The notes under the pieces were generated by a model. The model did no database searches. It saw nothing but the letters and a program-made list of their open reading frames with translations, and had not been told where the DNA came from. Positions 1 to 64,000 of a DNA stretch of 64,000 nt are shown here, piece by piece; within the stretch, counting starts at the first letter, position 1; each line of letters starts with the position of its first letter. The position numbers were made by a program, and so were the translations under genes. Origin of the DNA: Pseudomonadota bacterium (GTDB lineage Bacteria > Myxococcota_A > Bradymonadia > UBA4248); NCBI GenBank assembly GCA_017441205.1, contig JAFRYG010000150.1, positions 3,931 through 67,930 of the forward strand. Reading direction: 5' to 3'.

Positions 1-1618
1 TCGTGAAAGGTTCACAGTCATTACCGCAGACCGAAACGCATTTGTTCTGTTTGGCGTCGAATTTCTCCCCCCTATTGCATTTGGTTTCTACCCACTGCAG
101 ACAGTTATTGCCCTTATCGGTACACGTTCTGTATTTCGCCACCCCCTGAACTTCTATTTTGCCTTTTGAACTACAGTTCGATGTGCAGGTCGCCACACAT
201 GATGTAGTTTTCGAATCGCAGACCTGCCCAGCAGGACATGCGGCAGGCGTCCCCCATGCCAGACATCCATCCGCATCCTTTGTACATTTAGCAATGCCAT
301 TGCCATCGCATTTCTTTTCATCGGCAGTACATTCATTATCGCACGATTTGACGCATTTGAGCGTTGCGGAATCACAGGTTCCCCCTTCGCAGGCATCGAC
401 GACCGACCACGATGCACACCCCTTATCATCGGGCTTGCACTGTTCCAGTCCTTCGGCAGAACAGCGAGTGGATTGATTTTCAACACAAATTTCCGTGCAG
501 CCATCGATACACGTAAAAGTCGTCTCGTCGCAGTGCTTGCCGCTCTCGCAGGTCGTTTCATGTACCCAGGCATTGCAATCAACCTCGGCGTCCTCATTTT
601 TCTGACATACATAGATATCCTCACCATCGCACTTCTTCTGGTCTTTGGTCGGATCACAGGCATTCAGACAAAGATCTTCTGCACCAATACATTCCAGCAT
701 ATCAGAATCACACTTTCCGCCTTCGCAGGGATCGACGACTGACCACGATGCACAGCCTTTTTCGTCGGGCGTACATTGTTCCAGGCCCGCAGAGGAACAA
801 CGCTTCAGCGCATTCTCATCACAGGTTTCTGCGCAGCCCTCGGCACACTCGAATGTCGTCTCATCGCAGTGATAACCATGATCACACGTTTTTTCAGATG
901 CCCAGGCATAGCATTCGACCTCGGCGTCCTCTTTTTTCTGGCAAGTCAGAATTTCTTCGCCATCGCACTTCTTCTGATCCGTGTTCGGATCGCAGGCGTT
1001 CGGGCAAGTATCCTCTGAAGTTCCGGGCTCGACGCATTCAAACCCCGTCGATTCGTCGCAATGCTGACCTTCCGGGCAGCCATCTTCCGGGCATTGCTTC
1101 TGTTCATCACCGACGCACTCAAACCCTGTAGATTCGTCGCAGTGCTGACCTTCCGGGCAGCCATCTTCCGGGCATTGCTTCTGTTCATCACCGACGCACT
1201 CAAAGCCCGTCGATTCGTCGCAATGCTGACCTTCCTCGCATTCTGCAGGACACTTTTTCTCTTCATCGCCGACGCACTCAAAGCCCGTCGATTCGTCGCA
1301 GTGCTGACCTTCCTCGCATTTTTCGGGGCATTTTTTGTCCGTGTTGGTATTGTCTGCACATTTCTTTGTGGATTCATCGCAGTGCTTGCCGTCGGAGCAG
1401 GTTTCCTTCTTAACCCATTCGTAGCATGCATCCTCGGTATCCTCGGACTTTTCACAAGCATAGACAGCATCACCATCGCATTTCTGTTCATCCGGAGTGC
1501 ACGCGTCCGTGCAGGGATTCCCGACTTTCTCAGCGCCAGCATCCGAGTCGCATCCACTCACGCCGATCAGAGCCAGAACTGACGACAACAAAACAAAACG
1601 AAACATCTTATGATTCAT
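1..1618 (-). CDS. Secreted cysteine-rich repeat lipoprotein, partial. The C-terminus runs off the left window edge. It is a paralog of the downstream gene 1972..4293.
   Basis: Reverse-strand translation from the ATG at 1618 gives MNHKMFRFVLLSSVLALIGVSGCDSDAGAEKVGNPCTDACTPDEQKCDGDAVYACEK.... A GGAGG sits 7 nt upstream. There is a signal peptide plus lipobox (GVSGC). There is no stop codon down to position 1, which explains its absence from the ORF track. The first 150 nt of the window are near-identical to 3181..3330 of the neighbouring gene. Confidence 0.75.
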   Translation of the reverse strand, partial: MNHKMFRFVLLSSVLALIGVSGCDSDAGAEKVGNPCTDACTPDEQKCDGDAVYACEKSEDTEDACYEWVKKETCSDGKHCDESTKKCADNTNTDKKCPEKCEEGQHCDESTGFECVGDEEKKCPAECEEGQHCDESTGFECVGDEQKQCPEDGCPEGQHCDESTGFECVGDEQKQCPEDGCPEGQHCDESTGFECVEPGTSEDTCPNACDPNTDQKKCDGEEILTCQKKEDAEVECYAWASEKTCDHGYHCDETTFECAEGCAETCDENALKRCSSAGLEQCTPDEKGCASWSVVDPCEGGKCDSDMLECIGAEDLCLNACDPTKDQKKCDGEDIYVCQKNEDAEVDCNAWVHETTCESGKHCDETTFTCIDGCTEICVENQSTRCSAEGLEQCKPDDKGCASWSVVDACEGGTCDSATLKCVKSCDNECTADEKKCDGNGIAKCTKDADGCLAWGTPAACPAGQVCDSKTTSCVATCTSNCSSKGKIEVQGVAKYRTCTDKGNNCLQWVETKCNRGEKFDAKQNKCVSVCGNDCEPFT

Positions 1619-1944
1619 GTCAACCTCCATAATCGCTGAGCAAAACGACACAAAACACACGCAGACAAAAAAAACGAACCCACAACTTTTATGGCGGTAA
1701 TGTATCACTTAAATGCAATTTGAAAAGCGTATTTTTTTTGTAACCAATTGACACCATTGGTTTAATCCCACACCGCCCTGCAGAGCGACCCCGTTTCATT
1801 TATGGCGAGGGGGACATCCTGCGCCAATGAGCGGCTTTGCGGAGATTGTTTGGTTGTGGCATGGGATTATTCAGAGGCTCATTGAGCATCAGGCATCGGA
1901 CACGAGTGACATCCGGTGACATACCAGGGTCAATCGCCCGATGC

Positions 1945-1980
1945 CGACGGAGGCCAAAACCTCCGAATAATTTATTTCTT
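1945..1980 (-). terminator. Stem-loop (ggagg-ccaaaa-cctcc) with flanking A/T runs immediately downstream of the gene 1972..4293.
   Basis: Inverted repeat 1949..1965 with T-rich flanks. Confidence 0.35.
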
Positions 1981-4293
1981 TTGGTAATCCACCGGGGTTA
2001 CGAAATCAAAATTGGCCACGAAGGCATGATTCTGCGTAAATCGATGCTCTGGCGCATCCATATCGATTTTGTAGCTCGGTTTTTTCTTGGGATCCTGAGG
2101 ATAATATTTGCTGCAGTAAAGCCATTCTTTCCCTGCTTTACCTTTTCCAAAACGATTTTTCCCGAGCGAAGATGTCGTAATCGAAGTGATGGTATAGTTT
2201 TTTGGATCGAACTTCAGCATTCTAAACCATCCCGTTCCGGCACCGCCATCATGTCTTTTGGTCACTTTTGTCTTGCCATCCTTGACCGTTTCACCATCCG
2301 GAATACATTTTCCTCTGATTCCGTTTTCGGACTGATAATCGACGACCATTTCGGCAACTGTATTCCCGTTATTGCCCTTATTCAGACGAAAACACGAACC
2401 GCTGTGATGTCCGTTGACGACGAGAATAATATTATTATGTTTTGCAACAAGATTTTTGAACATGTACTCGCCATTTGTCGCATTTTTATCAAAGTCTTTC
2501 AGTGCATCATTGTTCTTTTTGCTCGCATTGGAAAATCCGTTTGTATATTGACCGGATCCGTTCATACTGGGCTTGTCTTTACAATAATTATTTGCACCTG
2601 GCGTAATATATGCGTGAGATTCAATAATGACCTTATGATTGGGATATTTCGAAATGAGATCGTCGGCCCACTTGATCATCTCTTTGCGCGGAGCATATTC
2701 CAGGGCAATCACAAGAAAATCTATACCTGCTGCCTTAAATGTTATATATGAATTCCCGACTTTTGTAAAACCCTTAAACCATGCGCGATCCTTGAGCTTC
2801 GGACGCGAATTGTTAAACTTGCCGGACGAAGAGAATTTCGTTGCATCCCGTTTGGGGCCCTTACATTTGCTGCTGCCCTGAGAATTATCTTTACATCGCT
2901 TATAGTCGTGATTTCCAGGTGCAACCGTATAGGGCATATTCATGCTATCCATATATTTTGCATAAACTTTATCAGCGAACTGCCAGGCCTTTGAATCATT
3001 CGTATCTGTGATGTCCCCCAGATGAATGACAGCTTTAATGTTAAAATCTTTTCTGTAATCACTGATCCATTTGAGCTGATCCGGAAAAATATTCACACTT
3101 CCGTCCGTTTTGACAAATTCACCCTTACTATTTTTTTCAATATTTCGCGTGTAGTACTGTGTGTCCGGCAAAAACACGATAGTAAATGGTTCGCAGTCAT
3201 TGCCGCAGACCGAAACACATTTGTTCTGACCGGCATCGAATTTTTCGCCCTTCTTACATCTGGTCTCTTTCCACTGCAGACAGCCCTTTCCGTTGACGTC
3301 AGTACAAACCCTCTGCCACGTCGCATGGTTTTCCTTTTTACCTATTTCGGTGCAGTTCGAATTGCAGACATCGACACACTGAACGGTTTCCGAATCACAC
3401 GTTTTCTTATCCCCGCATGCTGCGGGTTCACCCCATACAAGGCAGCCGTCCGCATCCTTTATACATGTGGCAATACCATTGGCTTCGCACTTCTTTTCGT
3501 CATCCGCGCACTGATCATCACATGATTTGACGCATTTAAGCGTTTCTGGATCACAGGATCCGCCTTCGCAGGCATCGACAACCGACCATGAGGCACACCC
3601 CTTTTCGTCGGGAGCGCATTGTTCCAGTCCATCCACAGAACAGCGAGTGGACTGGGATTCCTCGCAAATCTCCGTACAACCGACGGTACACTCGAATGTC
3701 GTCTCGTCGCAGTGCTGGCCATTGTCGCACGTCATCACATGCGTCCATGTGTAACATCCATCGACCACCCCGCTTTCCTGACATTCATACAGATCCTCGC
3801 CATCGCACTTTTTGGGTTCCTTATCCGGATCGCAGGCATTCGGACAAAGGTCGATCTCATCATCATTGACGCATTCCAGCGAATCCGGATCGCAGGTTTT
3901 GCCCTCGCATCGATCGACGACGACCCAAGAGGCGCATCCGTTTGCGTCGGGCGTGCACTTGAGCAGTCCTTTCAGGGAACAGCGATAAAGCGATTCCTCA
4001 TCGCAGGTATCCGAACATTCGACAGCGACGCACTCGAATCTGGTTTCGTCGCAGGACTTGCCCTTCGCACATTTTTCCTTCACAGCCCATGCGTAACATG
4101 CACTCTCGTCTTCTTCATCTTTCTGACAAACATAGACTGCATTGCCATCGCACTTCAGATCATCCGGAGTACAAACATCCGTGCAGGCATCCCCGGTATC
4201 CGCTTTCTCAGAAACGACCTCGGAATCGCACCCGTTCAATCCGAGCAATGCAAGAGCAGACGACAACAAGACAAAACGAAATACCTTATTCAT
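1972..4293 (-). CDS. Secreted cysteine-rich repeat protein with a C-terminal calcineurin-like metallophosphoesterase domain.
   Basis: The track ORF 1972..4371 is trimmed to the internal Met, MNKVFRFVLLSSALALLGLNGC (signal peptide), which is preceded by GGAGGTG. There are about 8 repeats of the 'C..KC(D/E)G....C......CY.W....C..G..CDE..EC' type. The C-terminal part reads FLPDTQYY...HLGDITD...GNHDY...GHHS, which are metallophosphatase motifs. Confidence 0.8.
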   Translation of the reverse strand: MNKVFRFVLLSSALALLGLNGCDSEVVSEKADTGDACTDVCTPDDLKCDGNAVYVCQKDEEDESACYAWAVKEKCAKGKSCDETRFECVAVECSDTCDEESLYRCSLKGLLKCTPDANGCASWVVVDRCEGKTCDPDSLECVNDDEIDLCPNACDPDKEPKKCDGEDLYECQESGVVDGCYTWTHVMTCDNGQHCDETTFECTVGCTEICEESQSTRCSVDGLEQCAPDEKGCASWSVVDACEGGSCDPETLKCVKSCDDQCADDEKKCEANGIATCIKDADGCLVWGEPAACGDKKTCDSETVQCVDVCNSNCTEIGKKENHATWQRVCTDVNGKGCLQWKETRCKKGEKFDAGQNKCVSVCGNDCEPFTIVFLPDTQYYTRNIEKNSKGEFVKTDGSVNIFPDQLKWISDYRKDFNIKAVIHLGDITDTNDSKAWQFADKVYAKYMDSMNMPYTVAPGNHDYKRCKDNSQGSSKCKGPKRDATKFSSSGKFNNSRPKLKDRAWFKGFTKVGNSYITFKAAGIDFLVIALEYAPRKEMIKWADDLISKYPNHKVIIESHAYITPGANNYCKDKPSMNGSGQYTNGFSNASKKNNDALKDFDKNATNGEYMFKNLVAKHNNIILVVNGHHSGSCFRLNKGNNGNTVAEMVVDYQSENGIRGKCIPDGETVKDGKTKVTKRHDGGAGTGWFRMLKFDPKNYTITSITTSSLGKNRFGKGKAGKEWLYCSKYYPQDPKKKPSYKIDMDAPEHRFTQNHAFVANFDFVTPVDYQKK

Positions 4294-4610
4294 AAGCACC
4301 TCCATTGGCATTGAACACAACACAAATATTTTAAATAACCTGTTACACTTTGTACCACAATATTTGTTCAATTTCTACAAAATAAAAATATTTTTTTATC
4401 AATTTGATAATTTTATTCACATTTCACCGGTCCCGAGATCATTCACCGACAACAAGGGATCATTCTCAATGTGCAGCACCATTTTTTAAACGTATCGCTG
4501 CAATTTCAGATATATACATTTTCCTAAATTACACAACAGATTCAATGCAATACAAATAACATGTACGAAAGAACGCAAATATATCATCAGATTATTATAT
4601 ATAAAAAAAA

Positions 4611-4674
4611 GACGACGCGTATGACAAAGTCATAGCGTCGTCAAGCGCATCGTATGCGAAGCAAGATGCGCGCC
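4611..4674. repeat. REP-like palindromic element pair (gacgacGCGTATGAcaaagTCATAGCgtcgtc, then gcgcatcGTATGCgaagcaagatgcgc).
   Basis: Inverted repeats carrying the GCGTAT...ATAGC core shared with the elements at 6015, 9573, 23736, 35989, 42405, 48759, 57864 and 60664. Confidence 0.55.
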
Positions 4675-4856
4675 ACATAAAAAATGCGCCATCACGCCGT
4701 TGTATAATCCAACCAAAGCAAGATACGGGCCAACATACAGCCATGATTTTTATCTTATTTTTCAGATAATTATTTGCGACATCCCATAAAAATACTATTA
4801 TAGCCGGTCGGGGGAGTAAAGCAGAGTCACCCTACACATTTTGACAGGAGGCAGTT

Positions 4857-5948
4857 ATGAAAAAGTTCATTCTTCTGGCTCTGGCCATGTTATCATTTGT
4901 GCTGGTCACTTCGTGTTCCGAAGCTGATTTTGACGATGAGTTTGAGGAGGTCTCTGCTGCTGTCTTGCCGGGCCAACCCGTTTACGCTGACGGCACGCAG
5001 ATGAATAATCTGGTTGCCAAGCGTGTGGCCAAAAAAGTCAATTTCTGGGGCAAGAAGGAAATTGTCGACGAATTCAAGCAGTTCAATGTCCCGAATGCGG
5101 ATTTGGATGTTCTGTACAACGTCAGGATTGCCGAGATTGCCAATCCGGGCGTTCATAAAAACGTCATTTTCATGACAGCCGGACAGAAGATCTCCAGCAG
5201 CGGCCATCAGAACGGCATTACGGGACAGTTTGCGACGTGGGACAGCAACTGCGGCAATGTCCAGTGTACGGGTGTGAGCCTGGACGGTCGTTCCATGGCC
5301 ATGAAACTCAAAGCCCAGAACTGGTTCCCGAATGCCTGGTTCGCCGTAGCGCCCGACAACAATTTTGACTACACGATGTCGAGCGCCAAACGCAGCCGTC
5401 TCGTTCAGGGATTCACCAAATGGCTCGAAAAGAAAATCACGCCCGATACCGAAAATATCGTTCTGGCCGGAAGTTCGCGCGGCGGCTGTCTCGTCGTGCT
5501 GATGGCACAGGAACTGCGCAAAAAATCTGAGTACAATCACATCAACATCTACGTTTCATCGTACGACAGCGTGTGCAAGAGCGATGAGTTCGGCATCACT
5601 TCGACCAAAATCAACAATCCTGTCCGTCCGTCCGGCACATTTTACGGCGGCTGGGCGACCAATCTGAATGCCCAGTTCCCGAATCGCGGAAACCTCCACA
5701 TCTACCACATTTCCGGCGGCCAGGAGATTGTGGCTCTGACTGGTATCCGGACATTTTCCGGCTACAGCGGTTCGACACCGCCGGGTACGGGTTCAGATAT
5801 CGACTGGGGCTGGTACAAGCAAACTTGGGTGCCATGGGCCCACAAGGAAATCGGCAATCCCTATACGCGTCCTGCCGAGGGCGATCGCCCGCAGGCAATA
5901 GCTGATACGATCGATGCCCAGCTCTGGTGGCTCCAGAATCAGCTCTGA
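4857..5948 (+). CDS. Lipoprotein, putative alpha/beta-hydrolase (esterase/lipase-like).
   Basis: AGGAGG RBS. Signal peptide MKKFILLALAMLSFVLVTSC (lipobox). GxSxG nucleophile elbow (LAGSSRGGCLVVL). 363 aa ORF with clean coding frame. Confidence 0.7.
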   Translation: MKKFILLALAMLSFVLVTSCSEADFDDEFEEVSAAVLPGQPVYADGTQMNNLVAKRVAKKVNFWGKKEIVDEFKQFNVPNADLDVLYNVRIAEIANPGVHKNVIFMTAGQKISSSGHQNGITGQFATWDSNCGNVQCTGVSLDGRSMAMKLKAQNWFPNAWFAVAPDNNFDYTMSSAKRSRLVQGFTKWLEKKITPDTENIVLAGSSRGGCLVVLMAQELRKKSEYNHINIYVSSYDSVCKSDEFGITSTKINNPVRPSGTFYGGWATNLNAQFPNRGNLHIYHISGGQEIVALTGIRTFSGYSGSTPPGTGSDIDWGWYKQTWVPWAHKEIGNPYTRPAEGDRPQAIADTIDAQLWWLQNQL

Positions 5949-5967
5949 ACAGGTGCAGATAAAAATG

Positions 5968-6000
5968 AAGCCCGCATTTGGCGGGCTTTTTTTGTTTTTG
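5968..6000 (+). terminator. Rho-independent terminator (gcccgcatttggcgggc followed by tttttttgttttt).
   Basis: GC hairpin followed by a T-run, 20 nt after the stop at 5948. Confidence 0.65.
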
Positions 6001-6014
6001 TGTTTTGTGGTGCG

Positions 6015-6076
6015 CTGCTATTGGCCTTAGGCCAATACGCACGCGCAAAGCCGCTATTGCTCACGCAATACGCGGC
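6015..6076. repeat. REP-like element, two adjacent hairpins (gctattggcc-tta-ggccaatacgc, then gctattgc-tcac-gcaatacgc).
   Basis: Imperfect palindromes with the GCTATTGS/SCAATACGC core. Confidence 0.55.
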
Positions 6077-6094
6077 TTTTTTCAACCAAGGTTA

Positions 6095-6517
6095 TCAGCG
6101 GCCTTTAATACCACCCCGGCGCCCACCTGTTTTCCTGGTGGTGCTCCCGGAAGTTTTCTTGCTGGCAGAGGAATCGCTGCCAGCCGCTTTTTTGCCACTA
6201 TCCGCTGCATTATTCTCAGCTTTGGGAACCATATTCCTTCTTGGTTTCTTTGCTTCGCCAGCATCATCTGCAGCGCCATCACCTTCTGCGGCTGCACCAT
6301 CAGCGGCAGCTTCGCCCTCTGCGGCTTCGTCGGCTTTCGCTTCAGGGCATTCCGGACATGGCTCCGGTTCCGGGCAGACGACGGGTTCCGGACAGACGAC
6401 GGGTTCCGGACACGGAGGAGGCGGCGGCGGACAAATGGCATCCTGAACCTTTTCGCAGCCCGAAAGCGCCAACATAACGAGAATTCCACCCAGTACAGCA
6501 AAACTCTTTTTGTTCAT
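6095..6517 (-). CDS. Small lipoprotein with (CPEPVV)3 Pro/Cys repeats and an acidic/Ala-rich, Lys-rich tail.
   Basis: AAGGAA RBS. Signal peptide plus lipobox, MNKKSFAVLGGILVMLALSGC. An 18-bp DNA tandem repeat (x3) at 6361..6415 encodes the CPEPVV repeats. I prefer this over the overlapping plus-strand ORFs 5978..6544 and 6000..6446, which lack a signal peptide and RBS. Confidence 0.55.
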   Translation of the reverse strand: MNKKSFAVLGGILVMLALSGCEKVQDAICPPPPPPCPEPVVCPEPVVCPEPEPCPECPEAKADEAAEGEAAADGAAAEGDGAADDAGEAKKPRRNMVPKAENNAADSGKKAAGSDSSASKKTSGSTTRKTGGRRGGIKGR

Positions 6518-6556
6518 ATCATTTCCTTTATATTATATGGTTAAAAGGTTTTTCTA

Positions 6557-7414
6557 TCACTCACAAACGTCCTTAAAACCATCCACTTCAGTGCACACAT
6601 CAGAACACGTTGACTCAGCAGGTTTTGAGCCACCGCTGCAACTTAGGAGTGTAGTTTCATCCAGACAATATCCCGTGGCATAATTGCCCCAAATAACGCC
6701 ATATTTGCCGGAATCACTCTTCTGGCATACAGCATATTCGAACTTACCGCCATCACAATCACCCGTGCTTACCATATCATATTTAGTATCGTCTGAAGAA
6801 CATGACTCAACACAATCTACCTCACCTCCGAACAGATCACATGCGGTACCACTGCTACACTCATAAACTGCGTACTTGCCACTCTCACACACGAATGCAT
6901 CCCCACCGCAGCACAAATCTTTTGTACACTCGTCACCCTCATTGGGGCAATCACCTGCCGGCGGATTTGTCGAGCTCTCTTTCTTGCACTTCGCGGAACA
7001 GCCATCGCCGTCCGTCTTGTTGCCGTCATCGCATTCCTCGCCGCTTTCTTTCTTACCATTGCCACAGACGGCTGTTGGGGTTGCCTTTAATTTGCAATCG
7101 GCCGTGCAGTCATCACTGCCATCACATTCCTCGCCATTCTCAATTCTTCCATTGCCGCAAACAGGACTGGTCTGTGTCGGTGTCGATGGCGTCGATGGCG
7201 TCGATGGTGTGGTAGTTGTCGTTCCCGTTCCCGTTCCCGGATCCGTAGTGGTTTCATTCAAACAAAGAGCGGAGCAACCATCGCCATCATCGATGTTGCC
7301 ATCATCGCACTCTTCGCCTTCTTCCACGTCGAGTTCACCATTCCCGCAGTTATCGCATCCGGCCATACCGAATGCCGTAAGCAGCAGTGCAAGACTAAAA
7401 ACTTTCAGTTTCAT
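6557..7414 (-). CDS. Lipoprotein built from DUF4215/Myxococcus-type cysteine-rich repeats.
   Basis: Trimmed to MKLKVFSLALLLTAFGMAGC, which is preceded by GAAGGAG. Four repeats of CGNG.xE.GEECDDGN...GDGCS..C. Thr/Pro-rich linker (STPSTPSTP). Confidence 0.75.
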   Translation of the reverse strand: MKLKVFSLALLLTAFGMAGCDNCGNGELDVEEGEECDDGNIDDGDGCSALCLNETTTDPGTGTGTTTTTPSTPSTPSTPTQTSPVCGNGRIENGEECDGSDDCTADCKLKATPTAVCGNGKKESGEECDDGNKTDGDGCSAKCKKESSTNPPAGDCPNEGDECTKDLCCGGDAFVCESGKYAVYECSSGTACDLFGGEVDCVESCSSDDTKYDMVSTGDCDGGKFEYAVCQKSDSGKYGVIWGNYATGYCLDETTLLSCSGGSKPAESTCSDVCTEVDGFKDVCE

Positions 7415-7717
7415 AATAACTCCTTCAACGATGGGCCTTTCAGCCACTGTATCTATCAACCCATTCAAAGCCACAACTATCAGGCTGGCTTCGTATTTTA
7501 GATGTTCCGCAAAAGAACAAAACTGTTTCTAGGATAAAAACAACCCGCAATACTTTCAACAGTTTTTATGCATTATTGCAATTCCGACCACACGCCTCCG
7601 ACAAGAAATGCACACCTTCAGATGTGCTCCGGCTGCGGCATCCGACCTTTTGGGATGCCAAAATCCAATATAGCGCCGTTTCCGGCGCTATATGAATCAG
7701 ATACTGAATTTTTGGGA

Positions 7718-9424
7718 TTATCTTCTGCCGCTGCTCGAAGGACGGCCGCTGCTGCTGCGGGATACGGTGGAAGGACGGGAACCGCTTCCGCTGCGGCCAG
7801 AGCGACTGGCACGCGATCCGTTGCCTTCATCCTCTTCTTCCATGTACTGGCTCTTGCCGCTGGCGCTGGAAACACGTCCGGACGAAGAAGGACGGGAACC
7901 TGAACCGTAGGAACTGCCGCTGCTCGAGGAAGGACGGGAACCTGAACCGTAGGAGCTGCCTGTGCTCGTCGAAGGACGCGAACCTGAGCCATAGGAACTG
8001 CTGCTCGTCGAAGGACGGGAACCTGAGCCGTAGGAGCTGCTGCTCGTCGAAGGACGAGAACCTGAGCCGTAGGAGCTGCTGCTCGTCGAAGGACGCGAAC
8101 CTGTACCGTAGGAGCTGCCCGTGCTCGTCGAAGGACGCGAACCTGTGCCGTAGGAGCTGCCTGTGCTCGTCGAGGGACGCGAACCTGTTCCGTAGGAGCT
8201 GCCCGTACTCGTCGAGGGACGCGAACCTGTACCGTAGGAGCTGCCTGTGCTCGTCGATGGGCGGGAACCTACGCTGCTGCCCGTCGAAGGACGCGATGCT
8301 GTACCATACGATCCACTAGTGCTCGTCGAGGGGCGGGAACCTACGCTGCTGCCCGTCGAAGGACGCGATGCCGTACCATAAGATCCGCTACCAGTGCTCG
8401 TCGAGGGGCGGGAACCTACGTTGCTGCCCGTCGAAGGACGCGATGCCGTACCATAAGATCCACTGCCCGTGCTCGTCGAAGGACGCGAACCCACGTTGCT
8501 GCTGCCCGTCGAAGGACGTGATGCTGAACCATACGATCCGCTGCTGCTACCGGCCGAAGGACGCGAAACGGAGGCGTTGCCGCTCGTCGAAGGACGCGAA
8601 ACGGAGGCGTTGCCGCTCGTCGAAGGACGCGAAACGGAGGCGTTGCCGCTCGTCGAAGGACGCGAAACCGTACCGTTGTAGCTGCCGCCGGCAGACGGAC
8701 GCGAAACGGAATTATTTGCACCACTGTTTGCAGGTCTTGCAACGGAGTTGTTGCCTACATTGCCAGAAGGCCGGGCATTACCGGAGGTCTGATAGACAGT
8801 ATTCGCATTCACACTGCCGCGGCTATTGGAAGCCGATGCACCGCCGTGATTATGACCATGGCCATAATCGGGACCCTGCTGCATACCGACAGAAACCCGA
8901 CCGCCGCTGCTGTAGCGAACAGGCGGATGTGAGCTGTAGTAGCTATGGAGATCATAGTGCCTGTGATGGGGATCGTAATAGCTGTTGCGGGCACCATAGT
9001 ACGTATAATAGTTGTAAGAACCTACACGCGTATAGTTGTAATACCCGGAAGCTGCCCAGTGATGTCTGTGAGGCCCATTGATGTAGCACCAGTGATTCCC
9101 GTAGGGAAGGGGATGAACGCCCATGTAGTAATAGGTGTCGAAATAGATGTTGGAGACGTAGTAGCTCGGATCACCAACAAACACATAACGACCATTGTCA
9201 ATGACGTAAAAATCATCCGAATCCGGCGAATACAGATGGGTATGAGGTCCCTGAATATCGCACCAGTCTGCATTTCCGTTGATATCGTATACAGGATGGG
9301 GTCCATAATATGAAACCCGGGATGCTGCAGTACGCGTGGTGACCGTATATGTGCCCGAATAACACCCACTGAGTGAGAAAATTGAAACAAGCAGTGCGGC
9401 AAGTATTGAAAATCTTCTAATCAT
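7718..9424 (-). CDS. Lipoprotein with a His/Tyr-rich N-terminal domain and a long Ser/Gly/Thr-rich low-complexity repeat tail.
   Basis: Signal peptide plus lipobox, MIRRFSILAALLVSIFSLSGC. A duplicated 'W C x I x G P H x H' motif. About 350 aa of (GSRPSTSTGSSYGT)n encoded by a DNA tandem repeat at about 7900..8700. Confidence 0.7.
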   Translation of the reverse strand: MIRRFSILAALLVSIFSLSGCYSGTYTVTTRTAASRVSYYGPHPVYDINGNADWCDIQGPHTHLYSPDSDDFYVIDNGRYVFVGDPSYYVSNIYFDTYYYMGVHPLPYGNHWCYINGPHRHHWAASGYYNYTRVGSYNYYTYYGARNSYYDPHHRHYDLHSYYSSHPPVRYSSGGRVSVGMQQGPDYGHGHNHGGASASNSRGSVNANTVYQTSGNARPSGNVGNNSVARPANSGANNSVSRPSAGGSYNGTVSRPSTSGNASVSRPSTSGNASVSRPSTSGNASVSRPSAGSSSGSYGSASRPSTGSSNVGSRPSTSTGSGSYGTASRPSTGSNVGSRPSTSTGSGSYGTASRPSTGSSVGSRPSTSTSGSYGTASRPSTGSSVGSRPSTSTGSSYGTGSRPSTSTGSSYGTGSRPSTSTGSSYGTGSRPSTSTGSSYGTGSRPSTSSSSYGSGSRPSTSSSSYGSGSRPSTSSSSYGSGSRPSTSTGSSYGSGSRPSSSSGSSYGSGSRPSSSGRVSSASGKSQYMEEEDEGNGSRASRSGRSGSGSRPSTVSRSSSGRPSSSGRR

Positions 9425-9572
9425 GGCTTCCTCCCCTATGACTGCAATATGACTATTGTTTGGATACTCAAGCGATTGATTTCAAATCCGGCATCGTGTG
9501 CCTGATGATTAATTAAGCAATTGACGCGCCAAAATGAAATTTGTTTTTCTTTTGCTCTAAAAATATTTTGAG

Positions 9573-9598
9573 TGCGTATTGGCGATGAGCCAATAGCA
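9573..9598. repeat. REP-like hairpin (tgcGTATTGGCgatgaGCCAATAGCa).
   Basis: Same core as the other REP-like copies. Confidence 0.5.
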
Positions 9599-9639
9599 CG
9601 AAAACGCCGCGCATTCCCAAGGCAAAAGCGGCGTAAACA

Positions 9640-9672
9640 TAAAAAAAAGCCCCCTGGCGGGGGGCCTTTTTA
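9640..9672 (-). terminator. Rho-independent terminator for the giant TPR gene (gccccccgccagggggc + T8 on the minus strand). It also looks terminator-like on the plus strand.
   Basis: Perfect GC hairpin at 9648..9663 followed by TTTTTTTT on the minus strand, 10 nt after the stop at 9679. Confidence 0.7.
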
Positions 9673-9678
9673 TCCGAA

Positions 9679-12600
9679 TCAACCAAGATTGGCCAGAGCT
9701 TCTTTTGTCGGCTCATGATTGGGATCGACACTGAGTGCACGATTGAACATGTCCTTCGCGCGTTTCGGATCGTTCGTCTTCACGCGGAGCATGCCAAGGT
9801 AATAGAAGATCTTCGTCTTGACTGCCTTATCCTTGATGTTCATCTGTTGGAGCAGAAGCGACGTCATGGTCTTGAGACCGTTCTCATAGTCCCCGACTTC
9901 ATAAAGCAGGATGCCGAGTTCAAGGTTATTGGGGATGTTGTTCTTGTCGATGGCACTGGCCGCTTCAAAGGCCTGGCGTGCACCAGCAACATCGCCGTTC
10001 AGCTTGAGGATCCTGCCCTTAAGGCTATAGAACGGAGGCAGCCGCTTGTTCTGTTTTGCCGCACTGAGATTTTCAATAATGGTATTGAGAACCTGTGTCG
10101 CCTGTTCGGTCTGATTACATTTGATGTAGGCATTGACGAGTCTTTCGCCCAAATCAATATCATCCGGACGCGAAGCATAAACTTTAGCCAGGGCGGCAGT
10201 TGCCATCGGTGCACAATCTGCATCAGTATCGGCAACATCGGCGATTTCGAGCAGAATCTTGTTCCTGGCCTCATCATCCGTCTGATTGTCAGCACGAATG
10301 TTGAGGAGTTCAATCTGCCTTGATGTATTGTTGGCATTCTTTGCGATATCAAGCAACGCATCGAGAGCCTGCTCGTTTTTCGGATTGCATCTGAGCGCAG
10401 CATTGTAGTTCTCTTCGATCTGAGAAACATCCCAGTTGGCGGTCTTGAGCAATCTGGCGAGATGGCAGTGAAGCTCAGATTTGTCTTCATCGGTCTGGAG
10501 GCATGAGAGTTTGTGATTCAGCATACCCATGGCGAGATCGAAGGATTTCTGCTGCTCATAGATTTCGATGAGTGAATCAATTGCCTCAAGATTACCCGGC
10601 TGTGCCTGAATAACTTCCGTCAGGGATTCAATGGCCTTGTCGGGATCGCCAAGGTGAGTTGCCGCAAGTTTTGCAATACGGATATTGAATGACAAAACAG
10701 CATCCTCGGTCGTGGCTTTTTCTTTCTGTTCCTTCAGGAGTTCGAAGAGTTCCTCGAAGTTTCCGTTGCGGGAATAGATGTCATCCAGTGCATTAAATGC
10801 TTCCACACTCGAAGGATCATCTGCGAGTGCTTCTTTGAGCAGATCGATTGCCTGCAGATCGTCATTGAAGTTGGCAGCCGCAATGTGTGCACGTTTAATG
10901 CGGATGGCAGCTTTCTGTTTTGGATCGTCAGCATCATCGATTTGTGCCAGATAGAGGTCATCGAGGTCCTGATACTGTTCGTGTTTCACGAAGATGTTTT
11001 CGAGTGCGCTGTAAATCTGCGGATCGTGCCTGATTTCCAGTGCACTGCGATAGGCATCAATGGCTGCAGCAGGATCATTGAGCTTGACCTCATTGGTCTG
11101 AGCAATCTTCATCAAAACATCCAGTTTGTCGGAATCTTCACTCAGGGTCAGCAGCTTCTTATTGAGGAGATCGACATATTTATCGAAAGCTCCGGCTTCG
11201 GAATACAGAACGAGCAGAGGATCAATGGCATCAACCGCACGATCATCAATTTCAATGATGCGTTCCAGGAATCCCATACCGCGTTCGTTCTGGCCGAGCG
11301 TATTCAGGGCAAGATCTGCACATTGATAGAGAACCATCTTCTGATCCGAAGCGACGAATGTCAGATCGGCAACGCGCGATTTGATATTGAGCAGATTCTC
11401 GTTATCTCCCTGTTTTGCATAAATACTTTCCAGTGCATGGAGGGCATCCAGATTTTCGGGATCGATCTCGATGATTGCATTGAGGGCGACTTTCGCATCC
11501 TCATAGTTCTCGAGATGTTCAGCCAGCACGTGAGCCTGTTTGGCATAGAGGACGAGTTTCTCGGAATCATCCGAAGCAGCCTCAATTGCTTTTCCATACG
11601 CCTGAGCAAGTTCATTCCAAAGCCCGAGTTCTTCTGCAATTTTTTCGATGGCAGTAAGGACTTCCGTATCCGAAGGATCCTTCGAAAGAGCTTTGACGTA
11701 AGTCGCAAATGCAGCCCTGTTGTCGTTCAGAACCTCGAGTTCGAGTTTTGCAATCTGCTTGAGCAGCATCAGAGCATCCGACGGATCTTCCGTCATATCG
11801 ACCTTGGCCTGAAGCAGTTCGACGAGCTTCCGGTTTTCACCGGTCTTCGTGTAGTAAGGCTCGAGGAATTCGGCAATATCGAGCGTAAGTTCTTTGTGAC
11901 AAAGCAGTTTTTCGAGTGCATGGAGTGCATTCTCATTATCCGCTTCTTCCCAGAGAATCTGTTTGAGCAGTTCGAGTGCGGCTGCAGGCTCTGATTCGAG
12001 TTTGAGCTCCACGAGTTCAAACCGGATTTCGTTGAGGGGCTGAGCACCGGCTTCAACCCTGCGCTGCAGAATAGAAGCGAGTTTTTCCTTTTGATTCGTC
12101 TGTTTGTAGAGACGATGGAGATTCTCAAGCGCACTTTCGTGGAGCGGATCAACATCCATCACGCGTTCAAACTGGACGATCGTCTTATCCGTATCATTCA
12201 GATTCTGCTCATAGTAACGGGCAGCAATGAGTGAGAGCTTGACGGTTGCATCCGGATCATTGGCTTCGCCAATCACCTTCTCACAGAGCTCAGTCATCTT
12301 CCCGTAGCACTCGTGATGCGCAGTCACCTTCTCAGCGAGTTCGATGATTTCATCATCCGTGGGTGAAGCGAGCAGAGCCGAAACGATAAATCCAAGGGCT
12401 TTGTCGGCATCATTGAGCTTTTCGTCGGCAACATTCGCAGCATCCAGATAGAGCGAACGTTTTTCAAAATCGTCTGACGAAACCTGAATCTGACGCTCAC
12501 ACAGGCCAACATACTCAGCATCCTTCTGACAATTCTTATAAATCGGCATCAGGAACGATGCGATTTCGCCGACAAGTCCATCATTGGCCAGCAATTTGTT

Positions 12601-15600
12601 GAGCAAATCAATGGCATCCTGGTTGGATTCATCGTCCTGCAGAATGGCATGAAGGACTTCGATGGCTCTTGCATTGTCATTCAAATCATCGATGAGAATA
12701 TTCGCCATCTTGAGTTCGGTATTGTGCTTGAGATCGGAATCTTCATGTTTTCCGGCATAATCAGCCTTATTCTGGAGGATTTCGAGCAAATCATCATACC
12801 GTTTGGTTTCTCCGTAAAGCTCTTCGAGTGCATTCAGTATTTCGAGATTATCCGGATTCTCATTCAGAGCCTGGACGTAATTCTCGATTGCGCTGTCCAC
12901 ATCATTGAGTTTGTTGCAATAAACACAAGCGACCTTCACCCCCAGAGCGACTCTGGAATCGGAATCTGTTGCCGCATCAATCTTGCGTTTGTAAATGAGA
13001 ATAAGTTCATTCCAGTTCTCAGTCTTCTGATAGAGCAGTTCAAGTGCATCGAGAGCGACCTGATCCTCTGCATCAAGATCGAGAATGGACTGATAGGTCT
13101 GAATTGCAGCATCAACCTGATTGAGCGATTTTTCCTGAAGTTCCGCAATCTGATAGTAAAGATCCTTCTGATCGATCATATTGGATGCATTCTCAGCATG
13201 TTTCTTCAGAACGACCACGCGTTTTTCATGCTGCGCAGTTCTGGCATAAAGATCTTCCAGAGCACAGATTGCATTCATGTGGAATTCATCCAGTTTCAGA
13301 ATTGCCTCGTAGCACTCCGAAGCCTTCTCCAAATCGTTCAGGCTGTCTTTCTGAATTTGTGCAAGCCGTTCATACAGAGCAACTTTCTCGACATCATCAT
13401 CACAGGTCTGAATGGCCTGTTCATAGACACCGGCCAAAATGGCATCATTCTCAAGCTCCGGAGAAATCTCTTCGAGCTTGCAGCGAGCATCGGCCATATT
13501 GGGATCCATGACGAAGGCTTTTGCATAAGTATCAAAAGCACGTCTGTGATGTGAATCATGCGCTTCATAGATTGCAGCCTGCCGCATGTAGAGATTGACT
13601 TTATCCATAGGATCGTCTGCGACTTCGATCATGACATCCAGAACTCGTGCGAGCTTATTCCATTCATCATCCGAATAAAGCGGCTCGAGCATAGTGGCCA
13701 TATTCTTGCGGAGTTCGACATTTTCTTCCGTCGCATCCGTCGCGCTGAGCATCTTCTCGACCGCGCGTTTGCAGGCAGTCGACGAAGGCTGAATGGAAAG
13801 CGCATTTCCGAGAACTTCGATGGCTTCTTCTGTCTTGTGAAGTTCGCGGAAAAGAACCACCCCCAGCTTATGCATGTATTCAACACGAGCATCATCGCTT
13901 GCCGCATAATCGCTCTGCTGACGATAGAATTCGGCGAGTTCATTGAATTGCTCAGTCTTCTTGTACAGGCGTTCAAGAGCCGCAGCTGCACTCGATGAAT
14001 TCTGATCGATTTCGAGCATCTGCTGATAGGTCTTGCATGCAGCCATATCATCATGTTCGAACTCTTCCTGGAGCGTCGCGATGCGCAGCATAAGACCAAG
14101 CTTTTCGTCCTGATCCTGCATGATTTCGGATTTCTGGATCCACAGCCCGAGCAGAGCCTTATAATCGCGTTTCACAGCATAAGACCATTCCAGGATGTCG
14201 TATGCTTCTGCTTCTTCGGGCTCTTCCGCAATCATCTGCCGGCAAAGTTCGCGGGCCTTGTCATGATTGTCGAGACGCTCTGCAAGCAGTTTTGCCAAAG
14301 AAATCATGAACACGCGCTTGTCGTTGTAATCATCGACGAGGTTCTTTTCCAGAACCTGCGTGTAGAGATCAGCCCAAACCTGAAGCTCACCAGTCTGCGC
14401 AGCCAATGCTTCGACTTTTGCCTGGACATTCGAATCCGTCGGCTGCAGCAGGAGAATCCGTCCATAGGTCTCGAGAGCCTTCGATTTGTCCGAAAGATTC
14501 TGCAGCCAGGTCTTCGCAATTTCATCGAGGATCTGGGCCTTCGAGAACTCATCTTCTTCGTGTTCGGCACGAACTTCCAGAGAATGAATGAGTTTATGCC
14601 AATCATTGCCAGCCTGATACAAAGGTTCGAGTATTTCAGCAATCGACGAAACACTGACACCCTTTTCAAAGAGCTCTTCCAGATACGCACGGGCATCGGC
14701 ATGTTCAGAGTTCTCATGGATGATTTCCTGCAGCGTCTGAATTGCTTCATAATCATCGTTGAGCTTTTCATTCTGGATCCTGGCAAGTTTGAATTTAAGA
14801 TCGAGTTTTGATGACTCTTCTGTGGCATCATCGATCTCCGAACGCAGAAGATTGCTCAAATCGTCCCACATCTCCTGCTTTTCATAAATCACATAGAGAT
14901 CATCCTTGGCCTTTGTCTGGCTGCGATCTGTCTCGATAATGCGCTGATAGGTTGCAATTGCATCATCGTGATTGCCGCACAGGGATTCCTGAATTTCTGC
15001 CACGCGGTACAACAGCGGAATCTGCTTATCGCCATCCATTTCGGCATCCAGTTTTGCTTCGAGAATGCCAAGCAAATCGTTCCAGGATTCGCGTTTGGTA
15101 TAAATACCATCCAAAGCATCCAGGGCATGGGCATCATCGGCCTGAACCTCAAGTGTCGCTTTATAATAGGTTTCCGCCTGAGCCTCATCCTCCAGATGAT
15201 CCTTCAGCATATCGGCGATCTTATTATTGAAGGAGACCTGAAGTTCTGCATCGTAGACATTGCCCACAACATCCTTGTACACACCGACCAGTTCAGCTTT
15301 ATTGTTGAGAATCTCAGACAGGTTCTCGATCTGTTCGATATAATCAGGTTCCTGGCTCAGTTTAACGATGCGGGCATAATCCTTGAATGCAGCCTCATAA
15401 TTCGAAAGCTTATCCTGATGAATGCCGGCAATTCTCTTAAGAAGGTCAACCTGGGCGAAGGGATCTGACTCATCAGAGAGCTGAATCTCGAGGATATCAG
15501 CCAGCTTCTCACTCTGTTCCGTGCGCTCATAAACAGTCTCAAGTACGCGCGATGCATCCAGACGATAATCCTCATTCCCGAGCAGTCCGCGCAGAGCTTC

Positions 15601-18600
15601 AAGTGCTCCAGCGTGTTCAGGATGACGTTCGAGAATCGATTTGTAATAATCGATGGCCTGCTCAACCGAATCGAGTTTGTTCTGATAGACCTGACCGAGG
15701 CGATATTCAATGGCATCCGCATTGTCAGCATCGGAATTGAGCGCCAGTTTCTTCTGCAGGATATCCGTCAAATCATCGTAACTTTCCATGCTCAGATAGA
15801 GGCGATCCAATGCATCCAGCGCCTCTTTGTCTTCCGGATAAATATCGAGGATCTGAACATAGTTCTGAATTGCATCATCCTTATGATCGAGTCGTTCTTC
15901 CTGGATATTGGCCATTTTCCAGAGAAGACTGCGTTTCTCATCATTATCTGTGGCGAGCTGCAGTTTAACGCCATAATTCTCCGAAAGATTCTCCCAGTCT
16001 TCCGTCTGTGAGTAGAGAGATTCCAGAGAATTCAGTGCATCGCGATCATCCGAAACATTGTCGAGAATTTCGCGATAGCACTCGATCGCGGACTTCACAT
16101 CACCAATGCAGTCATTGCTGATCGTTGCCATCTTGCGCAGAATCTCGACTTTTTCATCACCATTGCCAAGATCTGCTTTTCGTTTAAGAATTCCAATGAG
16201 TTCCGGCCATTTCTGCTCGTTCGTATAGAGCGTTTCGAGTGCATTCAGCGTCGAAGCATCCATATCGTCAATTTCGAGCATCTTGCGATAAGCCTCAATG
16301 GCATGTTCAGAATCGTGAAGCTCATCTTCATAAATACCGGCCATTCTCTTGAGCAATGAAACCGAGAGCATTTCATCTTCAACCGATTGCAGGCATCCTT
16401 CATAAAGATGAATGATCTCTTCCGGCTGCTCAAGTTTAAGGGCAAGGGATTCAAAATCAGCCCGCAGCGATTCATCCGAAACATCGAGCTTCAGCGCATC
16501 CTTCAGTGCATCGAATGCACCTCTGTCATCATTGAGATCTTTCTGAAGAATTCCAGCAATGCGGCGATTGAGCTCAACTTTTTCATAGTTGTCATCGCAG
16601 TCCGCCAGCTTGATGCGCAAAAGCGAAATCAGCTCGGACATGCTCGATTTTTCGACATAAATCGGTTCCAGAAGCTCGCAGATCGAAGCGCGATATTCTG
16701 CCGCATTCTCATCCTCAACCGAAACGAGCTTCCGCAGAAGTGCATCAGCTGACGCAATGACTTCATCATCGCGTTTAACTTCGAGAATCGCACGATAGCA
16801 CTCAATCGCACCCTCATAATTCGCCAGATGTTCCGTATAAACCCCGGCCAGTTTGCTGCGAATGGCTTCCACGCGGTCAGAGTCCGAATAGATATTGAGC
16901 TCATCTTCATACAACGAGGCCAGTTCGTTCCACTTCTCATTCGACGAATACAGACGTTCCAGAGCATTCAAAGCCTCTTCGCGAGTAGAATCGATTTCGA
17001 GCACTGCACGGAAAATGCGGATCGCATCTTCGGGCTTCTCGAGGATATCCTCATAAATCTGGGCAGCTTCGAGGTGAATGCGAATGCGTTCATCGTCCGA
17101 GAAATCCGAAAGTTCCGTCTCAAACTCGTAGAGTTTAACGAGCTTCTCAAACATTGACGCGGATTTATAGAGTTTTTCAAGGTGCTGGATGGGTTCGATC
17201 TTCTCGGGTTCATGCGCATGCAGCTGTTCCCACAGCACGATGCTGTCGTCCTCTTTGCCGAGTTTTTCTTCGACGATCAGGGCACGGCGGCGCAGCAGCT
17301 CATAACGCCAGTCATCGTTAAACTCTTCATCCAGCGGAACATCGGCATAAAGCGCACTGATCTGCTCCCACTTCGAAACATCATTCGCGCCTTCTGCGAG
17401 CATCGCCAGATTGTCCCAGACTCTTTCATCATCCGGAGTCAGCATGAACAGACGGACAGAAACATCAAATGCCGCAACATCATCATGAAGGACATCATGA
17501 CGAATATCGAATATCTGCCAGAGAACGGGGACTTTTTCTGCCTTATCCAGCGATTTAAGCCGGATTTCAAGAGCTTCGCACTGTTTGGCATGAGAACCAG
17601 CCTGTTCGTACACAGGTTCGAGAATCTGGGCAATCCGTCCGGGTTCCGTTCCTCCGCGAACCAGTTCCTCGAGAGTAGCTATCGTGCGTACATGCCCCGG
17701 ATCCTCATTCAGAATGGAGGCATACAGCTGAATTGCATCATCCGTCTGTCCCAGGTGCGTACGTTCTATTTCTGCCAGTTCAAACATGAGCTCGAGGCGT
17801 CCATCAGACTCAAGTTCCTGTTCACGTTTGAGAATTTCAACGAGTTTCGGCCAATTCTCCGTCGTATCATAAATCGATTTCAGGCCGCGAAGGGCATCCA
17901 GATTTGAACTGTCGATATCGAGAATGCGCTGATACGATTTTTCAGCTTCATCCAGCTGTGTAAGCTGCGTCGTAAGCAGATTCGCGCGTTTGAATGAAAG
18001 ATTGATGATCTCGGAATCATCCTCCGTCAGACCAAGTTTCCGGTCGACGGCTGCCAGCAGTTTATCCCAGCTGCAGGACTGCTCATACAGTTCACAGAGT
18101 GCATTGATTGCCTCAAGATCCCGTTCGTCTGCGTTCAGGCAGTATTCCCAGCTTGCGATGGCATCTTCAGTCTTCGAAAGCTTCTGCTGACACGTGCGCG
18201 CAAGTACACGATGAACGCCCAGGCGGGACGTATCATCCAGTTCCCCGGATTTGACCAGACCGCCATAAACATCGCCAAGGAGCGCATAGGATTCGCTCTT
18301 GTCCACGAGCGATTCAAAATGCTCGCGCAAATCTCCGCGATTGGGAGCAAGTGCAACGGCCTTGGCATACCAGTTCACCGCACACTCAATATTGCCGAGA
18401 CTCTCTTCGTACAGATTCGCGATCTGAACATGCATGGCGATCTTTTCTTCCATGTTGGAAGTCCATGCAATAATGATCTGGATCGCATCGATCGCCTTGG
18501 CATGATCCCCGCGTTCCATATAGAATTCCAGCAGCCGCTTTGCCGTCTTTTCATGCGTCGGATCCACTTCGAGAATCTTCTCGTAGGCAGCAACCGCCAT

Positions 18601-21600
18601 ATCCCTGTCGTTCAAATGTTCCAGGGCAACCTTCGCCTGACGTTCGTACAGATCGATCTGGGTATCCACATTGTCGAGATCACCAGCTGTCAAATCGAGC
18701 AGTTCATACAGCTCTGCGGCTTTTCCCTGTTCAAGATACAGCTCAATGAGTGCATCCCATTCTTCTGCATCCCGATGAAGCTGAGTCAGCTGTTCGAGAG
18801 CCTGGTCCCTGCCCTCATCCATTCCGAGCATCTGATGAAGTGTATCCAGACCCTTGTCGCGCTGATCGAGATGCGTCAGATACAGATTCGCAATCTTCTC
18901 CATGTTGTCGACGCGCTCTGATTCGCTGTGCGAACATGTCAGGGCTCTCTCATACACACTCTTCAGTGCTTCATAATTGCCCTGTTTGCCGTACAGACGC
19001 GTGAGTTCTTCGAGCGCTTCACTGGGATCCTCAAGCACTTTGCTCATATTCTCCCAGCTATCGATGGCTTTCTCGACGCTGTGAAGATGCTCTTCAGCTA
19101 TCTCCGCCTGATTCTTCAAAAGCGAAACTTTTTCGGCATTATCCGCAACATCGACTTCCTTGCTGATTATCTCGTAAAGATTTGCCCAATTGTTGCGCTG
19201 CTCATAAGCCTCATGAAGCTTACAGAGCGCATGGCGCTGCGTCGGATCAATTTCAACAACTTTGGTCAGCGGCTCAATCGCTCTCGTCGCATTGCCAAGA
19301 CTGTCACTCCACAGGTTGGCGATCCGGTAGTAAATCTCAACCGCCGTTTCCTTGTCTGTCGTCGTTTCCGCCTTCTGCGTCAGAATCTTGAGCAGATCAT
19401 TCCAGCGCTTCGAGGCTTCATATCGCTCGATCAGTGCATTCACGGCTTCCATATTCTCGGGATCTATCTCGAGAATCTGATGGTATGCCTTGATAACCTG
19501 ATTGTCGTTGTGCTGCTGTTCATCGTAGATCTTGATGCACTTTCTGAGTACTTCAATTCTGGCATCCTTCTGATCCGGTTCGAGCGCTTCAAAATCATTC
19601 TTATAAATCTCAAGCAGTCCCTGCCATTTTTGCATGCGCTGATACAGACCAATCAGTTCTTCTCGCGCAACATCAACAAACTGGCCTTCCTTGAGCATCT
19701 GCTTCCAGATGTTCTCGGCCTTGTTCGGATTGTTCAGCTTGTTTTCGCTGACATCTGCGATCTGACGCAGAACATTCAGCTCCCGGTAGCTGCCCGCCAC
19801 TGCAACTTTCAATGTCTGCAGAGTGCTCAGCACGCGCTGCCAGTCGCCTGCCGATTCATAATACCGACAATAAAAACGCAGCATCCGGCAGTTCTTGGGC
19901 TCGGCAAGTTTAATGCGTCTGAACTGTTCTTCGGCATCCCTCAGCGAATCGAGACGATCGCAATAGATGTGCGCCAGATCCAGCATCATCGGGACTTCTT
20001 CCGGCGTTCTTCTGATCTTCTTGAGAACTTCCACCATGCTGGCAGTCAGTGTCTGAAGCTCACTCCTGTCTTTGCCGGCGAGAATGGCTTTTGCCTTATA
20101 GGCTGCTCTGTCTTCACCTTCTGCGATCGGCGTGGCGATTTCGACAGCCTCATCCCGGCGCTCAAGATGAAGATCCAGCACGTCGGCACGATCAGCAGAC
20201 AATATTCGCTTCGATGATTCTTCCGGAAGTTTGGATACCAATGCTGCCAGAGTCGCATCCAGCGGCTCGTAACTGCCCACCTCTTCGAGAGCATCACACA
20301 GCGGCCAGGCTTCATCAATTTCCGAAATCAGGTCACACGCTTTTGCTGCGACATCACCGATGGAATCTTTCTGTTCCAAATCTGCAAGACGATAGATCGT
20401 TTCGCAGCATTCCAGAATAGAATTCACATTATCACTATTCACCAATGTTCTGGCGGCTTCAGTTTTAACTTCATCCACCTTCCTGGGGGCTTCTGCAGGC
20501 TTAGCCTCTGCTGCTGCTTTAGCTTCTGCGGCTGCCTTGGCTTCTTCTGCAGCCTTCGCCTCTGCCGCTGCTTTAGCTTCTTCTGCTGCTCTGGCTTCTT
20601 CCGCGGCCTTCGCTTCTTCCGCGGCCTTCGCTTCTGCTGCTGCTCTGGCTTCTTCTGCGGCCTTCGCTTCTTCCGCGGCCTTCGCTTCTTCCGCGGCCTT
20701 CGCTTCTTCTGCTGCCTTCGCTTCTGCTGCAACTCTGGCTTCTTCCGCGGCCTTCGCTTCTTCCGCGGCTCTGGCTTCTTCCGCAGCCTTCGCTTCTGCT
20801 GCAGCTCTGGCTTCTTCTGCGGCCTTCGCCTCTGCTGCGGCTCTGGCTTCTTCCGCGGCCTTCGCTTCTGCTGCAGCTCTGGCTTCTTCTGCGGCCTTCG
20901 CTTCTGCTGCGGCTCTGGCTTCTTCCGCGGCCTTCGCTTCTTCCGCGGCCTTCGCTTCTTCCGCGGCCTTCGCTTCTTCTGCAGCCTTCGCTTCTGCTGC
21001 AGCTCTGGCTTCTTCTGCGGCCTTCGCCTCTTCCGCGGCCTTCGCTTCTTCTGCAGCCTTCGCTTCTTCCGCGGCCTTCGCTTCTTCTGCAGCCTTCGCT
21101 TCCTTCTCTGCCTTGGCTTCAGCGGCGGCCGTAATCTTTGCTACAAATTTTTCTACCGCTTCGTTGTCAATCGCACGCGCCTTGGCCTCAAACTCTTCGG
21201 CCTTGGCCATATCGCCAATATCGTTCCTGCACAGCAGGCTGAGCATCATGAGCAGTTCTGCCTTACGCGAATCAGAATCCGTATGCTTCAGTTCAAGCTG
21301 CAGCAACTTGACCACCATCTTGAAGTTGCCATTGACGCGATAAATGCGCCTTGCCGCATCAAAACTCTCCGCTCGCCCGATCCACGCCTTGACCGCCATC
21401 TGGTAGGCCGTAATAGCCTCATCCGGTCGCTGAATTTTGCGCTCATATATCTGGCCACAATAATGCAGGAGCAAGCTCTTCTTAACTGCATCATCCTCAT
21501 TGTCTGCAGCCATCATCAGGGTCGAAACGACCCCCGGCCAGTCTGCAAATTCAGGATTATCATCATGCAATTTAATCAGTTTCTTCCACTGACGTTTCTC

Positions 21601-21684
21601 CATAAAGATATCGGCACTCCGCTGAAATTCCTCAATGGAAGATGTCACCATTGCATCCTGACCCACATTGTTTTGCTCTTTCAT
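9679..21684 (-). CDS. Giant (about 4001 aa) tetratricopeptide-repeat (TPR) protein with an N-proximal (AEEAK/AEEAR)n coiled-coil-like repeat block.
   Basis: Uninterrupted 12 kb ORF. Start trimmed to MKEQNNVG, which is preceded by AGAGGAAG. Dozens of 34-residue TPR-like units (W-LG-Y--A--Y---L--P-N pattern, e.g. 'AIEAYRKMLEIDDMD', 'NWNELILIYKRK'). The repeat block is encoded by the 15/30-bp DNA tandem repeat at about 20490..21140. Confidence 0.85.
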   Translation of the reverse strand: MKEQNNVGQDAMVTSSIEEFQRSADIFMEKRQWKKLIKLHDDNPEFADWPGVVSTLMMAADNEDDAVKKSLLLHYCGQIYERKIQRPDEAITAYQMAVKAWIGRAESFDAARRIYRVNGNFKMVVKLLQLELKHTDSDSRKAELLMMLSLLCRNDIGDMAKAEEFEAKARAIDNEAVEKFVAKITAAAEAKAEKEAKAAEEAKAAEEAKAAEEAKAAEEAKAAEEARAAAEAKAAEEAKAAEEAKAAEEAKAAEEARAAAEAKAAEEARAAAEAKAAEEARAAAEAKAAEEARAAAEAKAAEEARAAEEAKAAEEARVAAEAKAAEEAKAAEEAKAAEEAKAAEEARAAAEAKAAEEAKAAEEARAAEEAKAAAEAKAAEEAKAAAEAKAAAEAKPAEAPRKVDEVKTEAARTLVNSDNVNSILECCETIYRLADLEQKDSIGDVAAKACDLISEIDEAWPLCDALEEVGSYEPLDATLAALVSKLPEESSKRILSADRADVLDLHLERRDEAVEIATPIAEGEDRAAYKAKAILAGKDRSELQTLTASMVEVLKKIRRTPEEVPMMLDLAHIYCDRLDSLRDAEEQFRRIKLAEPKNCRMLRFYCRYYESAGDWQRVLSTLQTLKVAVAGSYRELNVLRQIADVSENKLNNPNKAENIWKQMLKEGQFVDVAREELIGLYQRMQKWQGLLEIYKNDFEALEPDQKDARIEVLRKCIKIYDEQQHNDNQVIKAYHQILEIDPENMEAVNALIERYEASKRWNDLLKILTQKAETTTDKETAVEIYYRIANLWSDSLGNATRAIEPLTKVVEIDPTQRHALCKLHEAYEQRNNWANLYEIISKEVDVADNAEKVSLLKNQAEIAEEHLHSVEKAIDSWENMSKVLEDPSEALEELTRLYGKQGNYEALKSVYERALTCSHSESERVDNMEKIANLYLTHLDQRDKGLDTLHQMLGMDEGRDQALEQLTQLHRDAEEWDALIELYLEQGKAAELYELLDLTAGDLDNVDTQIDLYERQAKVALEHLNDRDMAVAAYEKILEVDPTHEKTAKRLLEFYMERGDHAKAIDAIQIIIAWTSNMEEKIAMHVQIANLYEESLGNIECAVNWYAKAVALAPNRGDLREHFESLVDKSESYALLGDVYGGLVKSGELDDTSRLGVHRVLARTCQQKLSKTEDAIASWEYCLNADERDLEAINALCELYEQSCSWDKLLAAVDRKLGLTEDDSEIINLSFKRANLLTTQLTQLDEAEKSYQRILDIDSSNLDALRGLKSIYDTTENWPKLVEILKREQELESDGRLELMFELAEIERTHLGQTDDAIQLYASILNEDPGHVRTIATLEELVRGGTEPGRIAQILEPVYEQAGSHAKQCEALEIRLKSLDKAEKVPVLWQIFDIRHDVLHDDVAAFDVSVRLFMLTPDDERVWDNLAMLAEGANDVSKWEQISALYADVPLDEEFNDDWRYELLRRRALIVEEKLGKEDDSIVLWEQLHAHEPEKIEPIQHLEKLYKSASMFEKLVKLYEFETELSDFSDDERIRIHLEAAQIYEDILEKPEDAIRIFRAVLEIDSTREEALNALERLYSSNEKWNELASLYEDELNIYSDSDRVEAIRSKLAGVYTEHLANYEGAIECYRAILEVKRDDEVIASADALLRKLVSVEDENAAEYRASICELLEPIYVEKSSMSELISLLRIKLADCDDNYEKVELNRRIAGILQKDLNDDRGAFDALKDALKLDVSDESLRADFESLALKLEQPEEIIHLYEGCLQSVEDEMLSVSLLKRMAGIYEDELHDSEHAIEAYRKMLEIDDMDASTLNALETLYTNEQKWPELIGILKRKADLGNGDEKVEILRKMATISNDCIGDVKSAIECYREILDNVSDDRDALNSLESLYSQTEDWENLSENYGVKLQLATDNDEKRSLLWKMANIQEERLDHKDDAIQNYVQILDIYPEDKEALDALDRLYLSMESYDDLTDILQKKLALNSDADNADAIEYRLGQVYQNKLDSVEQAIDYYKSILERHPEHAGALEALRGLLGNEDYRLDASRVLETVYERTEQSEKLADILEIQLSDESDPFAQVDLLKRIAGIHQDKLSNYEAAFKDYARIVKLSQEPDYIEQIENLSEILNNKAELVGVYKDVVGNVYDAELQVSFNNKIADMLKDHLEDEAQAETYYKATLEVQADDAHALDALDGIYTKRESWNDLLGILEAKLDAEMDGDKQIPLLYRVAEIQESLCGNHDDAIATYQRIIETDRSQTKAKDDLYVIYEKQEMWDDLSNLLRSEIDDATEESSKLDLKFKLARIQNEKLNDDYEAIQTLQEIIHENSEHADARAYLEELFEKGVSVSSIAEILEPLYQAGNDWHKLIHSLEVRAEHEEDEFSKAQILDEIAKTWLQNLSDKSKALETYGRILLLQPTDSNVQAKVEALAAQTGELQVWADLYTQVLEKNLVDDYNDKRVFMISLAKLLAERLDNHDKARELCRQMIAEEPEEAEAYDILEWSYAVKRDYKALLGLWIQKSEIMQDQDEKLGLMLRIATLQEEFEHDDMAACKTYQQMLEIDQNSSSAAAALERLYKKTEQFNELAEFYRQQSDYAASDDARVEYMHKLGVVLFRELHKTEEAIEVLGNALSIQPSSTACKRAVEKMLSATDATEENVELRKNMATMLEPLYSDDEWNKLARVLDVMIEVADDPMDKVNLYMRQAAIYEAHDSHHRRAFDTYAKAFVMDPNMADARCKLEEISPELENDAILAGVYEQAIQTCDDDVEKVALYERLAQIQKDSLNDLEKASECYEAILKLDEFHMNAICALEDLYARTAQHEKRVVVLKKHAENASNMIDQKDLYYQIAELQEKSLNQVDAAIQTYQSILDLDAEDQVALDALELLYQKTENWNELILIYKRKIDAATDSDSRVALGVKVACVYCNKLNDVDSAIENYVQALNENPDNLEILNALEELYGETKRYDDLLEILQNKADYAGKHEDSDLKHNTELKMANILIDDLNDNARAIEVLHAILQDDESNQDAIDLLNKLLANDGLVGEIASFLMPIYKNCQKDAEYVGLCERQIQVSSDDFEKRSLYLDAANVADEKLNDADKALGFIVSALLASPTDDEIIELAEKVTAHHECYGKMTELCEKVIGEANDPDATVKLSLIAARYYEQNLNDTDKTIVQFERVMDVDPLHESALENLHRLYKQTNQKEKLASILQRRVEAGAQPLNEIRFELVELKLESEPAAALELLKQILWEEADNENALHALEKLLCHKELTLDIAEFLEPYYTKTGENRKLVELLQAKVDMTEDPSDALMLLKQIAKLELEVLNDNRAAFATYVKALSKDPSDTEVLTAIEKIAEELGLWNELAQAYGKAIEAASDDSEKLVLYAKQAHVLAEHLENYEDAKVALNAIIEIDPENLDALHALESIYAKQGDNENLLNIKSRVADLTFVASDQKMVLYQCADLALNTLGQNERGMGFLERIIEIDDRAVDAIDPLLVLYSEAGAFDKYVDLLNKKLLTLSEDSDKLDVLMKIAQTNEVKLNDPAAAIDAYRSALEIRHDPQIYSALENIFVKHEQYQDLDDLYLAQIDDADDPKQKAAIRIKRAHIAAANFNDDLQAIDLLKEALADDPSSVEAFNALDDIYSRNGNFEELFELLKEQKEKATTEDAVLSFNIRIAKLAATHLGDPDKAIESLTEVIQAQPGNLEAIDSLIEIYEQQKSFDLAMGMLNHKLSCLQTDEDKSELHCHLARLLKTANWDVSQIEENYNAALRCNPKNEQALDALLDIAKNANNTSRQIELLNIRADNQTDDEARNKILLEIADVADTDADCAPMATAALAKVYASRPDDIDLGERLVNAYIKCNQTEQATQVLNTIIENLSAAKQNKRLPPFYSLKGRILKLNGDVAGARQAFEAASAIDKNNIPNNLELGILLYEVGDYENGLKTMTSLLLQQMNIKDKAVKTKIFYYLGMLRVKTNDPKRAKDMFNRALSVDPNHEPTKEALANLG
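20490..21140 (-). repeat. In-frame DNA tandem repeat (15-bp unit gcttcttccgcggcc and variants) encoding about 60 copies of AEEAK/AEEAR inside the giant TPR gene.
   Basis: Visible periodic DNA. The antisense frame gives a spurious poly-Ala/Ser ORF, 20537..21343. Confidence 0.85.
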
Positions 21685-21995
21685 GGCTTCCTCTAGGCAA
21701 CAATAATTATACCGGTGCGCGTGCACCTAAAAATGCGCATTATGTTCTATAACATCCAAAATTTGCATTCAAGCAAAGACCGATTATAAGGTAATTTTCC
21801 TTAAAATTCCCTTATTCTGTGCCATTTGCAGTGCGGTGGCCTATTGCATACGGCCACCAGTGTTTGTCTTTTGCCCTATGGGCAATACGACAAACAGCGC
21901 TTTTTTTCAATACCTTGTCGCAACGCCGCACAATACCTACATATCGCCTATCACATCTACCCCACTGTACCCGGGGTTACGCTGCGCTGTTCCTC

Positions 21996-22095
21996 AAACG
22001 TGTCGCGACACGTCTCTACGCATTACGAATTACGCATTCGCATTCGCATTAAATTAACCCAATAATCATCTGTACAGACGTGTCGCGACACGTCT
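21996..22095. promoter_or_regulatory. Duplicated palindromic candidate operator: aaACGTGTCGCGACACGTct at 21996..22015 and the perfect 20-bp palindrome AGACGTGTCGCGACACGTCT at 22076..22095. It lies in the divergent region between the giant TPR gene and glpK.
   Basis: Two copies about 80 bp apart, each followed by gcatt-type short repeats. They lie about 160-260 bp upstream of the glpK start. Confidence 0.4.
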
Positions 22096-22099
22096 CTAA

Positions 22100-22170
22100 G
22101 CATTAAGCATTAAGCATTATGCATTAAGCATTATGCATTAAGCATTATGCATTAAGCATTGTGCATTGCG
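22100..22170. repeat. Tandem heptanucleotide repeat (gcattaa/gcattat) x about 10 upstream of glpK.
   Basis: Direct inspection: gcattaagcattaagcattatgcattaagcattatgcattaagcattatgcattaagcattgtgcattgcg. Confidence 0.8.
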
Positions 22171-22257
22171 AATTACGTCGTACAAAACATCAAAATTGTT
22201 ATATACAATCCTCACACATCCCACGGGAATCCTATCCCCACGACAAGGAGTACCAAC

Positions 22258-23730
22258 ATGCAATACATTCTGGCCATCGATCAGGGCACGACATCCTCAA
22301 CTGTCATGATTATCGACGAAACGCTGGCTGTCTGCGGCACCGCATCCTGCGAATTTCCGCAGCATTATCCCAAACCGGACTTCGTCGAACACAATCCCGA
22401 CGAAATCTGGCAATCCGTCCTCGAAGCCATCGGCACTGCCATCGCCAGAGCCAGGATCGATGCGCGCCAGATTGCTGCCATCGGCCTGACAAACCAGCGC
22501 GAAACGACGCTCGTCTGGGATCGTCAGACCGGCAAATGCCTCTACAACGCCATCGTATGGCAGTGCCGAAGGACGACCGATACTTGCAAAAAGCTCAAGG
22601 AACGCGGCCTCGAACCCATGATCCGCACAAAAACCGGTCTCCTCTGCGATCCCTATTTTTCGGCCACCAAAATCCGCTGGATCCTCGATGAGACGGATTC
22701 TCAGGACAAAGCCGAAGCCGGCGCGCTCTGCTTTGGTACGATCGATACGTTCCTGCTCTGGCAGCTGACCAGCGGTCAGGTCCATGCGACCGAACGCTCC
22801 AACGCTTCGCGCACCCTGCTCATGAACCTCGAAACGCTCGACTGGGATGATGACCTGCTCGAAATCTTCCGCGTTCCGCGGACTATGCTGCCGCGCATTC
22901 TGAACAATGATGCCATTTTCGGCTACACCAAAGGCGTTCCGGGACTTCCCGACGGCATCCCCATTTCGGGCATCATGGGCGATCAGCAGGCCGCTCTGTT
23001 CGGTCAGATTTGCTTCAGTGCGGGAGATGCCAAATGTACCTTTGGCACAGGGGCATTTTTGCTCATGAATACGGGCAGCCACATCGTCCGTTCGCAGCAT
23101 GGTCTGCTTTCGACATGCGCATGGCAGCTCGGCAATCAGCCCACCTACGCACTCGAAGGCAGCGCATTCGTCGCCGGCGCCCTGGTCCAGTGGCTCCGCG
23201 ATGGCCTCGGCATCATTCAGTCCTCAGCCGAAGTCGAAGCACTCGCCAATACCGTCAGCGATTCCGGCGGCGTCATCCTCGTCCCCGCACTCACCGGACT
23301 CGGAGCCCCCCACTGGAATCCCAATGCCCGCGGCATCATTACCGGCATCACCCGGGCAACGACAAAGGGGCATATTGCCTACGCCGCACTGATGGGCATT
23401 TGTCAGCAGAATACGGATCTGCTCGAAGCCATGTCCAACGATCTGCATTCCAAACTCACGACCGTCCGCGTCGACGGCGGCGCAAGCATCAATAATCTCC
23501 TCATGCAGATGCAGGCAGATCTCCTCAATACCCACCTCGTGCGGCCACAAAATCTGCAGACGACAGCACAGGGCGCAGCCATGTGCGCAGCACTCGGCAC
23601 CGGTATGTTCAAATCCCTCGTGGATCTCCGCAAATCCTGGCAAGCCGACAGGGAATTCGCGCCGCAGATGCCGGATGCCCGGCGACTCGCAGCCCGCAGC
23701 GCCTGGAAGGATGCCGTTCAGAAGGCATAA
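22258..23730 (+). CDS. glpK: Glycerol kinase.
   Basis: AAGGAG RBS. N-terminus MQYILAIDQGTTSS (FGGY kinase signature). Full-length, about 490 aa. GTGAFLLMNTG and other conserved GlpK blocks. The track ORF 22159..23730 is trimmed to the conserved start. Confidence 0.93.
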   Translation: MQYILAIDQGTTSSTVMIIDETLAVCGTASCEFPQHYPKPDFVEHNPDEIWQSVLEAIGTAIARARIDARQIAAIGLTNQRETTLVWDRQTGKCLYNAIVWQCRRTTDTCKKLKERGLEPMIRTKTGLLCDPYFSATKIRWILDETDSQDKAEAGALCFGTIDTFLLWQLTSGQVHATERSNASRTLLMNLETLDWDDDLLEIFRVPRTMLPRILNNDAIFGYTKGVPGLPDGIPISGIMGDQQAALFGQICFSAGDAKCTFGTGAFLLMNTGSHIVRSQHGLLSTCAWQLGNQPTYALEGSAFVAGALVQWLRDGLGIIQSSAEVEALANTVSDSGGVILVPALTGLGAPHWNPNARGIITGITRATTKGHIAYAALMGICQQNTDLLEAMSNDLHSKLTTVRVDGGASINNLLMQMQADLLNTHLVRPQNLQTTAQGAAMCAALGTGMFKSLVDLRKSWQADREFAPQMPDARRLAARSAWKDAVQKA

Positions 23731-23735
23731 AAAAA

Positions 23736-23806
23736 GGCCGCCGCGTATCTCGCCGGCAGGCGGATAGCGGCGGCAGCCCGGGCGTATTTGTCAAAAAAGC
23801 CCGGGC
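23736..23806. repeat. REP-like element pair (ggccgccGCGTATCTcgccggcaggcgGATAGCggcggc, then gcccgggcGTATTTGtcaaaaaagcccgggc) between the convergent glpK and mnmG genes.
   Basis: Same asymmetric GCGTAT..ATAGC core inside GC stems. Confidence 0.55.
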
Positions 23807-23838
23807 CCCACAAGCCATACCCCCAAAGCCTCAAGAAC

Positions 23839-23858
23839 AGACGTTCCATGGAACGTCT
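23839..23858. other. Perfect 20-bp palindrome AGACGTTCCATGGAACGTCT, a member of the AGACGT...ACGTCT palindrome family.
   Basis: Direct inspection. Located between the convergent stops of glpK and mnmG. Confidence 0.5.
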
Positions 23859-23901
23859 CTCTTCTTCACTATTCCCGAATCATTCAAAGCTCAATGCTCA
23901 C

Positions 23902-25761
23902 CTACTTCTTCATCGTAATCCAGATGGCATTGATGGCCGCAGGCGTAATCCCCGAAATGCGCCCGGCTTCGCCGAGGCTGGCAGGCCGGTACTTGTTGAG
24001 TTTGGTCAGGACCTCCGTCGTCAGACCATGTACCGTCGAGTAGTCAAAATCCTTCGGAATGCGGCGGTTCTCCATATCGACAAACGCCTCAATCCGCGCA
24101 GCTTCGCGCTGAATGTAACCGTCAAATTTGGATCGCACCTCGACGCAGTGCCGGACGTCCGGCGAATAGGATGCAATTTCTGCATTGCCAGCGGCGAGCA
24201 TATCCATCGTGACTTCGGGCATCTTGATGAGCTGACCGAGATTCCCGGCCGTCGGCATCAAATCGGGATTCTCCAGACGGGTTCGGTCGATGTCGGCCGC
24301 GCGCAGTGTGACCAGCTTATCCGCAAGCTCCTGAATCTTCGCCATTTTTTCGCGATACCGGCGATAGTCGTCGTCCGAAAGCAGACCATACCGATGCCCG
24401 TATTCCGAAAGCCTGGCATCCGCATTGTCTTCGCGGAGGCTCAGCCGGAACTCCGCCCGGCTCGTAAACATCCGATAGGGTTCATCCGCACCGCGCATGA
24501 CGAGATCGTCGATCATCACGCCGATATAGGCCTCATCCCGGCGCAGAATAAAGGGTTCGTCGCCGCGCAGCCAGCAGGCCGCGTTGATGCCTGCCATCAG
24601 CCCCTGGGCCGCAGCTTCCTCATAGCCGCTCGTACAATTGATCTGTCCTGCAATAAAAATTGATGGAATCGCCCGCAGGGCCATGTTGTGCATCATCTGG
24701 CCGGACTCGATGGCATCGTACTCGACAGCATAAGCAGGCCGAATCACATGCGCATGCTCAAATCCGGGAATGCTGTGAAGGAATGCCATCTGCACGTCGA
24801 ACGGCAGGGATGATGATATGCCTGCCGGATAGATCTCGTCCGTTTGCAGCCCCATGGGTTCGATAAAAATCTGATGCCGATCCTTATCGGCAAAGCGAAA
24901 GACCTTGTCCTCAATGCTCGGACAGTACCGGGGACCGATGCCATGGATCGTACCGTTGAACAGAGGGGATCGTTCGCGCGCAGCGCGGATGATTTCGTGC
25001 GTCTGCGGCGTCGTATAGGCAATGTGGCATGGCACCTGTTCCAGGAGAGGCGCATCCCCATAAAAGCTCAGGCGCGTGATGGTATCGTCGCCGGGCTGAA
25101 CCTCAAACTGCGAAAAGTCCAGGCTGTGCGCCGAAATTCTCGGCGGTGTCCCGGTCTTGAGGCGCTTGAGTCCGATCCCCATGACTTCGAGGCTGTGGCT
25201 CAGACGAACGCTCACGCCATCGCCGGAACGACCGGCTTCAAAATGATGCTCGCCGATGTGACACAGCCCTCTCAAAAAAGTCCCCGTGCATAGAATGACA
25301 CAGCGCGCTTTATAGAGCACGCCGCCATCGACGATGACGCCCGCAGCAGTGCCATTCTCAAGGAGGACGTCCTCCACCCTTCCCTGAAGCAAAAAGATGT
25401 TGGGATGTGAGGACAGAACCCGAAGCATCTCCCTGCGGTACAGACGAGTGTCGCACTGCACGCGCGAAGACCTGACGGCAGGCCCTTTGCTCGCGTTGAG
25501 CGTTCTGTACTGAATGGCAGCAGCATCCGCAACGCGCGCCATGATGCCGCCCAGTGCATCGATCTCTTTGGTCAGGTGGCCTTTGGCAATCCCGCCGATC
25601 GAAGGATTGCAGCTCATCTGGGCTATCCGATCGATGTCCAGCGTAATTAAAAGAACCCGAAAATCACTCTGTGCTGCTGCCCAGGCAGCCTCACAGCCGG
25701 CATGACCGCCACCTACGACGATGACGTCAAAATCCGCCGGATACGTCATATACTCAGACAT
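23902..25761 (-). CDS. mnmG: tRNA uridine-5-carboxymethylaminomethyl modification enzyme MnmG (GidA).
   Basis: N-terminal FAD-binding FDVIVVGGGHAGCEAA. GIAKGHLTKE. About 620 aa, the canonical length with conserved blocks throughout. Confidence 0.93.
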   Translation of the reverse strand: MSEYMTYPADFDVIVVGGGHAGCEAAWAAAQSDFRVLLITLDIDRIAQMSCNPSIGGIAKGHLTKEIDALGGIMARVADAAAIQYRTLNASKGPAVRSSRVQCDTRLYRREMLRVLSSHPNIFLLQGRVEDVLLENGTAAGVIVDGGVLYKARCVILCTGTFLRGLCHIGEHHFEAGRSGDGVSVRLSHSLEVMGIGLKRLKTGTPPRISAHSLDFSQFEVQPGDDTITRLSFYGDAPLLEQVPCHIAYTTPQTHEIIRAARERSPLFNGTIHGIGPRYCPSIEDKVFRFADKDRHQIFIEPMGLQTDEIYPAGISSSLPFDVQMAFLHSIPGFEHAHVIRPAYAVEYDAIESGQMMHNMALRAIPSIFIAGQINCTSGYEEAAAQGLMAGINAACWLRGDEPFILRRDEAYIGVMIDDLVMRGADEPYRMFTSRAEFRLSLREDNADARLSEYGHRYGLLSDDDYRRYREKMAKIQELADKLVTLRAADIDRTRLENPDLMPTAGNLGQLIKMPEVTMDMLAAGNAEIASYSPDVRHCVEVRSKFDGYIQREAARIEAFVDMENRRIPKDFDYSTVHGLTTEVLTKLNKYRPASLGEAGRISGITPAAINAIWITMKK

Positions 25762-25776
25762 GATCAGACATTTTCC

Positions 25777-26142
25777 CTATGGAGCCGGTTGCAGAATAAC
25801 CTCAGAAAGCGACTTCCTGAATTCCTCGACAGTGCCGTTCTGGCAATGCTGCGTTGCTTCATGGAGTCCCATGCTCGTCGTAAAAATCCGCCGCGCTTCT
25901 TCCGGCTCTGAGCTGCTGATGCGAAGAACTGCAGAACTGAGCGACTTCCTGTTCGCATCGAGATAGGCCAAAAGCTCCTTACCCATGGTCGAACAATCCG
26001 CCCGATGCGTCTCCGCTATCGTCTGCATATTGTCAAAATGCTGCGCAATCACTGCGCTCGACGAACTGCATCCGGCTGCGGCAATGCACATCAGCCCGCC
26101 CAGAAATAAACCAAATATCCGATTCATAGCACCGCTCTTCAT
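25777..26142 (-). CDS. Small lipoprotein of unknown function. It lies in an apparent operon between the M49-like peptidase gene and mnmG.
   Basis: Signal peptide plus lipobox, MNRIFGLFLGGLMCIAAAGC. The true start may be the internal Met at 26127. There is a 6-bp gap to the upstream gene and a 15-bp gap to mnmG. Confidence 0.55.
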   Translation of the reverse strand: MKSGAMNRIFGLFLGGLMCIAAAGCSSSSAVIAQHFDNMQTIAETHRADCSTMGKELLAYLDANRKSLSSAVLRISSSEPEEARRIFTTSMGLHEATQHCQNGTVEEFRKSLSEVILQPAP

Positions 26143-26148
26143 GAATGC

Positions 26149-27711
26149 TTACGACTGAAAGAAACTGGCGTCCTCTGCCTCATACTTGCATGCGATATCG
26201 ACGGGAAGCGCACTGAGCGTCTGGAACTTCTGCTCAACCCCATCCGGCAGAACAACATATTTGTTCAAAAATGCCTGCGCAGCCTCGTGATCACCTTCAT
26301 ATTCCAGATTCATGATGATCTTTACAAGCTCCGAAACCGCATCGGGAACTTTCTCACAGTTCACGCCGAATATGCCGTCTTTCTCATAAACAGCCCCCTT
26401 TTCCATCAGGAAATTGAGCTGAATTGCATTGGCGCGGGCATGTGCCTGATTCAGTCCAAAACGCATCGAACGGAAAAATCCCGCCAGCATCGTTGCATAC
26501 GTTTCGACCATATCCTGTTCCGTCAGCTCGCCGCGTTCGTGCAGCCAGTGTACCAGATAATACGACGTCATATCCGCCTTGCATTCCTCAATGGCTGAAT
26601 ACGTCTCAGCCAGACGGTGAATGATCGTATCTGCGGAATTTCTGACCGCCTTTGGCCCGAGGCTATGCCCCGTTTCATGCATGATGGTATGGCGGAAAAA
26701 TGCCTCAAACGTCACATTTTCAAACACATCCGGGACCAGGAACTGCTCGGCAAGAGGCTTGAGAATCGCCTCGAACTTCGCTTCCTGAACATTCTTCATC
26801 ATGACCTTTTTCGTCCCGAACTTCTGGATAACTTCCGGATCATTGGGCAGCACAAACGCCAGCGTCTGAACGCCCACGCGGGCTTCGCCCGCAGCCGAAA
26901 GCAAATCGATGACGACAAACGGCGAGGACTGACCGCTGACGCGCGTCTTCTTCATTTCGGCCGAAATCGGAAGCGCCGCCTGCATCTCCTCGACGAGCGA
27001 GGCAATATGCGCCAGTCTTTCAGTTTCGCGGGCATTCCGGTATCCAATAAAGGCCTCGAACGTCGCTTTATAGCCAAACAACTGATCTTCGTATGTTTCA
27101 TACGGCCCAAAGACGACCTCGATATCCGAGTTGTCCAGACCGATCCATGCCCCGTCGCTCTCGACATAATTGTTGCTCAAAAGTGCCTCAGAACGCGCCT
27201 GCAGATAATGGCGCAGCGACGGATTCACGGCCATCCCGGCCGCTTCCTGAAGCAGTTTTGCCGCTTTCTCGAGTTCCAGAGCATACGCATGACTGTAGGG
27301 AATGCTCACCAGACGTCCATTGCGCCGGCGAATCAGCGTCGTAAAACTCATGAACGATTCCCGGTCTTCCGGATGCGCATCAAGCCACCCATTGAACTCC
27401 TCGCGCGTCATATCCGCCGGATAAAATCCTGCACCAAGCGGCTTCGTGATGTTCCCGTAAAACGGCTTGTCACCATCAAAACGATCCCAGGGACCACCCA
27501 TAATCGCAAAGCTCTCGATGAGCTTGCGGGAATGAGAATCCTCTATTTCCTGCTTGAATTGCGGGTTGTAGTGCGAAACCTGTCGCAGATAAATCGGATT
27601 CAAAAATGATGCCGCACGGATGAGCAGCGCAAGCACCGCACGATCCTCGGGACGAATCGACTCCAAATCGGCATGAAGATGAACATGGGCAAATTTATCA
27701 CAAACAAACAT
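26149..27711 (-). CDS. Cytoplasmic HEXXH zinc metallopeptidase, DPP III / M49-like.
   Basis: HETGH zinc motif with downstream EECKAD (the E-E-x-K/R-A-D/E third-ligand block typical of M49). No signal peptide. Start trimmed to MFVCDKF, which is preceded by AAGGAT. The family assignment is made from motifs only. Confidence 0.6.
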   Translation of the reverse strand: MFVCDKFAHVHLHADLESIRPEDRAVLALLIRAASFLNPIYLRQVSHYNPQFKQEIEDSHSRKLIESFAIMGGPWDRFDGDKPFYGNITKPLGAGFYPADMTREEFNGWLDAHPEDRESFMSFTTLIRRRNGRLVSIPYSHAYALELEKAAKLLQEAAGMAVNPSLRHYLQARSEALLSNNYVESDGAWIGLDNSDIEVVFGPYETYEDQLFGYKATFEAFIGYRNARETERLAHIASLVEEMQAALPISAEMKKTRVSGQSSPFVVIDLLSAAGEARVGVQTLAFVLPNDPEVIQKFGTKKVMMKNVQEAKFEAILKPLAEQFLVPDVFENVTFEAFFRHTIMHETGHSLGPKAVRNSADTIIHRLAETYSAIEECKADMTSYYLVHWLHERGELTEQDMVETYATMLAGFFRSMRFGLNQAHARANAIQLNFLMEKGAVYEKDGIFGVNCEKVPDAVSELVKIIMNLEYEGDHEAAQAFLNKYVVLPDGVEQKFQTLSALPVDIACKYEAEDASFFQS

Positions 27712-27899
27712 AACACTATCCTTAAAACTGATTTGCGGTTCAGCAAACACAAATTTTTATTCTATAAAACATCTCAGCCCATACGGAACAAAAAAAATGG
27801 TTTTTTGAATTTTTTTGTTCAGGGCCAGCCCGACGAACCGAACAAAGTGCGCAAACACATCTGCAGCGCAGACACATCTACATCGATATCGCCCATCTC

Positions 27900-28646
27900 C
27901 TAATCGGGCCCCAGACATTTTCCATCATAACAACCCAGCCCCTTCCCACACTTTTCATATTTTTTACATTTGTCATCTGCGCCGCAAAAATAATCATCTG
28001 AAGCAGGATCAATACACAAACCATCACAGTTGACCATGGGAGGCATGCAGGTTTCTATACATTCTGCATTCGCGCCCACACCAGAACAAAACCATGTATT
28101 TCCCGTCTTATCACTTCGGACATCCCTGCAGTGTGCGCAGTATTTTCCACAACACATAGAATACAGTTTGCAGACACCTTTATCCAGCCTGTAGGTATCC
28201 GTACACGTGGTAGCCTCACACTTTTTATCCGCCGTACACTCCCCCTGCATCCAACCGCCGGCTGATGTACAATTCTCGCGCAAGTCACCGCAATGTTCCA
28301 CCGTATCTGCTTCGCAAAAATGCCACTCCTTATCTCCGGCTTTTTTTTCGCCGTCCTCATCCGCAGTATTCTCCACCTTATGGGTGCGTTTGGGACACTC
28401 CGAACTGCAGTAAACATCTTCGCCAGGGATCATAATGCAATACGGCTGGGACTCCGGACATTTTTCTTGTTCAAAAAAATAACCATTTCTCACACAGTTA
28501 TCCCGGGAACATCGAAACGCACCTTCCTGAATATAAACGACACCTGGACAATCCTCTCCGTAATCCACGGGATCGTCCAGGTTGCATCCAGACACAGCTG
28601 CAGTGAACATGACAATGTGAATGGTGATGAGTTTCTGTATATTCAT
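27900..28646 (-). CDS. Cysteine-rich secreted lipoprotein (248 aa, about 34 Cys) with no recognisable catalytic domain.
   Basis: Signal peptide plus lipobox, MNIQKLITIHIVMFTAAVSGC. The Cys spacing resembles the neighbouring large Cys-rich gene. Confidence 0.65.
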   Translation of the reverse strand: MNIQKLITIHIVMFTAAVSGCNLDDPVDYGEDCPGVVYIQEGAFRCSRDNCVRNGYFFEQEKCPESQPYCIMIPGEDVYCSSECPKRTHKVENTADEDGEKKAGDKEWHFCEADTVEHCGDLRENCTSAGGWMQGECTADKKCEATTCTDTYRLDKGVCKLYSMCCGKYCAHCRDVRSDKTGNTWFCSGVGANAECIETCMPPMVNCDGLCIDPASDDYFCGADDKCKKYEKCGKGLGCYDGKCLGPD

Positions 28647-28699
28647 ATCGCGCCTTTCATTGCTGCTTTATCTGTATATATTCGTTCCCGGTTGTATCT

Positions 28700-31507
28700 C
28701 TATCTACAGGTCGAAATGTCGCTTTCCCCGCTGCCTTTAAGATTGATTATATAATCTGCACATACATAACCCTTATATGGCCCGGGAGGAGAGGTATTGC
28801 CGGATATTTTAAACCACCCGACCTCGCAATCTTTGCTCGTCTGTCCTTGTTTAAACTCCGTAATGGTTACCTTATAACCGCTTGGAATACCTTGACCCTT
28901 ATCATGAACCTTATTGTATTGCGTACCCGCATCTTCTCTGACATTGACGCCATTATCGGAATGAACAGTACCAGTTACAGGCACAACATACACCGATTCC
29001 TTACTGATATATCTTTTATTGCCATTATAGTTAATCACAAAATAATCGCCGGACTTTCCATGAATTGAGATCTTGGAATATTTGCTCACAGAACCATCTT
29101 TTCCGCTTCCTGCTGAAGTATATAACGATGCATCAGACGCCGCCATCCCTTTCGCGGAGACTCCCCGGCACTCATCTCCGCACAGCAAATAATTGCCGCT
29201 GCACGACAAAACGCATCTGGCGCCTTCGCACCCCACAGATCCGTTGGACGGCGGATTGCAAATCTCCGAATCTACCCATTGGTTGTCCTGGCACATCTGA
29301 ACGGCCCGGTTCCCATCACACCGTTCTTTGCGTTCCTCGCAGATTCGCTCTTCACAAAATGTCTGGCGCTTAACGTAATTGGCACCGCACTCAAAGTCAC
29401 ACCCTCCCGTTTTTGAACATGTCGGTGTCCCGTTCTCAGGCGCGCTGCACGGCACCGGTACCCATTGATTGCCGGTACAGGTCAGAAATTCCGAATTATC
29501 TTCCCTGCACATCGTATCCCCTTCCTCGCAGTTCTTTACTTCACAGCCGCTGCCATCATCCGTCGTTCTGTATCCCTCCTCACACGAAAAGGCACACTCC
29601 CCGGCCACACACGTATTGACCGCATTCGCAATCCCGCACTTGTGCCCGCACTCACTGCAGTGATCCGGCGAGGAATTCAAATCGACACATTCGCCCGAAC
29701 AGTCCTCATACCCCTCTTTACAGTCGTAACCGCAGGCCCCCTCGCTGCATGAAGCCTGTGCATTGGCTGCCTCCGTCGAACAGTCATAAAGATCCTTCCA
29801 TTCATTATCCTCGCATTGCTGCAATGTAATTCCATTGCATCGAGTGGCCCCCTCAAAACATACAAATGGTACGCAGCCGGTATTGTCTTTGTTTACAACG
29901 TAATCAGATTCACATTCAAAATGACATACGCCGTTGACGCAGGAATTCTCAGCATTCGTAATTTCACACGACGTATTGCAATCGCCGCAGTGCAGGGGAT
30001 CTGTCTTTAAATTGTAGCAGGCATCATCTCCGCATAAAGTGTAGTTATCCAGGCAGCGCCTGTCACACCCGAAGCTTACATCGCAGACGGGCTCAGCATT
30101 ATCGATATCCGTCGTGCAGAATTTCTGGGTTACCCACTTATCATCTTCGCATTTCTGATATCTGAGCTTATCGCATTGATATGCTCCATCGAAACAATTG
30201 CGCTCCCTGCACCCCGTTCCATCCTCATTTTTAATATATCCGGGGTTGCATGTAAAAACGCATTCCCCGCCCTTACATTCACTGACTGCATTCTCAACAT
30301 CGCACGCATTCCCGCATGCACCGCAGTGATTGACAGAATGATTTATGTCGTAGCACCCATCACCACATTCTTCATAGCCTTCCCCGCATTTGCAAGTGCC
30401 ATCCACACAAATCTCATTTACCTTACAGGTGGCGTCACCGCATTCAGTACCGGGTTTCACACAGGCATCATCAAACAGTTCAAAATTCTCGGAACATTTT
30501 TCGGGCACACAGCGTCCATTCTCACACCGCCCCGACTCCCAGCCTTTTACCGACTTACTGCATTGAATTCCATCTATGCCGCAGGCATCTTCAGAATCCT
30601 TAACGCACTTTGCCGCACCATCCACTTTCTCAATATGATAATTCGCCAAACAAATTTCGGGTCTGCACTGTCCTTTCACGCAGACACCATATAACCAGCC
30701 AGCCGTTTTGGAGCAGTCATTGCCGCATTCACCGCAATTGGAAGCATCGCTCTGAATGTCAACGCATGTTCCATTTTCTCCGTCTTTTGCACAATTAACC
30801 GTGCCTTCTTTCAGACAGACACACTTTCCTTCCTGACACTGCTGTGCCGTCGAACACCCCTTCGTAATATTGCAGCTGCTTTGCCCGCAGTAGGTATTAC
30901 TCGTCTGCGGGTCAATACAGGTTCCTCCGCACTCAAACTCATCTTCGCCGCACAAATCGACGCATTGGGCATTCTTCCCCGTTCCCGAACACACCTTGTG
31001 CTTGACGCGAGTGCAGTCCTGACAGAATTCGCCGCAGCACCGGGCCGCTGTCACACAGTCATTTCCCGTATGAATGAACGAATCCTGGCACTGCGTCGCC
31101 TCGCACTCATGCAGTGCATTGCAGATTGCCGCTATCCAGCCCTCGTGTCCATCTACATTCAGACAATCAACACCTTCTTCGCCGCAATTATCCGCCGAAT
31201 CAGGCTCGCATTCAGAACTATTCTTCTCTGCGTCCTTAACATGATGCTGCCGTACGGGACAATCGAAACCACAATAATATCGCCCCTCATCATCCAGAAT
31301 ACACATCGGGGCATCCGGCGGACACTGCTGTTTATCGAGATATTTGTTATATTCCGGGCATTCCTCGGATTTGCAATTTTTTACCGGCCCCCACACGTAC
31401 TCAGCTTCACAGTCAGAACCGCGCTCACTGACTTCATCGAGCGTACAGCCGCAGATAATCAGCCCCAACAGGCAAAACAGGAGTATATTCGATATGGAAT
31501 GTCTCAT
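28700..31507 (-). CDS. Large secreted EGF-like cysteine-rich repeat protein with a C-terminal SH3b-like domain.
   Basis: Start trimmed to MRHSISNILLFCLLGLIICGC (GGGAG RBS). About 100-residue units are repeated, containing C.EG...C...L.C..N.W...C and CG.CG..C...NA..C..G.C.F.C..GY. The C-terminus (GTVHSDNGVNVREDAGTQYNKV...GYKVTITEF...GWFKIS) matches the bacterial SH3 fold pattern. Confidence 0.75.
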   Translation of the reverse strand: MRHSISNILLFCLLGLIICGCTLDEVSERGSDCEAEYVWGPVKNCKSEECPEYNKYLDKQQCPPDAPMCILDDEGRYYCGFDCPVRQHHVKDAEKNSSECEPDSADNCGEEGVDCLNVDGHEGWIAAICNALHECEATQCQDSFIHTGNDCVTAARCCGEFCQDCTRVKHKVCSGTGKNAQCVDLCGEDEFECGGTCIDPQTSNTYCGQSSCNITKGCSTAQQCQEGKCVCLKEGTVNCAKDGENGTCVDIQSDASNCGECGNDCSKTAGWLYGVCVKGQCRPEICLANYHIEKVDGAAKCVKDSEDACGIDGIQCSKSVKGWESGRCENGRCVPEKCSENFELFDDACVKPGTECGDATCKVNEICVDGTCKCGEGYEECGDGCYDINHSVNHCGACGNACDVENAVSECKGGECVFTCNPGYIKNEDGTGCRERNCFDGAYQCDKLRYQKCEDDKWVTQKFCTTDIDNAEPVCDVSFGCDRRCLDNYTLCGDDACYNLKTDPLHCGDCNTSCEITNAENSCVNGVCHFECESDYVVNKDNTGCVPFVCFEGATRCNGITLQQCEDNEWKDLYDCSTEAANAQASCSEGACGYDCKEGYEDCSGECVDLNSSPDHCSECGHKCGIANAVNTCVAGECAFSCEEGYRTTDDGSGCEVKNCEEGDTMCREDNSEFLTCTGNQWVPVPCSAPENGTPTCSKTGGCDFECGANYVKRQTFCEERICEERKERCDGNRAVQMCQDNQWVDSEICNPPSNGSVGCEGARCVLSCSGNYLLCGDECRGVSAKGMAASDASLYTSAGSGKDGSVSKYSKISIHGKSGDYFVINYNGNKRYISKESVYVVPVTGTVHSDNGVNVREDAGTQYNKVHDKGQGIPSGYKVTITEFKQGQTSKDCEVGWFKISGNTSPPGPYKGYVCADYIINLKGSGESDISTCR

Positions 31508-31920
31508 CTGTACTCCCTGTGCGTTCAACCAACGATTCAACCACCAGTTTTGCTGCAACTTTGTTACGCTCATCTTCATTGCATAATTCCGATGCATTCG
31601 GATACTTATTATAGCATAATTTATCCGAATTCCGCCATTTTTTCACTCACAGTTTAATCCCGTAGTCAGAAATAGCCATTTTCAAAACTGACATCCGCGC
31701 ATTGTCGCACAAAGACTGCTTTTTAAAGGGGGCAGTGGCCCCCTTCGCGGCTACCGCTGCGCGATACGCCGCTACCCCCACTGCGGGGACACCCCGCAAC
31801 GCCCCGAATCCAAACAAACCGCCTCAGTTCGCAAAGCGCCATTCACTACGAATAGCATTGTCTTCACAATACCTCATTCCTAACAACTCGCCTCAGTTCG
31901 CAAAGGGCCACCGCAGGGCA

Positions 31921-31958
31921 CAAAAAAACCTGCGAGCAGCGCACGCAGGTTTTTAAAT
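31921..31958 (-). terminator. Bidirectional rho-independent terminator (cctgcgagcagcgcacgcagg flanked by A7 and T5).
   Basis: GC hairpin followed by a T-run on the minus strand, directly after the stop of 31974..32591. Confidence 0.65.
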
Positions 31959-31973
31959 CGGAATCAGAATTCC

Positions 31974-32591
31974 TTAGAATTTTGCGTGAAGTCCAAGTCC
32001 ATTGAATTCCGGCGAAACATACAATTGCGGACTCCACTCAAATTCGAGTCCGGCAATTTCGCCGCGGCGATAGGGATTGAATTTGACTGCTTCAGCAATC
32101 AATACACCAATACCCGTAATCGTCATAGCACCACCGAGAGCCCACAAACTGAGGCTGGCGATTACACTGCCAACGACACCACCCTCATCACCTTCGATAG
32201 CACTGCCAACGCCCCCACCAAAGTAAACAGCCGGTGCGATGACGAGAGAAAGCAACAAACCACCGCCGAAGAATCCCCAACCTACACCTTTATAAATGCG
32301 AGAATCTCTTCCCCAGTTATAGCCAGTCGAACTGATTCCCGACTGCTGGGCCGGCACCGGCTGAGCATAGACAGGCTGGGTATAAACAGGCTGACCATAG
32401 ACAGGCTGACCATAGACAGGCTGGGCATAGACAGGCTGTGCAGGCACAGCTGCCGGTGCAGCAGGCTGGACATACACCTGAACCGGCGCAGTATTGGGGT
32501 CAACAGCATCGCGAGGCACATCCGCAAATGCCATACCCGAACCCATCAATAAAAACAGGCCGATAAAAAACGCCTTCATAGCTGATCTCAT
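31974..32591 (-). CDS. Secreted protein with (QPVY[AG])n repeats and a Gly-zipper hydrophobic C-terminal region.
   Basis: GAAGGAG RBS. Signal peptide MKAFFIGLFLLMGSGMAFA. The repeat PVYAQPVYGQPVYGQPVYTQPVYAQPV. Glycine-zipper-like GxxxG segments. C-terminal ...SPQLYVSPEF...AKF. Confidence 0.6.
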   Translation of the reverse strand: MRSAMKAFFIGLFLLMGSGMAFADVPRDAVDPNTAPVQVYVQPAAPAAVPAQPVYAQPVYGQPVYGQPVYTQPVYAQPVPAQQSGISSTGYNWGRDSRIYKGVGWGFFGGGLLLSLVIAPAVYFGGGVGSAIEGDEGGVVGSVIASLSLWALGGAMTITGIGVLIAEAVKFNPYRRGEIAGLEFEWSPQLYVSPEFNGLGLHAKF

Positions 32592-32855
32592 TGTTTTCTC
32601 CTTCGCTCAAAAGAAAATTAAACGGACGACCTCCGTATTTTATTTTATTCAATTATATCAGCATAATCAATCCGACACAAGAATAAACAGTTATGATTCA
32701 TAAGGAGAAATGGGCTTCAGTAGCAAGGGGGCAGCTGAAGTGGAACACCTGCGATCGCAGTCCCACAGATACGTCGACATCCTGGCTTCGGCGACAGATG
32801 AATCAGTGCCCTTTGGGGCGCTATATTTGTCTCTGTGCTGCAGTTCACATCTGCT

Positions 32856-35800
32856 TTAGTTTTGCCGCAAAACAGCCTGCTTCTTTCGGCGCAGTACTGC
32901 GCCAGCGCCAATCACGGCCAGCCATAAAACCGGGAGTTTTGAATGTTTCGATTTTAACGGCACTGCAGTGCAGTCGGGATGTTCATCAACATGGACAACT
33001 GTTGCATAACAATTGCTGTAATCAATTTCACAGTCTTTTGTACAGCTGACATCTCCATTGCTGTATTTGTACCCCCATTGCTCACATTTGATTTTGTCAT
33101 CCGCAAAGAAATTGCCATCACATGGTTCACCGTTATTGACAATATCATCGCCGCAATAGGGTGTTAATACACATTGACTGAAGTCAATTTTACAATCTTC
33201 AGTACATTTAACCAGTCCAGAATTATATTTGCTGTCCCATTGTCTGCAGTGGTTCCTGTTTCCTTCAAAAGCAGAACCATCGCATTGTTCATCACCATTA
33301 ACAATATTATCGCCGCAATAGGGCGTCGCTATACATTGGCTGAAGTCGATTTTACAATCCTTTGTACAACCGACAGTTCCCTCGGTATACTTATTATCCC
33401 ATTGCGCACATTGAGTCTTATTCTCAACAAAGGCTGCGCCATCGCATAGTTCATAGTTGTTTATGACATTATCGCCGCAGTAGGGTCTGAGTGTACATTG
33501 ACTGTAATCGATCCTGCAATCATTTGTGCAGGAGACGTTTCCTGCACTGTATTTACTGTCCCATTGTATACATTGGGTTCTGTCCCCTTTAAAACTGGAA
33601 CCGTCACATGACTCATTGTTATTCACAATATTATCGCCGCAATGAGGGGCAAGAATACATTCACTGTAATCGATCTCACAGTCGTTTGTACAGGAGACGT
33701 TTCCTGCACTGTATTTGGTGTCCCAATGTATACATTTGGTTTTATTCCCTTTAAAGTTGGAACCATCGCATAATTCATCGTTATTCACAATGCTGTCGCC
33801 GCAATAAGGAGCGAGTGTACATTTGCTGTAATCAATTTCACAACTGCTTGTACAGGAGACGTTTCCTGCGCTGTATTTGCTGTCCCATTGTGCACATTGC
33901 GTTTTATCATCTATAATCTGCAAACCATCGCATAATTCACTGTTATTCACAATATTATCGCCGCAATAAGGAGCGAGTGTACATTTGCTGTAATCAATCT
34001 CACAACTGCTTGTACAGGAGACGTTTCCTGCACTGTATTTGCTGTCCCATTGTACACATTGCGTTTTATTGCCTTTAAAAACAGAACCATCGCACAATTC
34101 GCCATCACCGAGAATATGATCGCCGCAGTTTGCAGTCACGATACATTGACTGTAATCGATCTCACAGGATTTTGTACAAGCAACATTCCCTGCGCTGTAC
34201 ATGCTGTCCCAATCCGCACATTTGGTCTTGTTATTTGAGAAAATAGAACCATCACAATTCTCAAGGTTGTCCAGCTTCCCATTGCCGCAGCAGCTGCAGG
34301 CTGGATCATCGCAGTCAATTTTATCATTGCCATCATCGTCGTATCCGTTGCCGCAGATTTCTTTGTATTGGCCAGCGACTTCAGGGGCAATCGAAATAAT
34401 CCAGTCGTAATAATCCTGTACGGCAGTACTGACATTAAAGGTCCTGCACGGAGGATCCCCATAACTCGTAACACCAACGACATAGCGCTTGCCGCCGACA
34501 GTATAAAACGTCGGTCCGCCGGAATCGCCGCTGCAGTGTCCGCCATCGTTATATGGCGCGTACATCGTGTGGTAAGGTATCGACACAGGGACGGTCGCAT
34601 CGTAATAACCATACTCTTCGCAGTATTCCTTATTGGGGTGGCAGCCTTCGATGTGCACAAAACCGACATCGCAGGTCTCTCCCGCTTCTGGGTTATAGGT
34701 ACCGCAGTAATGTGTCGTTGGTATGGATATACTCATTTTCTTGCCGGAAACGCCATTTTCGTCAACGCCAAACCCACTCGTAACCATCATTTCCGGCAGG
34801 CCATCAGGGGCAAATGCAAGCCATTTGGGAAGGGGAGGCACAGGTGCGGCGACATCACTTCCGATAGGTTTATTCAGCTTGATGAGCGCAATATCATTCA
34901 AGGCAAAATCATCTGTGCTTTGGTATTCAGGGTGATAAAAGAAATACTCCGCTCCGGCAGTATCGTAGGGAATCAGCGCGTTTTCGTTATATCCGATGCC
35001 GACTTTTGCAATTTCATTGTCCTCGGATTCTGTAATGAATTCAGATTCAGTGTCGGTCACACAATGCGCTGCGGTGAGCACCCACTGTGGATGAATGAGT
35101 GTTCCGGTGCAGTAGGTATCGCCGGGGACGGTGCCTTCTGCCGGGGGAAGGTCAGGTCCAAAACCGTCGCAGTCTGTTCCGGCGTCATTGCACTTGCTCT
35201 TACAGTCGTAGCCGCTTTCATCAAGCGGGGCCCACATTTGGGTACCATTGACATTTTTACATTGAAAAACATGGGTATGACCTTCCGAACACTGCTTTGT
35301 CGTTTGACCTGATGCTGAGCACGTTGGCAGACAGTATATGAGCCGGGGTGACATCAGACATCGAAGTGGACTGCATTGCTCCGCATCTTCATCCCTGCAT
35401 TCCAGATAATCTGTCGTTCCGCCGCTGTCGCAGTCTGTTTGGGAGATGTTGCATCCGCCTGCACATAACTGGTTAGCACTGCTCGTATCCTCAATAAAAA
35501 CATTCCCACCCTCAATGGCTTTACAGATGCCGTGGCTTGTCATGACGTAGCCGTTGTTATTTCTGCAAAAGCTCGTGCTCGCCGGCTTGCTGCATTTTTC
35601 CAGGCAGTAATTTTTTTTGTCATTCGTAGCACACGTATAGTTATCCCCATAAAGAAAGGCGCAGAGGAAAACAAAATCTGAATCGCATGTCTTATAAACC
35701 GTGTCACGCACATCCGGAACAAAGAGTGATACGACCTCTGGTTTATCCGTATCCAGTGTACCGTACAAAATCGGCTGTGCATTTGTCCCAAACGATGGGG

Positions 35801-35870
35801 GAACATTTTGCTCATCGCATGCAGTCAGCAATATGCCCAAAATAATCAAATAAAGATGTCGACTTTTCAT
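32856..35870 (-). CDS. Secreted trypsin-like (S1) serine protease with 9 tandem about 50-aa cysteine repeats and a C-terminal hydrophobic helix + basic tail.
   Basis: Signal peptide MKSRHLYLIILGILLTAC. Catalytic triad blocks TAAHC, DIAL, GDSGGP. The repeats 'CGDNIVNN.E.CDGS.FKGNKT.C.QWDSKYSAGNVSCT..CEIDYS.C' are encoded by near-identical DNA units at about 33020..34340. The tail reads LPVLWLAVIGAGAVLRRKKQ. Confidence 0.85.
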   Translation of the reverse strand: MKSRHLYLIILGILLTACDEQNVPPSFGTNAQPILYGTLDTDKPEVVSLFVPDVRDTVYKTCDSDFVFLCAFLYGDNYTCATNDKKNYCLEKCSKPASTSFCRNNNGYVMTSHGICKAIEGGNVFIEDTSSANQLCAGGCNISQTDCDSGGTTDYLECRDEDAEQCSPLRCLMSPRLIYCLPTCSASGQTTKQCSEGHTHVFQCKNVNGTQMWAPLDESGYDCKSKCNDAGTDCDGFGPDLPPAEGTVPGDTYCTGTLIHPQWVLTAAHCVTDTESEFITESEDNEIAKVGIGYNENALIPYDTAGAEYFFYHPEYQSTDDFALNDIALIKLNKPIGSDVAAPVPPLPKWLAFAPDGLPEMMVTSGFGVDENGVSGKKMSISIPTTHYCGTYNPEAGETCDVGFVHIEGCHPNKEYCEEYGYYDATVPVSIPYHTMYAPYNDGGHCSGDSGGPTFYTVGGKRYVVGVTSYGDPPCRTFNVSTAVQDYYDWIISIAPEVAGQYKEICGNGYDDDGNDKIDCDDPACSCCGNGKLDNLENCDGSIFSNNKTKCADWDSMYSAGNVACTKSCEIDYSQCIVTANCGDHILGDGELCDGSVFKGNKTQCVQWDSKYSAGNVSCTSSCEIDYSKCTLAPYCGDNIVNNSELCDGLQIIDDKTQCAQWDSKYSAGNVSCTSSCEIDYSKCTLAPYCGDSIVNNDELCDGSNFKGNKTKCIHWDTKYSAGNVSCTNDCEIDYSECILAPHCGDNIVNNNESCDGSSFKGDRTQCIQWDSKYSAGNVSCTNDCRIDYSQCTLRPYCGDNVINNYELCDGAAFVENKTQCAQWDNKYTEGTVGCTKDCKIDFSQCIATPYCGDNIVNGDEQCDGSAFEGNRNHCRQWDSKYNSGLVKCTEDCKIDFSQCVLTPYCGDDIVNNGEPCDGNFFADDKIKCEQWGYKYSNGDVSCTKDCEIDYSNCYATVVHVDEHPDCTAVPLKSKHSKLPVLWLAVIGAGAVLRRKKQAVLRQN

Positions 35871-35988
35871 GATTCACTCATTCTTCAGACAAGACACAAT
35901 AACCATGTTCAATGGCAAGACGCCGCAGCGCCCTGTACTATACACCAATCCTGTGTTTTTACTGAATAAAATCAGCCCTGATAAAAAA

Positions 35989-36046
35989 GCGCGAGCGTAT
36001 TGGCGAAGCCAATAGCGAGCGCATGTGCGGCGTATGAAATAGCCGC
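35989..36046. repeat. REP-like element pair (gcgcgagcGTATTGGCgaaGCCAATAGCgagcgc, then gcggcGTATGAAATAGCcgc) that doubles as a minus-strand terminator for 36088..38604.
   Basis: Same core as the other REPs. On the minus strand the first hairpin is followed by TTTTTTAT. Confidence 0.55.
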
Positions 36047-36087
36047 ACCAATAAAAAAGAGGCAATTTTGGGCAAAGATGTTGGAAT

Positions 36088-38604
36088 TCATGGTTTGCAT
36101 TGAGGCTTTCTGGTTATGCCAGGCGTCGTTTTCCAGCTCGCGGATTTTTTTATCTTACAATAGTTATTATCAGATAATCCTGAATAATTGAACATTCCAT
36201 CTGCCTTAGTGCCAGCAGTAACAGTCCATCCGGAAAGATCCTGATTAAACGCCTTCGCCAGTCTGAACATATATTCCATATTCTTGACATTGGAAACCCG
36301 CCATTTGTTCAGAGGTTGGTTAAATTTAGATACTTTTCCATACAGGACCGATTTATCATTTCCAACACCGGCATTATCAAACATACACTTCATCGTAGTG
36401 ACTTTGGATACGTCCCAGGTGTTCAATGGCTGATTGAAGCTCGGAGTTCCTGCAAACATTTCAGACATGTCGGTAACTTCTCCGACATTCCACTTATCAA
36501 GCGGATAATTGAATTTTAATGCCTTCTTAAACATTCCCGCCATCGTTTTGACTTTTGAGACGTTCCAGTCATTCAGAGGCTGATTAAAACTATATGCCCC
36601 CGCAAACATATGAATCATATTCGTTGCACTGGAAACATCCCATTTACTGATATTCTGATTGAAATTATGCGCCAAATTAAACATGGATTGAAAACTGGTG
36701 ACGTTTTTGGGGTTCCATGAAGAGATATTTCCATTAAACGAACTTGCCTGACAAAACATGTGGTACATATCAGTCACATTGGTCACATCCCAGCTGTCCA
36801 GAGGTTGATTGAATTTTGATGCTCCCGAAAACATCGCACGCATCGTCGTAACCCTGGAAACATTCCACTTGTCAAGAGGCTGATTAAAGCTGGAATTGTA
36901 CTGAAAAACACCATGCATTCCAGTAACCTGGGAAACATCCCAATTTTCGATATTGACGTTAAAGTTCGAGCCATGAAACATGCCCCGCATATTCGTCATT
37001 TTGCTTGCATCCGGAATATCGACTGTGGATATTTGTGATAAGTTGTCAACATTACAAAAAGCAAATGGTCCTAAACCAACCGGGCCAAATGATTCAATTT
37101 TTATCAGATTATTGTAATTATTCGATAATTCAACAATCGATTCATTACCATTTGTTCCTGTATATGAACAAAACGCAAATCCGTCGTACTGCCCGCTAAT
37201 CTTTACGGTATATTCATCAGCTTCTGTATAAGTATGTGACATCTTAGGTGAACTACAGGAATCAATATCATCACTTGTTCCATCGCCCCAATTGACCTTA
37301 AACACACAATTTGTACCAATGGGAAGTACAAGTGTTTTATTGTCTTTATCAAACCGCCAGACCGTAACAAACTCTTTCGGTGCACATCGTCCATCAGCAC
37401 GACACTCATACCCATCAAGGCATTGTTTGCTATCAGTACAGCGTGTAGTACACCGATAGCCGACGGCGCTGTCACAGAAACCATCTTTTCCGCAGTTATC
37501 ATCTACACGGCAGGATGCACCCAATTTTTCACCGGATTCATGTTTATCATGCATGTGATTGTTATTAGCATCAATATATTTGCATACTTTATCACAGTAG
37601 CAATCATTATCCTTACATCCCGGATCATCCTTGCAGCTTTTATCATCTGTACAGGCGCCGGGAAAATAGCAACCGCCATTGGGTAAACACCCTTTTTCGC
37701 AGGACGAAGGACATATACATCCGCCATCATCTTTCCAGCCATTTTTACAACTTTCGTCACGCACACACAAGCCATCATCATCACATTTTCCAGTAACACA
37801 ATATTCCGGACATGAACACTGCTGAGCGGCATCACATCCATTCTGACAATTGGCCGGACAACAATCGCCATTTATATTACAACCATTCTCACACTCCAGA
37901 GCACACAAACAGACACCAGCAGCATTGCATCCATATCTGCATTTTGCATTACAGCAGATATTCCCATCTGCGTCGCATTTGTATTGATCAGTTAAATCGC
38001 CATTTCTAGGACAATCATCAGGACATTTGCAAACGCCGCTCTCATCACAGCCACGTTGACAATTCTCAGGGCAATTGCACGTACCATCCGGGCTATATCC
38101 ATTTTGACACTCCAGCTGAGGACAACTGCCATCTTCGCCACACAATGCTTCACACTGGATATTACATTTGCATGAACCATCTTCATTATTGGCTTCATCT
38201 TCATTCAAGCCATTATTGCAGCTGCACGAACCATTTGCTTTCCATCCGATTGTACATCCTTCTATTTGTCTGCATGAACCATCCGGCATCCAGCCCGCGA
38301 TACAGCTCTTGCATGCTCCATTTCGATTCGTCTCACACGGATTTCCATTATTTTCTACCGGTTGGCATCCCGTCTTATCTTCATTACATTGATACACACA
38401 TTTTTCAGCCAGCGACCAGTAGATATGGGATGTATTATTCTCTTTATCATGAGAGCTGTTAACGCCATCCGAACATTCATACAGGACACCGTTAGTACAT
38501 ATTGTATCACCCGGTTTGCAGTCTGCATCCATTAATTTATCATCACAGCCAGTCATACAGAATGCGATTGTTATCGACAAAATCAGATATTTTTTGAACA
38601 TCAT
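36088..38604 (-). CDS. Lipoprotein with an N-terminal C/N/G/D-rich low-complexity cysteine region and a C-terminal array of DUF285/BspA-type repeats.
   Basis: AAGGAG RBS. MMFKKYLILSITIAFCMTGC lipobox. More than 10 repeats of F.....FNQ.L..W(D/N)VS.VT.M..MF. Confidence 0.75.
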   Translation of the reverse strand: MMFKKYLILSITIAFCMTGCDDKLMDADCKPGDTICTNGVLYECSDGVNSSHDKENNTSHIYWSLAEKCVYQCNEDKTGCQPVENNGNPCETNRNGACKSCIAGWMPDGSCRQIEGCTIGWKANGSCSCNNGLNEDEANNEDGSCKCNIQCEALCGEDGSCPQLECQNGYSPDGTCNCPENCQRGCDESGVCKCPDDCPRNGDLTDQYKCDADGNICCNAKCRYGCNAAGVCLCALECENGCNINGDCCPANCQNGCDAAQQCSCPEYCVTGKCDDDGLCVRDESCKNGWKDDGGCICPSSCEKGCLPNGGCYFPGACTDDKSCKDDPGCKDNDCYCDKVCKYIDANNNHMHDKHESGEKLGASCRVDDNCGKDGFCDSAVGYRCTTRCTDSKQCLDGYECRADGRCAPKEFVTVWRFDKDNKTLVLPIGTNCVFKVNWGDGTSDDIDSCSSPKMSHTYTEADEYTVKISGQYDGFAFCSYTGTNGNESIVELSNNYNNLIKIESFGPVGLGPFAFCNVDNLSQISTVDIPDASKMTNMRGMFHGSNFNVNIENWDVSQVTGMHGVFQYNSSFNQPLDKWNVSRVTTMRAMFSGASKFNQPLDSWDVTNVTDMYHMFCQASSFNGNISSWNPKNVTSFQSMFNLAHNFNQNISKWDVSSATNMIHMFAGAYSFNQPLNDWNVSKVKTMAGMFKKALKFNYPLDKWNVGEVTDMSEMFAGTPSFNQPLNTWDVSKVTTMKCMFDNAGVGNDKSVLYGKVSKFNQPLNKWRVSNVKNMEYMFRLAKAFNQDLSGWTVTAGTKADGMFNYSGLSDNNYCKIKKSASWKTTPGITRKPQCKP

Positions 38605-38615
38605 GACCAGCTCCT

Positions 38616-39392
38616 TTAAAATGCAACCTGAAATGAAGTGTAGAGAGGAGATATCTTTAAAGATAAATCAGCATTGTCTTTGTGGTGTTTGTATTTATAG
38701 CCATAGATGCCGGCGAGTACGGCGCCAGTCACCGTCATCGCAGTACCGGCACCGACAAACGCCCACCCCAAAGAATGCATCCAGTTTTCAGTATAGGTGT
38801 CGGGAGCAAATCCCATTCCATTATGATAGCTGGCAGGTTCGGATGACAGGGCCATCCCCAGTCCGGTGGCAGCAAAAGCAAGTCCACCAATGCAGATGCC
38901 GGTACCGGCCCACATGATCGATCTATAAGCCTTGATATCTTCGGATCTGTCGAGGATTGCTTTTTTTAAATTCTCTATTTCGCGCTGGTAACCTTCGATA
39001 CTTTCCGGAGATGCTTCCGGATGAGCAACAATATATTTTTCCGACCACAGTCTGTCGAGTAAATATTTATCAACGACAAATCGTTCAGTATTTTGTGTCG
39101 CTTTTTGCAGATAGAATAAGTATTTCTCATTATCATTTTTATTTTTATGGATACGTGCAATCGTATAATTGAGACTTGGTGAAAACTCACAAATACCTTC
39201 GAGCTGTCTGGATACCTTCAATGCCTGATCCCAGTTTCCGCTTTTGTATTCCAAATTGAGCTGTTCAAATCCCTGAACCCATTTTGGATTCTGATCAAGA
39301 TCATTGCAGTTGTCTGCATAGGCATTCGAAATTGCAATACAACAACACACACACACCAGGAATGCATGCAGGCAAAATCTTCCTTTTTTCAT
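38616..39392 (-). CDS. Secreted protein with a Gly-zipper hydrophobic C-terminal region. It is a possible distant paralog of 31974..32591 and is co-oriented 12 bp upstream of the DUF285 gene.
   Basis: Signal peptide MKKGRFCLHAFLVCVCCCIAISNAYA. GxxxG-rich segments (WAGTGICIGGLAFAATGLG, GAGTAMTVTGAVLAG). C-terminal ...SPLYTSFQVAF. Confidence 0.6.
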   Translation of the reverse strand: MKKGRFCLHAFLVCVCCCIAISNAYADNCNDLDQNPKWVQGFEQLNLEYKSGNWDQALKVSRQLEGICEFSPSLNYTIARIHKNKNDNEKYLFYLQKATQNTERFVVDKYLLDRLWSEKYIVAHPEASPESIEGYQREIENLKKAILDRSEDIKAYRSIMWAGTGICIGGLAFAATGLGMALSSEPASYHNGMGFAPDTYTENWMHSLGWAFVGAGTAMTVTGAVLAGIYGYKYKHHKDNADLSLKISPLYTSFQVAF

Positions 39393-39807
39393 CTTTTCCG
39401 AACCCTGTTATCCAATTTGATCGCACTATCAAAAGATTGAGATGCCAGCATCTCCGGTTTTATTTTAACAAAAACGTATCATTTGTCCACAAAGGCATGT
39501 ACGGCAGGCATCCATGGAAGGACTGATTCAAACCATCCGCCTGAGCGCTGACAGGTGCGAAAGTGTGGCGCGATGCCACTCGGAAGCGTTTGTCCTACAT
39601 TCCGAAAACGTTCAAATTCTTCACAGATACGAATCACAGTCCAACCAATAGAGATAAGTAAAGCTCATCAGCCCCATTGCATTGCCTTATTTTGACAGTT
39701 CCTGTCACAGCGGAGCTGGTGAAAAGATGTATTGCGTATTTTTGTAAGAGGCGATGGTAATCATCATAATTACGCATCGCCAATACAGAAGTTTCACCTA
39801 CTACAGA

Positions 39808-42336
39808 TCACTTTTTCTTCTTAATGTAAGCAGCTCCGGAGACTGTCTTCATAAAGTCATCAGCTTTTTGATGGTATTTTCTTCCCATGGGATCATCCGC
39901 ATAGAAATTGGTCCCGTCATATCCGTAAACCGTAATATAATGTCCGGCGTTTGTCCAGTAACCAGCTTTTCCGTGATATACGACAACATAACCACCGGCT
40001 TTGAGCGTATCAATTATTTTATTCTTATCCTTCCCGGCAACATAATTGCAATCGATGTTGTATTTGGAAACCGTTTGAATTGTGCACATTCTGTTATCTG
40101 AATACGTTCCCCGTATGTCCCTGTTTTCGGAACCGGTTTTTTTAAACTCATCAGCAATCGTTTTTGGGGTAATTGCTTTAGTTTCTGCCAATGCCGAGAG
40201 CGCATTGGCCATTGAAGTGGGACCACATCCGTCCGATCCAATCGAACAACCGGAACAGGAATATTGTGTGCCTCCCCATTGGCCATCGCCCTGCGCATAG
40301 TTATTCGTTGCACCTACAAAATACGTCAGATTGTCCACTTTGGCGCCGTTCGTCTGTACATCGCTCGCCAAAACAAAGTATTTATTATCTTTATATGAAA
40401 TCTGATACCACTCTGGAGTCCAGAAGCTTTTTTTCACTTTACCGATGATTTCAAATGTCTCTCCCTTTTCCATAGTCCCGGCGATCTGAGCCACTTCGCT
40501 CGTATTGGGTGCCGTAATTCCCGAAGTATGTGTCTCATTGAGCAAAGCATTTGTATAATTGGGCGCAGGGAACTTATTTTGCGGAGATCGCCGGTATTGC
40601 ATCTTATTTTTGGCCGTGCCCATAGGTTTGCAAGGACAATTCATAGTTCCGCCGCACCCGTCGCTGACTTCGCCACATTCCATAAGCTCCGAACAGGCAT
40701 AGGGAATGCATTTATCAGTAATAATTGTCAGCGAGTGGTTGCAGTTCAGGAATGCATCCAGGCCACTGTCATCCATATAATGCCTGTTTCTGGGATCATC
40801 AAAATAGATCCTGTCATTTTCGCTGTCATATCCATAGACCATGACATTGCGGTCAGCTTCCCAATAATCCGAACCATCTTCGCCTTCATCAGCGATGATA
40901 TACCAACCATTTTTAAAGGCTTCCAAAAGCTTTTGTTTGGATTTATCACGCACGGAAGCATCGTTCTTCTTACTCTTGACGCAATTCATGCCATTCGTGT
41001 TATCGACATGTTCAGTGGTAAGGCGATACTCCTTTTCGATAAATTTGCGAACATGATCGCTCGATTTTCCAAACGTAGGACTCATTTTGTCCGCAACTTT
41101 ATCCGGTGTAATGGAATCATCTTTTTTAATGGTTGAAATTGCATCGGCAACGGAAACGGGGATACCGCCCATCTTTTCAATTGTGTAATCGCTAATCCTG
41201 GCATCTTTCCAGCGCGTATCCATTTGATAATAATTGTTGGACGGTACAGAAATATTTTTCAGTGACGGAACCTCCAGATCATTGATACGTTCAATATTTG
41301 CCGAACGCAGATAACCTTTGAATTCATGATACTGTACGAGCAATATATCCCCGACAGCACCTACGATATCGACAACTTCCCCCTTCGGTATTTTGGCTAC
41401 GATCTGCGAGGGCTCATTGGGACGATCGGCATACAGATCCTCATTCGGGAAATTATGCTGCGGCGTGCGATGCAACTGTATTTCTTCAGCATTGGGATTA
41501 GCTTCGTCGGGTTTTACGCGCCCCTGGGGAATAGTTGCAGAAGCATCTGCCACACACGCACTGGTATCCAGCGAACAATCCTCATTGCATGCCAATGCCT
41601 TACCTTCCGGGAGGTGCATGCCTTGCGGGCAGGAAGCATTGCCGCTCATACTGCCACCGTCGCAGATTTCTTCCTCATCCAACTTGCCATTGCCGCACGG
41701 CCCGGAAGATTCATCCGGAACGCATGCATCCGTATTTAAGGTACAATCCGAATTGCAGCTGAAATCCGCATCCGACGGCAGGTACATACCTTCGGGGCAT
41801 GATGCTTTGTCGCTCACGCTTCCACCATCACAGACCTCGCCATCGTCCAGCTTTCCATTGCCGCATAAATCTGCCGATGCATCGGGGACACAAGCGTCAG
41901 TATTAACTGTACAATCCGCATTGCAGCTCAGACTGGCATCCGCCGGCAGGTGCATTCCCTCGGGACAAACGGCTTTATTGCTCATGACTTCGCCGTCGCA
42001 AACTTCGCCTTTCTCCACCTTCCCGTTGCCGCAGAGTTTTTTGGATTCATTCGGTACGCATGCATCTGTATTCAGTGAACAATCTGTATTGCAGCTCAGT
42101 GCGGCATTCGACGGCAAGCTTGTTCCCTCAGGACAGGATGCTTCATCACTCAATAATTTATCATCGCAAATCTCATCCTCATCCAGCACGCCATTGCCGC
42201 AAAGCGAAGGATCTGCCGAAGAAACGGATTCACTGGAACACGCGGATGCCATCAAGACAAATGAAAGCAAGGTAACCCATTTGAACCGTCTTGTAATGTT
42301 GTGCGTTACCCTTTCAAAAGACAGTGAATATTTCAT
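39808..42336 (-). CDS. Secreted lipoprotein with 5 Cys repeats followed by two SH3b + C39-like (papain-fold, Peptidase_C39_2-type) units. Only the second unit carries the canonical Cys/His.
   Basis: AAGGAG RBS. Lipobox LMASAC. The repeats are CGNG.LDEDEICD...SCPEG..LP...SCN.DC.LNTDACV x5. Unit 1 reads YYQMD.RW...GGIPVSVADA...VMVYGYD, with no Cys or His. Unit 2 reads YAQGDGQW...CGPTSMANAL...AGHYITVYGYD, with Cys at about 40225 and His present. Confidence 0.8.
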   Translation of the reverse strand: MKYSLSFERVTHNITRRFKWVTLLSFVLMASACSSESVSSADPSLCGNGVLDEDEICDDKLLSDEASCPEGTSLPSNAALSCNTDCSLNTDACVPNESKKLCGNGKVEKGEVCDGEVMSNKAVCPEGMHLPADASLSCNADCTVNTDACVPDASADLCGNGKLDDGEVCDGGSVSDKASCPEGMYLPSDADFSCNSDCTLNTDACVPDESSGPCGNGKLDEEEICDGGSMSGNASCPQGMHLPEGKALACNEDCSLDTSACVADASATIPQGRVKPDEANPNAEEIQLHRTPQHNFPNEDLYADRPNEPSQIVAKIPKGEVVDIVGAVGDILLVQYHEFKGYLRSANIERINDLEVPSLKNISVPSNNYYQMDTRWKDARISDYTIEKMGGIPVSVADAISTIKKDDSITPDKVADKMSPTFGKSSDHVRKFIEKEYRLTTEHVDNTNGMNCVKSKKNDASVRDKSKQKLLEAFKNGWYIIADEGEDGSDYWEADRNVMVYGYDSENDRIYFDDPRNRHYMDDSGLDAFLNCNHSLTIITDKCIPYACSELMECGEVSDGCGGTMNCPCKPMGTAKNKMQYRRSPQNKFPAPNYTNALLNETHTSGITAPNTSEVAQIAGTMEKGETFEIIGKVKKSFWTPEWYQISYKDNKYFVLASDVQTNGAKVDNLTYFVGATNNYAQGDGQWGGTQYSCSGCSIGSDGCGPTSMANALSALAETKAITPKTIADEFKKTGSENRDIRGTYSDNRMCTIQTVSKYNIDCNYVAGKDKNKIIDTLKAGGYVVVYHGKAGYWTNAGHYITVYGYDGTNFYADDPMGRKYHQKADDFMKTVSGAAYIKKKK

Positions 42337-42404
42337 GATTTCTCCTTACTATTGTTCCACCGGAAGTGGGAGTCGTTTACTGGTTTGCAATATCTTACCA
42401 ATCC

Positions 42405-42460
42405 ATGCGGCGTATGAAATAGCCGCATGGCGAAGGCGTATTTGGCGCAGCCAAAAAGCC
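42405..42460. repeat. REP-like element pair (atgcggcGTATGAAATAGCcgcat, then ggcGTATTTGGCgcaGCCAAAAAGCc).
   Basis: Same core. The first hairpin is identical to the second hairpin at 36025..36046. Confidence 0.55.
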
Positions 42461-42658
42461 GAAGCCCCCAAATTAAAAGGCTCTGCTTAACGTATTTGAA
42501 TTTTCTGCTGATAAATGAAATTTTGGCTTGGAGTTCGAAGCGCTTGTTCTTGCCATCGATAGTGGGAGCAGTAGCCCCCACGCTGAAAATAGCGAGGGGG
42601 CCCATGAAGCGGACGAGGAAGAGGCTGAAAAGAGCCTCAATGGCTGTCCAAACGAATA

Positions 42659-45600
42659 TTATTTCCTATAAACGTAACCGATAAGTTTGTCTTTGATCTG
42701 ATTCTCACAATTGGACGCATCCGTGATAAAGAAAGTATTCCCCACTTTGCACTGATAGAGCGCTACAGTATTCTTCTGTTTTGACTTGAATGCATATCCC
42801 ATCGGTCCCATGTTGAAGTTGCCATCACAATTGACGTTTGTTGAAATCTTGGTTTGATAGTGTTGTTTGGAATCTCCAAAACGACATTCATAAAGCATGA
42901 TGGGATCACCAAAAGTAGGTTTATCGCGGTAAATCTTCCAGGAATTTTCATGATGAAATCCATCAGGCGGCATTCTCGTTGTTACCCAACGATTACCCGT
43001 GCTCGAATTGAGATACCTCGCTAACTCCACGTATGGCAATAATTCGAAACCACATTTGCCAGCCCCCGGCTTATTGGCATTGACATAGGTCGACCATGCT
43101 GGTTTTGGTGTTTTGCCATCCTCTCTAACGAGTCCCAGATTCAACCCTTCATGCGCAACATCCTGGTAGCGATGATATATAAAGCTCTCAATGCCTGGCG
43201 TTCCTAAAACATTTTTAAACGCCTTGCAAAGGTAATCATTCTGCAAATTTAGTTGACTGCTATTACCGGGATTACCATTGATGCCATTTTCTGTTAGCTG
43301 GATTTCCCAGGCATAGGGTTTGTCGGGATAATGCTGACGCAGCCAGCCGGACAGGACACCAATATTGCCAAAGGAGATAATAGGCCAATCATTTGCACCG
43401 AATTGGGGTTGTGTTAAATCAGGCGGATAGGAATGAAAAGCGAGCCGCCATTCCCGAGTTCCGAGCTGAGGGACAAGTTTTTGAATAAAGTCTTCGACAC
43501 TCTTGTGTCGCCATGTATCAATACCGTGAGCGAACATGTGATCGAAAGAAATCAGGACCTTAGCTTGCTTTTGTTCTGCACGGATATAATCGTACGCTTT
43601 ATTCCAATTCGCCGCATAATTCTTTACCCAAGGGTCCAATTGACAATCACTGACATCCTTACATCCCATGTTATACCAGTGTGAACAGTTCACTTCATTG
43701 TGTATGACGAAGTCGGCAACTCGTCCGCCTTTATTACCATCATGTTCAATACCATTATAATACCAGGCTAAAAATCCTGCAAAACGGCCATAATCATCGG
43801 CTGCTTCTGGTTTGGTGGCACAAAAAATAGAGGCTGCAGTATATTTGGAATTACAGTTAATCTTAGCCCAATCCGGCACTCCATAGACGATCGCAGTTAC
43901 AACCACACCAGCGTCTGTATATTTTTTAATTTTATCCACATAACTTGTTTTATAACAATATCCCTTATACTTGACTTCACCTTCGCTGCAATTTGTTTTT
44001 TTACTTGGCTGCATATTTGCCCAAACCATATTGAAGACGACGCCGTGTACGTTGCTGTCAATCATTTTTTGCGTATCACCGGCATCCGGCTGAATGCCTT
44101 TAATACTTTTTCTCTTGGGGTAAACATCTTTGTTTATACCACACACTGACTCAACACATGCTTTTCCGTCTGAACATGTACAATTCAGTTTGCCGCCGCA
44201 TCCATCATTGAGAGAGTCACCACATTTCCCGACGTAGTTCGCACAGGTTTTGGGCGTGCATTTTTTGTCTGCCGGTTTGTTCGTTATGACAAAAATACTA
44301 TGCGTATAGTTGAGAAACTCTTCCATACCTTTTTGCATGTAATGTACATTGACAGGGTCATCGACATACAGCGTATCATTGGCTTTATCATATCCATACA
44401 CAGTTAAGAAATGTCTGCTGTTATCGGCTGTCCAATAACTTGCGGCACCTCCTTCCAATGCGACGACATACCAGCCATTCTTAAAGGCTTCCTCTATTTT
44501 TTGTTTTGTATTGCTGCGAGTAGCAGCATCGTTTGCAGTTGTTGAGGTATCTGTTCCATAATTCATTCCCTTGGATGTATCAATATATTCACATTCCAAA
44601 TCAAATTCTCTCTCGATCATTGGGCAGACAACAGCTCTTTCTGTGCCTTCTCCGCTGGTAATATCCTGATAAAGATCCATTTTTTTTGCAATCGTCTCGG
44701 GCGTAATATCTTTGTTGTCTTTAAGTATTGCAATTGCATTTGCCAATGCAGTCGGGCCGCCGCCATGGACGCCAATATTCGTCGTTCTGTACTTTACATC
44801 TTTCCATTTGGCATCATTTTGGTAGTAGTTGGGCGTAGATGCAGATGAATAATCAATCGTATCTACAGGTGAATCATTGATTAATTCTATATTATTGCTG
44901 TGAATATAATATTGGCCGTCATCGAAATCGATCAGATAAGATCCGCCGAGAAATGATTTTTCGCCAACAATTCCATGAAGTTCTACTGTATCCCCCTTAT
45001 TGATGTGACCGACAATTTGTGGTTTTTCTGCATCCCCATGTTCATTCTTTAAAGTGTCATTGGGGTAATGATATTGAGGCGTACGATGAATGGGAATTTC
45101 TGTGAGCGTGTCATGCTTGACAATCCCCTGAGCGGGTTCAGCGGGGCCTGGCGGATCAGGAGGTAGCTCATCCTGCACACATGCACTGGTATTTAATGTA
45201 CAATCCTCATTGCAGGTCAATGTCTGACCTTCGGCGAGATGTGTATTTTCGGGGCAGGATGCAGACTTACGTATGAGGCTGCCATCACAGATTTCTTCTT
45301 CGTCCAAAGCCCCATTGCCGCAGGGGTCTTCCTTTTCGACCGGAATGCATGAACTGGTATCCAAAGTGCAGTCTTCCCTGCATAACAAGCTGGCATCTGA
45401 CGGCAAATATGTACCTTCGGGACAGGATGCAGCCTTGTTAAAGATATCACCATCACAAATCTCGCCCTCATCCAAAGCTTCATTGCCGCAGGGATCAGAG
45501 GATGCTTCAGCAACACATGCATCGGTATTCAATGTGCAATCATCGTTGCAGGTAAAATAGGCATCCGGCGGTAAGTATTTCCCTTTTGGGCAGGATGCAC

Positions 45601-45814
45601 TGCGGCTCAGTTTTTCAGCATCACAAATCTCACCCTCATCCAGCACGCCATTGCCGCAGAGAGCAGAGGGGTCCGAATTATCATCATCAGCACCAACAGA
45701 GCTGACGGATTCGTCAGAACATGCTGCCATCAAAACGCATGCAAGGATCGATGCCCATGCCGAACATTTTGATATGCGATGAGAATTTCCAAATAATAAG
45801 AACCGATCTTTCAT
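42659..45814 (-). CDS. Secreted lipoprotein with 3 Cys repeats, SH3b-like, a C39-like unit with Cys replaced by Gly, and a C-terminal about 500-aa domain that resembles a clan GH-A (TIM-barrel) glycoside hydrolase.
   Basis: Start trimmed to MKDRFLLFGN...ILACVLMAAC (GGAGG RBS). HGGGPTALANA...SRHFLTVYGYD. The C-terminal part has IHNEVNCSHW (NE acid/base-like) and WEIQLTENGI (TE.G nucleophile-like) blocks. The GH assignment is tentative. Confidence 0.75.
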   Translation of the reverse strand: MKDRFLLFGNSHRISKCSAWASILACVLMAACSDESVSSVGADDDNSDPSALCGNGVLDEGEICDAEKLSRSASCPKGKYLPPDAYFTCNDDCTLNTDACVAEASSDPCGNEALDEGEICDGDIFNKAASCPEGTYLPSDASLLCREDCTLDTSSCIPVEKEDPCGNGALDEEEICDGSLIRKSASCPENTHLAEGQTLTCNEDCTLNTSACVQDELPPDPPGPAEPAQGIVKHDTLTEIPIHRTPQYHYPNDTLKNEHGDAEKPQIVGHINKGDTVELHGIVGEKSFLGGSYLIDFDDGQYYIHSNNIELINDSPVDTIDYSSASTPNYYQNDAKWKDVKYRTTNIGVHGGGPTALANAIAILKDNKDITPETIAKKMDLYQDITSGEGTERAVVCPMIEREFDLECEYIDTSKGMNYGTDTSTTANDAATRSNTKQKIEEAFKNGWYVVALEGGAASYWTADNSRHFLTVYGYDKANDTLYVDDPVNVHYMQKGMEEFLNYTHSIFVITNKPADKKCTPKTCANYVGKCGDSLNDGCGGKLNCTCSDGKACVESVCGINKDVYPKRKSIKGIQPDAGDTQKMIDSNVHGVVFNMVWANMQPSKKTNCSEGEVKYKGYCYKTSYVDKIKKYTDAGVVVTAIVYGVPDWAKINCNSKYTAASIFCATKPEAADDYGRFAGFLAWYYNGIEHDGNKGGRVADFVIHNEVNCSHWYNMGCKDVSDCQLDPWVKNYAANWNKAYDYIRAEQKQAKVLISFDHMFAHGIDTWRHKSVEDFIQKLVPQLGTREWRLAFHSYPPDLTQPQFGANDWPIISFGNIGVLSGWLRQHYPDKPYAWEIQLTENGINGNPGNSSQLNLQNDYLCKAFKNVLGTPGIESFIYHRYQDVAHEGLNLGLVREDGKTPKPAWSTYVNANKPGAGKCGFELLPYVELARYLNSSTGNRWVTTRMPPDGFHHENSWKIYRDKPTFGDPIMLYECRFGDSKQHYQTKISTNVNCDGNFNMGPMGYAFKSKQKNTVALYQCKVGNTFFITDASNCENQIKDKLIGYVYRK

Positions 45815-45977
45815 TGTTTTAAACCTCCATACGTGATGTTTTGATGCATGCAAATCGCATTGTACTTTATGTTGAGAGTTTCTGAGTCAAAAGGTATGTT
45901 CCGTGTTTCTGTATGATGCAATCATGCCCCTCTGTATTGTACTTCGCCAATGCAGAGGTTCATATATCACTGTTCAT

Positions 45978-48533
45978 TCATTTCTTTTCGATAAGAGCCA
46001 TATCTCCGCATGTAGTCATAAAATCATTCGCATTTTGATGATACCTTCTCGACATGGGATCATCGACAAAGAAGTCCTCGTCATCATAACCATATATTAA
46101 TACATATTGACCATCATTGGTCCAGTATTTTCCAGTCTGAATTGCAATAACGTATCCGCCGTTCTTGATCGTATCCTTGACAGTATCAATGGAGTTTGGT
46201 TTAATCTCACAACTAATATTATAATATTTCTGTGATGCGTCGCAGGCAGAATCAATATTTGTCCCACCTTCGGCTTCTGCAGCACCAACTATTTTGAATT
46301 TCTCTGCAACTTCGTTCGGTTTAATATCCAAATTGAGGAGAGCCGTGATCGCATCTGCCCAGCAAGTGGGAGCGGATCCGGAATTATCCATATTACAGTT
46401 GGTACAGGAATACGGGGCATTTTTCCATTGGGCATCGGCTTGATAATAATTGATTGTTGCACCGGAAAAATAGGTCAAATCATTAATTGCGACGCCATTC
46501 GTTTCTACATCACTGGCCAGAATATAATATTTTTGATTGTTGTGGTAAATTTGATACCACTCCGGTGTCTTGGAAGATTTCTTCACTCTGCCAAGAATCG
46601 TGATTGGTTCATCTTTTTTTAAATAACCGGCGATCTGGCTCGGTTCAATACCGGTCAAGCCAAAATCATGATCCTCATTTAGTATCTTTGTGTTAGCAAA
46701 CTTGTTTTGTGGTGAACGTCTGTATGGGGTGTTATCCTTCTTGGCTCTGGGCCTCTCTACTTTTGTATTTTCTATAATATAAATCGTATGCAAATGGTTG
46801 AGGAATTCTTCCATTCCTGTCTGCATATAATGGAGATTGAGCGGATCATCAACATACAGCGTATCTTTATCTTTATCGTATCCATAAACGGTAAGGAAAT
46901 GATATTTATCCTCAGGGCTCCAGTAATCTCCGCCCTCGAGGGCAATGATGTACCCCCCCCTTTTAAAAGCGTTTTCCATCGCCTGCTTTGTTTCTGTGCG
47001 CGTTTTATCAGTCTTGCCGGCGTTCATACCGCCGGAAGTATCCTTCTTCACACAATTCAGCTGATATTCAGACATGATCATGGGACAGATGATACCCTTG
47101 TCCGTCCCAATATTGTCTTTGTACTGATAGAGGTCGAGCTTTTTGGCAACCACTGCAGGGGTAATACTTTTATCTTCTTTTAGAATGGCGAGTGCATTCG
47201 CCAACGATGTCGGACCGCCGCCATGTTCACCAATTGTCGATGTTCTGTATGGAGTATTACCCAAACTCTTGTCATTCTGATAGTAATTAGGTGTGGAAGC
47301 TGACGAATAATCAATGACAGGGACCGGGATATTATTCACGCGTTCGATGTTGCTGCTATGAATATAATACTCGCCGTCACTAAACTGAATTCGATAATAA
47401 CTGCCAAGATATGAATTCTCTCCCATGACTCCAAGAAGATCGACGATTTCACCCGTCTTAAGATTGCCGACGATCTGCTTTGGTTCCCCTTTATGATCAT
47501 TTTTCAGAGTATCATTCGGGTAATGATACTGAGGCGTCCTGTGGATGGGTATTTCTTTGAGCGTGGCGTGAACGACTTTTCCTTTTGGGGGTTCACAGGC
47601 ACTCGTATCCAGGGTGCAATTTGCGTTGCATGCCAAAGACTTACCCTCCGGAAGAGCCGTATTTTTCGGGCATGCAGCGGTTTTCTGAATGAGGCTGCCA
47701 TCACAGCTTTCTCCCTCGTCCAGGGCATTATTGCCGCATTTTTCAGGGATTTGAGCAGTCACACAAGCGGCGGTATTCAATGTACAATCCGCATTGCAGC
47801 TAAGGCTGGCATCCGATGGCAATTGCATACCTTTGGGACAAACCGCAGCATCACTCAGGATTTTACCATCGCAGATTTCTCCATCGTCCAGGGCATTATT
47901 GCCGCATTTTTCAGGGATTTGGGTAGTCACACAAGCGGCGGTATTCAATGTACAATTTGCATTGCAGCTCAGGCGCATCCCAGAAGGCAACAGAGTCCCC
48001 GCAGGGCAGGATGCATCATAGCTCAATTTTTCCGCATCACATATCTCGCCATCATCCAGCACACCATTGCCGCACAAAGACTCAGCTACAGCCTGAACGC
48101 ACGCATCGGTATTCAATGTACAATCCGCATTGCAGCTCAGAGCGGCATCAGGCGGCAGCCTCTCTCCTTCCGGACACGAAGCCCCATAGCTCATTTTATC
48201 AGCATCACATATCTCACCATCATCCAGCACACCATTTCCACATAGGATCGGTGCTTCATCCGGAACGCAGGCAGAAGTATTCAAGGTACAATTTGCATTG
48301 CAGCGCAGTCTGGCCCCCTTCGGCAGATGTTCTCCCGCTGGGCAGGATGCTTCATAAGCCAATATTTCAGCATCACACACCTCAGTATCATCCAACGCCC
48401 CATTGCCGCAGATTGGATCGATGACCGGATCAAGCGAACATGCCGCCATCCCGGTAAATGCAATCAAGGAAATCCCTCTGAGTTCCCCTGAAATACGATG
48501 CATTTTTTCGTGAAACGACGGCGAATGTTTCAT
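45978..48533 (-). CDS. Secreted lipoprotein with 5 Cys repeats and two SH3b + C39-like units, both with non-canonical active-site positions.
   Basis: AAGGA RBS. Unit 1 reads EHGGGPTSLANAL...KYHFLTVYGYD (Cys to Gly). Unit 2 reads NSGSAPTCWADAITAL...DGQYVLIYGYD (Cys shifted, His to Gln). The architecture is collinear with 39808..42336. Confidence 0.8.
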   Translation of the reverse strand: MKHSPSFHEKMHRISGELRGISLIAFTGMAACSLDPVIDPICGNGALDDTEVCDAEILAYEASCPAGEHLPKGARLRCNANCTLNTSACVPDEAPILCGNGVLDDGEICDADKMSYGASCPEGERLPPDAALSCNADCTLNTDACVQAVAESLCGNGVLDDGEICDAEKLSYDASCPAGTLLPSGMRLSCNANCTLNTAACVTTQIPEKCGNNALDDGEICDGKILSDAAVCPKGMQLPSDASLSCNADCTLNTAACVTAQIPEKCGNNALDEGESCDGSLIQKTAACPKNTALPEGKSLACNANCTLDTSACEPPKGKVVHATLKEIPIHRTPQYHYPNDTLKNDHKGEPKQIVGNLKTGEIVDLLGVMGENSYLGSYYRIQFSDGEYYIHSSNIERVNNIPVPVIDYSSASTPNYYQNDKSLGNTPYRTSTIGEHGGGPTSLANALAILKEDKSITPAVVAKKLDLYQYKDNIGTDKGIICPMIMSEYQLNCVKKDTSGGMNAGKTDKTRTETKQAMENAFKRGGYIIALEGGDYWSPEDKYHFLTVYGYDKDKDTLYVDDPLNLHYMQTGMEEFLNHLHTIYIIENTKVERPRAKKDNTPYRRSPQNKFANTKILNEDHDFGLTGIEPSQIAGYLKKDEPITILGRVKKSSKTPEWYQIYHNNQKYYILASDVETNGVAINDLTYFSGATINYYQADAQWKNAPYSCTNCNMDNSGSAPTCWADAITALLNLDIKPNEVAEKFKIVGAAEAEGGTNIDSACDASQKYYNISCEIKPNSIDTVKDTIKNGGYVIAIQTGKYWTNDGQYVLIYGYDDEDFFVDDPMSRRYHQNANDFMTTCGDMALIEKK

Positions 48534-48758
48534 GACACTTATCCTTTATGAACAATGATCCAAGATAAGCAAGATCGACCGCATCCGATACTTTTATTTC
48601 TACCCATACAGGTTCTGAGAATGCTGATTAAAAATCGGCTACCTGCTTGAATATAGCAGAGATTTTGTATCCTCTTAAGCATAAATCATCATTTTAATGC
48701 ATTTTTTAGCATGTCCACACGATCCAGGTGTGGCTGCACATCGCACCAAAAGTTCCGA

Positions 48759-48824
48759 GGGCGTATTTGCGCAGCAAATAGCCCAAGGCAGCATGCGCAT
48801 TGCCAGAGGCAAAAGCATGCTGGC
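48759..48824. repeat. REP-like element pair (ggGCGTATTTGCgcaGCAAATAGCcc, then gcagcatgcgcattgccagaggcaaaagcatgctggc).
   Basis: Same core family. Confidence 0.55.
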
Positions 48825-48862
48825 ACAAAAACAAAAAAGCCGCGCAAATGCACGGCTTTTAG
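48822..48862 (-). terminator. Rho-independent terminator for rpsA (minus strand: aagccgtgcatttgcgcggctt + ttttgtttttg).
   Basis: Hairpin plus T-run on the minus strand, 20-60 nt after the rpsA stop. Confidence 0.6.
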
Positions 48863-48880
48863 AGTCAATATCCGACGATA

Positions 48881-50590
48881 TTATTCGTTGCCATCGAGGT
48901 CGCTCAGTTTGTTCTGGAGCAGGTCACCGAGGTGGGCGGCCGAAGAGGCGTCGTTGTCGATGTACTGACGCAGACGACCGGTTTCGCTGTTGCGAACGAA
49001 CTGTTTGATGGAGAGTGCGATCTTACGTTCTGCAGGATCGACGCTGATGACTTCGGCTTTGTGGACTTCGCCGACTTTGACGACCTGATCGGGTTCGTCG
49101 ACGCGATCGCGGCTCAGTTCGCTGATGTGAATGAGGCCCTCGACGCCATCGGCGATCTGTGCGAAAGCACCGAATTCCGTAATCTTGGTAATTTTGCAAT
49201 CGACGACAGCCCCGGGAGGATACATTTCGGGGAGAGCTTCCCACGGATCAGCCGTAAGCTGTTTGATACCGAGGCTGAAGCGCTCGCTGGCGACGTCGAT
49301 GTTGAGGACGACGGCTTCGACTTCATCACCGCGTTTGTAGATTTCGGCCGGGTTGCGGACTTTCTGTGTCCAGCTGATATCGGAGACATGGACGAGACCA
49401 TCGATACCATCTTCGACGCCGATGAAGAGACCGAAGTCTGTGATATTGCGGATTTTGCCCTTGATGATCGTTCCGACGGGATATTTTTCTTCGAGGATTT
49501 CCCAGGGATTCGGTTCGGTCTGTTTCATACCGAGGCTGATCTTCTTGGCTTCGGTGTCGAGGCTGAGGACGACGACATCGATGACATCGCCGACGTTCAC
49601 GACGCGGCTGGGATGTTTGACGCGGCGCGTCCAGCTCATTTCGCTGATGTGGATGAGGCCTTCGATGCCTTCTTCGAGTTCAACGAATGCACCGTAATCG
49701 ATGAGGCTCACGACGCGGCCGAGAGCGCGGATGCCGGCGGGATAGCGTTCTGCAGCATGTTCCCAGGGATCCGGAGCGAGCTGTTTGTAACCGAGGCTGA
49801 CGCGTTCGTTTTCGGGTGTGAACTTGAGGACTTTGACCTTGATTTCGTCGCCGATCTGAACGACTTCGTTCGGATGATTGACGCGGCCCCAGCTCATATC
49901 GGTGATATGGAGCAGACCATCGATGCCGCCGAGGTCAACGAATGCACCGTATTCGGTGATATTCTTGACGATACCATCGAGGATGGCACCTTCGTGCAGT
50001 CTTTCGAGCGTCTGGCCCTTGAGGACAGCGCGTTCTTTTTCGAGCAGAGCACGGCGGGAAAGGACGATGTTTCCGCGTTTTTTGTTGAACTTGATGATTT
50101 TGAAACGATATTTCTGACCGATGAATTTGTCGAGATTGCGGGTCGGACGAAGTTCGACCTGGCTTCCGGGCAGGAATGCACGGACGCCGATATCGACGGC
50201 AAGACCACCCTTGACGCGGCTCATGATGGTACCTTCGACGGTCTCATCACTTTCGGCGATCTTGGAGATTTCTTCCCAGATCATGAGCTTGTCAGCTTCT
50301 TTCTTGCTCAGAACGCAGAGGCCATTTTCGTTTTCGGTGGCTTCGACATAGACATCGACGGTGTCACCGATCTTGACGTTGAACGACCCATCGGGGGCAA
50401 CGAATTCATTCTTGGGAACTTGTCCTTCCGACTTGTATCCGATATCAACGACGACGAAATCACCTACAAAATCGACAACTTTACCGCTGACGATTTCACC
50501 TTCACGAACTGAGGTCTGGTCCTGCTCATACTCAGCAAGCAACGCCTCAAAGCTTTCATTCTCAAAATCCTGGGCCATGATGGTCTCCAA
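48881..50590 (-). CDS. rpsA: 30S ribosomal protein S1.
   Basis: 569 aa with six S1 domains (repeated GxV.G.V..I...GAFV.L..G..GL.HISE.SW blocks). Confidence 0.93.
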
Positions 50591-51162
50591 ATAAAAAAGG
50601 GTAAAAGAATTGCCACGGCCTACAACGGGCCACTTCCCCGGCGCTCAGATAACGATGCTCATGCCGGAAAAGACGCGCGCCATTATCATAATTCGGAGAT
50701 TTGGTCAATTTAATTCTTAGTTGCTGGGGGAATTGTCTGGAGATTTGTTAGAGGGAGCCCCACGAAACGTCTGTTTGGTGTGGCAGAGACATTCTGCGGG
50801 GAAAGGGGCGAGTCATAGTATCTTTTGAAATACAAAATTGAGAATAGGAATCATTCTCATTCTCATTTTTCATCTCACGAAAGATATGGCATGTACGCCT
50901 GAAGAGTTATCGGACATCCCCCTGAGCCAATGTTTGGCATTCTCAATGTCCATAGAGCAGATGCTGCCCCTCCATCGCTGCCGCAAATAACCTGGGGAAC
51001 ATCTGATCAATTGGCCCCTTTCCCCCATCCCCTTTCCCCAATGGGGCAAGGTAGACCTGCAGCCAGGCAACGGCGCACAAAATATCCCCTTTCCCCAACG
51101 GGGCAAGGGGAGTAGTTTTTACAACACAGTTTGGCCGCACCAGACAATTATTCAGAGATTCC

Positions 51163-51585
51163 CTAGTATTTTATATCCTCTGCAAATTTTCTGATTGCCG
51201 CCTCGCAGCTCTCGGCATTGTCAGAGACAAAAAGCGTGTTCTCGACTTGAGTGGCATAGAAGAATTTTCCGCCGCTGAGTTTGGAAGCATAGTGATAGTT
51301 AGACATGTTTGCAGAGGACGATATGCCTCCCGAACGCCCGTCCATAATCGGATTTGCGATGGAATGAAACTTCATTTCAGCATCGGCAGGAGCATTGAAA
51401 AATCCGAATTCGACGACGCATTCATCTTTTCTAAACTGATAAGCGTTATCTGCATCTTTAATCTTTTCGACAGTGAAACCATTGGCCTTGGCTGCGGCTT
51501 CGAGCGCCGCAGGATTTGTCGGCTCCTTGCTGCATGCCGTGAGCATGGGGATTGTGCACAATAATACGATCGCCAGTTTTTTCAT
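51163..51585 (-). CDS. Small lipoprotein of unknown function.
   Basis: GGAGG RBS. MKKLAIVLLCTIPMLTAC lipobox. 140 aa. Confidence 0.6.
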   Translation of the reverse strand: MKKLAIVLLCTIPMLTACSKEPTNPAALEAAAKANGFTVEKIKDADNAYQFRKDECVVEFGFFNAPADAEMKFHSIANPIMDGRSGGISSSANMSNYHYASKLSGGKFFYATQVENTLFVSDNAESCEAAIRKFAEDIKY

Positions 51586-52009
51586 AAAAACCTCCTGCTT
51601 TCATGAGTACGGGAATTGGAAAACACCGAAACCGTCTTTTGCAAGGCATTTCGATTCATAGCACCCGTATAGCACACTTGATGCAATGAGCGAAATGATA
51701 CTTTTTTTGACCTCACCTCCGCCCGCTTTGCGGCCCCCCTCTCCATGAATGGCGAGGGGATAATGGTATCATTATCTATGACCACAACAATAATACTAAT
51801 AAAAATTAATATATATTATTCCCAAAGTATTCTCAGGAAACAGATTCGCAAATGCATTATGGTCCTCAGTCCTTGTGAATGATTTATCCTTGCATCAGGT
51901 AAGGATTTCCCTGTAGACTTAAGGGCAACGCCAACTTTTAGGCTGTGTGTTGTCACTATACTATGACTATTCAGTGAATCGAGACAGGATCCGAATCAGA
52001 GGAGCTTTT

Positions 52010-55000
52010 ATGAAATCACAAAGACTGTTGTATTCGATGTGTATTTTTGCGGCCATGGGCTTGTATTCATGCAGTGATGATTCAGGCAGCACATCTTCGG
52101 AGGAGAAAGCCATCTGCGGCAATGGAATTCTGGAAGAAGATGAACTATGCGATGACGGCAATACGGAGGCTGGTGACGGTTGTTCGGACGACTGCACGGT
52201 TGAAGCCGGGTGGACCTGCGACAAGCCGGGAATTCCCTGCACAGAAGATGGGCCGGATAAAAAAGCAGTCTGCGGGGATGGCAAAATAACGGGTGATGAA
52301 TCCTGTGATGACGGGAACACCAAAGCTGGCGATGGTTGTTCGGGAGACTGTGCTGTAGAGGATGGCTGGCGCTGCCCAACGCCAGGTGAGCCATGCATCG
52401 AACGTATCGAGGAAGAGGATGCCGTTTGCGGCGACGGATTACTGGATGGCAGCGAGATCTGCGACGATGGTAATATCGAGTCCGGTGACGGCTGTTCGAG
52501 TGAATGCCGCATCGAAGATGGCTGGAACTGTGAAACGCCCGGTGCTGCCTGTGAAAAAACCAATATCGCCGAAGCTGTCTGCGGGGACGGCATTGTTGCT
52601 GATTATGAAGAATGCGACGACGGCAATGCCGAGGCAGATGACGGCTGTTCCTCAAATTGTGCATTAGAGACTGGCTGGCAATGTGAAACACCGGGACAAC
52701 CCTGTGTAAAAGATGTGGTGATCGACGCCGTCTGCGGCGACGGTCAAAAGGCTGACAACGAATCCTGCGACGATGGCAATCTGGATGCCGAGGATGGCTG
52801 TGCGCCCGATTGCACCATTGAGGAAGGATGGACCTGCGATAAACCCGGTGAACCTTGCGTACAAGTTTCTACCGTTCCGGAAGATGTCTGTGGGGATGGT
52901 GAGATCACTGGCGATGAAAAATGCGATGACGGCAATGCAAAGGCAGGCGATGGATGTTCAGACAACTGCACTATCGAAGCTGGCTGGGTTTGCGAAAATC
53001 CCGGCACGCCATGCACAAAGCAGCCCGTAGTTCCCGGAGATGTTTGTGGAGACGGCAAAATTTCCGGCAATGAGAAATGCGATGATGGCAACGCCAAAGA
53101 CGGCGATGGATGTTCTGCCAAGTGCGCCATCGAAAAGGGTTGGACCTGTGCCGAGGCCGGCAAGGCATGTTCGACAGTCTGTGGGGACGGTATCGTTGCA
53201 GGCAAGGAAAAATGTGACGACGGCAATACCAAGGCCGATGACGGTTGTTCTGCCAAGTGTGCCATTGAGGAATCCTACGTATGCAAGACTGCCGGCAAGC
53301 CCTGTACACCCGAATTTGATAACAAAACGAGCATTAAAATTCTTGGCGTGGGCAACAGCCTGATGCGGGACTCGACCGTTTATCTGTGCGATATTCTCGT
53401 CAATATGGGATATAAAAATGTCACGGTTGGCGTGTTATATACCGGCGGCAAGTCGATCAACTATCATGCAGAGAATATGCGCAAGAAAGGGTCGCCCGGG
53501 ACTTACTTTCTCAGTACATGCAAAGATTGTGATACCAAAAGCAAATGTACCGAAACGACCCCCAAAAAGACATATCTGGAAGCCATTAAGTCCGCAAAGT
53601 GGGACTATTTCATCATGATGACCTCTCCTTCCGGCGTAATCGATCTTTACAACAAAGATATTGATTATGTCATCGATACGGTCAAAAAGAATTCACCCAA
53701 AGAACCGGAGTTCGGCTGGGCGCTGACATGGGCATACCAAACGGGCGTTTCGCATTACCAAATGGCATTCCATGGATACAATCAAATTAAAATGTACGAA
53801 GCGGCCGTCATGTCGGTCAAAACCAAGATAGAACCAAGAAAAGATATCTCATTTGTCATCCCTGCGGGAACGGCCATCCAAAACCTCAGAAACGGCATTT
53901 TTGCGAATAATATGAATCGGGATGGCTATCACATGTCCTACAACAATGGTCGGTTTGCGGCCAATCTGATGTGGGCCAAACAAATCACCAAACGACCGGT
54001 CGGCAAAGTCACCTACAAACCGAATAAATATTCCTATACCGACAGGCAAATAAAAGCCCTCAAGGAAGCCGTCGTCAACGCCTATAAAACCCCTTATGCG
54101 GTCACGCGTCCCAGCAAAGGCGTCAACGGAACCTACGTCAAGCCAAACAAGGATCTCCAGAAAATCTTTTCCGATGCAGGCCACAATCTCAAGGATTATG
54201 TCGAAATCCCCGTCGGAGTAACGACAAAAGCCCTGTACAATTCGACGAAACAGGATGCCGATGTATGCAATCTCACGTCTGTATTAATCGACGGTACGAA
54301 ATATTGTTATGCCACACTGGTAAGTGCAGAGACGGGAAGCAAGAGTGCCGATCTTAAGAAACATGCAGCTTCGCGCATCTTTACGCGCTATGAGATCCCC
54401 AATGGCTCATTTATCGTCATCAAATCCGGGTATGAATATCGCGCAGATGGCTGGATTTCCTTCGACAAGGCAACCGCAGCAAAGAACCGGCCTGCTGTCG
54501 TGGATAAACAAATCACCGAGGTGACGGACAAATGGTGGGGGAAATATCAATACCGTGCATTTACTCTGTCCAAAAAAGGAGAACCCAAACTCAGCGACGA
54601 AGAGATGGAAAGCCTAGAAAAGGTCATGTCCATCTTTGTTCCGATTCACCATGACAATGCCGACGATGCTCTCGTCAAGGCGGGTTATGATTTGAGCAAG
54701 TACAAGAAGCTCGATCTGAGCCTGACGCACAAGGCTTATTGGAATTCGAACACAGTAAGCGACTTGCCGACAGGATTGACGAGACCGGACGCAAATAACA
54801 AATTTCCCACCAAACTCTTTGGCGGCGATAAAAACAGTACAGCAGTCAAGTTTGCAACCACGCGCATCTTTACCAAATCAGCAATTCCCAATGGCAGTCT
54901 GATTGTCCTCGTCAAGGGTTATCGTTATACCCCCGACGGTTGGAAGGCCCTTGATGTTTCAAACAAAGGTACAGATCTTCGTCCCAAACCCGTCGTTGCC

Positions 55001-55159
55001 AAGGATGCCAACTCTATCACCGTCGTTGATGATAAGTGGTGGGGTCAGTTCAAATATCGGGCGTTCAACATTACCAAGGCCGAACCGGTTGAACTTACGC
55101 CGCTGGAACAGTATCAGATGGGCGAGGTTTTTGCGATCTATACGCCAGTTTCCAAATAA
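52010..55159 (+). CDS. Secreted protein with about 10 DUF4215/Myxococcus cysteine-rich repeats and a C-terminal SGNH-like hydrolase-fold domain (GNSL block) followed by a duplicated about 100-aa module.
   Basis: GAGGAG RBS. Signal peptide MKSQRLLYSMCIFAAMGLYSC. The repeats are CGDG.I.G.E.CDDGN..AGDGCS..C..E.GW.C. The C-terminal region starts ILGVGNSLMRDS (GDSL-like block I with Asn), which resembles DUF4886/SGNH-fold proteins. The duplicated tail is 'RIFT..IPNGS.IV...GY.Y..DGW...KWWG..YRAF'. Confidence 0.75.
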   Translation: MKSQRLLYSMCIFAAMGLYSCSDDSGSTSSEEKAICGNGILEEDELCDDGNTEAGDGCSDDCTVEAGWTCDKPGIPCTEDGPDKKAVCGDGKITGDESCDDGNTKAGDGCSGDCAVEDGWRCPTPGEPCIERIEEEDAVCGDGLLDGSEICDDGNIESGDGCSSECRIEDGWNCETPGAACEKTNIAEAVCGDGIVADYEECDDGNAEADDGCSSNCALETGWQCETPGQPCVKDVVIDAVCGDGQKADNESCDDGNLDAEDGCAPDCTIEEGWTCDKPGEPCVQVSTVPEDVCGDGEITGDEKCDDGNAKAGDGCSDNCTIEAGWVCENPGTPCTKQPVVPGDVCGDGKISGNEKCDDGNAKDGDGCSAKCAIEKGWTCAEAGKACSTVCGDGIVAGKEKCDDGNTKADDGCSAKCAIEESYVCKTAGKPCTPEFDNKTSIKILGVGNSLMRDSTVYLCDILVNMGYKNVTVGVLYTGGKSINYHAENMRKKGSPGTYFLSTCKDCDTKSKCTETTPKKTYLEAIKSAKWDYFIMMTSPSGVIDLYNKDIDYVIDTVKKNSPKEPEFGWALTWAYQTGVSHYQMAFHGYNQIKMYEAAVMSVKTKIEPRKDISFVIPAGTAIQNLRNGIFANNMNRDGYHMSYNNGRFAANLMWAKQITKRPVGKVTYKPNKYSYTDRQIKALKEAVVNAYKTPYAVTRPSKGVNGTYVKPNKDLQKIFSDAGHNLKDYVEIPVGVTTKALYNSTKQDADVCNLTSVLIDGTKYCYATLVSAETGSKSADLKKHAASRIFTRYEIPNGSFIVIKSGYEYRADGWISFDKATAAKNRPAVVDKQITEVTDKWWGKYQYRAFTLSKKGEPKLSDEEMESLEKVMSIFVPIHHDNADDALVKAGYDLSKYKKLDLSLTHKAYWNSNTVSDLPTGLTRPDANNKFPTKLFGGDKNSTAVKFATTRIFTKSAIPNGSLIVLVKGYRYTPDGWKALDVSNKGTDLRPKPVVAKDANSITVVDDKWWGQFKYRAFNITKAEPVELTPLEQYQMGEVFAIYTPVSK

Positions 55160-55170
55160 ATGACTATTCA

Positions 55171-55194
55171 GAGACGTTCCATCTGAACGTCTCT
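55171..55194. other. Palindrome GAGACGTTC-catctg-GAACGTCTC immediately after the stop of 52010..55159. It is a member of the AGACGT...ACGTCT family.
   Basis: 9-bp perfect inverted repeat. It shares its arms with the palindromes at 23839 and 22076. Confidence 0.5.
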
Positions 55195-55391
55195 CCAATA
55201 CATCACCAACGACAACCAGCGTATCCATGTTCTCCGGACATTCCATGGAATGTTCCGGACTGAGCATGCCCAATTGACGTAATACTTCAATTCTCTGCAA
55301 AAAATACTTATAATACGCCCCGTGTTTGCGTGCGCAAATTTTTGGTCTTTTTACCATTTCTGAGCCAGGAGGCAGCCACGACGGAGGTTAT

Positions 55392-57764
55392 ATGAAGAGG
55401 TATTTCAGATTCATCCTATGGACGGCAGCTGCATCGGCTGCGGGAATTGCAGGAGTTTCGGCTACAGCTGCAGCACAGGATTTGGCCTGGCCGGCAGGAC
55501 AGAATTGTACCCATATTTCGACATACTATGGCTATCGTGCATCACATTTTCACAGCGGCATTGATATTGCGTGCGGCGGCGACATCGATATTCTCGCGGC
55601 AGCAGACGGCAAAGTCGTTTCCGAAACGAATTCCCAGGGGCAGTGCCAATATTCCAAATCCGCCGGCACATGCGTTTCGTGCAAGCAATCCATGGGCAAC
55701 TCCCTGACCATCGATCACGGCAATGGCTATCAGACCATCTACATGCATCTCAAGAAGAAGCTGGTAAAAAAAGGCGATGAGGTTTCCTGCGGCGATGTCA
55801 TCGCGAAGATGGGAACGACGGGATGCTCGACCGGCCAGCACCTGCATTTTACGGTCAAGATCAACGGCAAAACGGACGATCCCTTCAATCACGTCAAAAA
55901 AGCCAACTACACGTGTCCCGCAGGCAGCGGCGGTTCCCTCGGTATGGTGTCGATTTTTGAGCCGCAAAATACCGATATCGACGGCGACGGCGTCGCCGAA
56001 ATCTGCATCCGCGGCTCAAAGGGCCTGCAATGCATCTTCCCCAAAACGGACATTACGACCAAAAACATTATCTTCGACACCTTCAGTGACGAAAAGGGCT
56101 GGAACGACGTTTCGAACTACGCCACGATTCGTTTTGCCGATGTCAATGGCGACGACAAATCGGATGTCTGTGCCCGTTCGAATTCCGCCTATCAGTGCTG
56201 GCTGTCGAACGGCACGGGCTTTACCGACGGCGGCAGCGTCAGCATGAGCGACAAAGATGGCTACAACGACGTCAAATACTATGCGACGACAAAACTCGCC
56301 GATATCAATGCCGACGGCAAATTCGATTTCTGCGCGCGGTTCAAGGATCACTTCAATTGTTACCTGTCGACCGGCGACGGATTTTCGGAAACCCCGATTC
56401 ACTTCGACGACATGGGCGACGCACAGGGCTGGGGCAAGCCGCAGTATTACATGACGATCCGCATGGCCGACATCAATGGCGACGGCATGGCGGATGTTTG
56501 CGGGCGCAGCAGCAGCGGCGTGCTCTGCTGGCCTTCGCATGGCGACAGCTTCGGCGATGCCATTACGGGCCCCGCCTGGACGGACGCCAACTGGGAAAAA
56601 GCCCCGTATTATTCGACGATCCGCATGCCCGATATCAATGGCGACCACAAAGCCGATCTCTGTGCACGCGACAACAGCGGCGTCGTGTGCCATCTTTCGA
56701 CCGACGATGGCTTTGGCGACGAGATTCGCGGCCCCGAATGGTCTGACAGCAATGGCTGGAAGGATCCGGAGCATTACGCAACGCTCCAGTTCGGCGATAT
56801 CAACGGCGACGGCATGGACGATATCTGCGCCCGCGCCGATGCCGGCCTTATCTGCCACCTGTCCAATGGCAATGGATTTGAAGCGGACAGCTTTACCATC
56901 GATGAATTCGGCGACGCCAAAGGCGGCAACAAACCTGCCATCTACCGAACCATCCACATCGGCGACATCGATGGTGACGGCAAAATGGACATCTGCGGGC
57001 GCAATACAGAAACCGCAGTCTGCTTCAAGTTCAACGGTGAAGGCTTCGACCGCATCGAAGGTGCGCCGCTTTCGGATTCCAGCGGCTGGAATGGCAACGA
57101 ATATGCTTCGACCTATCGCCTTGGCGGTCCCAAGCCCAAAGATTGCTCGTTCCTGGCCGAAATCTGTGACGAAAAGGACAACAACTGCAACGGCGAAGTC
57201 GACGAAGGCAACGTATGCTGCGAACCGTCCGAAGAAATCTGCGACGGTGCCGACAACGACTGCGACGGCCAAATCGACGAAGATGGCGTCTGCTGCGTGC
57301 CTGAGGTCTGTGACGGCTTGGACAATGACTGCGACGGTGAAGTCGACGAAGACAACATCTGCTGCGAACCGACCGAAGAAATCTGTGATCGCATCGACAA
57401 TGACTGCGACGGCCAAATCGATGAAGACAACGTTTGCTGCGAACCTTCGGAAGAAGTCTGCGACGGCGAAGACAACGACTGCGACGGCCAAATCGACGAA
57501 GACGATGTCTGCAATACCGAACCCGACGAAAAACAGGATGATAGCGACGAAAAAGGCGACAATAACGACGATTACAAAAATAACGGTAACGACACAGATG
57601 AAGAGCCCGATTCGGTTGAACCCAACGAGCGTTCCATCCATGTGTCGGACGATTGCTCGAGCCAGCCGCAGGGAACGTCTTCGCATCCGATGCCCTGGCT
57701 GCTTGGATTTGGCGGTCTTTTGGGCATGATTCTGTATCGCCGTCGTCGCGAGAATTCGAAATGA
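55392..57764 (+). CDS. Secreted M23 (LytM-type) metallopeptidase, followed by about 9 FG-GAP/VCBS-like repeats, 5 MopE-like 'CDG.DNDCDG.IDED' repeats, an acidic linker and a C-terminal sorting-signal-like tail.
   Basis: GGAGG RBS. Signal peptide MKRYFRFILWTAAASAAGIAGVSATAAAQD. M23 motifs HSGIDIA...DG.V...GNSLTIDHGNGYQTIYMHL...GTTGCSTGQHLHF. Repeats Y.TIRFADVNGDGK.DVCAR. Tail CSSQPQGTSSHPMPWLLGFGGLLGMILYRRRRENSK. Confidence 0.85.
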   Translation: MKRYFRFILWTAAASAAGIAGVSATAAAQDLAWPAGQNCTHISTYYGYRASHFHSGIDIACGGDIDILAAADGKVVSETNSQGQCQYSKSAGTCVSCKQSMGNSLTIDHGNGYQTIYMHLKKKLVKKGDEVSCGDVIAKMGTTGCSTGQHLHFTVKINGKTDDPFNHVKKANYTCPAGSGGSLGMVSIFEPQNTDIDGDGVAEICIRGSKGLQCIFPKTDITTKNIIFDTFSDEKGWNDVSNYATIRFADVNGDDKSDVCARSNSAYQCWLSNGTGFTDGGSVSMSDKDGYNDVKYYATTKLADINADGKFDFCARFKDHFNCYLSTGDGFSETPIHFDDMGDAQGWGKPQYYMTIRMADINGDGMADVCGRSSSGVLCWPSHGDSFGDAITGPAWTDANWEKAPYYSTIRMPDINGDHKADLCARDNSGVVCHLSTDDGFGDEIRGPEWSDSNGWKDPEHYATLQFGDINGDGMDDICARADAGLICHLSNGNGFEADSFTIDEFGDAKGGNKPAIYRTIHIGDIDGDGKMDICGRNTETAVCFKFNGEGFDRIEGAPLSDSSGWNGNEYASTYRLGGPKPKDCSFLAEICDEKDNNCNGEVDEGNVCCEPSEEICDGADNDCDGQIDEDGVCCVPEVCDGLDNDCDGEVDEDNICCEPTEEICDRIDNDCDGQIDEDNVCCEPSEEVCDGEDNDCDGQIDEDDVCNTEPDEKQDDSDEKGDNNDDYKNNGNDTDEEPDSVEPNERSIHVSDDCSSQPQGTSSHPMPWLLGFGGLLGMILYRRRRENSK

Positions 57765-57863
57765 CGGTTGTTTGAGTGGCCCGTGCTATTGCGCCGAAGG
57801 CGCAATACGCACCGGGTGCGCGGCTATGAGGGCTGCGCCCGCATACGCCGCCCAAACCAAAGA

Positions 57864-57930
57864 GCCGCGTATTTGCCATCGGCAAATAGCGGCGAGGCAA
57901 GCCGTAGTGGCGAACGCCACAAGGCGCGCC
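57864..57930. repeat. REP-like element (gccGCGTATTTGCCatcGGCAAATAGCggc) plus a second hairpin (gtggcgaacgccac).
   Basis: Near-identical to the copy at 60664..60733. It lies inside the tandem duplication unit. Confidence 0.6.
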
Positions 57931-57998
57931 CACAAAATCAGGTTATCACAGAGAAAAATTATTGCAGTTGTGATTCAAACGACATTACGGAGGAAATC

Positions 57999-60368
57999 AT
58001 GCGCAAACATACCAGAATGATTCTTTTGTACGTATTTGCCATGTATGCAGGGATGATGGCTGCGAATGATGGCGCGCAGGCCCAGGATATGGCATGGCCC
58101 GTAGCAACCTGCACAAGCATTTCAGATGACTATGGCCCGAGGGATGGAACTACGCACTCGGGCATTGATATCTCGTGCGCTGGCAACCATGACGTCCTTG
58201 CCGCAGCCGATGGTGAAGTCATCGCTGAAACGACTGATAACACCCAATGCACTTATTCAAATGGACATTGTTATGGTTGCGTTAATGAGAGGGGCAACTC
58301 GCTGACAATCAAACACGACAATGGCTGGCACACGGTCTCCATGCATCTGGAGAAGAAATATGTTTCCACAGGGGACAGGGTAAAATGCGGACAACCGATC
58401 GGAAAAATGGGCACGACCGGCTGTTCGACGGGGCAGCATCTGCATTTTACGACCTACGAAACGAGCTACAGCAAGCATGATTCCCCCTGGAATCACGTGG
58501 AAAAGGGAAACATGACATGCCCGTCCAGCGGCTGGATTGCAGGCCTCGACCTGGTGACGACATACGACCCGCAGAACACGGACATCGACGGTGACGGCGT
58601 CGCCGAAATCTGTATCCGGGGCAATGCCGGCATATACTGTACGTTCCCCAAAACCGACATCACCGCCAAATCGGTAATCTTCGACAAGCTGACCGACAAG
58701 GACGGATGGGATGACAGCTCCAATTACGCGACGATTCGTTTTGCCGACGTCAACGGCGACGGCAAGGCCGATGTCTGTGCGCGCAGTGACACCAAACTGA
58801 GCTGCTGGATTTCGAACGGAAGCGGTTTCGAAACGGAATGGGGGAGCGTACCCATGGCCGATGCGGATGGTTATAAGGCCCCGCAATACTATGCCACCAT
58901 TAAATTTGCCGATATCAACGGCGATGCGAAAGACGATTTCTGTGCTCGCTTTAAAGATGGCTTTAAATGCTATCTTTCGTCCGAAAATGGTTTTTCCGAA
59001 ACCAGCGTCGATCTCAAGGCAATGTCGGATGCCGATGGCTGGGATAATGCGTCGAGGTATGCGACGATCCGCATGGCGGATATCAACGGCGATGGCATGG
59101 CAGACGCCTGCGGACTCAGCAAATCGGGCTGGCAGTGCTGGCCGTCGAAAGGCGATTCCTTCGGCGAACCCATTCAAGGTCCTGCATGGAGCGATGATAC
59201 ATGGAGCGAGGCCATGTATTTTGCGACGATCCGCATGCCGGATATCAATGGCGACCACAAAGCAGACGTATGTGCGCGCGATGCCAAAGGAATTGTCTGC
59301 CACCTTTCGACCGGCGAGGGCTGGGGAGAGGCCATTCGCGGCCCGGAACTCTCTGATGAAAAAGGCTGGGGAAAACCGGAATATTACATGACGCTCCAGT
59401 TCGGCGATCTCAACAAAGACGGCAAGGATGACCTCTGTGCGCGTGGAGCCGACGAGTTTATTTGCTATCTTTCGGATGGCGAAAGCTTTAAACGCGACGA
59501 AAAATACGTCCTCACCGAGTTCAGCAATGCCAAAGGCGGCAACGCCCCCGGCGTGTACCGAACCATTCACCTCGGGGATGTCAATGGCGACGGCATCATG
59601 GATGTCTGCGGCCGCAACCCAAGCAAAGCGGTATGTTTCGTCTATGGCGGCGATACACCAAAACGCCTTGAAGGCCCAAATCTCAATGATTCCTATGGCT
59701 GGGATGAAAATCCATACGGTTCGACGTTCCGTTTTGGCGGTCCCAAGCCAAAAGACTGCAGCTTTGTCGAAGAAATCTGCGACGAAAAGGACAACAACTG
59801 CAACGGCGAAATCGACGAAGGCGGCGTCTGCTGCGTGCCGGAAGTCTGCGACCAGAAGGACAACGACTGCGACGGCGAAGTCGACGAAGACAACGTCTGC
59901 TGCGAACCGTCCGATGAAATCTGTGACGGCAAAGACAATGACTGCGACGGTTCAGTCGACGAAGACAACGTTTGCTGCGTGCCTGAAATCTGCGACCAGA
60001 AGGACAACGACTGCGACGGAGAAATCGACGAAGACAACGTTTGCTGCGAACCGTCCGAAGAAATCTGTGATCAGAAGGACAACGACTGCGACGGTGAAGT
60101 TGACGAAGACGATGTCTGCAAAAAGCCGGAAGAAGAGAAACCCGATAAGCCCGATAAGCCCGATAAGCCTGAAACGCCGGATACTCCGGATAAGCCAGAT
60201 ACACCCGATACGCCGGATGAATCCGCCGACAACACGCCAGCTTCCTCTGCAGAAGGCTGCTCGAGCCAGCCGCAGGGAACGTCTTCGCATCCGATGCCCT
60301 GGCTGCTTGGATTCGGCGGTCTTTTGGGCATGATTCTGTATCGCCGTCGCCGCGAGAGTTCGAAATAA
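57999..60368 (+). CDS. Tandem paralog of the previous gene, with the same M23 peptidase + FG-GAP-like + MopE-like + Pro/Asp/Lys linker + C-terminal sorting-signal-like tail architecture.
   Basis: Start trimmed to MRKHTRMILLYVFAMYAGMMAANDGAQAQD (GGAGG RBS). The same domain order. The last about 110 nt of the CDS and about 40 nt downstream are nearly identical to 57655..57800. Confidence 0.85.
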   Translation: MRKHTRMILLYVFAMYAGMMAANDGAQAQDMAWPVATCTSISDDYGPRDGTTHSGIDISCAGNHDVLAAADGEVIAETTDNTQCTYSNGHCYGCVNERGNSLTIKHDNGWHTVSMHLEKKYVSTGDRVKCGQPIGKMGTTGCSTGQHLHFTTYETSYSKHDSPWNHVEKGNMTCPSSGWIAGLDLVTTYDPQNTDIDGDGVAEICIRGNAGIYCTFPKTDITAKSVIFDKLTDKDGWDDSSNYATIRFADVNGDGKADVCARSDTKLSCWISNGSGFETEWGSVPMADADGYKAPQYYATIKFADINGDAKDDFCARFKDGFKCYLSSENGFSETSVDLKAMSDADGWDNASRYATIRMADINGDGMADACGLSKSGWQCWPSKGDSFGEPIQGPAWSDDTWSEAMYFATIRMPDINGDHKADVCARDAKGIVCHLSTGEGWGEAIRGPELSDEKGWGKPEYYMTLQFGDLNKDGKDDLCARGADEFICYLSDGESFKRDEKYVLTEFSNAKGGNAPGVYRTIHLGDVNGDGIMDVCGRNPSKAVCFVYGGDTPKRLEGPNLNDSYGWDENPYGSTFRFGGPKPKDCSFVEEICDEKDNNCNGEIDEGGVCCVPEVCDQKDNDCDGEVDEDNVCCEPSDEICDGKDNDCDGSVDEDNVCCVPEICDQKDNDCDGEIDEDNVCCEPSEEICDQKDNDCDGEVDEDDVCKKPEEEKPDKPDKPDKPETPDTPDKPDTPDTPDESADNTPASSAEGCSSQPQGTSSHPMPWLLGFGGLLGMILYRRRRESSK

Positions 60369-60663
60369 CGGTTGTTTGGGTGGCCCGTGCTATTCGTAAC
60401 CTTTTTACAATCCGAGTAGCTGTTTTCGGAATTCATCATAATGATTACGCCGCCATGGACGGCGGCGAGAGGCGAGGGAGGCATGTCCATGGATGGACAT
60501 TCGACCCGTAACTGCGATCGCCATAAGAAGCGTGCGGGGGTCGTAGTGGGTGTTCACAATCGAACACCCCCTACCGCGTAAGCGTACAAAAAAAGCATCT
60601 GCGCATCAATGCGCAAATAAACAATTCAGCAATAGGTATAGCCAAATCAATAATAAACAATAA

Positions 60664-60733
60664 AGCCGCGTATTTGCCTTCGGCAAATAGCGGCGAGGCA
60701 AGCCGTAGTGGCCAGCAGCCACAAGGCGCGCCC
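60664..60733. repeat. REP-like element (gccGCGTATTTGCCttcGGCAAATAGCggc) plus a second hairpin (gtggccagcagccac).
   Basis: Copy of 57864..57930. The second hairpin keeps the GTGGC/GCCAC stem with a different loop. Confidence 0.6.
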
Positions 60734-61041
60734 CAAAACAGTCAAACTGCAATCGGGAGACCTCACCGTGCCTCAGTATGGAAAGGGGGACTTGAAAAAC
60801 TGACTGTGCATACACATAAGACCAAAACACGATACGTAGATAGCGAATTAATATATTGATACAAACGATACAAAACAACAATAAATAATTATACATTTTT
60901 CATCATTTTATGCTTGCCCACCCAACATAATTTCCTGATAAGGATGTTGGGTGTATTTTTAAACAAAAGTCAATTTTTTAACACAATACATCCTTATCAA
61001 TCATTCCCTTTTGAGGGCCATCGTTTTTTGTGGGGATTAAT

Positions 61042-64000
61042 ATGACGTTGAAACGCAATCGTAAGTTTTTCTTAATTCTAGCAACATCAATCATAGCGGT
61101 TGGCTGCAGTTCATCGTCCCATCACGACGATGATAACACCCCCGAAGGCCCGTCAAACAGCAGTATTCAGATTACATCCCTGCGCGGGTCACCATCCTGG
61201 GGAGACGCGCCCCTTTTGACGGAAGTGAGATGGGAGATTTCCAATCCGTCTCAGGAACTCCTGACATGTCGCCTGGACATGAATGGAGACGGACAGGCCG
61301 AGTACACCATAGAATCGTGCCCGGTCACCGGCAGTCAGGCACATATGTTCGAGATCCCTGGCGCTCATGTTGTGAATCTGACGGTTGAAGGCGAAGACGG
61401 CAAAGTTGTTTCGTCCGAAACACATGTATATGCCAATCATCTCGAATGGAATGATCGTACGAAGTTTTCGGACGAAATGGCCGGCGTTCATGAAATTGAG
61501 GTTACGAGCAATTCCCTTGTAATTACGGTTGATTCCGAAGGGGAACAGCCCACATTTGAAGAAGGGCAGGTACTCGTGAGTACACAGGGCGGCGGCTATT
61601 TGAGAAAAGTCGTTGGTGTGCATTACGACGGCGATCAGATTATTCTTGAAACGGAACCCGCCACGCTTGAGGATGCCATTTCGACCGGCAATTTTGGTGC
61701 CGAGGATGTCGTTGCGATTTCGGATGTTCAGTGCATGTCGAACTGCGAAACGTTTGTCGCGAAGCGTTCGTTAGATCGCCGCCATTTGCGCGACAATTAT
61801 ACGGATGCGCTCGAATTCGATGTTCATCCGCCTGCCTCCGAGAACATGCAGCTGCACAATGCCTCGCTTCGCATCGGCGACCATCTCGCCTATTCGATGG
61901 CGATGAGCAATTCTGCGATGTCCGACATGACCATGGTGTGGTCGAATTATTTTGAATTTCGTGCGCACATTGCGAGTACGGCTGCCGACAGCATGCAGCT
62001 CACGCTCCCGGTACTGCATATCAATTCAGCGGGTGTGGGCTTGTTCCCGATTGCATTCGATCTGAGCGGTAGTTTAAAAATCGTTTCGAATGGCATTTTC
62101 GAGGGCGATATCAGCATCAACTACGAAGTGGTCACGACGATGGTCTATGCCAACGGGCAATTCACGACGACACAGACGCTGGCCAGTGAACCCGAAATTA
62201 CCCTGAGCAACATTGATACCACAGCAGATATGCCGCTCAAGGTACTGGCGGCACCAACGCAGACGATGTCAATTTATGGCTTGAGCGGCCCACAGATCGA
62301 TCCGTCGGTCAAAACATTAATTTATAATGTTCAGCCAAATACGTCCCAGGTCGAGGCTGCATGTACCCAGGCGACCGCGAATGGAACTTCGTCCAGCAGT
62401 GGAACGCTTGGATTTACTGCGAATGCGTTCAATGTCAGTGGTTCGGGAACGCTCGAGGATGTACGATTTTTCGACAATTGTATTTATCTGCAGTCAGGTC
62501 CCCCTTCCGCCGAAACACCTGCTCCCGGTACGACTCCCGCGCCGGATCCCGCCGTGACGCAGCCGGACTGCACCGCCGGAGAAATCAAGTGCGAAGGTCA
62601 GCAGCTCTACCAATGCGTGAACGGTGTCTGGATCGATTCGATGGTGTGTGCTGAAGATGCCATCTGCGACAGTTTTGAGGGCAAGTGCATCACACCCGAA
62701 TGTGACGAGGGTTCCGTACAGTGTGAAGGCGATGTCCTCAAGCAATGTACTCAGAATGCCTGGCAAATGATCGATTGTGCGGCCGCCGATATGATTTGTG
62801 TTCCCGGCCGTGGGGCATGTGAACCCAAAGTCTGCGAAGACGGCGTCAATACGTGCGAAGGCACGCGCCTCGTATCGTGTCAGGGTAATGTCAAATCCTA
62901 TACGTATTGCGGTGAATTGCCCGCAACCGAAGAGGCAGTTTATGGCTTTTTGTGCAGTGACACTGCACATGCCTGCGCACCCAGACTGTGCCTCGACAAC
63001 AGCACACGGTGCAATAACAACGCCATTGAGATTTGTTTGAACAATGCCTGGACTGTACTTGAAGGCTGCGAAGCCAAAACCCAAAAATGTACCGAAGGCG
63101 AATCGGGTCCTGAATGCCGCAAGCTCGTTTGTCAACCCGGCGAAACGATATGCCAGGACGATGGCAAGGGGCATATTCTGCTCCATTCATGTGATGCCGA
63201 TGGATCGCAGTTCGCAGCCGGCGTACCCTGCCCCGATGCCGATGGCAAAGCCCAGATTTGCAGGGACAACAAATGCGTCGAACAGATATGTGTCGAAGAT
63301 GATGTTCGATGTACCCAGGATAGCCTGAGTGTCGAAGTTTGCCACGATAATGCATGGAAAAAGACGAATTGCAATGTCCTCGAAACGGACGACCGTATTT
63401 GTCTTGAAGAGCCCGATTCGGCGACACCAGCCCCAACTTGCTATGATCGCATCTGCGAACCGGATACAACCAAGTGTACAGGTGTCGATAATCGCCAGGT
63501 TTCAGTTTGTGAACTGGGCATTCGATGGTCTGATCCCACCGATTGTGCCGATGGCATGATCTGCATGGACAAGGACGGTGTCGCCGACTGCAGAACCCCC
63601 GAATGCATCCCCGCGAGCTTTACGCCGTATTGCCAGAGCACGCCCGAAGCCTGGGTGACATGCAATCCCGAAACCTTTACCCGCGTCACCAACCTCTGTG
63701 CGCCCGAAGAACACTGCGAAGCACTCGCCAATGGCTGTGTGCTGTACTGCGGCAATAATATCATCGATACCGCAGACGAGGTTTGCGATGGAACTGCGGC
63801 TTTTGCCGATACCTGTGCAAGCGTTCTTGGACGCGCCAATGCTCTGGGCAAACTCGCCTGCAGTGATACATGTACTTTCGTCACAACAGGATGCTACTGG
63901 TGCGGCGATGGAATGCTGAACGAAGGCGAAGAATGCGACACCACGATTCCCGAAGGTACGGTTTGTCCGGATGGTACGTCTGGAACGCCGATCTGCAGCA
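61042..64000 (+). CDS. Large secreted lipoprotein, partial (runs off the right window edge). It has an N-terminal about 500-aa non-repetitive region followed by EGF-like Cys repeats (C.EG...C.G..L..C..NAW...C...C).
   Basis: ATG at 61042, giving MTLKRNRKFFLILATSIIAVGCSSSS (lipobox). The frame stays open to position 64000, which explains its absence from the ORF track. The Cys repeats share the pattern of 28700..31507. Confidence 0.7.
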   Translation, partial: MTLKRNRKFFLILATSIIAVGCSSSSHHDDDNTPEGPSNSSIQITSLRGSPSWGDAPLLTEVRWEISNPSQELLTCRLDMNGDGQAEYTIESCPVTGSQAHMFEIPGAHVVNLTVEGEDGKVVSSETHVYANHLEWNDRTKFSDEMAGVHEIEVTSNSLVITVDSEGEQPTFEEGQVLVSTQGGGYLRKVVGVHYDGDQIILETEPATLEDAISTGNFGAEDVVAISDVQCMSNCETFVAKRSLDRRHLRDNYTDALEFDVHPPASENMQLHNASLRIGDHLAYSMAMSNSAMSDMTMVWSNYFEFRAHIASTAADSMQLTLPVLHINSAGVGLFPIAFDLSGSLKIVSNGIFEGDISINYEVVTTMVYANGQFTTTQTLASEPEITLSNIDTTADMPLKVLAAPTQTMSIYGLSGPQIDPSVKTLIYNVQPNTSQVEAACTQATANGTSSSSGTLGFTANAFNVSGSGTLEDVRFFDNCIYLQSGPPSAETPAPGTTPAPDPAVTQPDCTAGEIKCEGQQLYQCVNGVWIDSMVCAEDAICDSFEGKCITPECDEGSVQCEGDVLKQCTQNAWQMIDCAAADMICVPGRGACEPKVCEDGVNTCEGTRLVSCQGNVKSYTYCGELPATEEAVYGFLCSDTAHACAPRLCLDNSTRCNNNAIEICLNNAWTVLEGCEAKTQKCTEGESGPECRKLVCQPGETICQDDGKGHILLHSCDADGSQFAAGVPCPDADGKAQICRDNKCVEQICVEDDVRCTQDSLSVEVCHDNAWKKTNCNVLETDDRICLEEPDSATPAPTCYDRICEPDTTKCTGVDNRQVSVCELGIRWSDPTDCADGMICMDKDGVADCRTPECIPASFTPYCQSTPEAWVTCNPETFTRVTNLCAPEEHCEALANGCVLYCGNNIIDTADEVCDGTAAFADTCASVLGRANALGKLACSDTCTFVTTGCYWCGDGMLNEGEECDTTIPEGTVCPDGTSGTPICS

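Follow-up and report, generated by a model that had tools for sequence, protein, structure and literature searches.

Partial gene conversion between bacterial paralogues is well known, with tufA/tufB as an example, and among M23 peptidases the HxxxD motif, the catalytic His and the HxH motif form a set that is lost in inactive proteins of the EnvC/NlpD type. The MYXO-CTERM pathway relies on the myxosortase MrtX and the type II secretion system, and its proteins include the prototype TraA and the protease MepA (PMC11980579); both MYXO-CTERM signals and a myxosortase are found in Bradymonadales (bioRxiv 10.1101/2023.06.07.544157). REP elements with a GTAG head are mobilised by RAYT enzymes (PMC3733652, PMC2817692), and REPs usually occur in more than 100 copies dispersed over the genome (PMC2817692). 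In the lectin AAL2, the sugar pocket lies between propeller blades and is built from a G-G-W-x4-H motif with Asn/Asp (PMC4483166).

Here we set against these systems a locus in a 64-kb stretch of DNA (the window, meaning the whole stretch analysed) that carries two adjacent plus-strand genes, g1 (55392..57764, 790 aa, identical to GenBank MBQ9817810.1) and its tandem paralogue g2 (57999..60368, 789 aa, identical to GenBank MBQ9817811.1). Both are already deposited in GenBank under generic annotations, and each is preceded by a GGAGG-type ribosome-binding site. Their open reading frames and translations share a single order of parts, consisting of a signal peptide, an M23 domain, a seven-blade FG-GAP propeller, five MopE repeats, a disordered linker and a MYXO-CTERM-like tail, and both match the same three Pfam families (Peptidase_M23, FG-GAP_3 and Cu-binding_MopE), in agreement with the tandem duplication of identical architecture proposed by a first-pass annotation of the sequence. 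Searches of the whole window returned no tRNAs and, at Rfam gathering score, nothing relevant, and a simple promoter/terminator scan yielded no more sites than shuffled sequence. We consider it likely that g1 and g2 are old tandem paralogues encoding secreted, probably surface-tethered peptidoglycan endopeptidases, and that their 3' ends were recently homogenised by gene conversion.

The bodies of the two genes have diverged substantially, with 61% protein identity (61.5% in the comparison of body and tail), dN of 0.33 and a dS of 1.40 at which synonymous sites are saturated; nucleotide identity over the whole alignment is 67%. The differing M23 peptide blocks and the acidic vs. Pro/Asp/Lys linkers that the first-pass annotation had singled out as diverged upstream parts are indeed present. 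The nearest database relative of g2 is g1 itself (61%), and a database search found no separate g2 orthologues outside the species cluster to which the pair belongs, as would suit a scenario in which g2 arose from g1 by very recent duplication, its body then evolving extremely fast under positive selection and its tail having yet to diverge. We regard this scenario as extremely improbable, since body dS is saturated, which positive selection on the protein would not cause, and since exchange is seen to continue when strains are compared. In a neighbour-joining tree of the body g2 also falls outside the clade formed by g1 and its orthologues, although we do not rely on this placement because the distances are close (61% vs. 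57-59%). The single-copy orthologue loci P0003, P0004 and P0005 lie in a genomic context unlike that of g1 and g2, and are therefore unable to date the duplication.

At their 3' ends, by contrast with the bodies, g1 and g2 are nearly identical over a tract of 137 nt on the plus strand (57654..57790 in g1 and 60258..60394 in g2), which differs at 5 positions (96.4% identity), has a longest perfect run of 56 nt and is made up of 111 nt at the end of the coding sequence and 26 nt of flank. The tract holds the tail (in g1 Cys755, spacer, transmembrane helix and RRRR), the stop codon and a short stretch beyond it. Its edges are sharp: it opens with the first base of the codon for the tail Cys and closes 26 nt beyond the stop. 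Within the tail dS falls to 0.08 and dN to 0.012, and the best segment score of 112 was never approached in 5000 permutations of match/mismatch columns, none of which exceeded 50. A second repeat (57854-57937 vs. 60655-60738, 91% over 85 columns) follows the first after a gap of 63 nt downstream of g1 and 260 nt downstream of g2. The near-identical 3' end noted at first pass therefore stands, with its extent amended: in place of about 110 nt plus about 40 nt of flank, the flank measures 26 nt and is followed by a separate block of about 85 nt.

Low tail dS, identity past the stop codon and variants swapped between paralogues together favour gene conversion, and we conclude that the 3' ends of g1 and g2 have been homogenised recently by non-allelic homologous recombination, which was one of the two explanations named in the first reading of the sequence. 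This homogenisation has apparently been repeated. Two g1-specific sites (57746 T and 57754 A) persist within the tract, which therefore has a mosaic history, and comparisons between strains reveal swaps of paralogue variants: a ggatt[T/C] SNP is exchanged between the paralogues, an 'RRRRA*' end variant occurs on g2 in assembly L040 and on a g1 body in L047, and the g1 flank of the window matches the window's own g2 flank, not the orthologous flank in L040 and L041.

The main alternative offered at first pass was selection on the tail, in its fullest form purifying selection that has acted strongly on the sorting signal, at the level of the protein or of the nucleotide sequence or RNA, since an old duplication and without any recombination. 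The tail is a functional module, the tract begins exactly on the Cys codon and the 3' flank is structured, all of which would fit such constraint; however, synonymous sites are near-identical too, the same SNPs and end variants have been swapped between paralogues among strains, and the 3' flank matches no Rfam family. Sister strains carry unrelated DNA in place of the g1 flank, which means that this flank is under no strong constraint. Between species, moreover, divergence is no slower in the tail than in the body: body and tail identities in three orthologue pairs are 72 and 60%, 66 and 41%, and 69 and 41%, compared with 61.5 and 97% for g1 and g2. Selection alone is thus largely refuted as the cause of the identical ends and is, in our judgement, very improbable.

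Since the source contig was assembled from a metagenome, we also weighed whether the duplication or the identical 3' ends could be artefacts of assembly, arising where a repeat was collapsed or expanded or where unrelated sequences were joined into a chimera. Two observations point that way, namely that assembly L047 (MEGAHIT k87) runs from a g1 body through the tail into the region downstream of g2, without g2 itself, and that synteny with two further assemblies stops near the end of g2 (the L040 alignment reaching 60354 and that of L046 reaching 60394). However, the same pair with diverged bodies was assembled independently in full in L040 (SPAdes) and in part in L041 (MEGAHIT), which extends into g2, and L044, which extends to the spacer between g1 and g2; its presence in independent assemblies argues that the pair is no artefact. 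The tails differ at 5 sites and have unique flanks on both sides, and therefore represent two distinct loci and not one collapsed locus. We consider an artefact highly improbable; L047, for its part, could be a k87 assembly chimera and not a true recombinant.

Evidence for gene conversion in this family extends beyond the window. In a k-mer screen of related contigs for other converted tandem pairs, we identified a pair in a related species (L045) whose proteins are 66% identical, yet which share a perfect 3' tract of 337 nt covering the last MopE repeat, the linker, the tail and 86 nt of flank, and ending in the same hairpin pair as occurs downstream of g1 and g2. L045 is an independent second case of 3' conversion. 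Homogenisation is not universal in the family, as a tandem pair in L001 has tail and body equally diverged, at about 70%. The lineages in which homogenised 3' ends are seen, that of the window species and that of L045, are independent of each other.

Downstream of g1, the converted tract adjoins a cluster of four GC-rich hairpins without assigned strand (57786..57930, fold z-score -4.3), consisting of H1 (57786-57807), H2 (57820-57851), H3 (57864-57893) and H4 (57897-57930), the last with a GTAG head and the form CGTAGTGGC-loop-GCCACAAG. A copy of H3 and H4, likewise unstranded, follows g2 (60665..60732), where a 260-nt mosaic (60395-60654) stands in for the 3' arm of H1 and the whole of H2. 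This mosaic contains a further unstranded hairpin, element C (60536..60571, of the form GTAGTGGGTGTTC-loop-GAACACCCCCTAC), which has a GTAG inside its 5' arm and CTAC at its end and is retained in L042, a different species, where one pair has changed in a compensatory way. The copies after g1 and g2 differ mainly in their loops, and additionally at one loop-proximal stem position of H3 and at positions in H2. Taking a REP to be an extragenic imperfect palindrome of 20-40 bp tagged with GTAG (or CGTC), H4 and element C fit this description. With the Rfam threshold set at E<=1, the region 57600-61200 yielded no relevant match.

Related hairpin copies occur in L040, L044, L045 and L046. The window has two copies, L045 likewise two and L040 one, each lying 3' of a family gene, and the 31-nt hairpin core, searched as a 31-mer, turned up in a single further metagenome contig, from the same species. 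Hairpin presence also varies among strains, being absent after g1 in sister strains and interrupted after g2 in the window, which indicates recent turnover and conversion of the 3' region and not inheritance from the old duplication. The co-duplicated REP element of the first-pass annotation is accordingly upheld as to REP-like hairpins common to both 3' flanks, but not as to their origin, as they are strain-variable and do not stem from that duplication.

These elements also bear on a further possibility, in which a mobile 3' cassette of tail and REP-like hairpins was inserted separately at the end of each gene, for instance by a REP-associated transposase. The GTAG-headed hairpins do resemble the REPs mobilised by RAYTs (PMC3733652, PMC2817692), the same hairpin pair is inverted in another species, and the 3' element content of both genes is strain-variable starting at or near the stop codon. 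Nevertheless, neither this tail nor this hairpin pair is found on any other gene in the window or in related contigs, no RAYT (Y1 transposase) domain was detected among the Pfam-scanned open reading frames of the window, and the tail is homologous, by position and by sequence, to the tails of the single-copy orthologues P0002 and P0004, so that it was inherited and not imported. Separate insertion is for these reasons quite improbable. Returning to gene conversion, the converted tract borders the hairpin cluster and the region turns over between strains, and we hypothesise that the hairpins promote the recombination. A more specific version, which we put forward tentatively and think unlikely as it stands, is that the MYXO-CTERM tail and the GTAG-headed hairpins form a recombination-prone 3' cassette, in which breaks induced by the hairpins or by a REP nuclease just past the stop codon are repaired from the neighbouring paralogue, so that across tandem arrays of surface lytic enzymes the sorting signal, sometimes with the linker, is overwritten again and again. 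If this were true, the 3' cassette would keep the members of an array matched to one myxosortase while their catalytic and targeting parts diversify.

The converted tail itself has the layout C755-SSQPQGTSSHPMP-WLLGFGGLLGMILY-RRRR-ENSK, placing a Cys, a transmembrane helix and an Arg cluster at the extreme C-terminus, with a helix predicted by AF2 at residues 768-789 and Cys755 at least 90% conserved across the family (38-sequence alignment). Scores against NCBIfam TIGR03901 are 15.6 bits for g1 and 17.7 bits for g2, both below the curated cut-off of 20, and the model matches 18 of the 38 homologues at E<=0.01 (best 5e-8); its authors state that true members with lower scores exist and that manual review is needed (bioRxiv 10.1101/2023.06.07.544157). 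With all three parts present, the C-terminus has the layout of a MYXO-CTERM tail, which supports the sorting tail proposed at first pass. The window itself contains no myxosortase or type II secretion genes. By analogy with TraA of M. xanthus, the tail Cys would be lipidated, MrtX would remove the transmembrane helix, and the enzyme would reach the cell surface through the type II secretion system. There it could cleave the peptidoglycan of prey or neighbouring cells.

At the other end of the proteins, the hydrophobic N-termini, read by eye from the sequence, end in AAAQ/D and AQAQ/D, and both proteins carry a putative Sec signal peptide. The M23 catalytic domain of g1 (55488..55928, plus strand), delimited by Pfam, M23 matches in the PDB and invariant alignment columns, and its equivalent in g2 (58095-58535, plus strand) score above the gathering cut-off of 28.7 for Peptidase_M23 (Pfam PF01551), at 91.9 bits (2.9e-26) and 79.7 bits (1.9e-22), respectively. 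In g1 the HxxxD pair (H54, D58), H119 and the HxH pair (H150, H152) are intact; HSGID and HLH are present in both proteins, and an alignment of 38 homologues shows no variation at H54, D58, H119 or H150 and at least 90% conservation at H152. Judged by these residues, the M23 domain of both proteins is predicted to be catalytically intact, and PDB matches to the g1 domain include ShyA, LytM and lysostaphin.

The propeller follows on the plus strand (55962..57128 in g1, its equivalent 58569-59741 in g2), with seven FG-GAP/VCBS blades defined in g1 by a blade period of 162-168 nt, AF2 and Foldseek, and with FG-GAP_3 (PF13517) matching 6 stretches per protein (2.3e-20 in g1 and 1.4e-23 in g2). The AF2 model has a pLDDT of 82.7, and of about 95 over propeller residues 190-575. 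Top Foldseek propeller matches are the GlcNAc lectins PVL (2bwr) and AAL2 (4tqj), at E 6.5e-16, TM 0.77-0.80 and rmsd about 3.1 A, with a sequence identity of about 21%, and 4-5 of the 7 blades have a G-W-x4-[H/Y] motif in inter-blade segments. As the closest structures are fungal GlcNAc-binding lectins, the model suggests a role in targeting cell-wall glycans; this putative lectin role is drawn from similarity of fold at that identity and from resemblance of the motif. Five MopE-type Cys/Asp repeats (CDxxDNDCDGxxDE) come next in each protein (57144..57512 in g1 and 59757-60119 in g2, plus strand), matching Cu-binding_MopE (PF11617, cut-off 27) at 74.2 bits (9.4e-21) and 62.3 bits (4.7e-17); we take them as a putative stalk. 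Nucleotide identity between g1 and g2 is raised in this region (80-85%, dS 0.76). The plus-strand linkers, by comparison, are unalignable, that of g1 (57513..57653) being acidic, of low complexity and predicted disordered, and that of g2 (60120-60257) being of PDKPDTPD type with 9-nt repeats.

Contrary to an earlier impression that this domain combination is unusual, hundreds of proteins have this architecture, which has already been named by NCBI and JGI, with a 95%-identical g2 fragment labelled 'MYXO-CTERM domain-containing protein' at JGI. More than 670 homologues carry M23, GH25, amidase or NAGPA heads on the same chassis. Nearest protein relatives come from Myxococcales and Bradymonadia MAGs, and as the MYXO-CTERM tag points to the same groups, the uncultured source bacterium is probably related to Myxococcota or Bradymonadales. 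The best match in a scan of genome collections was a paralogue pair with different heads in 'Myxococcales bacterium UBA4248' (52% identity); a literature search on FG-GAP with M23 in myxobacteria returned no papers. As an instance of gene conversion the case is clear yet fairly ordinary, the family being large and annotated already, and it does not overturn current understanding. At least two lineages provide a well-documented natural example of segmental concerted evolution limited to the sorting signal at the C-terminus. The case also draws attention to a large, uncharacterised modular family in which a lectin-like propeller, a Cys-rich stalk and a MYXO-CTERM anchor accompany swappable wall-degrading heads (M23, GH25, amidase, VanY, SpoIID and NAGPA). 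This family plausibly contributes to the lytic surface with which predatory Myxococcota act on contact, and targeted bacteriolysins might be obtained from it.

Compared with known systems, the locus resembles concerted evolution of the tufA/tufB type in that recombination keeps a segment near-identical while orthologues diverge, but differs in that the tract is short (137-337 nt) and limited to the 3' end of saturated tandem paralogues. Like REP/BIME elements, the hairpins are GC-rich, imperfectly palindromic and 22-36 nt long, with GTAG in two of them; they are clustered 3' of genes, found in both orientations across species, variable among strains and with stems kept by compensatory changes; unlike them, they number two copies in the 64 kb, one after each of g1 and g2, with no RAYT seen in the window. 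TraA-type MYXO-CTERM proteins share the signal peptide and the disordered linker followed by a Cys signature, hydrophobic helix and Arg cluster, and other MYXO-CTERM surface proteins also have a hydrolase as cargo, whereas the g1 and g2 tails have a single Cys in a D/G-C-S-S context where others are GCGC-like, and a long spacer of 10 residues. The predicted propellers have, as in PVL and AAL2, seven FG-GAP/integrin-type blades of about 55 residues, and their recurring G-W-x4-aromatic inter-blade segment resembles the AAL2 pocket, but the spacing of the O3/O4-binding Asn/Asp appears to differ from AAL2 and each blade has a conserved Cys pair. Finally, g1 and g2 share the M23 fold and the full set of zinc and catalytic residues with lysostaphin and LytM (SH3b) and with Vibrio ShyA, and, in common with modular M23 bacteriolysins, pair a catalytic head with a non-catalytic domain for which wall binding is plausible; they depart from lysostaphin, LytM and ShyA in the Cys-rich insert of their M23 domain and in their candidate targeting domain, a seven-blade FG-GAP propeller, behind which come MopE repeats and a lipid-anchor signal.

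The tandem M23/FG-GAP propeller/MopE genes g1 (55392-57764, 790 aa) and g2 (57999-60368, 789 aa) lie head to tail on the same strand, each with a GGAGG-type ribosome-binding site upstream, and both match Pfam Peptidase_M23, FG-GAP/FG-GAP_3 and Cu-binding_MopE far over gathering scores. Their products are identical to GenBank MBQ9817810.1 and MBQ9817811.1, adjacent on the MAG contig and annotated as 'peptidoglycan DD-metalloendopeptidase family protein' and 'VCBS repeat-containing protein', respectively; the peptide blocks and contrasting linkers quoted in the first-pass annotation were confirmed in the translations. Nucleotide identity between the two genes is 67% overall (codon-anchored alignment), and the outstanding direct repeat found by both a repeat finder and BLAST pairs 57654-57790 with 60258-60394 at only 5 mismatches in 137 nt. 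This tract runs from the first base of the Cys755 codon, with 8 of the 12 nt just before it mismatched, to 26 nt past the stop codon, where the next 11 positions are all mismatched; none of 5000 permutations attained even half its segment score. The same searches returned a second repeat (57854-57937 vs. 60655-60738, 91% identity), and the coding part of the tract, a MYXO-CTERM-like sorting tail, has no further copy in the 64-kb window at the DNA or protein level.

The duplicated genes with near-identical 3' ends are real, as judged from the 137-nt tract and from independent assemblies of close strains, which hold the same tandem pair and argue against an assembly artefact. A SPAdes contig (L040) carries both genes at 97-98% identity to the window, and a MEGAHIT contig (L041) carries g1 and 549 aa of g2 at 98.7-99.1%. 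A scan of metagenome contigs added L044 (GenBank WGS JAEEGL013402342.1), which spans g1, in the window's 3' arrangement, through the hairpin element to the g2 leader, and the JGI metagenome contig L046 covers g2 over its 3' two-thirds and on into the flank at 95.7% identity. Synteny with the sister strains stops at about the g2 stop codon (window 60395-64000 differs): past g2, L040 and L046 have an OMP beta-barrel gene and then the ATP synthase operon, and the window has a 260-nt hairpin mosaic and then an AT-rich spacer with 42% GC. From 61039 to its end the window encodes a lipoprotein-like ORF (>985 aa) for which a Pfam search gave no match.

The near-identity had been attributed to either gene conversion or selection on the tail. 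Nei-Gojobori estimates for g1 vs. g2 give dS 1.40 and dN 0.33 for everything but the tail, against dS 0.08 and dN 0.012 for the 36 tail codons, and the identity runs across the stop codon into non-coding DNA; the paralogy is old and the 3' tract is young. Selection is disfavoured by between-species pairs of homologous proteins, in which the tail is no specially constrained part: identities in tail vs. body (the remainder of the protein) are 60% vs. 72% for g1 and P0004, 41% vs. 66% for g1 and P0003, and 41% vs. 69% for P0004 and P0003, compared with 97% vs. 61.5% for g1 and g2. Gene conversion of the 3' end is upheld by the low tail dS, the non-coding identity and strain-level exchange, since 3' variants have passed between the paralogues among strains. 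At a ggatt[T/C] site, the window has T in g1 and C in g2, and L040 the reverse; the window g2 flank is matched by the 15 nt that come after the stop of the window g1 and by the hairpin element beyond them, whereas the orthologous g1 flank in L040 and L041 is an unrelated repeat. An ending of RRRRA-stop plus a 130-nt insert sits on g2 in L040 and on a g1 body in contig L047, where the switch point falls within the tail.

L047 (positions 1-6713; ENA ERZ1029115 k87_27531573) carries one hybrid gene, with a body 99.3% identical to L040 g1 and a g2-type RRRRA-stop end; OMP_b-brl and ATP synthase c, the genes that lie 3' of g2 in other contigs, come directly after it. As g2 is missing, this contig represents a natural deletion by unequal crossover or else a chimera of the k87 assembly, and under both readings the substrate of the join is the shared tail. 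Identity is also raised in the MopE region (57144-57512 vs. 59757-60119; 80-85% at the nucleotide level, dS 0.76 vs. 1.4 elsewhere), a rise that may stem from earlier conversion or from codon constraint on the repeated CDxxDNDCDGxxDE motif.

The converted tract recurs in a second lineage. In locus L045, from another species and with NAGPA heads, adjacent paralogues with 66% protein identity share a 337-nt tract without mismatch that starts within the last MopE repeat and continues through the linker and the tail into 86 nt of flank, the latter holding the H3 and H4 hairpin pair of the window element, reversed relative to the gene. The L045 array (1504-11079) comprises four successive genes, each with a NAGPA head, MopE repeats and a MYXO-CTERM-like tail; the propeller occurs only in the first two, and the perfect 3' tract is common to only those two. 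Comparison of L045 genes c and d found no such converted tract, nor did that of the L001 pair, whose tails and bodies are each about 70% identical; 3' homogenisation is therefore recurrent, not universal. Short tracts of 96-100% identity also occur at gene 5' ends in an unrelated tandem two-gene cassette of a Corallococcus and a Myxococcus isolate (non-MAG assemblies; L026 5547-5689 vs. 8655-8797, L023 8143-8281 vs. 11054-11192), suggesting that local conversion within tandem arrays is common in Myxococcota.

The first-pass annotation had called the M23, propeller and MopE fusion unusual, a description without support given how common the fusion is: among the scored candidates of a database search with g1, 671 proteins reached E<=1e-10, chiefly from Myxococcota-type MAGs and also from cultured Sandaracinus and Hyalangium, and NCBI already has names such as 'VCBS repeat domain-containing M23 family metallopeptidase'. 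The propeller plus MYXO-CTERM chassis occurs with and without MopE repeats, and its N-terminal heads include M23, GH25 lysozyme, PF09992 NAGPA-type phosphodiester glycosidase, SpoIID, VanY, amidase_2, GH43, and S8 or trypsin proteases. This modularity suggests a common scaffold for delivering and targeting wall-degrading enzymes.

Catalytic residues are intact in both proteins: the M23 domain, which resembles solved M23 enzymes in sequence and fold, retains HxxxD, the catalytic His and HxH in columns invariant or almost so across 38 homologues. Between HxxxD and the core sheet lies a Cys-rich insert (QCxY...GxCxxC; window 55650-55700, g1 residues ~84-100, with an equivalent in g2), whose Cys are conserved family-wide, C97 being nearly invariant. 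An AlphaFold2 model built from the 38-sequence alignment (pLDDT 82.7) is confident for the M23 domain and a seven-blade propeller and moderate for the MopE region, with residues 710-767 disordered and 768-789 helical. For the propeller, Foldseek ranked two GlcNAc-binding lectins first among solved structures, those from Psathyrella velutina and Agrocybe aegerita (E ~1e-15, TM 0.77-0.80), ahead of the Tc-toxin TcB propeller, with M23 enzymes after that. In the A. aegerita lectin AAL2, an inter-blade G-G-W-x4-H segment forms the GlcNAc pockets (PMC4483166); the g1 and g2 propellers repeat G-W-x4-[H/Y] between most blades, with Gly and Trp conserved across the 38-sequence alignment, and on this structural likeness the propeller would be a multivalent module binding cell-wall glycan.

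The tail has all three defining MYXO-CTERM parts, namely the Cys signature, TM helix and Arg cluster, and reaches 15.6 and 17.7 bits with the MYXO-CTERM model TIGR03901, below its cut-off of 20; 18 of the 38 homologues match that model at E<=0.01, and P0030, a g2 fragment, is named a MYXO-CTERM protein by JGI. The system also occurs in Bradymonadales (bioRxiv 10.1101/2023.06.07.544157), and by analogy both proteins would be surface-anchored via a myxosortase. They may act against the walls of other cells, with which the many secreted hydrolases encoded nearby (C39-like peptidases with SH3, trypsin, DUF4215 and DUF4886 proteins) are compatible. Window 28700-55159 is a dense run of large secreted proteins: an SH3_3 protein (28700-31597), a trypsin-domain protein (32856-35870), a DUF285 protein (36088-38604), three Peptidase_C39_2 genes with SH3_3 or DUF5722 (39808-48533), and a lipoprotein with 8 DUF4215/myxo_disulf repeats and DUF4886 (52010-55159). 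Further off, a 4015-aa ORF (9679-21726, minus strand) has a C-terminal half full of TPR repeats.

Four GC-rich hairpins, H1-H4, stand 3' of g1 (57786-57930; fold z-score -4.3), and copies of this element occur after g1 in the window and after g2 in L040 and L046. Compensatory change has kept the hairpins: window and L040 copies differ mainly in loops, and H3 of L046 carries paired stem changes from TATTTGCC/GGCAAATA to TATCTGC/GCAGATA. A separate GTAG...CTAC hairpin 3' of g2, element C (window 60513-60577; L042 10584-10647), shows 86% conservation across two species, against only ~72% identity of their orthologous proteins, has one compensatory stem change (U-A to C-G) in the second species, and had no match in an Rfam search. 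Hypothetically, the hairpins might stimulate gene conversion. The first-pass annotation had proposed a co-duplicated REP element, of which the GTAG palindromes 3' of both genes stand and the co-duplication does not. The complete element follows the stop codon of g1 in the window and L044 and of g2 in L046, and follows a 130-nt insert after L040 g2; window g2 has the H1 5' arm only, the 260-nt mosaic, then H3 and H4, and g1 of L040 and L041 lacks the element, with an unrelated repeat in its place. Because these arrangements vary by strain, the element belongs to a fast-changing 3' region shared via recent exchange and is no relic of the original duplication. The repeat in L040 and L041, overlapping the g1 stop codon and directly 3' of it where the window carries the hairpin element, belongs to a second intergenic family of aattcgaaatgcgt-like units (window 21995-22148; L040 11626-11819 and 17551-17708).

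Both the protein family and the evolutionary process are already known in kind. Conversion limited to the sorting signal, adjoining REP-like hairpins and in two lineages, had no description in the literature searched, and as far as that literature shows it is a specific pattern that appears new. A 31-nt core of the element occurred in only one further metagenome contig, of the same species, in the metagenome-contig scan, and no RAYT (REP-associated transposase) was seen among the window ORFs scanned. The REP hallmark is a palindrome tagged with GTAG (PMC3733652, PMC2817692), and H4 and element C (60536-60571) likewise have a GTAG head adjoining the palindrome; REPs are also defined by high copy number, and the hairpin element has 2 copies in 64 kb, both 3' of g1 or g2.

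What the first reader, a model, noticed from the sequence alone, without database searches (positions are those of the whole stretch)
57650..57764. Shared C-terminal sorting-signal-like tail (Cys...hydrophobic helix...RRRR) on three secreted enzymes
The genes 55392..57764 and 57999..60368 both end in ...CSSQPQGTSSHPMPWLLGFGGLLGMILYRRRRE(N/S)SK. The gene 32856..35870 ends in ...LPVLWLAVIGAGAVLRRKKQAVLRQN. Each has an invariant-looking Cys and polar spacer, then a Gly-containing TM helix, then an Arg/Lys cluster at the very C-terminus. That is the tripartite layout of exosortase/rhombosortase/myxosortase substrates (PEP-CTERM, GlyGly-CTERM, MYXO-CTERM), but without a PEP motif. It predicts a dedicated processing protease encoded elsewhere in the genome and covalent or surface anchoring of these enzymes.
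Basis: partly seen in the sequence, partly recalled or inferred. Interest (0 to 1): 0.65.

Follow-up and report, generated by a model that had tools for sequence, protein, structure and literature searches.

The report
MYXO-CTERM surface-sorting tails on secreted hydrolases
Three secreted lytic enzymes of an uncultured low-GC myxobacterium end in the known MYXO-CTERM sorting tag, which a membrane protease called myxosortase removes so the enzyme stays on the cell surface; this is an ordinary member of a described system.

Summary
Genes 55392-57764(+) and 57999-60368(+), both M23 peptidase + FG-GAP + MopE repeats, end in CSSQPQGTSSHPMPWLLGFGGLLGMILYRRRRE(N/S)SK. Gene 32856-35870(-), a trypsin-like lipoprotein, ends in CTAVPLKSKHSKLPVLWLAVIGAGAVLRRKKQAVLRQN.

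The first two tails are MYXO-CTERM (TIGR03901.2). Scored alone they pass its cutoff (22.8 and 25.1 bits against 20); inside the full proteins they fall short (15.6 and 17.7). JGI already names a 95%-identical fragment MYXO-CTERM, and 97 of 120 homologs across Myxococcota carry the same kind of tail.

The two identical tails count as one observation. They are 95% identical in DNA next to a 37%-identical linker, which indicates gene conversion.

The third tail misses the curated model but scores about 21 bits on a lineage-specific HMM (empirical null maximum 12.7). Its Cys and spacer are conserved in the ortholog from Myxococcales bacterium UBA4248.

The mechanism is published: Sec export, probable lipidation of the Cys, cleavage by a CPBP-family myxosortase, then type II secretion to the surface. 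No myxosortase lies in the window. A myxosortase-core gene sits on a metagenomic contig whose composition matches the window, but I could not prove linkage.

This is a known system with a new lineage member, so interest is low.

The parts
55392..57764 (+). Gene 1, 790 aa. Sec signal peptide (…AAAQ/D), Peptidase_M23 (about 55548-55883), six FG-GAP/VCBS repeats, four MopE-type Cys repeats, an acidic disordered linker, then the MYXO-CTERM tail.
   Evidence: ORF. Pfam domains. The HxxxD and HxH motifs of M23 are visible in the sequence. P0002 is a near-identical gene call of the same length.
57654..57695 (+). Gene 1 signature and spacer, CSSQPQGTSSHPMP. It has a single Cys, with Pro at Cys+4.
   Evidence: Coordinates. 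TIGR03901.2 scores 22.8 bits on the isolated tail and 15.6 in the full protein. The lineage HMM scores 52.8 bits.
57696..57737 (+). Gene 1 transmembrane helix, WLLGFGGLLGMILY. It has no charged or Pro residues.
57738..57761 (+). Gene 1 cytoplasmic basic cluster, RRRRENSK. The stop codon is 57762-57764.
57999..60368 (+). Gene 2, 789 aa. A tandem paralog of gene 1 (63% amino-acid identity) with the same architecture, a Pro/Asp/Lys-rich linker, and a tail that is identical except for one residue after the Arg cluster (ESSK versus ENSK).
   Evidence: The same gene pair occurs in relative L001.
60258..60365 (+). Gene 2 MYXO-CTERM tail: signature 60258-60299, helix 60300-60341, RRRRESSK 60342-60365.
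   Evidence: Coordinates. TIGR03901.2 scores 25.1 bits on the tail alone and 17.7 in the full protein. The tail is 95% identical in DNA to gene 1's tail.
32856..35870 (-). Gene 3, 1004 aa. Lipoprotein signal (LLTAC, 35817-35870), trypsin-like serine protease (about 34398-35117; the HC, D and GDSGGP motifs are present), Cys-rich CGDN..CDG repeats, then a C-terminal Cys tail.
   Evidence: ORF. Pfam Trypsin and TIGR02232. N-terminus.
32859..32972 (-). Gene 3 tail, a divergent MYXO-CTERM-like signal: signature and spacer CTAVPLKSKHSKLP (32931-32972), helix VLWLAVIGAGAVL (32892-32930), basic end RRKKQAVLRQN (32859-32891).
   Evidence: No hit to TIGR03901.2. The lineage HMMs score 20-22 bits, against null maxima of 3.1 and 12.7. 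The tail is conserved in the UBA4248 ortholog, EEHPDCAALPQQSNHSKFPVLLLVGIGAGVILRRRKE. Trypsin homologs in L008, L134 and L135 end in SCSASP… tails scoring 27-33 bits.

Best explanation
The tails of genes 1 and 2, and probably of gene 3, are MYXO-CTERM sorting signals of an uncultured low-GC member of Myxococcota.

After Sec export through the N-terminal signal peptide, the C-terminal helix holds the enzyme in the inner membrane with the Arg/Lys cluster in the cytoplasm. The Cys just outside the helix is thought to be lipidated by a separate enzyme not yet identified. A single housekeeping myxosortase, a glutamic-type intramembrane protease of the CPBP/Rce1 family encoded elsewhere in the genome, then cuts off the helix. 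[quoted passage not shown]

The result would be peptidoglycan- and protein-degrading enzymes displayed on the cell surface, consistent with contact-dependent attack on prey or with cell-envelope remodelling.

Shown here: the anatomy, family membership of tails 1 and 2, conservation in orthologs, and the taxonomic placement. Taken from the literature: cleavage by myxosortase, dependence on the Cys, and surface delivery. Inferred: that this genome has a myxosortase, that gene 3's tail is a substrate, and the biological role.
For: - TIGR03901.2 is the top C-terminal sorting model for tails 1 and 2. Scored on the isolated tails it passes its 20-bit cutoff, at 22.8 and 25.1 bits.
- JGI annotates P0001, 95% identical to gene 2, as a MYXO-CTERM domain-containing protein.
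- 97 of 120 homologs end in a Cys…helix…Arg tail. These include named Myxococcota (Sandaracinus, Polyangiaceae, Bradymonadia). Their canonical two-Cys tails pass the curated model: P0075 scores 35 bits alone and 28.5 in the full protein, L008 31.3, P0017 24.2.
- The features listed in Haft 2023 are present: position at the C-terminus, a Cys in the signature, no charged or Pro residues in the helix, and an Arg cluster.
- The gene 3 ortholog, 69% identical over residues 1-998, lies in 'Myxococcales bacterium UBA4248', phylum Myxococcota. Its tail conserves the Cys, the spacer length and the HSK.PVL motif.
- In the same low-GC clade the tail occurs on unrelated head domains: M23, NAGPA and trypsin.
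- The mechanism is experimentally supported in M. xanthus and E. coli (PMC11980579).
- Myxosortase-core proteins passing NF040914 (105-137 bits, cutoff 100) exist on low-GC metagenomic contigs. One of them, L110, matches the window in composition: GC 0.48 and tetranucleotide correlation 0.90, against 0.78-0.94 for confirmed clade contigs and at most 0.71 for the other myxosortase contigs compared (those of at least 5 kb). L110 also shares a protein family with the window.
Against: - In the full-length proteins the curated model falls below its cutoff (15.6 and 17.7 bits against 20). NCBI's own pipeline would therefore not call these proteins MYXO-CTERM.
- Most single-Cys tails of this clade fail the curated model even when scored alone: P0007 11.3, the L008 trypsin protein 9.4, the UBA4248 ortholog 12.7.
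- Gene 3's tail has no hit to the curated model. About 12.5 of its roughly 21 bits come from the helix and the basic cluster alone.
- Gene 3 also has an N-terminal lipobox, so a second anchor is not obviously needed.
- No myxosortase or other CPBP gene lies in the 64 kb window or in the additional clade contigs sampled.
- The link between L110 and this clade rests only on composition and on a 33%-identical protein match.
- The identity of tails 1 and 2 reflects gene conversion, not independent constraint.
Confidence: 0.85

Rival explanations
1. Gene 3's tail is not a myxosortase substrate. It is a plain C-terminal stop-transfer helix on an N-terminally lipidated protease, and its Cys is just one more Cys in a Cys-rich protein.
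For: - No hit to TIGR03901.2, and its ortholog scores only 12.7 bits, from the helix and Arg part alone.
- About 60% of its lineage-HMM score comes from the helix plus RRKK.
- The protein already has a lipobox.
- The basic end is longer and less Arg-rich (RRKKQAVLRQN).
Against: - The Cys lies at the same distance from the helix as in tails 1 and 2, with Pro at Cys+4, and the tail aligns in register with the clade's tails.
- Removing the Cys costs 6-8 bits, and none of 200 spacer shuffles reaches the real score.
- The score lies above every one of about 3,240 control C-termini.
- The Cys and spacer are conserved in the UBA4248 ortholog.
- Trypsin homologs in the clade carry clearer SCSASP tails, at 27-33 bits.
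Confidence: 0.3
2. All three tails are simple, uncleaved C-terminal membrane anchors that hold the enzymes in the inner membrane, with no dedicated sorting machinery.
For: A hydrophobic helix followed by basic residues is a generic membrane-anchor topology. Short sorting-signal models cross-hit on that part alone: on some tails PEP-CTERM and LPXTG reach 14-16 bits.
Against: - The Cys signature is conserved in 97 of 120 family members across a phylum.
- Tails 1 and 2 pass the curated model when scored alone.
- MYXO-CTERM cleavage by MrtX, and its dependence on the Cys, are shown experimentally (PMC11980579).
- Peptidoglycan hydrolases tethered to the periplasmic face of the cell's own inner membrane would be an odd design.
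Confidence: 0.07
3. The tails belong to a different sorting system: PEP-CTERM/exosortase, GlyGly-CTERM/rhombosortase, or JDVT-CTERM/MrtJ.
For: Weak sub-threshold hits. PEP_CTERM scores 14.2-14.3 bits (cutoff 16) and JDVT-CTERM 12.4-14.6 (cutoff 27). Like JDVT-CTERM, the tails have a single Cys.
Against: - There is no PEP motif.
- The window tails give no GlyGly-CTERM hit at E up to 10.
- The near-invariant DP motif of JDVT-CTERM before the helix is absent (sequence).
- All these scores fall below their cutoffs and cover only the helix and Arg part.
- The homolog family grades continuously into canonical MYXO-CTERM.
Confidence: 0.03

Closest known systems
MYXO-CTERM sorting signal (NCBIfam TIGR03901.2) with its myxosortases MrtX, MrtC, MrtP and MrtZ (core model NF040914)
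   Same: - It sits at the extreme C-terminus of signal-peptide-bearing surface enzymes.
- It has a Cys-containing signature, a helix free of charged or Pro residues, and an Arg cluster.
- It occurs on several unrelated proteins per genome.
- The host is in Myxococcota.
- A disordered linker precedes the tag, as described for TraA.
   Different: - It has a single Cys (CSSQP or CTAVP) rather than the common GCGC. In this protein family 68 of 97 tails are CxC type.
- It sits on the edge of the curated model, passing only when the tail is scored alone.
- The host is an uncultured low-GC (about 0.45-0.51) lineage near UBA4248, which is not among the taxa named in the 2023 paper (Myxococcia, Polyangia, Bradymonadales).
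- The cognate myxosortase was not identified for this genome.
JDVT-CTERM / MrtJ (NF033191, NF033192)
   Same: A three-part tail with a single invariant Cys, processed by a related CPBP-family protease.
   Different: - It scores 12.4-14.6 bits against a cutoff of 27.
- It lacks the near-invariant DP motif before the helix.
- The helix is Gly-rich rather than Leu-rich.
GlyGly-CTERM / rhombosortase and PEP-CTERM / exosortase
   Same: The same overall three-part logic. GlyGly-CTERM proteins are also delivered to the surface by type II secretion.
   Different: - The signature motifs differ: there is no PEP and no GlyGly.
- The protease classes differ: a rhomboid serine protease and a Cys transpeptidase, against a glutamic intramembrane protease.
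- The curated models are not met.
Eukaryotic and archaeal CAAX processing by Rce1
   Same: A Cys near the C-terminus is lipidated by a separate enzyme, then a CPBP-family protease removes the residues beyond it.
   Different: The substrate here is an exported protein with a whole transmembrane helix beyond the Cys. The lipid and the lipidating enzyme are unknown.

Membership tests
MYXO-CTERM (TIGR03901.2) | The domain lies at or very near the C-terminus of an exported protein. | tested here: met
   All three tails end 8-11 residues after the helix. The N-termini carry Sec signals (genes 1 and 2) or a lipoprotein signal (gene 3).
MYXO-CTERM (TIGR03901.2) | A Cys is always present in the signature motif. 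| tested here: met
   A Cys is present in all three tails. It is conserved in P0001, P0002, P0005, P0007 and the UBA4248 ortholog, and 97 of 120 family members have a Cys…helix…Arg tail.
MYXO-CTERM (TIGR03901.2) | A second nearby Cys (GCGC) is frequent but not obligatory. | tested here: not met
   The window tails have a single Cys. In the family, 68 of 97 tails are CxC type and 29 are single-Cys. The paper calls this feature frequent, not required.
MYXO-CTERM (TIGR03901.2) | The transmembrane helix has no charged or Pro residues and is followed by an Arg-rich cluster. | tested here: met
   WLLGFGGLLGMILY followed by RRRR; VLWLAVIGAGAVL followed by RRKK.
MYXO-CTERM (TIGR03901.2) | The score reaches the curated cutoff of 20 bits. 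| tested here: inconclusive
   Genes 1 and 2 score 15.6 and 17.7 bits in the full proteins, which fail. The isolated 50-aa tails score 22.8 and 25.1, which pass. Gene 3 gives no hit. The paper states that lineage-specific models are needed.
MYXO-CTERM (TIGR03901.2) | Several unrelated proteins per genome carry the tag (3-73 reported). | tested here: met
   Three proteins of two architectures carry it within 64 kb. In the clade's contigs it occurs on M23, NAGPA and trypsin-type proteins. The whole proteome was not available.
MYXO-CTERM (TIGR03901.2) | The host belongs to Myxococcota, including Bradymonadales. | tested here: met
   The ortholog, 69% identical, lies in Myxococcales bacterium UBA4248, placed in Myxococcota by NCBI taxonomy. 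Named homologs come from Sandaracinus, Polyangiaceae and Bradymonadia.
MYXO-CTERM (TIGR03901.2) | A cognate myxosortase (NF040914 core) is encoded in the same genome. | tested here: inconclusive
   None lies in the window or in the sampled clade contigs. A core-positive gene (105 bits against a cutoff of 100) lies on contig L110, which matches the window in composition (tetranucleotide correlation 0.90). The rest of the genome could not be searched.
MYXO-CTERM (TIGR03901.2) | Cleavage by myxosortase that depends on the Cys, followed by surface display. | not testable with these tools
   Shown for TraA and MXAN_4924 in M. xanthus and for the TraA tag in E. coli (PMC11980579). This needs an experiment.
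JDVT-CTERM (NF033191) | A single Cys, a near-invariant DP before a Leu-rich helix, and a score of at least 27 bits. | tested here: not met
   Scores are 12.4-14.6 bits. There is no DP motif and the helix is Gly-rich (sequence).
PEP-CTERM (TIGR02595) | A PEP motif before the helix and a score of at least 16 bits. | tested here: not met
   There is no PEP motif. Scores of 14.2-14.3 bits cover only the helix and Arg part.
GlyGly-CTERM (TIGR03501) | A GlyGly signature and a score of at least 15.5 bits. | tested here: not met
   The three window tails give no hit at E up to 10.

The most novel reading that the evidence does not exclude
The low-GC clade around UBA4248 may use a distinct single-Cys form of the tag (C[ST][SA]xP…), which the curated MYXO-CTERM model largely misses. 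It may be processed by an unnamed short myxosortase subtype like the 222-aa protein on L110. That protein passes the core model NF040914 but falls below the cutoffs of MrtX, MrtC, MrtP and MrtZ. Some substrates, such as gene 3, would then carry both an N-terminal lipobox and the C-terminal tag.
Probability: 0.25. Interest if true: 0.3.

Novelty: new member of a known kind. Interest (0 to 1): 0.15.

Why it matters
The finding adds little to the understanding of protein sorting, because the signal and its protease are already described and tested experimentally. Its practical value is in annotation. In this uncultured low-GC myxobacterial lineage the curated model misses most single-Cys tails when it is run on full-length proteins, so surface-anchored lytic enzymes are labelled only by their catalytic domain. 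A lineage-specific model would recover them. It would also define the displayed arsenal of cell-wall and protein hydrolases, which is relevant to how these probable predators attack prey.

Tried and rejected
- **MrtX peptide search.** I ran a word-indexed protein search with the two MrtX peptides quoted in the paper, joined by X residues. No candidate was found. The query offers only 18 five-residue words, so the result is uninformative.
- **Tail profile search.** A word-indexed search with a profile of 16 clade tails gave one irrelevant hit and did not even recover known members. I treat this as a tool limitation for short low-complexity queries, not as a negative result.
- **Exhaustive tail-only search.** A phmmer search with the 49-aa tail against 1.84 billion representatives found only the ortholog P0001 and two weak matches to the linker. 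This is expected for a domain of about 35 residues with little information.
- **Looking up gene 2's product.** The exact protein is not on record.
- **CPBP gene in the window or clade contigs.** I tried a motif scan, Pfam and NCBIfam on all large ORFs, and Pfam tables for L001-L010 and L131-L136. None was found.
- **Supplements of both papers.** Neither holds a myxosortase sequence.
- **RNA genes.** There is no Rfam or tRNA hit in the window, so no RNA marker was available for taxonomy.
- **Tails on myxosortase contigs.** None was found. The scan served instead as an empirical null.
- **Pro at Cys+4 as an invariant feature.** Rejected. Its invariance in alignment A1 follows partly from how I chose the sequences. 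Unselected, it occurs in 15 of 29 single-Cys tails.
Full report
**Observation.** The window encodes two tandem plus-strand genes, 55392-57764 and 57999-60368. Their products end in …CSSQPQGTSSHPMPWLLGFGGLLGMILYRRRRENSK and …RRRRESSK. A minus-strand gene, 32856-35870, ends in …HPDCTAVPLKSKHSKLPVLWLAVIGAGAVLRRKKQAVLRQN. A scan of every ORF of at least 150 aa found only these three with a C-terminal hydrophobic stretch followed by a basic cluster. The finder's start coordinate is one base out of frame; the Cys codon of gene 1 is 57654-57656.

**What the proteins are.** Genes 1 and 2 each have a Sec signal peptide, a Peptidase_M23 domain with intact HxxxD and HxH motifs, six FG-GAP/VCBS repeats, four or five MopE-type Cys repeats, and an acidic or Pro-rich disordered linker before the tail. 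Gene 3 has a lipoprotein signal (LLTAC), a trypsin-like domain with the catalytic His, Asp and GDSGGP motifs, and many CGDN…CDG cysteine-rich repeats before its tail. The neighbourhood is chromosomal, with MnmG, ribosomal protein S1 and a sugar kinase. It is also rich in large surface or lytic proteins.

**The two identical tails are one data point.** Codon by codon, the last 38 codons of genes 1 and 2 are 95% identical in DNA, and 33 of 35 same-residue codons are identical. The linker immediately upstream is 37% identical and the genes overall 67%. This is the signature of recent gene conversion between tandem paralogs. Constraint on the tail therefore has to be judged from orthologs.

**Family assignment of tails 1 and 2.**
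- Against NCBIfam, the best C-terminal sorting model is MYXO-CTERM (TIGR03901.2). It scores 15.6 and 17.7 bits within the full proteins, below the 20-bit cutoff. On the isolated 50-residue tails it scores 22.8 and 25.1 bits, above the cutoff.
- JDVT-CTERM (12.4-14.6 bits against 27) and PEP-CTERM (about 14 against 16) fail. GlyGly-CTERM gives no hit.
- A protein search with gene 2 returned 567 homologs. A 95%-identical fragment, P0001, is named 'MYXO-CTERM domain-containing protein' by JGI. Named sources include Sandaracinus, Polyangiaceae, Sandaracinaceae and Bradymonadia.
- Of the 120 listed homologs, 97 end in a Cys…helix…Arg tail.
- Canonical two-Cys tails in the family pass the curated model: Sandaracinus P0075 scores 35 bits alone and 28.5 in the full protein, L008 31.3, P0017 24.2. 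Most single-Cys tails of the close relatives fail it: P0007 11.3, and P0005 full-length gives no hit.
- This matches the published statement that the roughly 34-residue region is highly divergent and that accurate counting needs lineage-specific models (10.1101/2023.06.07.544157).
- An HMM built from 95 homolog tails, excluding the two near-identical relatives, scores tails 1 and 2 at 52.8 and 51.5 bits. The next best of the window's other 254 ORF C-termini scores 3.1. The best of 2,983 C-termini on unrelated contigs scores 12.7.

**The third tail.**
- It has no hit to the curated model, but scores 20-22 bits on the lineage HMMs.
- About 12.5 bits come from the helix and RRKK alone. The Cys adds 6-8 bits. 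None of 200 shuffles of the signature and spacer reaches the real score.
- It aligns in register with the clade's single-Cys tails, with Cys and Pro at Cys+4. The apparent invariance of that Pro partly reflects how I chose the sequences. Unselected, it occurs in 15 of 29 single-Cys tails.
It ends EEHPDCAALPQQSNHSKFPVLLLVGIGAGVILRRRKEIGTP, which conserves the Cys, the spacer length and the HSK.PVL motif.
- More distant trypsin homologs in clade contigs (34% identity in the protease domain, E = 2e-37) end in SCSASP…RRRR tails scoring 27-33 bits.
- I conclude that gene 3 probably carries a divergent member of the same signal, with less confidence than for genes 1 and 2.

**Lineage.** Contigs that encode close homologs have GC 0.45-0.55: L001-L003, L006-L010 and L131-L136. 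NCBI places UBA4248 in Myxococcota. The window has GC 0.49. This is an uncultured low-GC myxobacterial clade that the 2023 paper does not name; that paper lists Myxococcia, Polyangia and Bradymonadales.

**Mechanism, from the literature.** Guo, Haft and Wall (PMC11980579) showed three things. MrtX cleaves the MYXO-CTERM of TraA. Cleavage needs the conserved cysteines. MrtX is sufficient for cleavage in E. coli. Their model has four steps: Sec export, anchoring by the C-terminal helix, lipidation of the Cys by an unidentified enzyme (Lgt is their leading candidate), and cleavage by the CPBP-family myxosortase followed by delivery to the surface by type II secretion. Applied here, the M23 and trypsin-like hydrolases would be displayed on the cell surface.

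**The protease.**
- No CPBP gene lies in the window or in the further clade contigs sampled.
- I back-translated the MrtX active-site peptide PEEFFYRG quoted in the paper and used it for the single metagenome scan. It returned 120 loci. Most carry ORFs with PEEFFYRG[YFW] followed 53-58 residues later by FFP[ASG]L.FG[WFY].
- Nine tested ORFs pass the myxosortase core model NF040914, at 105-137 bits against a cutoff of 100. One is a full MrtP and one a full MrtX. A control scored 35.5.
- One of them lies on L110 (OCTW011497280.1). Its GC is 0.48 and its tetranucleotide correlation with the window is 0.90. That falls within the range of confirmed clade contigs (0.78-0.94) and well above the other myxosortase contigs compared, those of at least 5 kb (0.71 at most).
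- Of the eight myxosortase contigs tested by BLAST, L110 is the only one that shares a protein family with the clade: 33% identity over about 246 residues, E = 1e-22.
- Its 222-aa protein falls below the cutoffs of all four named subtypes.
- This is suggestive, but it does not show that the window's genome encodes a myxosortase.

**Verdict.** The tails are MYXO-CTERM sorting signals, a known system with a known protease class. What is modestly new:
- the host lineage;
- the single-Cys form, which sits at the edge of the curated model;
- a substrate with both a lipobox and the tag;
- a candidate short myxosortase subtype.

Interest is low.

Noticed in passing
window 57100-57764 and 59700-60368: The 3' ends of the tandem paralogs have been homogenised by gene conversion. 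The tail is 95% identical in DNA and the MopE repeat region 77-84%. The acidic linker between them is 37% identical and the genes overall 67%.
   Followed up: yes
homologs P0001-P0120: The scaffold of FG-GAP propeller, MopE Cys repeats and Cys tail carries interchangeable cell-wall-active head domains in different homologs: M23, NAGPA (PF09992), GH25 lysozyme, Amidase_2, VanY and SpoIID. Together they form a modular family of surface-displayed cell-wall hydrolases.
   Followed up: partly
window 35817-35870 (-) and 32859-32972 (-); L003 9923-13825: Gene 3 and its UBA4248 ortholog have both an N-terminal lipoprotein signal (LLTAC, LLSSC) and the C-terminal Cys tail. This implies two potential lipid anchors on one protein.
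   Followed up: partly
window 9679-21726 (-): A giant 4,015-aa ORF made almost entirely of TPR-type repeats.
   Followed up: no
window 39808-48533 (-): Three adjacent paralogous large proteins carry a Peptidase_C39_2 domain. Two of them also have an SH3_3 domain and the third a DUF5722 domain. A region of these proteins is 33% identical to the 999-aa lipoprotein on L110.
   Followed up: partly
window 51947-55159 (+), 6557-7474 (-), 36088-38604 (-): More lineage-typical surface proteins: one with eight DUF4215/myxo_disulf_rpt repeats fused to DUF4886, a smaller protein with myxo_disulf_rpt/DUF4215 cysteine-rich repeats, and a PARCEL/DUF285 repeat protein. None has the Cys tail.
   Followed up: no
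window 61015-64000 (+) and 1-1708 (-): Two long ORFs run off the window ends, of 995 and 569 aa or more. Both have lipoprotein-like N-termini and neither hits any NCBIfam family.
   Followed up: partly
L110 783-1451 (-): A 222-aa protein that passes the myxosortase core model (NF040914, 105 bits) but falls below the cutoffs of MrtX, MrtC, MrtP and MrtZ. It lies next to recO and argS on a contig whose composition matches the window. It may represent an unnamed short subtype. L094 and L106 carry similar FFPGLLFGF variants.
   Followed up: partly
window 56016-57686 (-), 58257-59570 (-), 56476-57729 (+): Long ORFs antisense to, or out of frame with, genes 1 and 2 (up to 556 aa). They are artefacts of the repetitive, compositionally biased coding sequence and not genes.
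   Followed up: no
L001 14569-21611 versus window 60400-64000: Synteny with the near-identical relative breaks just downstream of gene 2. The relative continues with an outer-membrane beta-barrel gene and ATP synthase genes, whereas the window continues with the large lipoprotein.
   Followed up: no
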